DNA of 64,000 nt from contig OZ296652.1 in assembly GCA_965655095.1 (NCBI GenBank), positions 73,408,001-73,472,000 of the forward strand, in the 5' to 3' direction. The DNA is from Haplodiscus bocki (taxonomy: Eukaryota). The translations under genes and the position numbers were made by a program. Of the stretch, positions 1 to 64,000 are shown one piece after another (the stretch's first letter is position 1; every line of letters starts with the position of its first letter). The notes beneath the pieces were generated by a model, which saw only the letters and a list, made by a program, of their open reading frames with translations, made no database searches and was not told the origin of the DNA.

Positions 1-472
1 ACGAAAGTTTCTTGGAATTTTAACCAGTTGACAATGGTATTTGTTTGAAACTTTTCGATCTTTATTATAGAAGTTGGGAGATTCTGTATTTTTATGTATG
101 AAGATAGGAGTTTGATTTTGCATCACAACTGTCGATGTTTTAAATACCTGCTCCGTTTTTGTTTACATTTATATAGTGTCAACTTGCCCCTCATCCACTT
201 ATTACGCTCACAAGTTGGCAGCTCCCCATTATTTGATAGTGTAAACACCCGGGAGCTTCCAACTTGTGAGTTTAATCAGTAGATGAGGGGCAAGTTGACA
301 CTATATAAAATGTAAACAAAAGCGGAAAAGGTATTAAAACATCGAATGTTGTGATGCAAATGTAAACTCTTCATACATAAAGATACAGAATTTCCTTACT
401 TCTATAATAAAGATCGTAGAAGTTTCAATTAAATACTCTTGTAAACTAGATAAAATTCTAAGAAACTTTCGT
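1..472. repeat. Long imperfect inverted repeat (foldback/MITE-like), probably extending beyond the left window edge
   Basis: 1-226 is the reverse complement of 251-472 (acgaaagtttct at 1 / agaaactttcgt at 461-472; tatagtgtcaacttgcccctcatc / gatgaggggcaagttgacactata; gctccc / gggagc), with a ~24-nt loop at 227-250. Confidence 0.85.
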
Positions 473-3400
473 TCCTACCATATATTGTGATTCTCAGTCG
501 TTTTTGAGTATTACGCAAGTATTTGTAGCGTTCCAGTATTTTGTATCAAATGAAGGTTCCTTTCCTTGCTGACCCTACTGTCTGTAGTCATCTCGTAAAC
601 GGTCAAAAGGGTCTCTTATCGGCAGGTACTAATTCGTTTGGGCGTTGTTTACTTTAAAAACTTTTTAAACGTTGGGCAGGAAATGGGCGTAACCTGAAAA
701 AATATGATTGACATATCAATTTTTCGAACACAGGACCTTGTGGCAGGTATTTGTCTCAATTTGACTTTTTCGAACAAAGTTTTGATTGACAGCTAGTTTA
801 TTATTGCTAAAAGTGTCAATCATACCTCTGATCATAATTTCTGATGTCTTTGAGATCCGCGATCTCAGCTGACCAGTCAGAATGTGTTGCGAAGTCCGCT
901 GCGCCTCCTTTGTTAAGGTTTGAAGAACTCGGCGGATATTGGTGCATTTGGATATTTTGTCAATAGGTTTTGTGTCATGCTTCAAAGCATTTGCAAAAGC
1001 GTTGTTCACGTTGAGGTATGAATGGCTAATGCACTTCAATTTATTTACAGTACAGTGTGTTTCAGGCGTCTTCAGTTTCGATTTCCCCGTCTTATCCTCT
1101 CTTCAAAAATTTCAAGAATTTGTCAAGAAGATTTCTTGTTAATTCGTCAGAAACTTTATAATTTTTCTGAACTTCAATATGATTAAGTTAAATATAAATA
1201 TCTACTTTATGCGTTAGCTATTTGATTTTACTGTTTTTTTTCTGTTGAATTGAGTTTTTTCCTTTACCTCTAGTTTTTTTAATCTTCAAACTAATTTTAG
1301 CTCATATCTCCTATGACATATCTAATTGCGGAAATCCTGTTGGTCAGATGGTATCAAAACAATTGATGAATCGGCTGTGGCAGTTTAAGTAAAATTCACA
1401 ATCAGTCCTCAAACCCGGATTGACCTCCATAAAAAACACTGAACTCATACCGGCCATTTATTGTGGTTTATGAAAACATGAAGGTCATACACGGTACCAT
1501 AAAGACAAATGGATGTCATGAGATTCATAAAGAAGCCATAGAATGGTGCAGTTTATGATTTGCATGGCTTCATACAACCACTTTATGACTCCACTGATAG
1601 CAATGTTTCCTGCAACTTTTGGTGTTTTTAGGACATTGGAAAAATTTAATTTCACGAATTACTTACGGTGTTACTCGTTTTAGAACTTCCGAAAACTTTT
1701 ATTTTACGAAATATTTATAGTGTTACACTGCTTTTCTAGGTGTGTGAAGCGAAGCCTAATAAGACGATTCATGAGGAATTGGGAATCGCGCAGAGTTTTT
1801 TATATCCCATTCTAAATTTGTGACGTTATACCCCAGAGCTCATTGATCGTATCGTTCTAGCTTTTTGAAAACTGAACGGCGAGGTCCTAATTGACCATTT
1901 CACCAATTTTTGGCGTCCCAATTTTTTCGCTTAGAAATTATTGGTAAAAACAGCTTGAAAATGTTGAAAATTATGGGGGGCGAATCGTTAATTTTAGTTA
2001 CCATCAGTACCATTTGCATAGGATGGGTGTCCCTATTATTTGTTACCTAATGGGCCATTGAACTCGTTTTGTGTTAGTATTGGTGGCCAAGCTTGTAGTT
2101 GACTATGCCCGAAATTTTCCGCTGCCGAAATTGTTTTGCCGCCAAAAAACATCCCAAAAAGAAAAAAGTTTGTATTTTCGGAGGGCAGGTGTTGCTTTCG
2201 CTATTTTCAACGCTCATTTTGCCTGGGTGGGCTATCAATGCCATGTAATTAACAAATCCACTAGAATTGGTTGTTCTGATATTTTCTTGAATTTTTCGGC
2301 GGATTCATGGCGGATAACGGTGCGAAAAAGTCGAAAAATTCACGTCTTCTTGCGACTGCATCAGTTTTAAGGCCACCAAGATTCAAGTTCGGTTTTTCCG
2401 ATCCATTTTTAGGTGGTAGGAGACACGTATGTGAACGGGACAATGTTGAAGTTTTTGAGATTATCTTTCGACAATATTTGGCCGAAAATTTCGGCAAAAT
2501 GGATCTTTTTTTTTTGAAAATTCGGTACTTTTCTTGGAAAGTGTAGCCTTTTTTGAAATGTGAAGACTATGCGAGGGGACTCCTGTATGAGAAGGACCAG
2601 GAATAAGATATACTTGACAATATCGGGTGTATGGTACCCACTGATGTTCTTGTTTGAGGAGATTTACAGAAAACACTCCAAAAATTCATTTACTGCGTCA
2701 TTTGTAAATTTTAAACGCTGATTGCTAATGCGTCTATACGGTTCAATGGCATATTTGCGGCAATTGCCATCTGACTGCTTGGGTGCAGAAACTTTTTGAG
2801 TGGCTACTGAAGATGGTAAGCAACGGTTTCTATTGAAGAAGTTGCCATTCAGTTTTCTCGATGTATCTTCATCTTCGATCCGCAGTTGAAAACCTAGGAT
2901 TCAGCCAACTTGCAGTCGAGCCACTATCAGGTGTCGTGTTGATTAAACGAGTAGCTTCCGATTTTCGGGAGCCTCGCTAAAGAGACTCTGTTCCTATGTT
3001 TTTGTTAGTTTTAGCGTTTTTTCGTGCGACATTTTGCGACCTCTTCCGAATTAATTTGGGCCGCTATCTGGAAAACTTATTTTTTTTTGAAACTATCAAA
3101 GGTGCGTAGAAGTTAGGGAAGGACCATAGAAGTTTCGACCAACATTGCCGATAAGTGCGCGCAGATGAAAAAATGTAATTTGTTTGGAATCTCTCCGTGT
3201 TGGGAAGGCCCTGCATTTAGGACTTCGGAATGTTTCATTTGTGCAAAGTAGATATAGTGTTACTTAGCTTTTGTGTTACTTTTTTCACGCTGTGTCACAC
3301 GTACTTTTTGATCTCGTGCAAAATGGGAATTCTGTGCGCCATATGAAAAATTGTAACTTTTTGTCAGAATTCAGCAAAGCTGCGTATGAGTACAGGAGGG

Positions 3401-3729
3401 ACCAATTGGATCTTCATACTGGCAGTGAGAGCGCTCAAATAGCAAAAATGTTGAGCTTTTCCGAAGTCCTCTCGGTTTAGTGAGGTTATTTGTTCTAGGA
3501 CTTTGGAATTTTTTTGAGTTTCTGTTTCTAGAAGAGATTGTTCAAACATAGATTTAAATGCATGTTTTCTATTTTTGTCAGTCTCGCATATAATTTGTCG
3601 TTTAAAGTTATAACTGAATTCTTTCTATCTGATGCTTATCCAAAGCTTTTAGATTGTAGATATTTGTAAATGTACTGCTTCGAGATGTAGTGTTTTTGTT
3701 TTCTATAAATGGTTGTCCTAACAGTGGTG

Positions 3730-4100
3730 CGAATGCATATGATGCCCATTTCAGTCATTTTTCCCAAGCCGTTTTTCCTTGACCATCTTCTTTTTGAGTT
3801 TTTCCTTCATCGACAGTTTTATAAATTTGTACTGATATCAAGTGTTGGAGTTTTTTTCGATTTTTTCCCTAATTTGATGGTCTAAATTCTGCCACAATTG
3901 ACTGATGCCAATTTTGGTCAAATTTGCAAAGGTTTTTTTCCATTAAAGTAGCTGTTCAATGTTCTCAATTGATTATAAATGCATATGATGTCAGTTTTCA
4001 ATCTAATTCGTCTCCTAAACTACCACTTCATATATTTATTTTACACGGCTTCATCGACAGCTTCTCCTATGCAAATTCATTTAAATTGAACAGTTCTCCG
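3730..4100. repeat. Degenerate tandem repeat, ~250-bp unit; related units in the GOSR2 intron (~54550-54750)
   Basis: aatgcatatgatg...ttcatcgacag occurs at ~3732 and ~3978; gaatgcatatgatg...ttcattgacag recurs at ~54550. Confidence 0.5.
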
Positions 4101-4544
4101 AGGTTTTCATTGTGGTCGAAAGTTTTCCAGAAATGCATTTGATACCAATTCGTCAAATTTTCAAATACTTTCATTCTCAATAGCGCCTAGTCTACAGCTG
4201 TTTCAGATGTTGGTTTTTTTGAACTGAAGCAGTTTTTCGAGTTGTTGTTTCAATTTTCATGAATGATGGTCCAATGAATGCTACTCTTGCATTTGGTGTC
4301 AGTGTTAGTCGAAAATTATACGAATTCCTTGTCCAATTTAGCCCACTCTTTCTTTACGGCGGAATGGACATCTTTTTGATGTAAGATGCTAAAGCTGAAG
4401 CAATTTTTTGGCTTTCCTTCTTTATATTGATAATTTTGGTTACATTTTCGCAGTTAACTGTTATCACAGGCTTCTGCGTTTGTTTTTTTTCCTATCCGTT
4501 CACAAGCCGCACAATTTCCTAAATTTGGCGAATGAGAGGAGGGA

Positions 4545-4610
4545 CTGTCCCAGGCTGGAACATGGGACCTTTCGCGCCGCAGTCCCGTGCTCGACTTACT
4601 GTGCCATCGT
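4545..4610 (-). mobile_element. tRNA-like SINE head (degenerate)
   Basis: Reverse complement reads gatggcacagtaagtcgagca...gaaaggtcccatgttccagcctggg, with A-box-like and B-box-like motifs at tRNA spacing; no clean cloverleaf. Confidence 0.3.
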
Positions 4611-5639
4611 CACAAGAATCAGTTTTTTATTCACAATATCAAGCTATTGAAATATTATAGCGTTTCTGGATAAGTTTAGAAGGGTTAACTGAGTTGTTTT
4701 CACTCGTTATCAGAAGTATTCGCAGTTTCGCGGCCTTTTTAAAGGCATTTTACTTAGCCGAATTGTTAATTGTTTTTCCGTTGGCTCAAGTGTTGCGAAG
4801 CACAGCTCGATGCACAAATATTGCTAAACCTGTATATGATTTCGACTTCAGCCATTTTCCAAATTAGTTTTTTCTGAGAAGACTCCTCTCATTTGTTTTC
4901 TTTCATGGCTAAGCCGGTGGCTTTCGGTATGTTTTTTTTGGTAGCACTAAATAGAGATTCCGTTCAGTTTCGAAGAATTACAGCTGAAATTTTTCATATT
5001 TAGATTGCTTTAACTTCATAATTTTCTCCGCTCCAATAACATGGGAACTCGTTTTCTGCCGATGTTCCCATTCCTTCTCTTCAACGAGGCACTGTAATCT
5101 TTCCATCTACGGCTCAATCGAAAACTTGTAGATTGAATTTATCGGGACAGGTTTGAAGTTTTGTTTGGAGCAGGTTTTGAAATTTTGTTCTGTTTCCAAT
5201 CAACGGCATTATCGGGACTTCTCCGTTAGCCGGTGTACTGCTAGCTTTTTTGCAAATATTGATTTTTATTTCAAGAATTTATGGCCGAGAAATTTTTCAG
5301 GCTTATGTTGTCGAATATCCTCAACTTTCAAATTGTTTTGCTCATCTACCCACCCAATTTTTTTCATTTGGGGCTCTCTCAGAACGATTTTATGTGTGGA
5401 TTGATTTAATCAAAACCCACTTGTTTTTTGGTTTAAGAATAACCTTTTCAATTTGATATCAAACAATTGTTGGAACCTATTGTCAAACCATCAGTTGTCC
5501 AGTAAAAAGTTACTTCGGTCTTATGAAAAGCATTTTTGCCTGGAACGGTTTTACTCGTTTTTTGTTTGACGGTTGCTTGTACGAAGTTTTGCTTTTCTTC
5601 CGAAACGCCGATCTTCGTGCGACGTTAGAACTTTTGAAA

Positions 5640-6350
5640 ACTTTAAAACGGAGGGTACAGGGGGACCGTCATAGTAGCGGTGAAAGCGCAAAATTTTTGC
5701 CTCCGTGTCAATATACTCATTGTGGAGAAAACTTTGGATTTTTGTTCGTTCTCTTTGTGGGTAAGAGTTGTAAGGTAATGGAAGGAACATGTGCAACAGC
5801 ATAGAATCGGTTCACTGGGCAGATTGAAAAAACAGAAGTGTCTCATAGTTCTCGGAAGATGTTCATTCTATGGAACACTAGTAACGGAAGTTACCAGTGA
5901 AGTTCAATTAATCAAGTTTTCAATCGCTATCCGGGTTTTGTATCGAGAAAGGGCCTGGCGTTTCCCAAGCTTTTCGAACGAAAGGAATTTTTTTTGAATG
6001 TTGTGACTTCGCTCCAACTTTGATACAAGGGGCGTGGACGGCGGAGTTAAATGGGCTATCGTTTTCAATTTTTGTACAGGGTGTTGGCTGGAAAAAACCG
6101 TGGGCTTCCCAAGGCAGTGATAATGAAGTGAAAGGCAGACGTTTTGAAAGCATCAAGGTTATTTCAGCTTGGGTACAAAGTTTAGAGAGGAGACGGAAAG
6201 TAGTGGAATTAAACAAATTGGAGATTCTTCTTTTTTGGTATAAGGCTTAGGGAGTATAGTGAAACGAGTAGGAAGTGCAGGTGATGTTGAAGTTTTCAAA
6301 TGTTTTCAACTCCAATCGGGTTTAGAATTAGTGCAAGGGTGTGGGTATAG
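5640..6350. repeat. Dispersed diverged repeat, related to ~15200-15770 and partly to ~3375-3460
   Basis: Shared blocks: atccggg...aagggcctggc (5929 / 15512); gttgaagt...caaa...tttcaa.tccaat (6286 / 15705); gctgcgta.gagtacag...gtgagag (3379 / 15208). Confidence 0.5.
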
Positions 6351-6851
6351 CTCAAACTATGTAGGCTCTCGCATATCTACGGGTCTCCCAGTGCAGGTCA
6401 GCACCTGCCGCGGGCTGACGAGAACCAGCAACCCCCTTTTTGAAGTGTGACTTTCATGCTTCTATCTGAGCGTCTCAATCATCTGCGTTTGTGAGGTATG
6501 ACAGTCCTATTTTTCTTTTTCGGAAGGAACAATTTTTTTGAATTGAGCCCCCAAGAAGAGGCCTACAGGAATGAAATTCAAACATTGCGGTTAAAACGGA
6601 CTGCATCAATCCCCATGTTGTGGTGCAGTTTAGTAAAGGAGTCAATAAAACAGATGATGTTTTTAAAGCTCGACTTGAAAGTCAGCGGTGATGTAGTTGT
6701 TTTCCCAAACTTTCTTAGTCTCCCAGTGACCTTTTGTTTGAGGCTCCGACTAATAAACTTATGGTGATCGTTCACACCAAACGCTTTACGAATCTTAAGG
6801 CTGACTTTCCTTCTCGTTGCGTTTTTGAGCGGCACTGTGCAAGGCAATATT

Positions 6852-8143
6852 AGCATATAAGAACGGACACTTTTCGCCAATTTTTCATGAGTTTTTCTGA
6901 CAGAATATTGATTCTCGATAAACGATCAGTTAGTGTTAAATCTAACAGGGCAAATGTGTGCGCATCAGATGATCCCGTATCCCGTCCTCTCCCAGACTCT
7001 CGTTTATATTCAACGTTTAGTTTCTTTATGTTTCATCTTACTTCTTTTTTTATCTGTTTTGATTACCTCCTTGTTGAAAATACTGGTAATAGGTTTACCC
7101 TTTCCTGGTTGTGGGAACGCACGTAGTCTCAAAATCTTGGAACATATTCGAATTGGTACTAGGGTTAGGGAGCGAGGGCTAAGCAGTAGAAGTGGACAGC
7201 AGAGAAAACTCCGCTTTTTATCTTGAAATTAAAAGAGTATACAGAAAAGCAAGCTGTTTGAAATTATAGCATGTTTTTTAAGAACTACTAAATCTTTCTC
7301 CTTTTTCCGAGATATTGAATTTTCAATCTGTACAAGGCGATTTAATGATGTGTCAAAGTTTTCGGTTTCGGAGTGGCTTATCACGCTTAACGAATAAAGC
7401 AGGCATGATCATCATGAGGCGATAACCGAAAACATAATTGCTGAGTTGAATCTCACGTTTTTTTGGATCGCTATTTTCACTTGCTTGTTTCTTTTCTTTG
7501 TTAATGACGTCTGAAAAATTGTATTTGCTCCGGAAAGGCCGAGACATTGTTTTATGCCTCCATTATCGCAGGGATTTTTCCTCTGATTTTAAAGTACTAT
7601 CCAGAAACTGAGGTTACCAGTTTTCTTCGCGACTTGAACAGAGAACGCCAGGTTATCAAAAATTCTAGCTGTCTCAAGCTAGAATTGAGGTTCTACAGTC
7701 ACTTCTGGAGACTACCATGATTCTGCTGAATTTAGGGGAGAGTTTTGTGAACTTTCAAACGATGGAGAGAAATAATTATGCATGTATTCTTCCTGAGTTT
7801 TATTCAGGGCCTTTGCATGATACCGAAATGGCACTAAGAAGTGAGCACCTCGTCATTTAGAAGTTCTGACATTCCATAAGTGACTGGAACTAAGATGGTC
7901 ATGCTCGAGAGAAAATTTGTCTGACATTCGTTCGAATCAGCCCTGACTACAGTAACTGCTTTTCAGGTTTTTCATGGCTCAGTTGAAGGAACTCAGAGCT
8001 TTCGTTGTTGGGTGGACTGGTGCTTGTGGTGAAGCGCTTGTCAAAGAACTTGCGGCGCGCGATGTATTCAAAGAAGTGCTTCTGCTCGGCCGTCGCAAAG
8101 TGGAATTCCCTGCTGACGATGCGCGTTCAAAATTCAAACAGGT
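6852..8143 (+). repeat. 1292-bp near-identical direct duplication, copy 1 (upstream region plus exon 1 of HTATIP2-a)
   Basis: Matches 20474-21765 at a constant offset of 13622; about three substitutions seen by eye. Confidence 0.97.
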
Positions 8144-11100
8144 GGGCGTTTGCATGTTTGAATTGTAAGCATACGTGAGAATTAAAAGATCTAACTGAGA
8201 AGTTCGGCTTTTTGGGGATGAAACGGAAGCTTATGCTTTTCGCTCTTTTATTGCAGTGACTGTTATGAGCACATTTTGTTACGGTTTGATTATAGAAGTG
8301 AACTACAATCTCAGCATGGCTGCGAAATTTTCCGTCGACTGTGGGTAAGCAATTTCTCTGAAATGGAATGGCTGAATCAAAAACATAGGCACCCTAGTGT
8401 GCGAAGGGGCAGCTCTTGGCACAATAAGTACAGTAAAAGTACACGAACGAGCAACCAAATGGAAATGTATTATGGACGGCTTTCATTTACAAATCGCATA
8501 GTTTTCAAGTGCTCATTCGCGCTTGCTTATCTGGAAAACGTACGGAATTGCTGATGTGAACAATGATCGTCACTAGCCATTCGTAATATATTTGAATGGG
8601 AACAGTAGATTTGCTAATCTGGCGCAAAAATCGTCATACTACCGCTGAAATCGAAGCCGATTTTCAAAGTTACTCTTCAACCCTGGCCCACCGGCGAAGT
8701 CTCGGAATGCCGAAATTATCAATCGTTTTTTTTCAGATAATTATTCTGGAAAGTAAATTGAATTCATTGAGAATGTAAACAACTTGGTTTCAAGTCGAAA
8801 TTTTCTAAACATCAAGTTTTGTCTTACTTTTGTGGTAATGAATTTTTTTCTGCCGTGTCGCGTTTTTACTCAAGACATTGGTCAGATTGAGTTCAGCTAT
8901 TCCTAGTCTGGATCACAATAATTTTTTCGTTAGAGCGAAGCCCTCTGGAGCCGCAGCGAGAAGCTGTTTCTTACACTTGTTGCGAAAAACTTCTAGTTGG
9001 AAAATCAAACTTGTTTTTTTTTCTGCTTTCGTCGTTCCTTGAAAGTGTTCTTCTGATTGAGTATTTGTCGGATTTTGTCCCGGTTGCCCTTTTTCAACTG
9101 TTGGCATCCTGGATGATCCGGACTTTACCGAGGATTATTTTTTTACTTTTGTTGCTATTTATCGTGATATTTTTTGAAAATGAGTATTCTCAATTTGCAT
9201 TTCGTCAAGTCAGGTTGTCTTGAAAAGTTGTCGAATTAACTTCGCCCATCGATAACCAGGAGGCTGATAAATTGCGAGGATCTTTTTAGTTGCAGGGTTG
9301 GTCTGTCTTTTTTATCCGGAGACTTATCAATTTGTAGCCGACAAAAATTGTTACCTTGGCGACTAGTGGTGGCAACCAACTCTGTTTCAACTACCTGCTC
9401 ACTGGAGCTTCTTTATGATAGCTTTTTTGCGATTTTTTTTCAAAATTTCTTGACTGTTAAATGGAAAGTCAAACAAGAGGGCCAGGCAAACTGCGATTTT
9501 TTCCTTCAAGGGGTTTTACAAATGATTAGTTGAACATATTTGTGGTTGTCCATTGAGTCCTTGTCGGACGAATTCAAGCCTAGATTTTTCTTTTTGATTC
9601 TTCATTTAGTAGTTTCCTGTTATGAATACTTTATGATGAAAGTTTTTTACATGTGCGCTAGCAATTTTATACCGCAGAAGAGCTTCAAAAGATTATCACT
9701 TCAAATATCGACAAAATAACAAAAACAGTTGCTTTTTTGACATGATAACTCTGTTGATTGTGCAAAAATTAAAGAACTTCAAATCGAAGACCCATCTACA
9801 GATGAAAAACTACTACTTAATACCTTGATGAAACAAGTGACGCCATTAGTTGTCGAGAAATGAGAATTTGAATACAATGTTATGTCAAAAGTCCTATCAT
9901 TTTTGGCATCTTCGGACTATCAGAATTTCTATGCAAATGTCAAGATCCATCATTTTTCTTTTCAATTGTCTTCCTCAAGTGAAGAGGTGTTGCCTGAGTC
10001 GAGTCCTTGATGGTCCTTGATGAAACTATTCAAGCTTGAATTAGTGCGGGAAAATGAGTTCGGAAACCTAGATATAATTATTTTTTTGCTAATATTTTGG
10101 TATTTTCGGCCGGTCAGGAATTGGAAACCTATCGAAAAATTTCTGACTCCAACTAAAACATAGTGTCTGATACACTAGAGTGTCCTTTTTTTGTTACGTT
10201 TTTTGACTTGTAGTTTTTGTATAAATAGTTCATCATTAACTGTATTACAATTGCATGAGCAGTGTTATGTTGCAGAAGAGCTTTGGAAAACTATGAGTTT
10301 GAATGTCGATAAAATAGCCATATGAATTGAACTTTCCGTCATTGAGCAAAGCATTGAAATTTTGTTCATGAGATATCTGAAAAAATGTTATGTTTTTTCA
10401 CCTTTTTGGTCTATCAACATTCGGAGCCAAAGATGATTTTTCGTCATTTTCCTCGAGAATAATATTCCTTAAGTAATGAGGTGCTGTTTGAGCCTTTGAT
10501 GGAAGAATTTTAGCTCGTAGTTATAGAGGAAACTGATTTCGAAAACCTAGAAGTAATTAACATTTTCGGCTTTTTCTGCTGGTCAGGAATCGGCAAAGAA
10601 GAAACATACGCACTAAATTCTCAGTGCTGGGCTCCTGGTAGCAGGTTCCCAAAAAATTAATGAAAAAGTGCCATCTCTTTTTTTGGTGAAACGTGGATGC
10701 TTCACGGATTGACATAAATCTACGCTTTTCGAAACTATGCAAATTGGATCGATTTTGATGTTTCTCGGAGTAAACTTATCAAAATAAATCATAGTGCAGT
10801 TGAAACGTAGTGTGTGATACACTGGAACGTCTTTGTTTTTGCACAGCCAAATTGGCGTTTTTTCCAGTCCTCGATCCAAGGATATTGGAATACAGATTCT
10901 CAAAACTTTCGAACGGCCAATAAGGTCCGATTTGGAATTTTTTTCGAAAAGAATGTTTTGAAAAACATCCGGACCCAAGTATAAGGGGCCAAAATTTGAA
11001 GCCTCCTTGTTGCTTTAATCCCTATTTCTCGTAGTTTTAAAAGTTAGCTGAACCAAAATGATGAAAATTGCTAAAAATAAATAGCTCGATTACCACGTTC

Positions 11101-13874
11101 TTTCGCCAAAAAAATCTATCGAAAACATTTCTTACCTCAACCAGAAATTATAAGATGAAAGACTGAAGTGTTATTGTTATGCCAATGGAGGTTCTGGGCA
11201 CTTTACAGGCTGATCTTTTGGGACATAGAGTTACAATTGACGAAAAAGTATTAACATGGCTGGATTCTCAAGTTTCTTTCGCTGAAAAGCTTGTCGGAAA
11301 ATTATGTAATCTGTGGCAGCAGCCAAACCGTAGCAGACAATACACTGACATATTACAATATCCCTGTGGAAAAAATGGGTTTGTTCTGGAATTGCTTCCC
11401 GTTGATAAGACGGAAAATATATAAAAAAAACTTTCATTTTTTTAAGCAGAAAAAACTTAACGGAAAAGATTGAGACTGAAACGAAAACTACCATCTGGTG
11501 AATTGGAGTCTTTGCTTGCAGCTAAATTGATACAAAGTTCGAGTGAAATGAAGTTTTAGGTGCCAAAACTTCGAAATGAATCATTTTTTGTCGGAAAACC
11601 AAATTTGGTTCGATTTTCAAGATTCTTTAGCATAAAAGCCCAACGAAAATTTTTTCTCAACAGCCGAACATTAGTAGGTTGAAATTTTGACTTTTTCCTA
11701 CATCATGGCCAGCTAAAGGTTTTTTTAGATTGCGTTCCAATACAGAGGACTTACATTTGACGGAATTTGTTGAATGTGATAGCAAGAAAACTTTGTCACC
11801 GCAATTAAAAGTAAGTATATGATTGAGTTTTCCGGTGAAGGTGTTCAAAATTAAATTAATTCGAAAAACTAGCTGCCGAAAGAAGTTATGAATGTCCCAA
11901 GAATGTTCGAAATACCGAAAAACCTGGTTTTTCGAATTTTTTTTTGCAGAAAACAGATCAATAAATTGTCGGACCGCTGCCAAATATTAGTTTGTGATAG
12001 AACATTCTCCCCTTCAAACTTGTACCTAATTGAAGCATTTTGGGTTCTTGAGGGGTTCAATGAACGGCCTTTAAAATGACGAATTCGGTCAATTTGGCTA
12101 AAATTAACTCGGTTTTTATTGCAAAGAAACATATCGACAACACGTCGGACCGCAACCAAAGAATGTCGGTTTTTCGGGAAAGTTTCGGCAGGGTTTTCTA
12201 GCATGCATTTTTTTTGTCCGGAAAGTCACTTTGGAACGAAAGTTTCTTTTTCAAAAAAAGGAAGTTTAGTTTTTTAATTCTTTCTGACCTTAACCCAAAA
12301 AATTTTTCGGATTCAGCAAAAAATTTTTTGACTCAAGCGAAAGTTTTTGGTTGGGGTTGTCAAAACTGCATTCTACGACTTAACAGGAAGCTTTTGACAT
12401 GTAAAAAGACTTGAACTTGTCTACTCCGAGTTGGCAACTTCTGAAAAAAATTCTACGTACTGAAAGAATGATTTTCTTTCCGCAATATATTACGACGGAA
12501 AACAACAGGTTTTGTTCTTTTCGTCTGCCGACTGCTTTCGTTGGATTGCGCACTATCAGCGCTACTGTCCATACTAGTGGAATACCAGCTAACTTTAGTC
12601 CCTGTTGAATTCCAGAGTTTGCCTAATTGTCGAGGAGAGTGCGAAAAGCTTTTCAAAATATTTGAAATTGTAAAAAGACGTCTAAACATGGTTTCCCTGC
12701 GCAGCAACTTGAATGTTTTTCTCTAGACAACTTGTAATTAGACTGCCTGCATTCCGCATTTCTTCTTTTAATCTGAGCTTACAAGTTTAGCATAGGGGGA
12801 GGGTTGATATTTTTCAAATACTTGTTGCGATAATTATAAAAGTTTAACTACAAAATGAAGGTTTTTTTCGTAATGGTTTGTCATCAAAATTTGTTTCACA
12901 AGAATTTATTGATTGAGTTGAGTCAAATCACTGCTTTTTTTAACGCTCTCTCATTCATTACCTGCTACTTTCTGAGCAGTGGAGTAGCAGGAAGTGGCTG
13001 TTTTTTACCTTTGTTTGCGGAATATTTTCACCCGTAATTCGAGAATCCAAAATTCGAGTGTGAGTTTTTCGTGATGGTTTCTTTGAAAAATATGTCATTG
13101 AAGACTACTTGTTCGACGCAATGGGATTTTTTGATCAATTCGACCAATTCATCTTTTTTTTCGGCGCAAATCCGTGTTATATGTTCGCTCTTTCCAGTTT
13201 TTCACTATTCCCAATTCTTTGCGCTGCTTACATTGCATCGTGGATGCCAATGTTTCAGTATGCTATTTTTTTGGAGCTTAATGAACAGCATGGTTACTTC
13301 TTATATTTTGAAAAATGAAAGATCAAATAAATCAGATCGTTTATGATTTTAGGAAATAGTTGATTTTGAAGACTTGTCGAAATCCAAGGAACTGTTTGCA
13401 GGATGTGATGTTGGATATTGTGCAATTGGTTGCTCGGTGAATGAAAGTGAGAAAGATCTCTATCTGAAAGTTGATTATGAATACACTATGAGTGTTGCGA
13501 AATTTGCGAAGGAAGAAGGATGTAAGCAGTACCTTTTGATATCTGCAATGGGTGCCTCTACTAGTAACATTTTTTACCTGAAAATCAAAGGAAAGGTAGA
13601 CGCTGAAGTGGCACATCTTGGATTCGATCAATGTTTCATTTACCGGCCTGGTTTGATTCTGCGTGGGGATAGAAGCCGAGTTGTGGAAAAAGTTTATGGG
13701 TGCTTCATAAAACCGGTAACTGTTTTCAAGCCTGAATGGGGACAAGTTTCAGTTGAAGTACTGACGAAATCTATTTTGAAAAAAACTGAATTCTTTGGCA
13801 CTGAGTTGAGCGATAAAGTGACTGTCCTCGAAAATGCAGATATCCATAAAGTGTCCAAGGAACTCACAGCTTAA
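7974..13874 (+). CDS. HTATIP2: Oxidoreductase HTATIP2/TIP30-like SDR protein, paralogue a; exons 7974-8141 and 13353-13874, 229 aa
   Basis: Rossmann GxxGxxG (VVGWTGACG), LLGRRK, VDFEDL, KVDYEY, SDR YxxxK (YLKIK), IYRPGLIL, LENADIH. Phase-0 intron CAG|GTGGGC ... ttttag|GAA keeps frame. Confidence 0.92.
9580..10600. repeat. Diverged tandem duplication (~500-600 bp period) in the HTATIP2-a intron
   Basis: gcagaagagctt...tcga.aaaata at ~9673 and ~10272; aaacctaga...ggtcaggaat at ~10064 and ~10543. Confidence 0.45.
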
Positions 13875-16800
13875 TAAGTGATTTTTTTTCAAGTTCTGCA
13901 ACGCTGTGACAAAACTTGTGAGTTGCGTGTTTCTTAAATACTGTTTGTCGTATTTTGTCCATCCTGTGCTAATTCAAAGTCCTATCCAGCGCCGCCAACT
14001 CAAACTCCAGAGGCTGCAAAGAACCGGGATTTCCAATCTGTGTTTAGTGCTAGGTTTTTTATCCTGCAACTGGAAAGTCAATGATGTTTTTACTTGCCTG
14101 TTCGTTGATAGAGGTCTCGTTGAAGACTTGAGTCACATTGTGTCCTTCTGACGCTAGTTCGGCTACTCGCTGCCTAGAGTAACTAAAAGTTGAAAATATT
14201 TTTGAAAAAAACCCTGGGAATTGCTCGATTGGCAAAAAAACTTTAATGAATGTTCACTTACTGTCAGCTGGTATTGGTATGTTAGGAAGTTTTTTTCTAT
14301 CACAATTCGAACTGTTAAAAGAAACGTTTTTTCATCTGTGGATGCTCTAACATGTTTGTGTTCGCATTGATCTAATAATTATGACGTGCAGCGTTGCGAA
14401 GCTCGGCTTTGCCTTCTAGGTTACTCTCACGATGGCAAATATATTGTAATTGGGACAATTGTTCACAATTCCGACCGTGAATTGCTGGAAACTTCTGTGA
14501 TTTTTTGACCGTCTTCATAGAACAGGGTTTGCTCACACTGCATCATTCAGTCCTATATATTTTGAATTCAACTCCGTGCATCAATAGGATGCACAAGTTA
14601 TCACACGGAAGAGTTTCGAAATTATAAAACTCCGAACCAGAGTTCGAACTCGCAATCAAAGGCTCAAGATTCGCTCATAGTATTCACATTCAATTCGATC
14701 TTTGACGAGTTGAATTATGCTGACGTTCAATTAGTTGATTAAACACAGTGCTTAATTGAATAGTAAGTGAGCTGACCAGAGCAGCCAATTTCTCAAGGCA
14801 CGACAGTTCTCAGGGAAAACAGCAAGAGTAAAAGTTTCTGCGATTTTTCATAAGATTCTTGTGTGTGTTTTTTTCAAACTTGCGCAACTCATTAAGTCAT
14901 GACAACCCTGATTTTGGTCATTTTCGGCCAATTTTGATTTTTTCAAAAATCTCACCTCCAACAGACTCAGAAAAAATTTCAATACCAGTATTTGGCCATC
15001 TCGCCTAAAACATTTGATTTTTCCAATTTTTACGACTGCGGGAAATTTTATTAGGACTTCGGAAGTTTTCATTTGACGCTGTACTGATAATGTTACTCGG
15101 TTTTCGATTTTTTTTTTACGTTTTTTCTTACGACATCTTGTGACGTCGCTCGAAATCAGGAATTCCGTCCGATCATTGAAAAATTTCATTTTTTAAAACG
15201 CAGCAAGGCTGCGTAGGAGTACAGAAAAACCAGACGTACCATTTTGGTAGCGGTGAGAGTGAGCAAATAAGAAAAATGGAATTTTTTTCTTGCTCCCCAA
15301 GTGATACTTCAACATAGGTTAGACCTTTCAATCTTTTGAATTCTTTTCATGCAATTTGCGGTAAAAGAGAATAAGGGTCAATGAGGAACTCTATGCAACA
15401 GCGGAACCTTGAAAAACGAAAAGTCGATTTCATCTGAAGTGATGCATTCTAAGGATCACCAGTATTGATAGTGACCGTGGGAGTTGAGGGGGTTTGAAGC
15501 TTTGAATTTTAATCCGGGGTGGTATCAGAGCAAGGGCCTGGCCTTTCTCAGGTTCTGGGAAATGAGGGAATTGAAAGATTTTCCATATCCATTCCTAGGC
15601 AGTGGGACCGAGAGGATTGACAAATTTTTGAAAACATTATGTTTTTCTGCTTTGGGTACAGGGCTTAGAGGGACGATAGTGAAAGTGTGGGAATAACCGG
15701 GGAAGTTGAAGTGGTCAAAGTTTTTCAATTCCAATTCGTGTTAGTATCCGGTCCAAGGCGTGGCTTTTTTCTAGGTTTGGCAACGGCTGCAATGATTAAA
15801 ATTGGGAAAAAAATTAACCTTGTTCTAACTTGGGTGCATGGAACAGGGAGGGTATTGTAAGTGTTTCGAGTGCTCCATGTATGCGAAATGGGAATCAATT
15901 TTCAGTTATACTACGGGGTAGTATCCGAGAATGTTGCAGCTATTTTGAGCCGCTAGAAATCCGGAGATTCTTAAAAAGTTTGTATGAGGTTTTTATTCGA
16001 ACTTTGAGAGTTGATTAGGTAGTTTGAGCCGAATATTGAGAGTGGCGGGCGGACTTACGGTTAGAAGTAATCACCATGGTTATTGAACAATAAATTGCTT
16101 TTTAATTTGGACAAGACTTTGCACAATAATCTGTTGACCAGTGGAGGTCGCTCCTCTATTTTTCATTACGGTATCTTTCAACTGAATTCGAAATGTCAAG
16201 CATTATAAACAGTCGCATTTCTAACAGCCTCGCTGTTCAGATCCGCCCGGAAGGACGAGAGATCCTATTCTGAATTGGGATTTTTGCTTCTTCAACTTGA
16301 GCTAAATCGTCTTCCTTCGTAAGATATGACCGTTCAGATATGACCAACTTGAGGTTCATTTCATCCAATGAGTTGTTAAAAAGGGAGACAAATTTTTGAA
16401 TTTAACAATGCTAATCTTTCGTGCTCCCAAAATGGTTATTCTTTTTTGGGATCGAGAGATCGAGATGAAAAAGCTTTTGAAGTTGTTTTGACGTCTTGTT
16501 GACTAATGTTGGTCATTTGGAAAGCTAGAATTTTTAAATACAACATGTTTTAGGACTTCTATTATGGTTCTTTTTGGCGTTGATAAGTCATTGAAACACG
16601 GCGCTGCGAAACGGCGATTTCAAAAGACATGAATAACAGATCAACTTTTGTACCATTAGGCACCGAAAGTTGTTGTCTTTTTTCGACTTATTCGAGCAAC
16701 TTTTTATTGCACATCTGGTGTTGTTTTGTTCAAAGTGTCAATCATGTATACGATCAGAATTTGGTGTCTCTCAGGACCTTTAATCTGTCAACTATATTTG

Positions 16801-18389
16801 ATTTCAACTTACAAATCCGAATTTGTTGCGAAGTTCAGCTTCGCCTCTATGTCATGAGTTTCTCCTTGAAAATAAAGATTTATGGTAATCAATGGTAGGT
16901 CCTGCAAGCACCCCTCTGCGTAAAGGTCTTTTAAATGGTTTTCCCCACGAAATTTCTGGAGTCGTATCATTTTTGAAAAATCTTTTTTGGAGTGGTTGAC
17001 GCTCGAGAAGTGAAATCGCGAAACTTTATCTTAATGCGTGTAAGTTGGCTTTTCGGCTCCTAAAAAACGGAAACATCATTTGTCCGTCAGTTCTTTAAAA
17101 CGAAAGAATTTGACAAAAAATTCAATGCCTTGCCTTCGGAGTATTTTTGGAGGACCTAATTATGAAATCCATAAAGTATTTCGATTTAACCACGCAAAAA
17201 ATGGACATGAAGAAATGGTTGGAAGTTCCTGACATGGGAGTCTCAAAAGCCTCGATTGTTCCTCCGATTTTCATCTATTCAAAATTTCTAGTATGTTATC
17301 GAATTTCTAAGAAAATTTTTTTCTTCTAGACTTCATTCTAAATTTCTTAGCTTTTGATTTTGATTTTTTGGGCTTCAAGAACGCAATTGTTCGCCCAGGG
17401 GCTGACTTGATTAAATTCAATACTGTGTTTAATCAACCGTTAGTCTGTTTCAACTGCCAAAGATCGAACTGATTGTGAATAGTATATGTGACTCTTGCGA
17501 CTCTGATTGCAAGTCCGAACTCTGGTTCCGAAACTTCCGTGCGAAACTTCCGTGTGATAATTTGTAACGCAAATGTTTTCGTGTAGTACCTGGGTTGGTG
17601 TATTTCAGAATCTTCTTTCCCCCTGAGAGTTGGCATAGTTTTTTGTAAAATACTTTGTAGAATACTTGATCAATTATGTGATAAATGTGCCCAATATGTA
17701 AATATATTGAATTTTCTTTTTGCTACTGTTGACACATTCTGATGAATTTGAAATGTAATTATCTCTTTCATACGCTAATTGACTTCTGACAGTATCCAGC
17801 ATTGTCTCGAGGTAGTCATAGTTTCTATTACTCTGGAGGTTTCTGCAGCAGTTCGGTTTTTCCTTGTTTGCAAAAATTGCAGTGGCTATTACAGAGTCTT
17901 TATTTTCACCGTCTACTGAAACTGTTCAGACTGAATTTTTGAAATTGTCAAAATATGAGCAGACAGACCACTACGGTTTGGGTTTTCAAAAGAAAATGTA
18001 TGTTCTGTTTAAAGTTTTCTTCTTACCCGCTTTTCAATATCGAACACGAAGGCGAATGAAATCATAGGTACGACGTTGACGTTTTTTTTCATACCGGACC
18101 TCGCGGGATCGGACACTTCTGCCTCACTTCAACTGACCTGACTTGTGTGCTGCAGTTGAATGACATTCTTACCATTATATATGTGCACGTATATTGTAAA
18201 ATCAGTGGGTTGAAGTTTCAGAGACGAACAGAGTTTCCATAGGCAATTTGTGCTTTCTACCGTTACATTTCTATATCATTTTTATTTGGTGCAAAACGCA
18301 AAATCTCGACACTTCTTGGTCAATTTTTTTTGATATTACGACAGGAATAATACAAAAAACTCATTGGCAACAAGATAGGTTTTTCTGAA

Positions 18390-18900
18390 GTTCAAAAATT
18401 TTTGATGGGTTTTTTGTGAGGGGAAATTGATTATCTAGTTGAATTTGCACATTTAGATTTTCTTTCTCAAATTTAAGTGCTATGTCTTCGCACCTAGGTC
18501 TCCCAAACTACCTCAATTTTGCTTAAGCAATAAAAGCAGACTTCAATCTGTGATCAGCTGAGATTAGATTTCGGCTGAGTTTCATTGGTTTTTGGGGAAA
18601 GATTGGTGAAAATTGAGGTAATTTCGACTCTTTATATTTTGGCTGTATTGAGAATCTTGTCTAATGAAAGTGTCATATACTTGTAGCGAGGTCTTCTAGT
18701 GACCTGAAGTTTTAATAGGGATTACAACCAAAATTTTTGATGGCTTCTTTCTGGGAATCGAGCTAATTTCAACTATTTTTCATAATTTTGTTAGATTTAA
18801 GTGCAATATCTTTGCACCTAGGTTTTCAAATCACTCGAAATTTGCATAAGCGTTAGAAGCAGGTTCCAATCTCTATCAACTGCTAAGATTTAATTGACGT
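18390..18900. repeat. Degenerate tandem repeat, ~325-bp unit, about two copies
   Basis: aaaatttttgatgg at ~18395 and ~18730; atttaagtgc.at.tctt.gcacctaggt at ~18471 and ~18795. Confidence 0.6.
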
Positions 18901-19499
18901 TCGGATATTTTTGTTGGGTTTTGAAAAGTCATCAAGTTCAAGTCATTTATTGGGGAAATTAGGCCTCGGTATGCTCTTTTTTTTTGTGCTAGTACAATCT
19001 ATAATCAGGGGATTTTAATGAAACTTTTATTTTTGGCTTCGCTACTCGAGCCCCATCATGGGCCTAAATTCATAAACAGAAAAACCGGTTCGGAAGACAT
19101 ACCAGGAGTGTTTGATATGTTTTGTTTAGTCAGTAAACCTTATACCAATGAGTTTCTCTTTATTTTTTTTACCACTGTGAGATGAAAATATAAATTACAA
19201 AAGAGTGATTGCTCTAGTTTTTGTTTGGAGAAGCCACTTAATTTTCCGACTAATTTTTTCAGTGGTAAGTGAAACTTACTAACATATTCCAGAAACGCAA
19301 AATTGCCTTGTAACACACTGTAAATACAGTCGTCCTGTTTCCGTTAATCGACACCAATCCACAGACTTTGGAGTGACAATCTTTGAAAACTATTTAAAAA
19401 TTTCGCGAACGCGCCATTATTCGTCGAAAGCTTCGAACGCAGAAACTCGACAGACAGAATATAATGCGCGTGAAGCAGCCTTGACGACAACTGTGGTCA

Positions 19500-19860
19500 T
19501 GATGGGCAGCATCAGCAATCGAAGGCAGCTAGAAAACTGACTTGAAAAGTTCGGTAAAGACCAAAAGTATTTTATAATTTTTCGCTTTTTTGATGAAGAC
19601 TTGCCGAGAAGGTTTCTGACAAAAATTGTCAAAACGCACTGGTCTATCAAATGGTTGGCCATCACTTAGTGCAAATGCATTAGCAATTCTAAGCTTCCTA
19701 TAAAGACAACACATAGACTTAACCTTGGACCTCTGAAAAAACTTACAAAAGTGAGCCGCTATTCACTCGCCGAAAATCATTCGGCGGCTTCAGCTTTGGG
19801 ATATGAGAGATAGTGAGCTCTTGTGTAGTGTTTATCCAAAAGTTAGAAAAATCTTGACCA
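19500..19860 (-). mobile_element. Probable decayed LINE reverse-transcriptase fragment
   Basis: Minus-strand peptides IPKLKPPNDFRRVN (like IPK..P.DYRPIS) followed by ILLVFTELFKSVF (like ..DFSKAFD); frameshifted. Confidence 0.35.
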
Positions 19861-20473
19861 ATAGATGCTGAGATGTTCAGTTTAAAGATAATAAACGCAG
19901 TGATAGTGACTGAGAGTGAAAAAACCATAAACACAGGCCTAATGCCTGAAAAAATTTGTGTCTGGTATGTCACTATAAGGCATTGGAGTTCGCAGTCAAA
20001 CGCGTGCTCTTTTAAACTGTAACTATCCAGGCAGTGAATTCGGCACCTTTGAGAAATCTCCAAAAATTGATGATAATGGGATTGTATATTTTGTCGAAGC
20101 ACTCCTTGAAAATTTATGCTCCCAACAATATTTTGAGGGTTACCGTCATCAAACGGAAGGACCCGTTTTTTGTTCAGCGCTTTTATAAGAAAGTGCTCGA
20201 TTTGTTTTCACCGCATGAAGTATTCGGGTACAAACAATGTTTTCTTTGTGCCCATTCAATTTAGGACCAGGATCCCAAAAACGAAGTATTTGCGTACGAA
20301 GCATTTTTGGGCCTTGAGCCAAATTTTCTTCGTGATACCTGCCTTCAATACAGCAAGACTTTCCTGAAAAGTCATATACCACAAATATTTGAACGAAGGA
20401 CCTTCTCAGACAGTATATTCCTTCTAAATTTTCATTTTCCGACACTGTTTAGACAAATGGGTTACTTTCTGTA

Positions 20474-21765
20474 AGCATATAAGAACGGACACTTTTCGCC
20501 AAATTTTCATGAGTTTTTCTGACAGAATATTGATTCTCGATAAACGATCAGTTAGTGTTAAATCTAACAGGGCAAATGTGTGCGCATCAGATGATCCCGT
20601 ATCCCGTCCTCTCCCTGACTCTCGTTTATATTCAACGTTTAGTTTCTTTATGTTTCATCTTACTTCTTTTTTTATCTGTTTTGATTACCTCCTTGTTGAA
20701 AATACTGGTAATAGGTTTACCCTTTCCTGGTTGTGGGAACGCACGTAGTCTCAAAATCTTGGAACATATTCGAATTGGTACTAGGGTTAGGGAGCGAGGG
20801 CTAAGCAGTAGAAGTGGACAGCAGAGAAAACTCCGCTTTTTATCTTGAAATTAAAAGAGTATACAGAAAAGCAAGCTGTTTGAAATTATAGCATGTTTTT
20901 TAAGAACTACTAAATCTTTCTCCTTTTTCCGAGATATTGAATTTTCAATCTGTACAAGGCGATTTAATGATGTGTCAAAGTTTTCGGTTTCGGAGTGGCT
21001 TATCACGCTTAACGAATAAAGCAGGCATGATCATCATGAGGCGATAACCGAAAACATAATTGCTGAGTTGAATCTCACGTTTTTTTGGATCGCTATTTTC
21101 ACTTGCTTGTTTCTTTTCTTTGTTAATGACGTCTGAAAAATTGTATTTGCTCCGGAAAGGCCGAGACATTGTTTTATGCCTCCATTATCGCAGGGATTTT
21201 TCCTCTGATTTTAAAGTACTATCCAGAAACTGAGGTTACCAGTTTTCTTCGCGACTTGAACAGAGAACGCCAGGTTATCAAAAATTCTAGCTGTCTCAAG
21301 CTAGAATTGAGGTTCTACAGTCACTTCTGGAGACTACCATGATTCTGCTGAATTTAGGGGAGAGTTTTGTGAACTTTCAAACGATGGAGAGAAATAATTA
21401 TGCATGTATTCTTCCTGAGTTTTATTCAGGGCCTTTGCATGATACCGAAATGGCACTAAGAAGTGAGCACCTCGTCATTTAGAAGTTCTGACATTCCATA
21501 AGTGACTGGAACTAAGATGGTCATGCTCGAGAGAAAATTTGTCTGACATTCGTTCGAATCAGCCCTGACTACAGTAACTGCTTTTCAGGTTTTTCATGGC
21601 TCAGTTGAAGGAACTCAGAGCTTTCGTTGTTGGGTGGACTGGTGCTTGTGGTGAAGCGCTTGTCAAAGAACTTGCGGCGCGCGATGTATTCAAAGAAGTG
21701 CTTTTGCTCGGCCGTCGCAAAGTGGAATTCCCTGCTGACGATGCGCGTTCAAAATTCAAACAGGT
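20474..21765 (+). repeat. 1292-bp near-identical direct duplication, copy 2 (upstream region plus exon 1 of HTATIP2-b)
   Basis: Matches 6852-8143; identity stops immediately after the exon 1 donor GT. Confidence 0.97.
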
Positions 21766-24700
21766 AGGACATCTCTCTTTCACTGTCTGTGCTTCACAAA
21801 AGCTGGATCTAAGGAGTCTTTGCTATTGGAAAAATTGCGTGTGTGTGTTTGGTTGGTGCATTTTAGAAGAATTGCCCGATGATCACACTAACTTTTGTTT
21901 TTAAGACCTTGAAAACGACTACATTTGACGAAAATTCTGCACTCCGAACTCCCAATTGATTATTGGTACTTTAGAAGGCCCCAATAGGCTAGAGGGTAGG
22001 ACTCAAAGATCTTCAAGCCATAGATATGGGTTGGATACTAGGAACTTGTCCCATAAAAATTCAGGAATTTTTCTCATTTTGGGTAATTCTAATTTTCAGA
22101 ATGTTTACGGTTTTGGGGTTTTAGGTTTTGTGCTTTACCGATTTTTCTGCTTTTCCGGCCTGTTGGTCCGAAGGGTTGCACAAAAATTTTTAAACCATAC
22201 ATAGGGGCTCGAGACTAGGTAATTCCTTCTTTCAAATAAACGTCTCATTTTGGTTATTTTATCCACCCATTTGTGTGATGAACCGATGGTTCGCCAAATT
22301 TTATGGTACCAAAAGAAAAGTCCCCCGTAAGAGCCAGATTTTTTCGATAAATTAACATAGCAAACAGCAAAATCCTTCAATCAGGCTTTGTCAGGCTATA
22401 AAACTACGATACATTCGTATAAATAACAACGGACCTACTTATTTTGAATGCACTAAAAGCTCAATCTTAGCTGTTGGGTTTGTTTACTTGAAGTATTCTC
22501 TATCGGCAATTGGCTGTAGTTTGAACGTGTAAGTAGTATAGGGATTTGTATGGTATGCGACGGGTCAATCCTAAGTTTCATGCACTCTTTCAACGGTTGA
22601 GAAAATCCTCGGCCACACGAGCGTAGGTTGTAAAGTAAGTTCTTATCGATGCTTTGATATCAACTGTTTGCTTGATACATTTGCGCCAGCAAGTTTTATC
22701 ACAGGCTTCTGTGGACTTTTTTCCAAACCATTCAGAACTTGAATTTGTTCCTGGGGTCTTATGTTCCTAGATGTTGTTTATGCGCTCTCGTTTTCACGGA
22801 AAAGTGATAAGCTTTCCCACAGTTGGTAAAAAATTGTTCACGTGCCAATTTCCATTGTGCACTCCCTTTTTAACTAAAAAACGAAATAACTTCCGTGGCC
22901 GTTTGCACTTATTACATTAGAAACAACCTATTTATTAAGTTCCTGTATAATTGTTCAATCAAGGGTTTTCATTGTACCGTGGCCCTCTCAATCAGTTATT
23001 CTTACTCCGTTTGTTCACTAGTATTCTGCAATACGCAGCTTCGCCCCTGTGTTGACATTACGATCTAGCTGAGGTTACCGCCACTTACACAACAAGAAAG
23101 AATCTGCTCATCACGTCCTCAGTCAGCGCACTATGTAAATCAACAAAATTATTGTTGAGGGTAACTTTGAAACAATAAGCATTCAGTCGACGCTACTACA
23201 ACAGAACTAAGGACTTGACAGAACAAATTAATTATATGGAGATAATCGCAAGTTTTGAAGATCTCGAAAACTGCTCGAAACTGGATCTCAATCTGAGGAG
23301 CTTAGATTTTTACGCGAGAAAGTATGAGATTGCGTCAGGAGACTTACGCTGAAAAAACAATTTGTCCGAAACAAACTGGTTTCAAAGAAAAATTTGGTTG
23401 TTTCAAGTAGTAAAAGGAATTCAAGTGGTAACAATCTCCCATGTTCCGAAAACAGAGTTTTGGACGGTCTAAAATCATTTTTATCAGAATCTAGTCGAAA
23501 TCAAAATGTTTCGTTCTTTATCGTTTAACCTGAAATCTGAAAAAAAATGACCAACTTGTGAAATAAAAACGTCAGACATTCACTTTGTCAAACTTCAGAT
23601 AAAACAATATAATTGACTGTAACCATGAACGGACGGCCCGAAAGGATTGGAGACATCCAGGATGAGGTGCCCGAACTAATCATCTCCGACGACGCTAGGG
23701 ATGATGCTAACGACAACCTCTCGGTGGAAACAAATACAAAATCTGTAGGTATCATCCATTTCATTACATTATCTTTTGTGAACATCTAAAGCTTTCTCTG
23801 ACAACTAAATTGGTGGAGGATATCCTTAATAGCACTGGCATGGCAACTAGTGTTGGAATTCTTGAAAGTTGTGGACTATAGCAATTGTATGGTACTCAGT
23901 GATGGATTTTTTGAAAGGTATGTAATAATACAGTACTGATCTGATGTTTGAGTAAATAACAGAAGAATTGTTAAAGGTACGGCCCTTGTGTCAACGCATC
24001 ATGGCCACCGGGAGACAGTTTCAAAAGTGGGCAAAGGCAAACGTGCTGTTACCACTATTGTTCTGAGAATAGAACCGGAACTGCGTAGGGTCGTAGTCCT
24101 TTCTTCGCGAGAAAAGTGCCTTTGCTGAAAGGTTTAAAGGGTTGTCACATAAAAGTAATCGGCAGCCAGGGATATCCTGTGACTGAACCAAAGCAATGGA
24201 CAAAGCGTTGTGTACGTTCACATTTTAATTGAGCTCTTTGATTTGGTTCCATTTGCTTCCATTTATTGTTTTTTCCCCTAACTTTTCTATACGTGAAGTT
24301 TGCGACTTTCCAGATTTCGGTAAATAAGTCATCCTCGGTGGTGCATCCCGAACCCCCTCCCACACACGTAGAGAACTTTTCGCCCTCAGGGCTCTTTTAT
24401 CTGCTGCGGTATAATCAGTGTTGTGTTAATGCTGATGTTTTGTCTTACACTGTCTCAGAAAAAAATATGGCAAAGTTTGTAACAACTATTCTCCACGGAA
24501 AACAATGTTTTAAATGACGTATGTTTCGCGATTATTTCCATATGTGTTTTTGAGCGATGTTCCTAACTGATTTTTGGGCTGCATTTCATGCGATGTTTCG
24601 GAGGAAAAAATAGTAACTTCTTTTCTGCTGCACCGATTTTGTAGCTGACTTATGGAAGCTTTTCGATTCTATTTTTTTTAAGCGAGCTTTGTTATGGTTC

Positions 24701-27700
24701 TTTTGGGCAGTGATTTTCGTACTTGAGTTTAGAGCTGCATTTTCGAAGGGCGTATTTTCAACATGCATTTGACTGCAGATATTTGGAATCGATTTCTTCA
24801 GCGGTGTTTTGGATACGAATTGACTTCGGTATTTGTTGACAAGCTCTTCGAAGATGTCGTTCTTGGGAATGATTTTTAAAAGTGTTTTGGGCAGCACTTT
24901 GAAACGCTATAAGTGTTACGTGTTCTTAAATACGGTGCTTTTTCGGAAATTTGGGTAGTATTTTTATATGGAAATTTTCGAGGTTTTCAATACGGTCCAT
25001 TTGCGGCCGCATTTTTCAAACGATATTTTAGATAGCGTTCCCGTACGGTATATTTCGACGAGAATGTTGATACTGTCCCATTTGGGCAGTGTTTTCTTAA
25101 CGGCTTTTTGGGGCCTTTTTCATGCAGCATCTTTTTACAAGCGTTTCAATACGTTCTTTTTTGTGAAGCGTTTTTTCCTCCAATTTCTGGGCAGTATTTC
25201 TGTACGCTATGTTTCTGACCAGGAATTCGACACAGTCGTTTTATGGCAGCAATTTCGTAATGGCGACTTCGGGGTAGCATTTTCTTGCGGTATTTCTTGA
25301 CGAGCATTTCGATGCAGTCCTCTTTGTGAGCGGTTATTCAACAGTGTTTTGGAATGCATTTTCATACGATTTTGTTGACCAGTGTTTCGATATCAACTTT
25401 GTTCGGCAGCAGTTTCTTTTTTGACCATATTTTGATCGGAAATTTCAATCTCACTATCTTTGACGAGCCTTTCCATGCTGTTTTTTTTGGGCACCGTTTT
25501 TCCAATGTTGTTTTGAGCACGTCTTTGGGACGCTAAAGTTTCGACAAATATTTCAATACGCTGCTTTTTCGGCAACTGTAATCTTGCGGGATTTTTGGAC
25601 TGCCTTTTGGGATGCTGTGATTTTCACGATTTTTTCGCGACAATCGTTTTTTGGCCGCATTTCTTCGAATGCTTCCGGGAAGCGGTTCCACACGGCATTT
25701 CTTCGATGGCAGCCGCGTTGGGGGGGGGGGTGAAATTACCGATGATTGTTCACCAATTTGCTGCCAAATGTTGGCTTTGTTTGTCTCCGATTTTTCGTGG
25801 GATTTACGAAACTCTGCCCATTCATTGTCATCTACATTGGCCCTCATGGCACGCACACGTAGAACTTCAAAATGTCAAAGTTTATCCCATCGTTCTGAAA
25901 GAATCACTAATTGTCGAACGCAGATAACGAGGTTTGGTTGTTTTGGATTTTTTAGAAATTGTATTTTTGAGTGACTACCCTGACATTAAGTGACGGCATA
26001 ATGCACACAATGTTTACAACTTTTTTGTGCACCTGATGATTAAAGAAAATTGAGCGTGACGTTGAAGTTTCTCACCGACAACTTGTGGTTGCCTAATAGA
26101 TTATAGAGTGCACCTTTGCCCTGAGTCCAACCATTTCTGTGACATATTACCACATACCTCAGCTTTGAACTTCAAGGCGGCCACTTTGTTGCGGTCTGAA
26201 TAAAGTGACTGAATTGCGGTTTAGGTTGAAAAATCAAAATACTCCTTTGGTCAATCGTTTCCGCGAAGTTGTTCGTAGAAGATGTCACATCGTATCTGAT
26301 GTGGAAGAGAGTCCTGGCGTCATAGAGCAGGCAGTAAACGAAGGTACTTTCATCACGTCTCAATACGTGGAAACTGCTGAGTGAATTCCACGCAGAAAAT
26401 GTTTGTTCAAGGCGATATAAAGTGCAACAAGTTATGAATATCATTCCCCACGTAGAGTTTATTTCTAACAAATTAACTTTTATTGGAAGTAGGACACGTG
26501 ATTTGGTACAAAGCCTGTATGCAGGCACTGATATGAGCTGGTGTGTGTAAGAAGATTTGATTCCTCCGACTTGTAACAGCAACAAGATAGGTTGTCATCG
26601 GAATTTTTAACTGATTTCATCAGTCTTTTTTCTGAGTTGTTTAAAACTGTTTCTACAGTCATGATTCTTAAGAATTCGACTAAACAATATTATTACGCTT
26701 CGCAAAATTGTAGGTGGAGAAGTAAATAATACATCAGAGGAAGGACGTGGACTGTGCGAAACCTTGATTCAAGTGCTATCAGATGGTTTTTTGGCAGTAT
26801 AAGTACTTCAAAAGCGTAAAAACTTGCGTCCCAAAATTGAGCATCTAAACTATGCCAGCCGGTTTTGGGTTTTTAGCTTATTAAAGCAGTTCTTGTGAGA
26901 AATTGGTACGGTGGCGCATGGTAGCAAAAAACAACATTTGTTAAGCGTTTCACTTTCCCAAAACTATGATTTTCTTGGAAAAAATTGTTAAAAAATTAAG
27001 GTTGAATTTTATGATCCCATTTCAATTCCATGATTTCCAAACTTCACTAGATTCGACAGTTTTAGCAGAGACCTGAACTTCGCTTGGCTTTGTCCGAAGG
27101 CTTTCTTCAACAAACAGTTTTTTCCAACTATGGAATTTAGGAAATCAGAATTATCTTGTCGAGTCGAGGAAGAAAGATTCTACCTTTCATGAAAGATTTG
27201 ACTTTTCCGTTTGATGCCTCTAGCATGCTAATATTCGCGTGGTGTTTGGGAAATGGCAACTGATGGTATAGGTGAACATCCTTAAAACGTTAAATGAAAT
27301 GTTTCATAATTTCTGTTGCAATAAAAACGAAGTTTTGCTTGCTGCTCAATGTGCTTTTCTTGAGCATGTTTGTGCTTTATGGGTGAAGAGGAGCATTGGA
27401 AGTCACCTTGTCTGCCTTTTCTTTTTTGAAAGTTTACGGTATTTACTTCTTGAGTTTTTGGATTAACGATAAAGATTTGGACGATTTGCACATGACTTTT
27501 GGCATAATTAGCAGGTATTCATTTTTCGAGTCATCTGATTTTCAGAAAATTCGAAATTAAATCAATCTTCCTATGAAACCAAACTTTGTTTCCAAACCAG
27601 TATCATCATTTTACAGTTTGAATCTTTGCAAACATTTTTCTGTTATGCAGGGAAGCTGATATGATTTTACGACGTCGTTAAAATAATACATTGAGTAAAA

Positions 27701-30700
27701 ACCAATCAATTCCACTGTGAACACGTTTCTTGAGCAGCTTAATCGGTGCCGGATGTGGCGGACGAATCAAACTCCGATGCCGAGTTTCTTCCCTATCTGG
27801 GTCAATAATCAAGTAGCAGATGTTAGTCACGTTTTGATTATCAGTAAATTCCTTAGATCGAATCGGGAGCCATGGTCAATCGAGACAAAACAAACAGTTA
27901 CCAGACAACAATTTGGATAATAATCGTTTACGATAAAAAGGAATGGAAAACACTGATCCGTTAAAACTATGCTTTTCGGGAAACAGTTTGTGACTAAAGA
28001 GAAGAAACATCAAAGGCTATTTACAAAAGTTGCATTCAAAGAAGTGAGAAGAACAACGATTCAAATTCAACGATCCTGAAAAGAATTGAAAGTTTGTCCA
28101 AAACAGTGGTGTCCCAAATTGTCTGCTTTTGGTTGGCGCTGGGACACAATCAACATGTTCCATGCAGCTTTTCGGGTTCTTTCCAGAAGAAACATTCACC
28201 CTCTGTAGAGCTATATTCAACATCTGGATTCGTTGATGGGGTGTCTCATTTTGTCCCAGGAGCACTTATCGTCTACAAATCGCCCAAGTAATCCGGTAAA
28301 TTCTCAATTAATCAAGCCTCATCACGGTCCAGCTTTAACATCACTCTGCGTGCATGTATGGGTAATTTGAAACGACCTGCCAGATGTTCTTGTCAGCTGA
28401 ACTCTAGCTGCGACACTATCCGCAATGTCTATGTGAATAGCCTTTAAACTGTCAAGAGTTAGCTTCTCTTCGACAGACGTAAGTTGTTTGATATTACGAA
28501 CAGAAATTATGTACCTACACTCGTAAAAAGTGAAACGTTTATAACCTAGTGAATCGTTAAAAACTCATTTCCGATACCTTTGCTTGCAAAGTCATTTCAT
28601 TGCGCAAAAAATGCAAATTACGATTGAAGTTTCACTGACTGAAATATGAGAACAGAATTCTAATTCAGAGAAGCATTCGTAAAGCTTGAACTCTAATTCC
28701 TTGCTTGAGGACCAAAGACGACTCTGATAAGTCTCTCCCCCATCAAGTTCTGTTTGGACGTCTACATCAATGATAATGTGAAATTGGGTCTTAATGCCAT
28801 GCATGGAAAAAGCCTCAAGATTTACCTGGATACATGATTGGCGGAGAACATGGTGTTACATGTAGAAGCACGAGATAAATTGACGTATTTTGACTAAGAA
28901 TCCCAAAAGTTCACTACGTGTGGTTGTTACTTTTGATGTAGTTGAGCCGTGAAAAATCGCGTCGCGCGGGTGGTCAACTGCGTTTCAGTAAATTATACGA
29001 AATGTGAAACGACCTCCTTACTAAGCGCCTAGACTGTTTGGTGAACTAAAGTTATAACAAAGAGCCGTATAATTTCTGCAAGTCAATATTTAAGCTGTTG
29101 AGCTCTTGCATTCAATTCTTGAAAAATTTTCATTGTTCACATCAACATTTGATGGAGTTTCATGGAATAGCTTCCTTGACATATCCCAAACTGAAGGAAA
29201 ACTCATTAGAATACATTACAAAAACCTAACAAATAACGAAACGCACGTTTTTAACTTTTGAAAAAGAAGATGCAGAATTTTTTTGGATCAAGCAGTCAGC
29301 TCGGCAAAAGCCGCTTTCGAGAATTGTTGCAATAAAGCAGGAAACATCAATTTGGGACTTACTGAGCAAGAGAAGCAATTAACGGTTCGAATTTTATGAA
29401 AGCCCATGAACACAAAACACTTTTGACCAAGGCTTTTAAATTTTTCATTCTGTTTGAACTTTCATACTTTGTTCGCTTTGGATTGAATTTCTACTCCTTG
29501 TTTTGTTCAGCGGAAACTTGAGTATAATTCCTCTTTGGAAAACGGGTGAAGTTCTCTTGCAATGCCATAATAATCGATGATTTTTACAGCACATTCCGGA
29601 GTCTTTAATGAAGTTTAAAACAACTTTCATAATTAAATCTGTGCTCGGCAACCAAAACCAGGAGTGGGCTTAAATGCGCTGTTATGCCGCTCGAAAGAAT
29701 TCAACTAGAAACAACTTCTACTGCAAAGTTTGAGATTCGTCTGATCGTTTGTGGTGAGAATTTAACTCAAAGAAACGTACTAACGTTAGAGGATATCACA
29801 AAATTTTTTTAGTCAATGTAGTCCTGTTTTTTTTAAGTCAGACCAGGTGAAGCTCAGCGCTGAGACAATGGAGACTTCGATACGCGCTAGAATTTAATTT
29901 GAACATGGACAGAAACTCACGATTCAAACCGATGAAAGAAACGAAACAAAATTCGCAGAGAAAAATAGAAGGGTTGCTCTTCACACGAACCAACTTTCTA
30001 CGATTTTTTGACTCATCTATGGCAAATCTTAGGTGGTCCTAGCCGGGCATGTTTCCATTGTTTTTCATGGTACTGTAAGTGCTCACACTGTCGTTTTGTA
30101 TTCAGTGAATCTTGTTCGTTGGACAATACAATATGTAGTAGAAAAACATTCATTATCAAGGGATTTGTAAACATCGTTCATAATGCAATCCGAGGAACGC
30201 AAAAATCCGAAAAGGAAAAGTAACCAGGGGTAGAATATTCATTTTCGGACCGTAGTTATGAAAGACTTAAAAGAGTACGAATTGGCGAGATTTCAAAACT
30301 GTTGAATTTAAAAGATTTGATCTTCATCGATACCATTTGGCATACGTTGATAAGAAGTAATTTATTAATGACGATGAATATACCAGACAGTCCGTACATG
30401 TTTGAAGTGGGTTTTTGATTTCGCTGACCGATAAGTTCCACGATACCAACTTTGGCTGGAACTAAGCGAGAGTAGAGCCGTAGACCCAGGTGATCACGAG
30501 AACTTTCGTGATTTTTGTTGCAGTTGAGTAGCCAACCTGCACTGTTTTCGTTGGCTTTATCAGAGTTAATTAACGTGAACTTTTTCTGTTTGAGAAATAG
30601 AGCAAATTTATCAGCGCCATACAAACCAACGAATTTGACTTTCGAAAGCTTTCAGTGATGAATAGGTTGCCAAAGCCACTTCAACGATTTTCGGATTCAA

Positions 30701-33700
30701 TTTTTACTGCTGAAGAGATTGTTCTGTGAAACTTTCCGAACTGAGCTAATGTAGATTAAGGATTTTTTTTCTTATAAATTGAAAAAAAGTTCAATACTTT
30801 CACTGATTTCGGTTGAAAAACGGAGACTGATGGCTATAGAACCGGTGGTGAGATCAAGCGAGGTAATCATCAGAAGTTTTTTGGGTGCTAGTCAATTTCG
30901 AATCCAAAAGGTAGTGATTCGAAGATTCATCAAATGATACACACGTTGTTCAAAAGTTGAGCCTTCTAAAAAATAAGATACAACTTTTTTTTATCGTGTA
31001 TGCAAAGTTGTTCCAGCAATTGGCAAACCATTATGATTTTGTGCGAATGGAAACTTTCGGGATTGGTATGGCTTGCCTGGCTTTTGATACCCAGGAAATG
31101 CATCATTGGTACTCCCTGCAATTGCAATTGATTAACGGTTGAATTTACCTTCATGATACCAAATTTTGTTGGCTGTTGACTATGCGATGTTTTAGGTTAT
31201 ATCTCATTACAGCGATAGAGCATGAGTTTTGTTTGATCTCAATGTCCGATTGTGCGTTTTCACTAACTTTCGTTCTGCGCGCACACAGCTTCACTTGATT
31301 TTTTTGTACTCTTGGGCTTGGTAAGCGTAAATCAATCAGAAGTTGGGATGATTCCTCCGACTAGATGCGAAAGTTGAGACAGCTGGTGAAATATATATCG
31401 TATGAATGAAATCTGTGGCTTTGTTTTCTGATGAGTGCGACATTTTTTTATTCTCATTGTTTGCTAGGTCCTTTCGTGGAAACAGCCCTAGTAAACTCGT
31501 TAATATGTTTTCTTTGGACTTGGCTCTGACATGCCAACCAAGTTATTTTGACGTCTTTTGTGTAAAACCTCGGTAGTATTGAAAGCCTTCCGAGCATAGT
31601 TGGCATCGGCTGAAGTTTTGACACCATTTGCGGCTACACAACACCCAAATAAATAAAGAACAGAGAGTATTGTTTACGGAGAACGGTCAGTCAGATTTGT
31701 TCGCGCCGACTGCGTTGTAATTTTTTCGCTTTCAAATTTGACACTTTTACACTTGACTTCTGGTTAGATATTCTTCAAATCAATGAGGCTGTTACGGTAA
31801 GCAACTCTGTCAAACTCCAAATTGGGACCGTTTGGAACGTTTCCAGGCCCACTTTTTAACTCGAAAGAGGTCTCAAAAGTAAGAAGAGGTGAAGGACGTG
31901 CGAAAACTATAAGGTGTTTTGTTTCTAGGTAAAATTGTAGCCAACATTCTGGACTCGGGAGATGAAACTCAACAAACTTACTCTGGATCACTGTTCTGTA
32001 ACTTTCAGTTTCTGCGACTGGTAGAGTTATTGCTTTCCTGCTAGCTGTATGTTGGTGTTGGCTAATGTGGCATTTCACGAAGAAGGTTGATACGCTAGAA
32101 GCAAATGCTAGATAATCTCCCAATACGGTCCTCCACTTCTTCGGTGCATCCAATGAACAACCCAGCTCGGTTATTATCTGGCACTTCCTTGACGCCTAAA
32201 ACATCGAAAAAGTGCAGACTCGAACCATAGCTTTCACAATTTTTTTGCTCGAAGTTTTCTGACTAATTGAAGTCAGAAGATGCCTTGTGTCCCCTGTTGT
32301 GGGTTTTTGTGTTCCTCATCTGTCAAAGTGTTTTTGTTCAACCAGTTCTCGCTTCAAGTAATGCCATACGAAGCCACTTCCAGAGCGTTGTCATAGTGAG
32401 AGTTTGGTCTCTATCTGAAGAACTTTTTCGATGCTGTCGGGGAAAAGATCCCAGCAAGGGGGACCTGGCAACCACTTTCCAGTGTAAAGTTTTCTGCAGA
32501 GATTGCGAAAAGATACCGTTTTGTCGTCTCTGCAGGTCCCTTGAATCTGTTGAATCGAGTTGACTAGCTAATTAGTCCTTTTTCGAAAACTCCGCCTGAC
32601 GAGTCAAGATTCAAAAAATGTTGCTTTGAATTTTTCCACTTTAGTGTAGACAGGAATAAACAGTGGGATGAACTTAGCGAGCTCGTTAATTGTCAAATTT
32701 CCGTCGATGAAATTCTGTATCCTTTTCTAAAAGGGAGATCTTCCTTAGCATTTTGGACTGTATTACCAGTTTTAATTTTTGGTTTCGTGACAACACTCGA
32801 CTTTTAGGCTGCTATTGACTCTTTCTAGACCTGTTTCTTGCAAGTTTCTCGAAAGCTTACTCTGTAACTGTGTTTGTTTGGGAGTTGTTTGTCTTTACAA
32901 TTGACTGCTGCTTCGTAGTTTAAGGATGAGACCACCTGCTTTCTAAGTGCTCGGAAGATTTCGATTCTCCGGAATTCTTTAAAGAAAAGTTTTTAACCGA
33001 CAAATTGCCGTCCATGAACTGGATTGCTCCATTGCAGAGTTCGATGACGGAAATGGTTTTAAAGTGAATATAACTTGCGTGTGATTGAAGCTTGTGTTGA
33101 AAATTGATTTTTCTGTTCCTTCTGCACGTTTTTCCATTTTGATAGAGATGGCCGAAATGAATGTGTTCAGACACAAAAGAGCAATAGTTGATTGCATGAG
33201 ACTCTAGCTAGGCTCGCCAGATTAACATAAAGCTTCCTCTGCTGACCGGCTTGGAAACTAATGCTGACAGCTTTATCAAGCTGGTTTGTGTTGAAGGGGA
33301 ATTCCAACGGTTTTGAATTTTGAAAACTGAGATTTCAATTGCTGAGAGCAGGAACTTCGAGAGAATTCAATGAAAATTGTGCGCAGAATATTCCTCTTCG
33401 TAGAGCAAATGAAATCCGAAAACCAAAGAAAAGGCTTCTAGCACGTTCATTCCATCGTATTGTTGTTGATGAAGTGTCTTGTCATCCATTCAACTGATCA
33501 AGAAAAGATGACCTGCCATTACTCTTGATGACTTAGTCTGTAAGAGTTCGAACACTTGTACCAAACTTTGTGGCGGGTAAAAATTTGCTGATTAGGATCG
33601 ACTTCTTTTTTGTCCAACTCGTCTTAACTCTCAGATGTTCCAAAATTTGCAGATGTTCCAAGATTTGCAGATGTTCCTACCGGATTCTGTAACGTTTACC

Positions 33701-35777
33701 TTCCTCCTTTTAGTCGTTTTTGCCCAAATTTTCATTGCAATTGGCCTTCCTTCCGTTTTCCGTATTTTCCGTAGATATTCATAAGAAGGACCAAAATTTG
33801 GTAGCTTCTCTTCAATGTGTTTTTGTGGCGTATACTTTCGGTAGAAATCGCATGTCACATCTTGTGCGACCTGTCGACTATTCAATTACTTTTTTCGCAG
33901 TGCGATATTTTTTTTCGAAAAAAAAAGTTTTTGGCAGAAAAACGGGGGTTATCATTGCAAAATATGCCTTATGGCGGCTTGAAGTTTGCGAAGTAATCAG
34001 AGGCGTGCGCTTTTTTTATGTTTCTCTTAAGGTGCATCTGTTGGATTGAAGTAATGTATTGATTTGAATTCTTTCGACAATCCACCCAGAAGTACTGAAA
34101 TCGGTTTCTTTTCGTTTTGAGATTTTGGCATGAAGATTACTGTTTCGGCTTTGCAGCGAATTTTCATTTGTGTTGTTCCAAGTTATTGAATTGATTCTTG
34201 TTTGCGTTGGCAGCTTTGCGGAGCTCTTCTTCGCCTGTGTGCTAAACTTGCGTATATAGGAGTTGTATTGCAGGCTTAAGTTTCCTTTTCCGATCAGCTC
34301 GCAACTTGCATTTGTTTCAAGGTTCCAATGTTTACACATTTTGTTCATGCGCTTTGGCTTTTTTTGCAAAATTTCTCTCATGTGCTTTCGCGCAATTGTA
34401 TTTTTTTCCACATGGCCTACTTTCTATCGTGTGCGCTGGTTTTGAGTATAATGCAAGTCATCTACTATAGTCCTTCATGCTTGTTCCAGTGGTAAATGAG
34501 GGTGTTACTGAATTCATTTAATTGTCTTTAATTGCTTAATCAGTAGTTTTTGTGGTACCTTGGCGCCTTCAAAAAGTAGTTGTACTTGTTCAATTTGTTG
34601 ATTGATTTTCCGTCGGCCAATCTGCTTTCCGCAGGTTTGCGTCTGTTGATAAATGGGTGAAGAAACTTCGTGCCTCAGAAGTTTGATATTGGATTGAAGA
34701 GCAGTGAGATGACATGGTGTGAAAACATTGTTTTTAATTTTTTTCTCTGTTTTGACGAAATGTCTGTGTTTTCTACATGAAATTTAACTGGTGCCACAAG
34801 TACTTTTCACACTCCTCACCACTTCAGATAGAATGCAATGCAGTTACACCTGGCAATGCTTATATCTGGACGGAAAAGTCTTCACCGTCATTCAATCAAT
34901 TTCCTTCGTAAAATGGAGTAAATGTGTTAAAAAGTTTCTAATTGGCCACACAGATTTAATAGTAGTTGATTGTAGAATGTATTTGGATGTATTTTGATTT
35001 TCGTGAAACTCGCAAACCGAAAGCACTACGAGTTAAATATGGGAGAAACCCGACAATTGAACCCAAGAAAAAATAGTTGTGTTTGCTATTCCCATCAACG
35101 AGTACAACTGAAGTCAATATTTTAAATCTCGAAAATTTAGTTTGCCAAAAAATCGTATTAGCATTCAACCGTTGGAAAACCGCTTGAATCTCAGTATTGA
35201 CACGTTGCAGACCATACACGTCCCGATGTGGATGCGTCATTGATTGTTTTAGGAAGTGGTTGATTTCGAAGACTTGTCCAAGGCTAAAGAATTGTTCGCC
35301 GGCTGTGATGTTGGATATTGTGCGATGGGATCTGCACGAAGTGAACACGGAAAAGAAGTTTTTCTGAAAGTGGATTACGAATACACGATGAGTGTTGCAA
35401 AAATTGCGAAAGAACAGGGCTGTAAACAGTACCATCTGATATCTTCAATGAATGCCTCTACTACCAGTAAAATTTTGTACCTGAAGATCAAGGGAAAAGT
35501 GGAAGCTGAAATCGGAGAGCTTGGATTTGATCAATTTTACATCTACAGACCTGCTCTAATTTTGCGTGGAGAGAAAACCCGGGCTGTAGAGAAAGCTTAT
35601 GGATGGATGATAAAACCAGTAACTTGTTTCAAACCCGAATGGGGACAAGTGTCGATAGAAGTACTGGCGAAATCTGCGATCAAAAAATCCGAGAATTTTG
35701 GCGATGATGGAACCACTAAAGTGAATATCCTCGAAAATGCAGATATTCATAAAGTCGCCAAGGAACTAACGGTTTGA
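21596..35777 (+). CDS. HTATIP2: Oxidoreductase HTATIP2/TIP30-like SDR protein, paralogue b; exons 21596-21763 and 35253-35777, 230 aa
   Basis: Same exon 1 peptide as paralogue a; phase-0 13.5-kb intron CAG|GTAGGA ... ttttag|GAA; exon 2 has VDFEDL, KVDYEY, YLKIK, IYRPALIL. Confidence 0.92.
21984..22042 (+). mobile_element. tRNA-like SINE head, related to 57790-57855
   Basis: Shares ctagagggtaggac with the reverse complement of the 57.8-kb copy, followed by B-box-like gggttggatac. Confidence 0.3.
24550..25720. repeat. Decayed short-period minisatellite-like tract
   Basis: Many variants of (g)ggcagcattttt / gcgttt / cgatac recur throughout; the minus strand gives Lys-rich broken ORFs. Confidence 0.55.
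30300..32500 (-). mobile_element. Possible highly decayed APE-type LINE ORF2 relic inside the HTATIP2-b intron
   Basis: Minus-strand motifs in the expected order: GIT*SENWLN (~32365, like ITETWL), VLGDY (~32120, like LGDFN), LKWLW..KVKFVG (~30670), SRDHLGLRL (~30490, like QGS.LGPLL). All are weak. Confidence 0.3.
33632..33677. repeat. 18-bp tandem repeat, ~2.5 copies (cagatgttccaaRatttg)
   Basis: Directly visible in the sequence. Confidence 0.8.
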
Positions 35778-38700
35778 TCAAAGAGTGTTCTTCTTTGGTC
35801 TTTTGGAATGCTGTAGTGTTTGTTTTTCTGTTTCTCCTTTTCAAGAGAAAGTAATCTGTTATCCTTTCAATATATTTTTTTAATTTGTAAGATACTTCAT
35901 TTTTGTAGAGTGCTAGATGAAAAAATATCAAAAAATAATTTTGTTACCGCTTTGAGCCTCAAATTTGGCATGAGAATTTTAATACAAAGTTTATCAATTC
36001 GTTTTTACATTGGAAGCGCGAAATCTTTAACCTGAGATTCGTTCCAACTATTTTCCTGAAAATAGTTAGCTTTTTAAGCTGGCAGCTCCAAACTAGCATT
36101 TATTGCAAATGGCGAATATTGCAAACATATAATTCTATGTTTCGCTCACAGTGTTGAGCTTAATCCGCTGGTAGAGAAAACTTCCAATACTAGTCAAAGT
36201 TTCAAGAATCTCATAAAATGTCATTTTTGGCATCTTATAAATGCAAATGAAGGGCAAAAAATACGAAGTAAAAGATGCGACCACTAAAACTGATAGCGAT
36301 TTATTTGAGCTTTTTTGGGCGCAATTTTTCAATGAATATTGCTCGGAAAGCGATCATCTATTTTCGTTTTGGATATTCGCAAATTGTAAGATCTGCGTTG
36401 AGCTACTGTACTTTGTTTTTTTTTTTTGCATAAATACAGGAATATTTTAAACTAAACTTCTGAATTCAAGTTTTGTTTAGCAGGATGTTGTCTTCGAAAA
36501 TGAATCTCTTCATCAAAACTGTCTTGGTTACAGTTGACCATATTCAGTTCAAGTTGGCGCCGTCCCGAAAATCTGCCCTGAGCTGAGGATCTCTGTTTTT
36601 TTCCGAAAAATTTCAACAAACAACAGTACCTCTACCTCAATAATGGTTTTTCAATTGAACGATCCGTATTTTGGCATTTTTTCTGATGCCGGAATTCTTC
36701 CTTATCAGCTGATATCAGAAGGTTTTTCGTAATTTTATGTCAAAATAGCAGATAATTTATTTAGCAGAATGATGTTTTCGAAAGTGATTGCCTGAACACA
36801 TTCGATTGCAGCCCTTCCCTTTTAATGCAGCTTTTTAAAAATGGCGAAAAACCAGGATTATTCATTCCCATAGCTTGTGAAAACTTGTCGAAATCTGAAC
36901 TTTGGCCTTTTCGAACAAAATAAAATATATTTAGGATTTTTGCGAAGCTCCGCTTCACCTCCATGTTACATTTGCGATAGCAAGTGTCAAGAAACAGATG
37001 CGATAGGACTCTTTTCTGACCATGGACTGCTCTCTGAATTTGCATGTTCGCTTGCATTGTGCTTCTTTGCTACTTGATTGAAATCTTTCGCCACAACGGT
37101 TTTGTCAGGAAAAAGACTGTTCACTGTAAAATATGCCGCAATGGAAAGATTATGCTGATAAAGGTACACTTTAATTGCAACAAATTGGTTCTTTTCTCTC
37201 AACTGTTTTTCTCGATGCTACCGGTGCGATTGCAATACGCAAGTTTTTAATTCAAAGCTTACAATGTGGAAGATCCGATGAGAAGCAGCGAAGTCCCGTG
37301 TTATGCTCTTCAATCGAGATATCTTGTTCTCCAGATTGCAATTCGACAATTTTTCACTAGTTTTTTCACAATCTGAAATTTGACTGAGAGGAAGATTGTG
37401 TCTTGCAAACCTCTGCTTAGTTTCTTTTAATCCTGTTCAAACTATACTTTTTTGACGTCACCAGAGAGTTTTGTCATCTAGTGTAACCAGTCAGAAACGT
37501 TTTTTTTTGATTTTTGGTAGGTACTTATTCATTTTTACGTTATTTACACTCCAAGTCTCTCAGAAATTGGGTGACAAAGTTGCGTAACCTGATCAACACG
37601 ACTGAAATATCAATGTGAGCAGTGTGTTAGATTTCCCCAAAAAAGCGTTACATATGAAACTGCGATGTTTCAGTGGTTAATATTAGTAAACAAAATATCG
37701 GAACTTCTTTCAAATCGGCACATACCGCCTGCCAGTCATCGAAATTGACACTGAATCACAAATTGTGAAATGGATCACTTTAGCTTCAGATTATGAAAGT
37801 TGTTAACTCCTATTTAATCGAATTCGTGAAAGTTTGTTGATATTTTAACTAAGTGTTGCACGTCCTCATGATTGACAAGTGAGATTAGAATGTTTTGAAG
37901 CTGTTGTGGCGTCTGGTTGACTAATATTAAACTATTTGAGAGCTCGACAGTGTTTTTTGATTTCTGCGTAGTTAATAAGTAAATCTTTTGAGTATTTTAA
38001 ACATAGAAATACTTAACGGTGAATCTAAAAAAGCATTACTGAGATATCAACTTTTTCAGTATGACACTCTGACTACTTTTCGTTTCAGTTCGACAATTTT
38101 GAATAACTTTTTCATAGACATTTGTTTTTGTATTTGTTGAAGTGTCAATTATGTATCCGATCAAAGTTTGAATTTCTCAAGACCTCTGACAAGTAAATTT
38201 ATCTGAACTGAAGTTGGATTGTGTTGCGAAGTTTGCTTCACCTATGTGTAAAATTGTTTTTGTTCAAAACTACAGCTTGAATTTCTGTCATCTCGTGCTG
38301 ATTCAAATGCCCGCATTTTGTAGATGCTGGGAAGAAGCTGAGAAGTCCTGATTCATACTTTTCACGCGCTGTATCTTCACTCTTATTCGTCATCCGAAGT
38401 TTTTCACGTTTTTGTTACGAAGTTGTTTTCCTCGAAGACTGCCGTTTGGATTGCGGGGATGCGGTTCTCGTTAAGAAATCTGCGTTTATGGGAATCTCTG
38501 GGGGGTCCTCAATGTCCTGCTTACTTACTTTTTATATTCTTTGACACGTATTTTGACATTCCAAACATGCTTGCGGCAATATCGGAGAATTTTTCCACAA
38601 GACTCTGACGTCTTCTGGCTTCTATTGCTCATTCGGATACTGCAGGTTTTTTTTTGCGCAGCATGATTGATAGCTTGTCCTATACTTTTTTCACCTGTCT

Positions 38701-41700
38701 TGCATCTTGAATTTCGAAGATTTTGAAACTTTCATGGTTGTCTTTTCGAATTTTTTTTCGGCATCCGGGGATTTCTTTGCTGCCATTCAGTGCTTAACTT
38801 GAATCCTAGTAAATAGGGTTGCTATTAAACAGGTTTTTTTCCCATTTACTTTTCTTCAGTGAAAACACTTGTCGTGTAAAGTGTGCTATAACGAAAAGTT
38901 TATTCTTAAGAATCAAATGAGTTTTCGTTGTCTGGCAATTAGTCGATGCAGTTTCTCACCTTCTCCCAAGTGTATGCGAAGCACAGCTACGCATCTGTTA
39001 GACGTTACGGCTTATTGATTTCTAATCTTTCCTCCAGTCAGAAGTGTACCGCACAGCTATAGAGAATGAATATCGTATCGAGTAAAAATGTGTCGGCCTA
39101 CGATAACCTGTTTGGGACCTCCTGGATGTGAATTTTTATCCTCATCATCATTGTACGGCGACTTCAAAGTAGAGGGTGGGCTCCATTGTTGAATATTTTG
39201 AAGAACATTTTTTGCACACCTAGTTCTTGAGATTTTGAAGTGCAAAAACTTTAATTTTTGCCGTTTCATTTAGTTAAAGATATTACAGTTTTTTCAACTT
39301 CAGGTTCTGCGATGTAATTCGGTTCACATTTGATTATGTGCTGCGTTATTCCAATTTTCTCTTGAAGTTTCATGCTAATGATTTTTGCTCTTTTCAAAGT
39401 TATCTGTGTAATATCTTTTTCAGTAAGGCTTAATGTGTAGCGTTGGTGCCTATATTTCAAAATCTCCATTTTGTATGAGTACTGTATTTCTTCGAATGAA
39501 AGCTAAAGTCCACATTTTTTGTCGGTGCTTTACTTTTGTACAGCGACGCGTTCTTTAATGTCGAAAGTGTTGTTTCAAAGCTAAAACAACTCGTCACTTA
39601 TTCGACGGGTTTTTCTGATTTACTCAGAAACGTCACGTCATCACGTTATACTATTTACTAATGTTCATATGTGGTGCGAAATTTCGTCAAATTCAATACT
39701 TTGTCGATTTCAAATCATACATGTCCAAAGCACCTAAATTTTCATTGGAATTACTATGGCATGCAAAATTTTGGTTGCGATCCGAAGTTTCTTCAAAAGT
39801 TTACTGTGAAAAAAAATCGAAAAAACGAGTGAGTTTAGGTTATTCAGCTGATGTCATTTTTGAAGTCCTAACCTTTGGTGTTTGAGCCCTCATATACCCT
39901 ATTTTTGAAGGACGAAACAGGAAGACTTCATGTATAAATTTTGATTTTTTCCAGAACGTGTTGCAAAAGAAACCTGAAAATTGAGCGGTTTTGAGGACTT
40001 GGTAATAGTAGGAGCCGTACATCTTCATTTCTTTGCTCCCAGTGCTCATATGTTTTTGATGTGGAAATGTTGAGGGTTTTATTGAAAGGATTGTCGAAAT
40101 AACCCTGAGGGACAATCATTTTTCAAAGACGTGTACTCGACTTGAACTGCTATTTTTTGCACCTAGGCGTCCATTTCTGTCTTTGAAGACATAAACCAAA
40201 CAGTCCATTTTTTGAAATATAGTTATCAGTTGACTTTATGATGAAAATTTGAAAATTGCGCTTTTTCGTCTTTCCGGCGAAACTAACCTGAATTAATATG
40301 CTCTACTCAAACTTATGAACACTCAAGTGGCCCAATTCTTTGTTTAAGTTGACAAGGAGAGGCACGTGCATCTTATTCACAAACGTGTATCCCCGTAGAA
40401 ATCATTATCCTAATAATTTTTTGTGCGGAACTTTAAAAAATGCCATTTTTGTGAAAATGTCAGTTTTTTGAAACCTCATATATACACCTTTGCAGAGCCA
40501 TAACGGTAAGAGCTTGCACTGAGGTGTTCTTATGTTTGCTTTTCTTCCAGTTTACTTTAGTTTTAATGGGATCATATGCGCAAAACATTGAAAGCTAATC
40601 ATTTTCTCGGAGTTTTTTTGAAAAATGCATATTCTGAAGACCTGTTTGTTTTTCGATTTCGCTAGAAAACTAAAAATTGGGCGTTTACGGCACGATGGGA
40701 GCACTGCTTCTTCATGCTCATATTTTGTGCCATCACAATCTCTTAGTGGTGGGTTCCGGTGTTTGGAAAATAATGACTTTTGATGTTTTGCTTCAAAGGT
40801 TCTTATCCGTCTCCTTCCTTTCATAAAGGCCGGATTGCTGCAGTTCTTGCCTAAACGACACAATGAATCACTAAATTGCCCTGCAAAAGTAATCGGCTGG
40901 TATGCGACTATATATCGGCCGGTTTTTTATGACGGAAATATCAGAAGATGGTTCTAAAGGATATCTAAATACTATTATTTAGTGAGAAGTGGAAAAACAT
41001 GGCATTTTTTGGTTGTTGTTCTGAAAGTGTTCCATGAGCCTAGCATTAAGCTTCTAGGTGTGTATTCTTAGGCGAGCGGAGCGAAGCTTATTCGCACAAG
41101 GACACGTCAAATTGATTTCGTTTTTTCTCCGTCCGTGACATCCCTCTGCGTTTCATCTCTTCAAATGTAATTTTCTCGGCAACCATTGGCCGTATTTATG
41201 AACACCACAAGGGGTTCACGATCTATCATATTCGGAATTTTTAACATGTTGTGTAGTTATCTGGATAAATACTTTTTCGGTCAGTCTTTGTCAAAAAAAG
41301 CGGAAATTTTTGAATTTTTTTGACACAGATGTGACGTTCCCCATTGCCCACAGTGTTTCTTAACTTTGGCGCTCATTTTCTACAAACGCATTTGTAGGAT
41401 CCGTTTGCTTATTGCTTAGCTGCACTAGCAATGTCGAAATTGACCGGGGCCGAATTTTGCGGATGACGAATTTTTTTGCCGGCGAGTTTTTGGCAAAAAT
41501 AATTGAAAACCCAGATTTTTTCAGAGGGCAAGTATCACTTTGTCGCATTTCTCTGGCCTACTATCCCATTTGTGGCATCAAAATAATTGTTAGGCGATGG
41601 AATTTGAAGCGTTAGTTGCTTTCAGTTTTTAGCCGATATTTTTCTGATTTTTTACAATATTTTGACCGAAAATTTTTGTGCAAAAAAAGCATTTTCAAAT

Positions 41701-43579
41701 AAGTTTTTACATTATCTAAAGTTTAGCGCGTTCATATCACTTGAAATGAGGAACCGTTTAAGCAAGGTGTACAGCAGAGCAGTGAGTTTTGATGCGAGTT
41801 TCGACTGTAGGGGAATTTTTTTCATGGAGTTAGTGCCGAAAATTGACAAAGAATAGGTTTCCTTAGCCTTTGTCGACTCTCCCGAAAACTTTTTTTCCGG
41901 TTGTACAAACAATAAAAGTGAACTGGACTTCGTAATGCCCAATGAATTGCCTGGAGAAGCAGTTGAGAGTATTTCAGGGTACGGTTGGTCGTAGATAGCA
42001 GGTCCGGCCAAAGTACTCTTTAGATGTAGAACATTTTTTCAATTGTTTTTGCCCTTTGCGGTAAATTACTACAACTCGCATCACCTGGAAAATTTCCTCG
42101 AGTGTATTTCTCCTACTAAACCTCAGCATGTCCCGAGTGACCATGTGAACTCGGGGTAGCGTGAAAAATCTTTTAGTCGAGAATGTTAATCGAGGAAACA
42201 GCTTTTTGGGAAGTTTTTTTGTTTCCGGATACGTATTTCTTTACTTAACACCTAGTTTTCTACTTTTGGAAATTTGTTGCTCGGAGAAAGCCTTTGCTAA
42301 AAAGCGGCTGGCTTCCATTGACTTTTGAGATGACAAAAGTTTTTTTTTCAGCTAATTTTGTTTGAAGTTATACTAGTTACCTTGAACCTCCGCTGTTGTC
42401 TCTTGGTTGTTCTTTGCCTAATCTCTCGGGACTTTGCTACATGCTCTCTGGCATTGCATAAGCATGTGGTCTGCGTTGTAGTCAAGAGGTTGAGTACCTT
42501 CGCGAGCCTTGCGGTAAGCACCTTTGCGCTGATGTTTTTTAGGTTTTTTTGCATGTTCGTAAGCCCGCCCTCAATTTTTTGACTCCCCCTTTACATATAC
42601 TCAGCCTTACGGGCCGCGCTGACTTGAGGTATCGTTGCTGACCTTTACGTGGTCTCTTTTCTCTGTTGACTATTCCTTGTTTACCTCTTGCTTGAGGGAT
42701 TGTTGTCGACTTTTTGCGGACCTTGCCGACAGTGGGCCATGTTGATTTCTTTAACCAAACTTTGCTCCATTTAGTTGAGAACGGTTTCTCATTTTCGTGT
42801 TCAAAATTCACAATTGACAGCAGCTTTGTTAGAATGAATGTGATATTTCGCCGTGGTGATTTTGATGAGAGATATTCTAATCTGTACACTTCAGATCGAT
42901 GAAAAAACTCATGTCAAGTGAAAGTCTTTTTAGGCATCAAAAGTGATCTTGTTTTTAGATTTAAGGGGGAGCAAAAGGTACCCCTTTGAATTTAAGTGTC
43001 TGCACGTCCTATCATTTCTCTTAAGTTTATGGTAATTCATAATTCTAATTTGCTAGAATTTGGCGATCTCTTGCGACCAATTCTCTTGGGATTATTTTGC
43101 AGATTAGAGTCTTCGAATGCAAACTCATTGGAATGTCTATATCACGTATGGGGTCACGGGATATTTGAAGAAAAAGGTTAACTCCAAAGGAAATTTCATG
43201 AACAATTAGTGCCCGAATTTTTAGTAACCGAACAATTATCAGAGTTTGTCCTTTAAAAGCCACTTTGTTTAAAAAAAACTTGAATTAACTAAGATGAGTA
43301 ACCGTCTTTCTAAATGAATATCAGACCAGAGCCTTTTTTCCTTTCCCTTCCTTTTGTTTTTTTATACATGTTAATGAAATGGAAAGTATTATAAACAGAA
43401 AAAAAGCTCGACTGAGTGTCCAGCTCTTGCAGCTGGGCCTGACATCTTTAATAGTGAAGTTTTGAAACCGAATCTTTTTCCGGATCTCTTTGCTTCCCTT
43501 CTGCTGTGGCAGAGGATATCTCTTCTGCTATGGCAATTAATTTCAGCTAGCTACTTTAAAGGTTGTTGGCCATAATGTT

Positions 43580-45565
43580 GATGTCGCATCCATTTATTGG
43601 CGTGGTTCTCTAGACTTTTTTCCGTTTTCCTCTCAAAGCAATAAGTGCGCTACGTATAAGGGTAAATTAAATCCATTTTCGAATGAACGTGATTGCCTCG
43701 ACGTATAAAGATTTTGTCTTTTCGCTCAATTTTTCAGCCAAAACTTTCCCAAGGCATCTAAATGTTGGCTGATCTGCAAGTCTGAGGGAATACCAACTGA
43801 AGCTAAAACAATTTTCAAAAAACACCGGAATAAACATCACTCAAACCGCACAGAAACATTTGGGAGCCGTTATAGGTCAAACAGAATATTGTAGGAAGTT
43901 CACAGAGAAACAAAATCAAAACCTGGAGAAATCAATTTAGGGCATTGTCAACAGCAGCGCAATCCCAGCCCCATCTCAGCTGCATAGTGTACACCGAATT
44001 CTCCAGAACACGTGGAAGTATTTCCAGAGGAACCTTGACAATATGAGCGATTTATTGAAACCCTTAGAAGAAATTCGTAGCTTCGTGGACGTTATCACCG
44101 GACATCAAAACATTTCTGACACGGATAGAGACATTACTGCCCTACCTATTCGGTATGGAGGAATGGGGATTACAAATCTGTCTCAGCAATGCCGGCAACA
44201 ATTCTGCAAAGATGATTTTCTAACTGAAGCATTACAAAAAGCATTCATGTCTGGAGAAGCTTTTCAATCTGATCCTGACCGGAAATTGAAAATAAAAAAA
44301 AACATAGTGCAATCAGCCAAAAAATGTCCTACGATCCATAAAATGCAGAGACACTTAGAACTATTGCAAGCAAAAAGAACCTCAACATGGTTGACATCAT
44401 TAGCATCCAAACAACAAAGAATGTACTTCCACAGAGAAAATTTCAAAGATGCAATACATTTGAGATATGGGTGGGGTATTAAGGATCTCCCTCGCCTATG
44501 TGAATGCGGGAAGGAAAACACCAATGACCACGCAACGACATGTCAACATGGAGGATTTGTAACCCTGAGACGTAACGCGATACGAGATTTTATCTTACTC
44601 CCGAACGTATGCGAAGACGTCGAAATTGAACCGGCTCTGATACCTCCCAACTCAGGAGATATTCTCTCGCACAGCTAATTCAGATGAGAATGTGAGGCTC
44701 GACGTATCATGCCGAAGTTTCCGGCGACCTCTACAGAAATCTTTTTTCGACGTGAGTGTAACCCACCCAAACTGTCCCAGTCAAGTGAATCAACCCCAGA
44801 AAACAATCCTGAAACCAAACAAAACAATTAACAAGACCCAACACAATGAACGTGTACGTGGAAGTTGAAATGCTAGCTTCACTCCACTCGTCTTTAGCAC
44901 TAACGGTGCAAGAGGTGAAGAGGCAACTCATTTTCACAAAGTTTTGACTGAAAAATTGAGCGAAAAGACAAAATCTTTATACGTCGACGGATTTCGGTGT
45001 ACACTATGCAGCTGAGATGGGGCTGGGATTGCGCTGCTGTTGACAATGCCCTAAATTGATTTCTCCAGGTTTTGATTTTGTTTCTCTGTGAACTTCCTAC
45101 AATATTCTGTTTGACCTATAACGGCTCCCAAATGTTTCTGTGCGGTTTGAGTGATGTTTATTCCGGTGTTTTTGGAAAATTGTTTTAGCTTCAGTTGGTA
45201 TTCCCTCAGACTTGCTGATCAGCCAACATTTAGATGCCTTGGGAAAGTAACCATACTTTGGGCGAAAGTCTTTTATCTGGTCCTCCCACTTCTTAAAAGG
45301 CAAAAGTTCACCCAGGCAGGCAGCGTCATCCGCAAACCATTCCTGTAGTATTTTCTCTCCTTCGAATCTTTCCATCAAGGGTTTGATACCGATAGCGGAA
45401 TGGGTCATTGTGATGTTGTCCCCTTGTGTAGTGCCTTCTTGCGATTCAAGTTCCATGCCTTTCCCGATGAACAGGCGTGCTGTTTTCTGGTACATGTTCA
45501 TTAGATAGCAGTGGATTTTGGGACAGATGAATTAGCGTTGTGTAGGTACAATTCTCGGTTCTCAA
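43580..45565 (-). mobile_element. 5'-truncated, internally inverted CRE-like (RT plus restriction-like endonuclease) non-LTR retrotransposon
   Basis: RT motifs EGTTQGD, WFADDA and YGYFP on the minus strand (45097-45501). The inverted middle on the plus strand has LPIRYGGMGI, CECG..H..C.HGG knuckle, EIEPAL and RLDV..FFDV.VTHP. The C-terminal IRSALIALRG resumes on the minus strand at ~43630-43700. Confidence 0.85.
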
Positions 45566-45714
45566 AAAGCCACTTTTTTCGGATACTGAAAAATTGTTTA
45601 CATCAACTTGCTCAAACCTTCTTTTTTCGAAAGCCGTTGATGCTTACTTAATTGAAAATGACGTTATCTTACTTTCGTGATAATACAAGATTTTAAAAAC
45701 TTTTTGAGAAATAT

Positions 45715-48237
45715 ATGGAACGATTTTTACAAGAAAATTTAAACTTGAACAGTGTAACTTTGGGTCAACACAGAGGAGGTGGCTGTTTGAACGAAGGGCA
45801 GTCTTACCAAACCGAAAATGGGTTGTTGTATGTGAAGTATAACAAGAAGCGTGGATCTGATGTAATGTTCACTGGCGAATATGAAAGTTTGGCTGCTATC
45901 AGAGACACTAAAACAATCAGGGTCCCTTCGCCAGTGAAATCTTTCAACGATACTCCTCTGGGGTACGTTTTAGTCATGGAGTTTCTCGAACTCGAAAGTT
46001 TGCGTGGAGCATCTGAGATGTTGGGAACAAAATTGGCCGAATTACACAAACATAATATGGATAATAAAGTAATAAGCAAGTTTGGATTTCATGTCACTAC
46101 CTGTTGCGGTGAACTGCCGTTGAACAATCAGTGGCACGAAGACTGGCTGCAGTTTTACGCGAAGAATCGACTCCAAGTACAAGTGGATATGTTAATTGAG
46201 AAACGCAACAGCTCTCCAGTTGGAGATTTGAAAACACTGCATGATCTGCTCTTGAGGAAAATCGCATCTTTCTTCAAAGATATTCAGGCTAGTTAAACTG
46301 AGTTACTCTGGAAAAAAATAACTCAGAAAAACATGCATGAATTGAAATATTATGTTCAAGTCGGTGCGTGAAACAAGCCGGACTGCATATCGTGGTTATT
46401 TTAAGTGAACTCCTGAGCGAACATTAACGTGTTTGAAGCTCGAACACTCAAACGTTTCGCAGAACGCAATCCAAGCAAACGTTTCTTAGAGTTTTGATAA
46501 CATTACAAAGGTCTTAATTTCATCCAAGTCGGACGTAAATTCAAGAAGGTAGAGGCCGCCTATTTTGGATTTTTTTCGTAATTTTTGCGCCTTGTGCACA
46601 TTTTGTGAGACTAATTGAGACTAATAATTTCAATTTAATTTGGCCAACTGAACCTTTACAATCACCCGAAGTCATGATAAACCAATTGAATCAAATTTCA
46701 GTTTCTTTGAAAAGTCTCGTTGTTTTCAAAGATATCTTGGTATCCATGGATAAAGACTTCGATATATCAATCTTCAAAAAAATGCAGCAAAACACAAAAT
46801 TCCCTGTTTTACAATTTGACCCTTTTAAATTTGTCTAGGCTTTCGACTAGCTTGAGTTTTGCTTGTATGTTACATAAATTATTGTTTTTCTGTATTTTTT
46901 TTACACATTCTGACTGTTGAATGTGTATTGGAAACCGGGTTATGCGATTTTTTATCTTGTTCAAAACTTGCATTTTGTGACATCATCAGAGAGTCTAGTC
47001 ATCTAGTGTAAAAAGGTCAAAAAGAGACCTTTTTGAAAGATCTTGCCAGGTATTTGTTTGTTTTCGCGTTCTGAAAAGTGCAAATTTTTTGATAATCGGT
47101 TTGAAAAATGAACAACAACGTTCCAAAAGGTAATATTTCACATAACAATGTTTTGAATATGACAATGCTAAAATTTCGAGCTCTCAAAATAGTTATTTTT
47201 GACGTCTTGTTGGCAAATATTGGCCATTTTGAGAGCTCAAAGTTTTTTACATGTAAAGTTTTCTGGGACATATAGTATTGTTCATTTTTTGGCGTTATTT
47301 TGTGTACGTCTTCTAAACATTGGGCCACAAAATATAGAATCTTAAAAAAGTGATGATTGACAGACCAACTTTTCGAGTACCTGACACTGTCACAGGTTCT
47401 TGTTTCCCTATGACGTACGTTTTTTCTCGGAATGCTCGTTGTTGGGCAAATTCTGTTCGAAGTTTTCTGCTTTTGCTGGTGCAATTGAGGTATGAATTCA
47501 TGTATTTTTTAATCCCAGAATGTTTTTTTGTCGCGTAATCGAGCTATTTCATTTTGTTTACCTGCGCTTGAATGGAAAGTTTACTATATGTGAAGTAGTC
47601 CTGGTGCAAAGTAATGCAGCGTTGTCTCTTTTGAACATTCATTGTTCAGGAATTTTGCTAGACGTGAAGTTGAAAACGGGTTTTGCCTAATTTTAATCCA
47701 AGTCGGTTGGTTCATCCAAAAAGTTTCGTCCAAAAATAATAATTTTTCAAACATACTAATAGCTTGTGCTACGATGTTTGAGGCCCTTTTTTTGTGACAT
47801 GGATACCGAGCCGATTTGGGTCATTGCCGGCTTGTTATAGACTTTCAATGCCTAGAAATGCAAACGATAGTTGCAAAACATTTATAGACTCAATCAAAAA
47901 CAATTTTTGCTGAGCTCCTTCAATTGTTTAGGTTGAACCCTCGTTGCTTCATGGTGACCTGTGGAGCGGTAATGTTGGGCAAGTCTGCAAAGAACCAGTA
48001 ATCTTCGACGCCGGATCTTTTTACGGTCATTCGGAGTTTGATTTTGGTATTGCTTCTATGTTTGGAGGTTTCTCTAATAAGTTTTACGATGCTTATTTCA
48101 AGGTGTTGCCGAAACAGAAAGGGTTTGATGAACGGAACAGTTTGTATGAATTGTTCCATCACCTTAATCACTGGAACCATTTCGGGTCTGTTTATCGATC
48201 AGGAACAATTTCTATTTTGAAATCTCTCACCAAGTGA
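45715..48237 (+). CDS. FN3KRP: Fructosamine-3-kinase / ketosamine-3-kinase family; exons 45715-46287 and 47932-48237, 292 aa
   Basis: GGGCLN, YVKYN, MFTGEYESL, TIRVPSP, FGFHVTTCCG, PSLLHGDLWSGN, YGHSEFDFGI, YELFHHLNHWNHFG. Intron is GC-AG (CAG|GCTAGT ... tttag|GTT). Probably co-orthologous to FN3K and FN3KRP. Confidence 0.93.
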
Positions 48238-48806
48238 TTTTAATGTTCAAGTGAACTAAATTATTCATACTTCGATATATTAAATGATTTATAGATTTTG
48301 CATTTGGTTGGCTCGTTTGAAATAATTTTCACTAGAAGTATGGGTATGAAATTGACAAGTTTCGAAGACTGACTTCTGCTCTAGGAAAGTTCAAACTTGC
48401 TCCTGCAAAAAACAAAATTTTCCAACTTTTCGGAGTATTACAGTGGTGTCCGGGAATTCAGTACCATAAAATAAAAGGATCTTCGCTGTTTTTTTAGTTA
48501 ACACTGCAAATTTGTGTTTCGGCTGCTTTTTTGTTTCGCAGAAACCTGTGGAAAATAAGTGCCGCTAAGAATGCAGACTTTTCAATACTAATTTAAATCC
48601 AATCAAATTGTCAACTTTTGAATTCCTGACAAGATGCTGAAAACGGACGCTGTTTTTGGAAAGTTTCATTTTCGTGATATTTACGTTTTTTCTTTCGTGT
48701 TGTGTTCTTTTCGCTAGATTTTTTGGAAGTATAGATCAAAGTTACCATTGGGAACAAAACACATTTTTTTTCAGATTCAATGTAGGCTCGAGCTCTTACA
48801 AAAATA

Positions 48807-51800
48807 ATGACATCGTCAGAGAGTGATTTAGAGAATGGTGACGATGGCTGCTCTCATAGTGCTCATATGTTGCTGGAAGATGCCAAATACCTCTCTTTCT
48901 TCTTCTCTGTGTGGCCTTCAAGACTTGCAGCTTTCGATACTCAGAAACTGGTCATCATATTCTTTGCTATCTCTTCTTGTGCCTCTGCCAATTTGATGCA
49001 TATATGCTATAAAGCTGCAGGGTCTCGCGAGAAACTTGTGGAATGGATATATTCTCTCGTGGTACCTGCAGTAAGTGTTGTTTAACTTTGTCTTTAAATT
49101 GCTTTGTTATCATTTGAGAGTAGGTTTTTCTTGAAAATGGTTTAAGAACTGGAAATAATTTTTTGACTCCTGGTTTTTCTTTCGTATCGGAATGTTTGGG
49201 GTCTGATGTAATGCAGCTCAGGTGGGCAATTTAAGAATCTGGAGTTAGTTCGTTACCCCAAATGCGAAAAGAGTGTCATTTGTTTTTTTATCTTCGAATT
49301 CCTTAATCAGAGTGTTTTTGGTACCCAATTTTGGGACAAAAAGTACCCGATTATCATTGACTTTTGTTGTTTTAGACCATCGAATTCGACGAATTTTTAC
49401 AAAATTTTCTGAAATATAGCGTTGGAATCCTCGGCTTTTGTCCGTCCTGGAAAGGACAACTCAAAGCCGAGAAACGTAATATATTAGGTACAAGAGTGCA
49501 TCATCGTTTGAATTCAGAGCGTCCTGTTAAAGTACAGGGGCGAAATAAATAATGAAAAAAAGGAGCTATAAAAGGATAAATATAAAACTTAAAATAGCAG
49601 AAAAAAACATTAAGCGCAAATCTTTCTAACTCATAATGTGGATTTTTGAATCCCTAAATCATATACTTTGTCAAGGGTAATAGGCTATGTTGGAAGATGA
49701 GCGCTTCGAATGCAAACAAGATCCGATGATCTTATGAGTACAATCACGGTTTTACTCAAAAACCAGAAAAACAAGCCCTCGAAAACTTGCGACCGTGTTT
49801 TCCTCACCTCAGCCTTCCCTCCTCCACAGCCTGCCGTCCATTGAGAAGTAAACTACGTTTGACGGCTTTTTTGATGTGAATCCTGGCGTATATGGTATCA
49901 AGCGCAAAGCAGACCATTGTGCGGATTAATGTAATCACGTTGGATTATGCGTCGTCTTTCTTTCCGCTGACTATTCCGGTGACCCAACTCATCGTTCGCA
50001 CCGCTGAAGTTCCCGTTTAAAACAGAAACTAATGGGATGAACCTTGAGTTCTCCCATTCGATCATTTTTTGTTCGTATTTGAAAGCCTACAGCTGTTCAT
50101 CGTATTCATAAAAGCCCGATATCATGCGGACAACTTTTCGCGAGGGTATTGAATGCATTGACATCAAATGCTTCTGATTGAATCGCGTTCCTCGTGATCC
50201 ATTTACATTAATATCTAAGCTAGATTCGTCTACAGTGCTCGCTGATTTTTTGCGAAAATTCTCACCTTGCAATGCTTGGAAATGAGACCCTTTCATCATC
50301 ATAGCAAATTTCTTGCAATTTTTCTCAAAATTTCTCCGATCTTTTTGTGTGATATGCGTGTAACCACCAGTGACACAATTCAGGGTATGGGTCTCTGTGA
50401 AGTTTTCACTGCTAGTGCCTTTGGGCGTTTCTTGGGTTCAATTTCGGATCTCAGAGCTATTCGATCTCTAAACTTTGATTCTGTGAGGTTGAAACCATAT
50501 CTCTGCAAAGCAGAGGTGATCAACCAGCTCAACGGGCCATTCTCAGCGGCTCTATCCATTGCATGGGTTTGATCCGTGGAAAGTTCTCGTATCACTTAAC
50601 GTCTGAGCCTTTCTGTTCTTCGTTTTGCTCGCTTTCTGGTTCGCTGGTATCAAATTCGGAAAGAGGAACAGACTTGCTCGGTCTTCTGATGGAGATTTTC
50701 ACATTGAAGCTTCGTTCAGAATAAGAGGCTGAATTTGTGCTGCACAGTTTTCGTGATCGATTTGTTGACGTTCCGGTGTAACTTTGGATTTTGTGGCCAA
50801 CTTTTCTAACAAAGTAGAATGCTCTGAAACCTCTGCTTGTCGTGGAAAGAAGGATGAAAGATCAATATGCGCTGGGTATTGCAATTTCTACATCTAAATC
50901 TGCGAAAGCAGTGGCTCCGTTCTCTTGCAATACCGACTTCGTGATTAGGTGTCATTTAGTCAGATGGTAACCGACAGCTTGACCATGTTTTTGATTTGCT
51001 GAACTAATTTGCAGAATTCGCGGATTTTTCCGCTAAGCAAAGGGTCTCCCTGTGATGTTCCTTCCTGCAACGAGACTTTTTTTTATCGATAAAAAGTTTT
51101 GATGGGAAAGCGTAGAAATTACACAGCGCGTTGAAGATGGACGGACATAGTCTCTTAACATTACCCAATTTGAGCTCTCGGTTGATGCTATTGGATGCGT
51201 TTTTGATTGGTGCTTCACTTTTAGTAGTAAACTCTCGCCTAACTATCGCCATTCCTAGCTTGTTAGCATCTATCAGCAATACACCATGTGCTCCGTTCCC
51301 TCGAACTGCTCCTTAGTGAGCGTAGCGCGTGCTCTATGCCATATTTTTAACCTAGGAGCTTCAAGTGTTCCTTCAGACAATCTGGGATGCTCCGAACGAT
51401 TATTTATTGAATAATTTTGCCGAATCCGATCGCTTTCAGTATTTCTAGGTATAAGAATACAAAAATCCCAATTTCTTTCACAAACCAAATACCGCAATAT
51501 TTCGTGATACCTCTACGTTTACATATTTTGGGCAGTGCGGGCAGCATCGACTTCAGACTTCCTGGCTTGTTAGAAGGTATAGCAGGATTTTTTAAAATTC
51601 GGATTTATTCAATTTTTTTAGCTGGTGATTATAATTATAACTTGATTAAATATGATTTGTAATTTGATATAATTATTATAATTATACAGTTTTTTTATGT
51701 TTCAGAATCCTGCTGGTGCACCAACAAAAACTTATTCAGACAAAGGTTTTAGGCCTTCGCATTGGTTGACTATCGAAGCTTCAGGGATTAATGAAATATC

Positions 51801-52953
51801 GACTGAGTTGTGTCGCATCCAAAATTGCTACGACTCGTCCCATCTAACAATGACTCATGTTGGTCTGTTGGCTTTATTATGTCTAGAAGACGACCTTTCG
51901 CAAATTAACAGGGCTAAAATTCTTGAACATGTCAGCGCACTTCAAACGCAATCTGGATGCTTTAGTAAGTGGCTTGAGTTTTTGTAAACCCAAGTGTTGA
52001 GATTTTTGTGGTCAAATATATTAAAACTCCTAAGGTGATTATCGGATAGCGTAGTATGCGTTGAAACGGCGTTATCAAATGTATTTGTTTTGAATACTCG
52101 TTTTTGTACATAAAGGGTTAAAAAGTTTTGCAGGCGTTAGCAATTTATTTGACATAAACTTGTTTTTAGGTTGTCACCCTTTTGAAGGAGAAGCTGACAT
52201 CCGTTTTGTTTACGCTGCTGTTTCTATTTGCTTCATATTAGATGATTTCTCAGGAATTGATTGTGAAGGTTGTGCTCAGTATGTGAAAAGTTGCCTGTCC
52301 CCAATCGGAGGAGGTTTTGGGCAGAAACCAGGTGGAGAAGCGCATGCTGGATGCACATATCTCTCTTTAGGTAAAACTTAACATGTTTATTTGGGCTCAT
52401 GAGCTAGTCATGCAGTATTTCTGGCCATCTCCTGCTAAAACTGAACTGATTGACATTCACCATTTTTCCTCATACCAAATTTGGGCACTCAGCTCTCACA
52501 TTTGTTTCAGCTAGTTTGAAGCTGATGGGAAGATTAGATATCTTAAATGAAAAGGAGAAAGGAAAATTGATACAATGGCTAGTATGTAGGCAAATCCAGG
52601 GCTTTAACGGACGGCCCCAGAAAGATGAAGATACCTGTTACTTCTTTTGGGCAGGGGCATCTTTATCGATTTTGGGTCATTTCAACTTGATAGACCACGC
52701 AGCTGCTAGAAAGTTTGCTGCGAAATGTCGTGGGCCTTGGGGTGGATATTGTAAAACCAAGTACTGTAGCGAGCCTGACCCTCTTCATTCACACTGCGTC
52801 ATATCAGCCCTCGCTCTGGACCCGGAGCTTAATGACGTCAGCGATAGTGCAATGATCGCTTTAAACGATGCTTTAGACATTCCGGAAAAATATCATCAGC
52901 GACTGAAACAACTGCATCAAAAGTGGCGCCGAAGCATTGGGGAATCTGATTGA
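48807..52953 (+). CDS. PGGT1B: Geranylgeranyl transferase type-1 subunit beta; exons 48807-49070, 51706-51964, 52170-52370, 52511-52953, 388 aa
   Basis: IIFFAISS, EWIYSL, GFRPS, HLTMT..L.DDLS.INR, EADIRFVYAA, GFGQ.PG.EAH, GFNGRP.K.EDTCY (Zn-binding Asp/Cys), DPLHS (Zn-binding His). All three GT-AG introns are phase-consistent (0, 1, 1). Confidence 0.92.
49850..51330 (-). mobile_element. Degenerate CRE-like non-LTR retrotransposon in PGGT1B intron 1, antisense to the gene
   Basis: Minus-strand peptides VLLIDAN, NSINRE..LCP..NFY.FPSKLF, GPLSWL...GFNL..SKFRDRIALR, LQGENF..SA...LDINVNG and VITLIRT..CFAL, in the same order as the 43.6-45.6 kb element; many frameshifts. Confidence 0.75.
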
Positions 52954-53907
52954 ATAATTGTTTATTTATGCTTTTATAACATTTTTTGATACAGTTCAAG
53001 TTTGACTAATAGCATTTTATAGGTATCTTTTTCAAATACAAATTTTGATCAATATTTGAAATCGAAATTAACGAACTTTTGTATTGTAATGTTTAATCAA
53101 CCAGAAGTAATTTTTCATTAATTATCTTCAGCTGCTTTAAAAAATTTGGAAATGTTTTTGTGGTAAATCTGAGAGAAGGCAGGAATGAATGTGCTGTGCT
53201 AAATCCTAAAATGGTTGATGCCATTGTTAATTTATCAGTAAAAACTAACGCAAAATCTTTAGCGTTTTCAACTTTCGATTTTTTCAACCACCCTGGGTGT
53301 AGGACTGCAGAAGGTCATCTGAGAAAGCATTCAATATCGTTGAGAGAGGTGGTTGCAAGTGCTCGAAGATATTTAGAGAACAATTATCGGACTTTTATTG
53401 AAAACTCATGAAACCGGCAGGTAGAAAAAGTAAATCGTGGTCCAAAATGAGAAACTTTTGAGAGAAACGACCAAAAATATCCAGCCAGCAGTTGGGGTTT
53501 CGATTTCGAAATGCTCAACTCAAGTCCACCGACCGATAGGTGATTCTGGTCGAATAATTTGTTGGTCGTTTTTGCTGAAGGTGGATTTTCTGAAACATTG
53601 AAAATTTCTTCGTTTGTATACAAAGGGTTCTGTGTTCGTTTTTTTCCGAAGTCCTGAAACAATATTGGGAAATTTCCTGCTCTCTTACAAAACAAGTTCT
53701 CATTTCTGAAATTTCTCCCGATTGAAGTCGTTTGCCTCTTCATCGTGTATCAGGTCGTTTCATATATAATGATGTTATTTTGCGTCATGTAATTTTAGTC
53801 ATCATGTAAATTGTGGAATTTACACATCCAATACACCTGTCAAATAATGGTTCATTTTCAGTATGTGCATGATAGTGTAGGGTTTTTAGGAAAGTTAGGA
53901 GGCGTTT

Positions 53908-55257
53908 ATGATGGAAGCTCTTTACCACGACACTAATCTCAAGTTGGAGGAGATTAAAACGTACATTTCTACCTACGAGAAATGTAGCAAAACTCACGAA
54001 CCTCAGATAGTGAAAGACATCGATGAGAAGTTGGCTGTGGTCAGTGCTAATTGTCAAAAGCTAGAAGCCAAAGTTGATCATGAGCCACCAGCACGAAGAC
54101 TTGTGAGTTTTTTGAAATTTGCAGATTGTTTTGCCAAGTTTATTCCGGCCGAAAAATATTCCGACGAAGTATTAGATATTTAATAGCCTTTTTCCTACCT
54201 AAAAGTTTTCAAAAATCCTCAGTTTAGAAAATCATTTTTCTGAAGTGTTTATTCTCGTTATCAACCGAAGTTTTCCTGAAAGCAAGCAGTATTTAGAAGA
54301 GTTCACGTAGTGTTTTGATTTTCGTGTTTTGTTTTAATTGTCCAGCTATGATTGTGTAAAAGTGGCATAAAACACCTAAAATGCTGTTTTTAGTACTTCT
54401 CAAAAATTAATTTGTCTCTTAAACTAATCACTCAATTCCTTTTTATCTAAGGCCTAATCGAAAACTTATTGTATGTAGATTGATTTCAGTGAAGCACTTC
54501 TTCGAGATTTTGTTTCGTTTTCTAGAAAAGATGGTCCAAACATTGCCACGAATGCATATGATGTCTTTTTTTGTTAATTTTTCAAATGCTTTTTCTCTTA
54601 AACTCACCGCTCAATTTTTTTTCATTTACGAGTTCATTGACAGTCTATTAAATGTAAATTCTTTTAATTGGAAGTTTTTTCCTGGTTTTGTTCCAATTTT
54701 TGAAATTTATGGTGCAAAGATTGCTACACATGCATATGATTTGCAATATAGTCAATTTTTGGAAATGTGTTTCCCTGAATTTTGGATTTTATTAGACGGC
54801 TCGAATGAGAGTGAACCAATTGAAGTATGACTACGATCACGTGATCAGGGCGCTGGGAAACATCCAGTTGAAAAAACAAGAACGGGAGCGAGAAGAGTTG
54901 GAGAGAAATGAATTGTTACATCGTAAGTTCCGCCCTAACGATGAGGCAATCGATATAGGAGACTCTTTAGAAATGAACTCAAGATTACAAGTCACAAACA
55001 GAGAATTGGATGCTATTCTATCAACAGGAAACTCCGCCTTGGATCATCTACGAACACAAAGGTCTAACCTCAAAGACTTGCAGCGGAAACTGCTGGATTT
55101 TGCTAACACTCTGGGTCTCTCAACAACAGTCATGCGTTTGATTGAAAAACGTGGCTCTCAAGACAGAATCATTCTTCTTGGAGGAATCGTCATTACCCTA
55201 ATTATAATGTATTTGACAGTATCTTATGTATCAGCTTCTAGAAGTCCCAAAACCTGA
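53908..55257 (+). CDS. GOSR2: Golgi SNAP receptor complex member 2 (membrin/GS27, Qb-SNARE); exons 53908-54102 and 54796-55257, 218 aa
   Basis: MEALYHDTN, EPP.RR..ARMRVNQLKYD, EREELL-like segment, SNARE motif ANTLGLSTTVMRLIEKR, C-terminal transmembrane segment. Phase-0 intron CTT|GTGAGT ... attag|ACG. Confidence 0.93.
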
Positions 55258-55510
55258 AACTGGTAAACAATCAAGGGTTGCAGCTCAAATGGTTCATCGG
55301 ATTGGATAAATTTCATTATGATTAAAAATAAATGTTTTTTGTTTCTAAACTGGGAAGAATTTTTTTCGTGGAGACATTTTATTTTGAATGTGAGAAAATA
55401 TATATTCAGCACAATCGATCCAATTGAATGTTTTAATTAGTGAATAATTTTTTGAGGAAATGAAAATTGGTGTTTAATTGATTGCGTGAAGTCAATGATG
55501 AATTTGCTTT

Positions 55511-58500
55511 TCAAATTACAGGCATTTCCTCCTTTTCGACGAAAATTTGAATGAACATTGCGTCATCTCTCACATAATGATACTTTCTTTTGAGAGCTGC
55601 CAGAGGTGCGAATTGGGCAACTCCGAAGTAGTTGTTTCTTTCCTTTTTGGGTTGCTGTAGTGCTTCTTTTACTCGCTCATCATCGGGATCCGGTGTGAAA
55701 GTGATTGAAATGTCTCGTCTGGCGTCAATGTCTGGGTTTTGGTCCAGCAATCGCACTGTAATGGTTGCTTTGAGGGGCCACGGAAGTAAGTTGTCATATT
55801 TTCCTCGACACACAAAGAAGAAGATTGGAATGCATTTTCCAAAACCTAAAGAAGTGAAGAAATTGGACCACATTCCCAAGAAAAAAACCAAGTTCGCAAT
55901 TCTCAAGGAGTCATACTGAACTAGATTTTCCTTTTGATGTGTTCGATTGTTTCAATTGCATCTAAATTCAATTGTCGTTGATTTAGAATTTCTCGTTTCT
56001 TTAGCAGTGATTTCACTTCCACTGAACACTACAAAGGTATCGAGGGAAATTTAGAACAGTTTAAACCAAGGGGGCGAACTTTGAATTGTTGTATATACCC
56101 AATATTTTTGGATGTAATCCAGCATGTTGAAAAGGCATCAAAATAAAATCTAGCTTTAGTTTTATGTGAACTTTTGAACTGTGAAAAGTTTATTTTCTTG
56201 AAAAGTATTGTGGAACATAGGATTTTTGTTATCAGCTTTCATTGATTGATTGATCATTGGCTGACCTCAAATAATAGTTGATTACACATCTATACATACA
56301 TATATAACTAAAATAGTATGAACTCTCCGCTGAAGTTGGCGCAGATGTTGATCCTTGTTAAATATGGGTGGTATTTTGAACTTGATTCTAGAAACTTTTG
56401 AAGCTAAGTTCGTGATAAAGTACCCTAATTTTTGACAAAATTATAGTCATCATTGATAACCTGCACCCGTGCCAAAGGGACACGTTGCCGCCATCATTCT
56501 GTATCCGTGAGGTGCTGTGTAGAAAGGTGTACTGTATATGGTGACTTTGTCTTGTCTTCTCGCAGATTGAATTTTATCGGCAACGCTCTAAAATTGGTGT
56601 CAGTACACAATAACCAACGTTATAATACACAATATCAAAATATCCAATCTGGCATAATTCCCAATGCCGATTCATGTCATCTCGTCCAAAACAATTCCAA
56701 CTTATGCACTTTCAGCCTACGTAATGTAAACCGTTCGCTTTTTCAACTTTCTATACTTTTGACACCCATTGAAATTTTGACCCTTTTAGACATTCTGACT
56801 GAAAGGAAGAATTTGTATTTAAAGTGGCTTATGCCTACAAACTTTTTTGTTTCTTGGGCATCAAGTGAAACCTAATGCCTGTCGATTTTACTTGGTTCTT
56901 TTTCTCAGCTAATGTTTTCGTGACTGACCGACTGGGCATAGCTGATCGTGTTTTCCGCTTTTTCAAAATGGTCACCATTCATCCCGTCTCAAATTTGTTG
57001 ATTCCCAAACAGTCGAAATTGACCAGTAAATCATTATATGCTCTGGAACTTCCGACGCTTTGATTATTCTGTAGGTTTTCGACGCGATGGGAGAGTTTTC
57101 GGTGCTTTGATTAGTCTTCAGTTTTTTGACGCGATGGGAGTTTTTTGCTGGGTTTTCTATCGAATTTTCTACTATTCTCAATTCTTAGTGCGTAATCCTT
57201 CCACCCTTGGTGCCTATGTTTTTTCTTTGAATTTGCAAACACCGGCTGGACTGGCCAGCTGAGTGAGAATGAAGAACAAAAATATTTATTTTTATTCGTT
57301 TTAGTTTACAGTTTTGGTTCCCCACGCTAGAGCGGACGCCACTCTTCGCTATTTACTCTACGATGTTAAGAAAATGAATCCACTGCCAAGTACTTGAATC
57401 AAATATTGTCAAGTTTTTCGATCTAATTCGCATGTTTTTTCAAAATGGTGACCAGTCATTGCGTTGAAATAATGTTGATTCTAGAAGCATCGAAAAATTG
57501 CAAATTATTCAAAGCGTCGCAAATTTTTAAATTTCCAAATGAAATATTCGACACTTTGACTGTTCGACGCAAAGAGAACTCTTGCTGAATTCGCCCAATT
57601 CATATTTTGTTTTGCAAATTGGTGGGATAATTTCGCTAATTCCTTTTTTTTTCATTTCTAAATGATGTTTTTGATGTGTTTTCTGGTATAAAATTTGAAA
57701 AAGTATAGCATTTACTGAGGCTGGAACGCACAACCTGTAGAATCGAAACACTTTTTCCTGGACCATATAAAATGTAAAAAAAAATATGCTACACCGGAGT
57801 TTGAACCCTGGACGCGTGGTTTCGGTATCCTTTTGTCCTACCCTCTAGAGCAACAATCACTTTGGGTTGGGAAAGTATAGTTTTTTGTAGAATTTGGTCG
57901 ATTTCGATGGTCTTAAAAATAAAAATACAAAAGTCACTATAAAAGCCGGTTACTTTTTTTTTAAAATTGCGCCAACTAATAACAATGCGTTTTGAAAAAA
58001 TCTCAAGAACACAATTTCTGACAAATTTCGGTATACTGCTAAGGTATGTTTTTGAAAATTATCGAAAAGAAACGGCACAAACTCGAATTTCTCTCCCAAA
58101 AATGTGTATATATGGGCAAGTTTCTTCAGACTAACTTCTAACAGGTTTTTAGTTTCAGGAAAATAGTCATCAAACCGGGAAAGCTCCTCGTTGGCGTTGC
58201 TTTCCGGTTTAAATTTCTGTGTGTTGAATTTTTTGTGCATTCATTCGTGGCATCACCAAATTTTTTGTTGCTGGTGTTTTCGGAGATATTTTGGTCGATG
58301 CGAAAGGGAATGTTACGAAAAAGACTTTCAGACCGATTGGCGCATTTTTGCTCAGAAATGCGCAGATAAATATATAATGTTCAAAAAGTTGTCAAAAGCA
58401 TAATTAATGATGGAATTCAAAGCTGCAATCTTCGGATTTTGAACACCTTTGACCTACCGACTAAGTTACGAAGCCCATTTTGTGTGAATTTTAGTGAAGT

Positions 58501-60550
58501 TCCTAAAAGCGCTCCTTTGGTTATCGAGAAAAAATATCCGGAAACGGCAATAGTTGGCGTCGCCCGTAAGGCCCTATATGTATCCATGAGGGTCCTTTGT
58601 TTTGGAAAAATTGGTTTTTCCTTCAAAATTTGGAGTAGTCACGTTTTTTCTTGTAAATTGTATGCCTCTTCGGTGCGATATAGACTGTGAGAAAAATCAT
58701 TGGTCAAACATTTTGATGTATGCTTTTCCAAATTTTTCGCATTCAAGGTTGTTTTCGCGTTCCTGGCCTCAAGTCCTTGTCGTGAAATTGATGCGTGACT
58801 GAAAATTTCAGTGCTGCAACAGTTTAGGCACTTCGTAGTTTTCTCCTGGAAAAAAGCCATAAGGCGGGCGCTTTGTTATAAAATGAGACTTCGAAAAAAG
58901 AAACTACTGTAATAGTGGTGCATATCATTTTATAAAACACCAACTAAAATTGTTCAGAAGGTACCAGAACAATGGGCCCGCAGAAGTCTTCGATATATGG
59001 AACGAAATTTTACCTACATTCAAAATTTTGACATAAACCCTAAACTGCTGTGATGCCCCATTTGCATGTTAGCAAAATGTTTTCGAAAAAAATGCCAATT
59101 TGTTTCAACAAAGATACCTTCCTTCTACGTACCTTTTTTGAGAGTTGTATTTGATTGGAAGAAAACTACTTTGAGATGATCAACTTTCCTCAATTAATTG
59201 GGTGTTTAATAATTGGCTAATGCAGCGTTGCGTATTTTCACCGTTGGGTATTATGGCATGTAACCTCTAAAATCAATGCTTTCAGAGCAACATTTTTTTC
59301 TCAAAAAACTTTACAAAACTTATTGAGGTAGCAATTAGCTAATTTTTTTCCCAAAAAAATTACCGCTCTTCCGTATTTTTGACTGTCTTTATGCGAAAGC
59401 GATATAGGGTAAAGAGACGAATCACTGGGAGTGCCGGAGAAGCTTTTGAATATATTGAAAGAGTCTGAAGTCCTATGCGAGACAGGCTTCTTTGTTTACG
59501 CGTTGTGAGACCAATTAAATTGCGGGTTTTTGAAGTCTGGTTAATCCATTCTTTCATCTTGTGAGAAACTTGCCTATTGTGACACAATCCTTCCCAAGCT
59601 GAGTGTTTGATCTATTTGTTAGCTCACCTCAATTCTCCACAACATGCTTGACTTGTTTGCTGCACTAGGGTCCATGACTCTTTGAATGATGATGTTTTGA
59701 GGGATTTCTGTCATGGCTTGATCACTATCAATCGATACTCCTCCTTTACCCTGAAATTTGAAGCGCTATCAACAGCTTATCAACCTTCAATATTTAACCG
59801 TCTTAAGATTGAAATGTTCACCTGGACGACTTTCACTTCACATTGTGTTCGAGGAATAACAACTGGTTTCCGCTCTGGTTGTATAATTTGAGGCGGATTT
59901 TCATGGTCTACTGCTGCTCCATCATGACTACCTGATGAGTCTTTGTCTGAACGTCCATTTCCTGTATTGCCATTCGGATGCTGACTCGCATTCTGGGGAC
60001 GCTTGACTTTGGGTCGACAAAATGAGCATGGACAGTCATCGAATGTTTTGTATGTATACCTAGGCATTCTTTTCACCTTTTTGTTGTTGTCAGGATTACT
60101 AACCAAGGCGATCTCAGTCTCGATTGGATGGCTTGGCTCGTCGCAGTCCTTTTTGGAACCTTCATTTATACATCCATCCAGTGGTGATGACGTGTTAGGC
60201 CTATCGACCTTGCTTATTTTGGTTGACCCATTTACGCTTTCAATCGTCCCTGAGGACCCGGATCTTTGATTATCCGGAGTGCTTGCTTGGTTTGGTGAAT
60301 CTGTGCCAGTTATTATATCGTCGTTTTTGGTGAATGGCTTCGAATTTTTGTCTTCCAAAGACTTGGGTCTTTGCTGCTGTGTGGGCGATGCAGCCATAGC
60401 TGATGTTGACTCCCCTCTGCGTATTGGATCGTCCTCTAATCCGTCTTCGTTTGTCAAAATGGCGTTTTCGTCATTGTCATTTTCTCCAGCGGTAACATCT
60501 GAGTGTCTCTGCAGTTCATTTGTTCCTCCGTGTTCCGCGTTTCCTGCCAT
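55511..60550 (-). CDS. TRAF-type MATH-domain protein with a long low-complexity N-terminus and no RING/zinc fingers; exons 60550-59822, 59750-59628, 56587-56461, 55845-55511, ~437 aa
   Basis: Spliced product reads SMLWRIE|SVADK...IYSTPFYTAPHGYRM...G.G.G|...RGKYDNLLPWP...LLDQ...YVRDDAMFI, typical of the TRAF-C domain. Introns are GT-AG in phases 0, 0, 1. Confidence 0.85.
57790..57855 (-). mobile_element. tRNA-like SINE head or tRNA pseudogene in the TRAF intron
   Basis: Reverse complement gttgctctagagggtaggac...cagggttcaaactccggtg has an A-box-like motif and a good B-box (GGTTCAAAC); stems are imperfect. Confidence 0.4.
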
Positions 60551-60801
60551 AGTTAATTGGATGATAATGAATATGGAGTGATGTTGGCTGCTTGGAAACT
60601 TAAAATTATACGCTCTACACTGCACGCATTGCTTCAGGAAAGATACTCAAGTGCTGTTTTTTGTTTGAACACACGGGATGATTTTTCTACCATTATGAAT
60701 AATTGATACATCGGTTTTTGGTTGCTGGGATTAAATATTTATTTAGACAAACTCTACTGATAAAAAATGGTGGAACATGTAACTTCGAATAAAAGCCAGC
60801 T

Positions 60802-62880
60802 ATGTTCATTTCAGAGGTTGTTCGTGCAAAAATGATACAGTCGAAGCGAAGTAAAGTTGATGACAGCGTAGACTGGATGGTTCATCAAAATCGAGCCACG
60901 CATAAGACAAACGACTTTGAAGATGTTGCATTGATAGTACGAAGGGGATTCCCTATTAGTTTCAAAACGTGCAGTGCCATAGACGGTGTAACTTTTTCAG
61001 CTGTCACGTCGAGTGAAAACGGCGGGACGAGTGCTACGACTTGCAAATCGAAAAGAGCCGTGACTGATGTTTTGCTTTCGCCTAAGAAACCATCTGTTTC
61101 AGGCTGGGTTTTAAAGTGTTCGGAAAGCGGCGATACCGCTGAATATGAATTGTCAGTCACTCCTCCTGCAAACTGTGTGGTTGGCAATTGGGTAGCGTCT
61201 GTAAGATTTGAAGGCGAAGAATTCCAACAAGGCTTAATTATATTGTTCAACCCGTTTTGTGAAAAAGATCAAGTATACATGGAGAATGTAGACGAACACG
61301 AGGAGTACGTTATGACAGACACGGGACTTGTTTTTGGAGCCGCATCTTGGAAACTGAAACCGGAAGGTTGGGGATGGATTTTTGGGCAGTTTGATTCCCA
61401 GGTTCTGTACTGCTGTTTGTACCTGCTAGAAAAAAGCTCGTTAAGTACGGTTTCCAAAAGTAGCGCAGTTCTTGTAAGCAGAGCAATGAGCGCGATGGTC
61501 AATGCACAGGATGACGATGGAGTTCTAGTCGGGAACTGGAGCGGAGACTACTCAGGTGGCGTCGACCCCAGTGAGTGGGGAAGCTCCGTTGACATACTTC
61601 TGCAGTATTATCAGACGAAAAAGCCTGTCTGCTACGGACAATGCTGGGTTTTTTCGGGCGTTTTGGTAACCGTGTTGAGAGCACTAGGAATACCTTGTAG
61701 ATCTGTTACTAACTATCGCTCGGCACATGATACTGAACTAAACATGGCGATTGACATTTTTCATGATAAGAATGGGGATAAGATAGAAACTGACGACTCT
61801 GTCTGGAATTTTCATTTATGGAATGAGGTGTGGACCAAACGGCCAGATTTGCCCGCCGGATACGATGGGTGGCAAGCTTTAGATGCAACACCTCAGGAGA
61901 TGAGTGACGGGCTATATCAAGCGGGCCCATCTTCGTTGAAAGCAATCAAATCCGGAGCAGTTTATCTTCCCTATGACGCAAGATTCATTTTTGCGGAAGT
62001 GAACGCTGATCGTGTGTACTGGCATGAAAACGAAGACGGTGATTACGAAATCAAGAAAATAGACAAAACTCATGTTGGAAAGATGGTCGTTACCAAAGCT
62101 GTTCGGTCTGATAAGCCTGAGTACATCACTGATCAATACAAACACAAAGAAGGATCTCAAGAAGAGCGTCATCAAACTCGTTTGGCTGTAACTTTCGGCA
62201 CAGAACCAGATCTGTACAAATGCGCTGAAAAACAGGAAGAAATCGACATGAAGTTTGATTGCGATTTTGACTACATAGTCATCGGAGAACCTGTTCATTA
62301 TAACTTGCAGCTAAATTTAAACACACTTCCTTCTGCGAATGTAGTGTTAAATGCAACTGCTAGTATTTACAATTACAATGGCAAGTTCATTGGACGAGTA
62401 GGTTCTCAACAGCACAAGTTGAAACTACCGGAGCAAAGTAGCTTCACTGGAAGTTTTCTGCCTGAAGATTATGCGCCACATGCTAACTTTCGAAGCTTTC
62501 TCAAAATTTCAATAATGTACAATCTTCCCGAAGAAAATGACATGGGTTTCCTGGAAGAAGAAATTCCCCTGAGAGCGCCACCTCCGACCTTAACTGTTCA
62601 TGGACAAGCTCCGTTTCTCTACAGTAGACCTATTAAACTCACTTTTTCAATTACAAATAAATTTCTAGCCACCTTAACTGGAGGGTATTTCAAACTCAAT
62701 GCGCCTGGTTTCAGTTCTCGTAAGTTTCTGTACATCGAGCAAAATCTCGCCCATGGCGACACCTGCACATTCGACTTGGAGTACACTCCTAAAAGGCGGG
62801 GTGATATCTATCTTGTTGTGTCATTCAGTTCCGATCAGCACAAGGGACTACAAGGGTACAACAGCATCACAGTGTCATAA
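60802..62880 (+). CDS. Protein-glutamine gamma-glutamyltransferase (transglutaminase), single coding exon; the true start may be the ATG at 60832
   Basis: 692-aa ORF with LIVRRG, ILFNPF, WIFGQF, GVLVGNWSGDY and an intact triad YGQCWVF (Cys), WNFHLWNE (His), GWQALDATPQE (Asp), then FIFAEVNAD, ITDQYK and C-terminal barrel region. Confidence 0.96.
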   Translation: MFISEVVRAKMIQSKRSKVDDSVDWMVHQNRATHKTNDFEDVALIVRRGFPISFKTCSAIDGVTFSAVTSSENGGTSATTCKSKRAVTDVLLSPKKPSVSGWVLKCSESGDTAEYELSVTPPANCVVGNWVASVRFEGEEFQQGLIILFNPFCEKDQVYMENVDEHEEYVMTDTGLVFGAASWKLKPEGWGWIFGQFDSQVLYCCLYLLEKSSLSTVSKSSAVLVSRAMSAMVNAQDDDGVLVGNWSGDYSGGVDPSEWGSSVDILLQYYQTKKPVCYGQCWVFSGVLVTVLRALGIPCRSVTNYRSAHDTELNMAIDIFHDKNGDKIETDDSVWNFHLWNEVWTKRPDLPAGYDGWQALDATPQEMSDGLYQAGPSSLKAIKSGAVYLPYDARFIFAEVNADRVYWHENEDGDYEIKKIDKTHVGKMVVTKAVRSDKPEYITDQYKHKEGSQEERHQTRLAVTFGTEPDLYKCAEKQEEIDMKFDCDFDYIVIGEPVHYNLQLNLNTLPSANVVLNATASIYNYNGKFIGRVGSQQHKLKLPEQSSFTGSFLPEDYAPHANFRSFLKISIMYNLPEENDMGFLEEEIPLRAPPPTLTVHGQAPFLYSRPIKLTFSITNKFLATLTGGYFKLNAPGFSSRKFLYIEQNLAHGDTCTFDLEYTPKRRGDIYLVVSFSSDQHKGLQGYNSITVS

Positions 62881-64000
62881 ACTACTCCATCTTTCATCAA
62901 TATGCTTCTTGCTCTCACAATCCGTATCTGTGGCTTTTAACGTCTTGAAACATTTTTGCAACACGGCCATATGACAATGCAGTAACAGTGAATGATTCCT
63001 GAAACCTGAAATTATCGAAAAGGAATGTATATATTTTTCTCACAGTGCACCGTGAAGCATTAAATTTCTGGTTATTTAAAAGCAGATACTTGTTTTCTCT
63101 TTTTTTTTTGCAATTTGAACAATTTTGAGAAGCTCTGAATTACCGCAGAAAAGTGATGTACATTCAGTGTTAAGCAGTTCCGTCATGAATTAAAAGTGCA
63201 TGTTTTTTTCCCAAAAAAATTCAGGTCTCAAATTTGATGTTCCTTTTTTCTAATGCTATTAATTATTACTTGGCATAATGAGACACATGCCTTTTGAATT
63301 TGACTTACCTTTGAAAAGATAACAAAAGCGGTCAAATATGACGGCATTGTTACGCTTTTCTGATTTTGTTTTCGTGAAATCTCACTGAAAAGCATCCGCT
63401 AATGCTTGCGAAATTGCGAAATACTATTATCTATTTAATCTATCGATAATGTTTTCAGGTTTATTACTTGCCTAAATTTCATTGTACAACTATCCTGGCT
63501 TGTTTTCGATCATGGCTTGTTTTCGATATTAATAAATTGTGGTTTTATGAAGTAACGCGTTTGCTCATTTGATGACAATAACCCAGTTTTGTTCTGTTAT
63601 TTATTTATTTGTTATGTTTTCATTATGCTATTTGTGTTAGATTTTGTGTCAGTTTTGTGTATTAAAATTCGTCTACATTGAAAACAAACGTTTGTATTCT
63701 AGTTTGAACTTACCAAGAAACAACGCATTGCTTTCCACGAGACGCGTCGTATACAAAAAATTCGTTCTGGCCCGCATGTTCCTGGCCCGCAATCCTGGTC
63801 CGAAACTGATGGATGCCTGAAATTTTTGGAAACCGAACAATTCGTAGCTCTACGCGGGGTAAAAGAGACTTCATACTCGGTACTTGTCGAATACTTTTTG
63901 AAAACGCCGACCAAAACTTCCACCCTTATAAAATATGGATGGAAAGTCATCCACTCAAAGGAGTGCTTTTTTTTCGTTCACTTGCCAATTGTCCGAGCAA

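What the first reader, a model, noticed from the sequence alone, without database searches (positions are those of the whole stretch)
6852..21765. TIP30 paralogues share a near-identical upstream+exon 1 block ending exactly at the splice donor, but have old, divergent second exons
Seen: 6852-8143 and 20474-21765 differ by about 3 nt in 1292, including 1.1 kb of non-coding DNA. Identity ends at CAG|GT, the introns are unrelated (5.2 vs 13.5 kb), and the exon 2 peptides differ at about 51 of 174 positions. The left edge falls at a TATA-like agcaTATAAGAA. Inference: an old tandem duplication in which one 5' module recently overwrote the other (gene conversion anchored in exon 1), giving one control region and nucleotide-binding N-terminus driving two different enzyme bodies. 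Alternative: one gene with two alternative last exons recently gained a second promoter/exon 1.
Basis: partly seen in the sequence, partly recalled or inferred. Interest (0 to 1): 0.7.

Follow-up and report, generated by a model that had tools for sequence, protein, structure and literature searches.

The report
Gene front end copied onto neighbouring paralogue
Two old neighbouring copies of a TIP30-type oxidoreductase gene in an acoel worm share a nearly identical 1.3-kb front end (upstream DNA plus first coding exon) because the upstream gene's front end was very recently copied onto the downstream gene, a clean but ordinary case of DNA repair between duplicated genes.

Summary
Window 6852-8143 and 20474-21765 are 1292 bp, ungapped, with 3 differences. 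Identity drops to random at once on both sides, and the right edge lies 2 nt past the exon-1 splice donor. The second exons are old (72% aa, dS about 0.9). A third paralogue lies on another chromosome.

New here:
- **Direction is A to B.** An old dispersed repeat runs unbroken across copy A's left edge but is cut off at copy B's. So B's left junction is non-homologous.
- **Very recent.** The block differs less between copies (0.23%) than the flanks differ between haplotypes (about 0.5%).
- **Species and splicing.** The genome carries the published Symsagittifera roscoffensis spliced leader. A TTTCAG acceptor conserved 5-7 nt before the ATG suggests the 1.1 kb upstream is outron plus promoter.
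- **Raw reads.** Public read contigs break exactly at the block edges, as a true two-copy repeat would.

Best reading (0.6): exon-1-anchored ectopic gene conversion or SDSA, closed on the left by end joining. A duplicative insertion is not excluded. No RNA data were reachable, so shared regulation is untested. This is a known kind of event, of modest interest.

The parts
6852..8143 (+). Copy A of the 1292-bp block (source copy, in its native context): 1122 nt upstream DNA, the 168-nt first coding exon and the GT of the donor
   Evidence: native context
20474..21765 (+). Copy B of the block (derived copy); differs from A at the positions matching 6881, 6994 and 8082
7974..8141 (+). First coding exon of gene A (56 aa, GWTGACG nucleotide-binding motif, donor CAG|GT); matches TIP30 residues 19-60
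21596..21763 (+). First coding exon of gene B, same peptide as A, one synonymous difference (TTG against CTG)
7961..7966 (+). TTTCAG, probable spliced-leader trans-splice acceptor 7 nt before the ATG (also at 21583-21588; TTTCAG is also 5 nt before the ATG of the old paralogue C)
   Evidence: conserved at dS above 1.5; leader present in the genome; background 1.4% of ATGs; no RNA evidence
13353..13874 (+). Exon 2 of gene A (173 aa plus stop), acceptor ttttag; matches TIP30 residues 68-181
35253..35777 (+). Exon 2 of gene B (174 aa plus stop), acceptor ttttag; 72% aa identical to exon 2a
6370..7199 (.). Old dispersed repeat R1 that runs unbroken across copy A's left edge (6852); gives the A-to-B direction
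   Evidence: copies L019, L020, L021, L023 and L024 align collinearly to A's left flank and to the block; in B only from 20476 rightwards
7314..7566 (.). Old short dispersed repeat R2 inside the block (over 40 copies at 71-82% identity), copied along with it

Best explanation
Genes A and B are old tandem paralogues of a two-exon TIP30/HTATIP2-type short-chain oxidoreductase. Very recently a 1.29-kb piece of gene A was copied onto gene B and replaced whatever B had there. The piece holds part of an old repeat, the rest of the upstream/outron DNA, the trans-splice acceptor and the whole first coding exon.

Proposed mechanism (inferred): a break upstream of B's first exon was repaired from the neighbouring paralogue. 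The broken end paired with A through the only sequence still alike, the 168-bp first exon. That is why the copied tract ends exactly where exon homology ends, at the donor. DNA synthesis then ran leftwards along A's upstream DNA for 1.1 kb. The new strand was released and joined to the other broken end without homology, which gives the blunt left junction at 20473|20474. This is ectopic gene conversion of the synthesis-dependent strand-annealing kind, with one homologous end and one end-joined end.

Consequence (inferred, untested): B now has A's N-terminal dinucleotide-binding module, A's trans-splice acceptor and A's proximal upstream DNA, joined to its own divergent enzyme body.
For: Shown:
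- The block is 1292 bp with 3 differences, sharp edges, and no residual homology in the flanks.
- Divergence is discordant: exon 1 A/B has 1 synonymous difference, exon 2 A/B has dS 0.90 and dN 0.17, and exon 1 against paralogue C has dS about 1.7-2.0.
- The right edge is the exon end plus GT. B's intron then starts GTAGGA, which is donor-like.
- Repeat R1 is continuous across A's left edge in five independent genomic copies and is truncated at B's edge. B's left flank has no match to them. So the direction is A to B and the left junction is non-homologous.
- R1 copies are 64-74% alike. R1 therefore looks younger than the A/B duplication, and the left edge is not the old duplication boundary.
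- No relic of another exon 1 exists in the window.
- B's exon 2 is intact and no more divergent from C than A's is (dN 0.278 against 0.275), so B has stayed a working gene.
- Read contigs from two samples break at the block edges.
- The flanks differ by about 0.5% between haplotypes, against 0.23% between the two block copies.

Known precedent: HBD-like globin genes acquiring HBB promoter sequence by interparalogue conversion or crossing-over (PMC4041002). Introns diverge fast and limit conversion tracts (PMC3966223).
Against: - Nothing shows that B had an exon 1 of its own at this site before the event.
- A 168-bp anchor, expected to be only about 80% identical, is a poor substrate for homologous invasion unless earlier conversions had kept the exons alike.
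- A classical conversion tract needs homology on both sides, and the left side has none.
- A 3-nt direct repeat GTA (20471-20473 and 21764-21766) could be read as a target-site or microhomology mark of an insertion, though its chance probability is about 1 in 64.
- Copy B's two junctions were not checked in raw reads.
- There are no RNA data.
Confidence: 0.6

Rival explanations
1. Duplicative insertion without any homologous anchor. A 1.29-kb piece of gene A's front end was pasted (end joining or replication template switch at both ends) into the DNA between exon 2a and exon 2b. Before that, exon 2b was an alternative last exon spliced from exon 1a, or B's own first exon was lost in the same event.
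For: The left junction is certainly non-homologous. There is no relic exon 1. A 3-nt GTA repeat flanks copy B. Partial duplications that mimic conversion are documented (PMC3966223).
Against: The right breakpoint would fall within 2 nt of a splice donor by chance, a few in thousands given a 5.2-kb intron to land in. The sequence after it in B is already donor-like (GTAGGA) and is unique DNA for 76 nt before the first repeat.
Confidence: 0.2
2. Long-standing concerted evolution. The block has been kept identical by repeated gene conversion ever since the old tandem duplication, and its left edge is the old duplication boundary.
For: Sharp conversion islands with fully diverged flanks are known (hsp16 and col-12/col-13 in C. 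elegans, PMC3966223). A repeat that is continuous in A and cut in B would also arise if the old duplication had cut inside it.
Against: Repeats R1 and R2 look about half as old as the A/B duplication: roughly 0.2 substitutions per copy against 0.45 per lineage from dS. An insertion that postdates the duplication cannot straddle the duplication's boundary. There is no gradient or patchwork of identity towards the edges.
Confidence: 0.08
3. Assembly artefact: a falsely duplicated or misplaced 1.3-kb piece.
For: Copy B's junctions were not seen directly in reads. The best runs probably come from the sample that was assembled.
Against: An artefact would not end at a splice donor. Read contigs of two samples branch exactly at 6852 and 8143. 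Copy A's flank exists as two haplotypes. Both copies lie inside one chromosome-scale contig with unique flanks.
Confidence: 0.03
4. RNA-templated copy: the free 5' exon splicing intermediate (transcript start to donor) was reverse-transcribed and inserted.
For: The right end is exactly the exon's 3' end. A possible 3-nt target duplication is present. Earlier unchecked notes report active LINEs and leader-tagged retrocopies in this genome.
Against: There is no poly(A) or LINE 3' mark and no spliced leader at the start. The block starts inside an old repeat with a TATA-like motif downstream of the supposed start. A 1.1-kb leader full of ATGs is needed.
Confidence: 0.04

Closest known systems
Interparalogue gene conversion or crossing-over that gives HBD-like beta-globin genes an HBB-like promoter and 5' part (PMC4041002); the human fetal globin HBG1/HBG2 5' conversion tract (from my own knowledge: Slightom et al. 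1980)
   Same: Tandem paralogues. The 5' flank plus the first exon(s) of one gene is replaced by the neighbour's, while the 3' body stays divergent. Regulatory reunification is expected.
   Different: In globins the non-coding DNA is still homologous on both sides, and tracts end inside introns or at simple repeats. Here the paralogues are so old that only the 168-bp exon could pair, the tract ends exactly at the donor, and the left junction is illegitimate.
Conversion islands in C. elegans paralogues (hsp16 modules, col-12/col-13; PMC3966223)
   Same: Near-identical segment with completely diverged flanks in old duplicates. The same ambiguity between conversion and recent partial duplication applies.
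   Different: Those islands cover whole ORFs with short introns. Here only the first exon and 1.1 kb of upstream DNA are covered, and the direction could be read from a straddling repeat.
Variable-first-exon clusters (UGT1A, protocadherins; PMC1885805)
   Same: Tandem exon modules combined by splicing with other exons.
   Different: The architecture is the reverse: there, many first exons share constant 3' exons. Nothing here shows that exon 1a is spliced to exon 2b.
Human TIP30/HTATIP2 (PDB 2BKA)
   Same: Exon 1 aligns to residues 19-60 and exon 2 to residues 68-181. The GxxGxxG and YxxxK motifs are kept.
   Different: Identity is only 35-45%. The gene has two exons, three paralogues and probably a trans-spliced 5' end.

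Membership tests
TIP30/HTATIP2-type atypical short-chain dehydrogenase/reductase | N-terminal dinucleotide-binding motif GxxGxxG followed by a basic beta2 end | tested here: met
   Exon 1 reads VVGWTGACGE...LLGRRK and aligns to TIP30 residues 19-60, E 1.6e-4 to 4e-5
TIP30/HTATIP2-type atypical short-chain dehydrogenase/reductase | Collinear similarity of the body to solved TIP30, including YxxxK | tested here: met
   Exon 2a residues 1-112 match 2BKA residues 68-181, E 5.7e-22; YLKIKG aligns to YLQVKG. Fish HTATIP2 hits at 37-45% identity
TIP30/HTATIP2-type atypical short-chain dehydrogenase/reductase | Pfam NAD_binding_10 above the gathering score | tested here: inconclusive
Exons were scanned apart: 23.7 and 25.0 bits against a cut-off of 27.2.
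Interlocus (ectopic) gene conversion | A segment of near-identity inside paralogues that are otherwise much more divergent | tested here: met
   0.23% in the block against dS 0.90 in exon 2
Interlocus (ectopic) gene conversion | The tract is bounded by homologous sequence on both sides | tested here: not met
   The right end is at the limit of exon homology. The left end has no homology at all and cuts an old repeat
Interlocus (ectopic) gene conversion | Non-reciprocal: the donor keeps its native context and the recipient is altered | tested here: met
   Repeat R1 is continuous across A's edge and truncated at B's
Interlocus (ectopic) gene conversion | The recipient held a homologous sequence before the event | not testable with these tools
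Spliced-leader trans-spliced gene | The species has a spliced leader, and there is an AG acceptor just before the ATG | tested here: met
   The published 32-nt leader (PMC9911081) occurs exactly over 100 times; 1641 matches within 3 mismatches, 0 in the control. TTTCAG lies 5-7 nt before the ATG in A, B and C
Spliced-leader trans-spliced gene | Transcripts that carry the leader joined at that acceptor | not testable with these tools
   No RNA run was listed
Retrocopy (RNA-mediated duplication) | Poly(A) or LINE 3' end, target-site duplication, start at a transcript 5' end | tested here: not met
   No poly(A). Only a 3-nt GTA repeat. The start lies inside an old repeat

The most novel reading that the evidence does not exclude
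The block is a reverse-transcribed copy of the free 5' exon splicing intermediate (outron plus exon 1, cut at the donor), inserted with a 3-nt target duplication in front of exon 2b. It needs no promoter of its own, because any read-through RNA can be capped by spliced-leader trans-splicing at the copied acceptor. That would be a new route to 5'-exon shuffling in trans-splicing animals.
Probability: 0.04. Interest if true: 0.8.

Novelty: new member of a known kind. Interest (0 to 1): 0.3.

Why it matters
This is a tidy natural example of how an old, functionally diverged paralogue can have its promoter-proximal DNA, its 5' processing site and its cofactor-binding N-terminus reset to those of its neighbour in one repair event. 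A short conserved exon was the only homology available. It warns that paralogue ages and expression divergence inferred from first exons or promoters can be wrong by orders of magnitude. It also gives a young, datable event for studying ectopic repair in an acoel genome. It does not reveal a new mechanism.

Tried and rejected
- **Closed or empty tools.** No RNA run was listed, so splicing, transcript starts and use of exon 1a against 1b could not be tested.
- **Independent check of the right junctions.** A search with the exon-1 read-through ORF of copy B found only C-type first exons of other assemblies.
- **Residual similarity downstream of exon 2.** The match 16388-16852 to 37881-38249 looked like a remnant of the old duplication but is a dispersed repeat.
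- **Candidate relic exon 1.** The weak hit at 22002-22049 is a chance match.
- **Other genes in the block.** Rfam, tRNA and ORF scans found no other gene in the block.
- **Transposon or gene-capture origin.** Rejected: only two copies of the block exist in 1.5 Gb.
- **Unequal crossing-over.** Rejected: it would duplicate the whole 13.6-kb unit.
- **Contig depth.** The block is about twice the flanks in X1 and X3. The tool says depth should not be used, so I give it no weight.
- **Joined protein.** The joined exon 1 plus exon 2 protein was never built or searched.
Full report
**1.
- In register, window 6852-8143 and 20474-21765 (1292 bp, no gaps) differ only at 6881, 6994 and 8082.
- The neighbouring 50-nt windows fall at once to 9-18 matches of 50 on both sides. 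Gapped local alignment of 500 or 1500 nt of either flank is no better than shuffled sequence, z below 1.
- The block holds 1122 nt of upstream DNA and a 168-nt coding exon, 7974-8141, reading MAQLKELRAFVVGWTGACGE... (56 aa, phase 0).
- Identity ends after the GT of the donor CAG|GT. After that, A reads GTGGGC and B reads GTAGGA.
- The exon's one difference is the synonymous CTG/TTG at 8082.
- The second exons are 13353-13874 (173 aa) and 35253-35777 (174 aa), both behind a ttttag acceptor. They are 71.7% identical in protein and 76.7% in DNA.
- The introns are 5,211 and 13,489 nt and unrelated.

**2. What the genes are.**
- Searched apart, exon 1 aligns to residues 19-60 and exon 2 to residues 68-181 of human TIP30/HTATIP2 (PDB 2BKA). 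The GxxGxxG and YxxxK motifs are kept.
- Fish HTATIP2 proteins match exon 2 at 37-45% identity.
- Pfam NAD_binding_10 stays just below its cut-off when the exons are scanned apart.
- The assembly (1.5 Gb) holds exactly three such genes: A and B here, and C on another chromosome (exon 1 at C4:40032893-40033060, a 1.26-kb intron, exon 2 from 40034324).

**3. Old bodies, young front end.**

Nei-Gojobori estimates:

| Comparison | dS | dN |
|---|---|---|
| Exon 2, A against B | 0.90 | 0.17 |
| Exon 2, A or B against C | above 2.5 | 0.275 (A), 0.278 (B) |
| Exon 1, A or B against C | 1.7-2.0 | 0.07 |
| Exon 1, A against B | 0.026 (one synonymous change) | 0 |

- The non-coding 1122 nt of the block differ at 2 sites.
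- The block is therefore some 400 times younger than the duplication that made A and B.
- Both second exons are intact, and B is as constrained as A.
- A protein tree groups A with B (support 80/85), with C outside. A's branch is the longer one.

**4. Direction of the copy (new).**
- A 500-nt query across copy A's left edge found dispersed relatives that cross the edge.
- I fetched seven of them. Five (L019, L020, L021, L023, L024) align collinearly both to A's left flank and to the first 350 nt or so of the block. Together they define an old repeat, R1, over about 6370-7199.
- Against copy B the same sequences align only from 20476 rightwards. B's left flank matches none of them and carries a different repeat at 20267-20418.
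- So copy A lies in its native context and copy B is the derived copy.
- B's left junction (20473|20474) is blunt and non-homologous.
- R1 copies are 64-74% alike, and the short repeat R2 inside the block (7314-7566) is 71-82% like its copies. That is roughly 0.2 substitutions per copy, against 0.45 per lineage for the A/B duplication.
- The repeats therefore look younger than the duplication. The left edge, which lies inside R1, cannot then be the old duplication boundary. This dating is rough.

**5. Raw data.**
- One lay of Logan contigs on window 5000-10999 was allowed. The runs were X1 and X3 (sample S1), X4 (sample S2) and X5 (another organism label). None is on record as RNA.
- Contigs start at 6852 (X3) and end at 8143 (X1, X3). 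Flank contigs start at 8114 in X1, X3 and X4, which is 30 nt inside the block.
- That is the branching a k=31 graph makes at the edges of a true repeat with two different continuations.
- By the tool's 31-letter rule none of these contigs bridges an edge, and copy B's own junctions lay outside the stretch. This is consistent with two copies but is not proof.
- Copy A's flanks occur as two haplotypes in sample S1: 10 substitutions and 3 indels in 1881 nt on the left, and 8 substitutions in 1618 nt on the right. That is about 0.5%, more than the 0.23% between the two block copies. The event is therefore younger than ordinary allelic coalescence.
- All contigs, including a 174-nt exon-1 contig of X5 (5 differences), read T at 8082. 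The C of copy A therefore looks derived or minor.
- Flank contigs stop at 6880, so 6881 is probably polymorphic in copy A.
- A break at 7968|7969 fits a T5/T4 length variant.
- One X4 contig fits only 6996-7998, and its other 240 letters fit nothing here. I cannot explain this.

**6. Species and 5' end.**
- Earlier notes of this scan called the genome an acoel with spliced-leader trans-splicing.
- I tested this. The 32-nt leader published for Symsagittifera roscoffensis (PMC9911081) occurs exactly more than 100 times. There are 1641 matches within 3 mismatches and none in the control.
- A, B and the old paralogue C all have TTTCAG 5-7 nt before the ATG. The rest of C's upstream DNA is unrelated. 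Only 1.4% of ATGs in the window have such a motif.
- This is most likely the trans-splice acceptor. Most of the 1.1 kb would then be outron, with the promoter at an unknown place inside or beyond the block.
- 'One control region' is therefore an inference only. The TATA-like motif at the edge lies inside repeat R1.

**7. Mechanism.**
- The right edge at the exon end is what a homology-dependent process gives when the exon is the only sequence still alike. The left edge is illegitimate.
- The best fit is repair of a break upstream of B's first exon. The broken end invades A through exon 1, synthesis runs leftwards for 1.1 kb, and end joining closes the left side. This is one-ended ectopic conversion.
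- Steps shown: recency, direction, the nature of both junctions, and the absence of a relic exon.
- Steps inferred: that B had its own exon 1, and the repair pathway itself.
- The main rival is a plain duplicative insertion, with exon 2b formerly served by exon 1a. It has to accept a breakpoint within 2 nt of a donor by chance. A GTA triplet on both sides of copy B is its only positive hint.
- Long-term concerted evolution, an assembly artefact and an RNA-templated copy are less likely, for the reasons listed under the rivals.

**8. Comparison and verdict.**
- Partial conversion that moves a promoter and 5' exons between tandem paralogues is well known (beta-globins, PMC4041002). Conversion islands with diverged flanks are known too, as is the caveat about partial duplication (PMC3966223).
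- This case is a new member of that kind. It is notable for the age gap, the exon-exact right end, the illegitimate left end and the readable direction.
- Interest is modest (0.3).

**Limits.**
- No RNA run was available.
- Only one read-laying run was allowed.

Noticed in passing
window 6996-7998 (run X4, record 19): A 1243-nt contig of the second sample fits the block only from 6996 rightwards, just past the 6994 difference. Its other 240 letters fit nothing in 5000-10999. It may be a structural variant or a shorter copied tract in that sample.
   Followed up: no
window 7968-7972 and 6881, 8082: Read contigs imply a T5/T4 length variant 2 nt before the ATG and a polymorphic 6881 in copy A. 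Only T is read at 8082 in all runs, so at least two of the three A/B differences may be segregating variants and not fixed differences.
   Followed up: partly
G000:C4:40032893-40034842 (L013, L016): Third TIP30-like paralogue with the same two-exon structure, a 1.26-kb intron and the same TTTCAG before its ATG. Near-identical and 96%-identical versions exist in other ENA contigs (P0010, P0004, P0011).
   Followed up: partly
window 20471-20473 and 21764-21766: The triplet GTA stands directly before copy B and directly after its exon. It may be microhomology or a target duplication, or chance (about 1 in 64).
   Followed up: partly
window 45715-46296, 52450-52953, 54805-55257, 60802-62880: Downstream ORFs with Pfam hits: fructosamine kinase, prenyltransferase repeat, V-SNARE/Sec20, and a 692-aa single-ORF transglutaminase. 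ORFs 44043-44678 (+) and 59780-60625 (-) have no Pfam hit.
   Followed up: no
whole genome: The 32-nt spliced leader occurs about 1640 times, scattered over all chromosomes. That is far more than a leader-gene array would need, and it fits earlier notes that retrocopies carry the leader.
   Followed up: no
window 13353-13871 against 35253-35774: In the protein tree, gene A's second exon has a branch about three times longer than gene B's (0.32 against 0.11), so the copy that donated the front end has the faster-evolving body.
   Followed up: no
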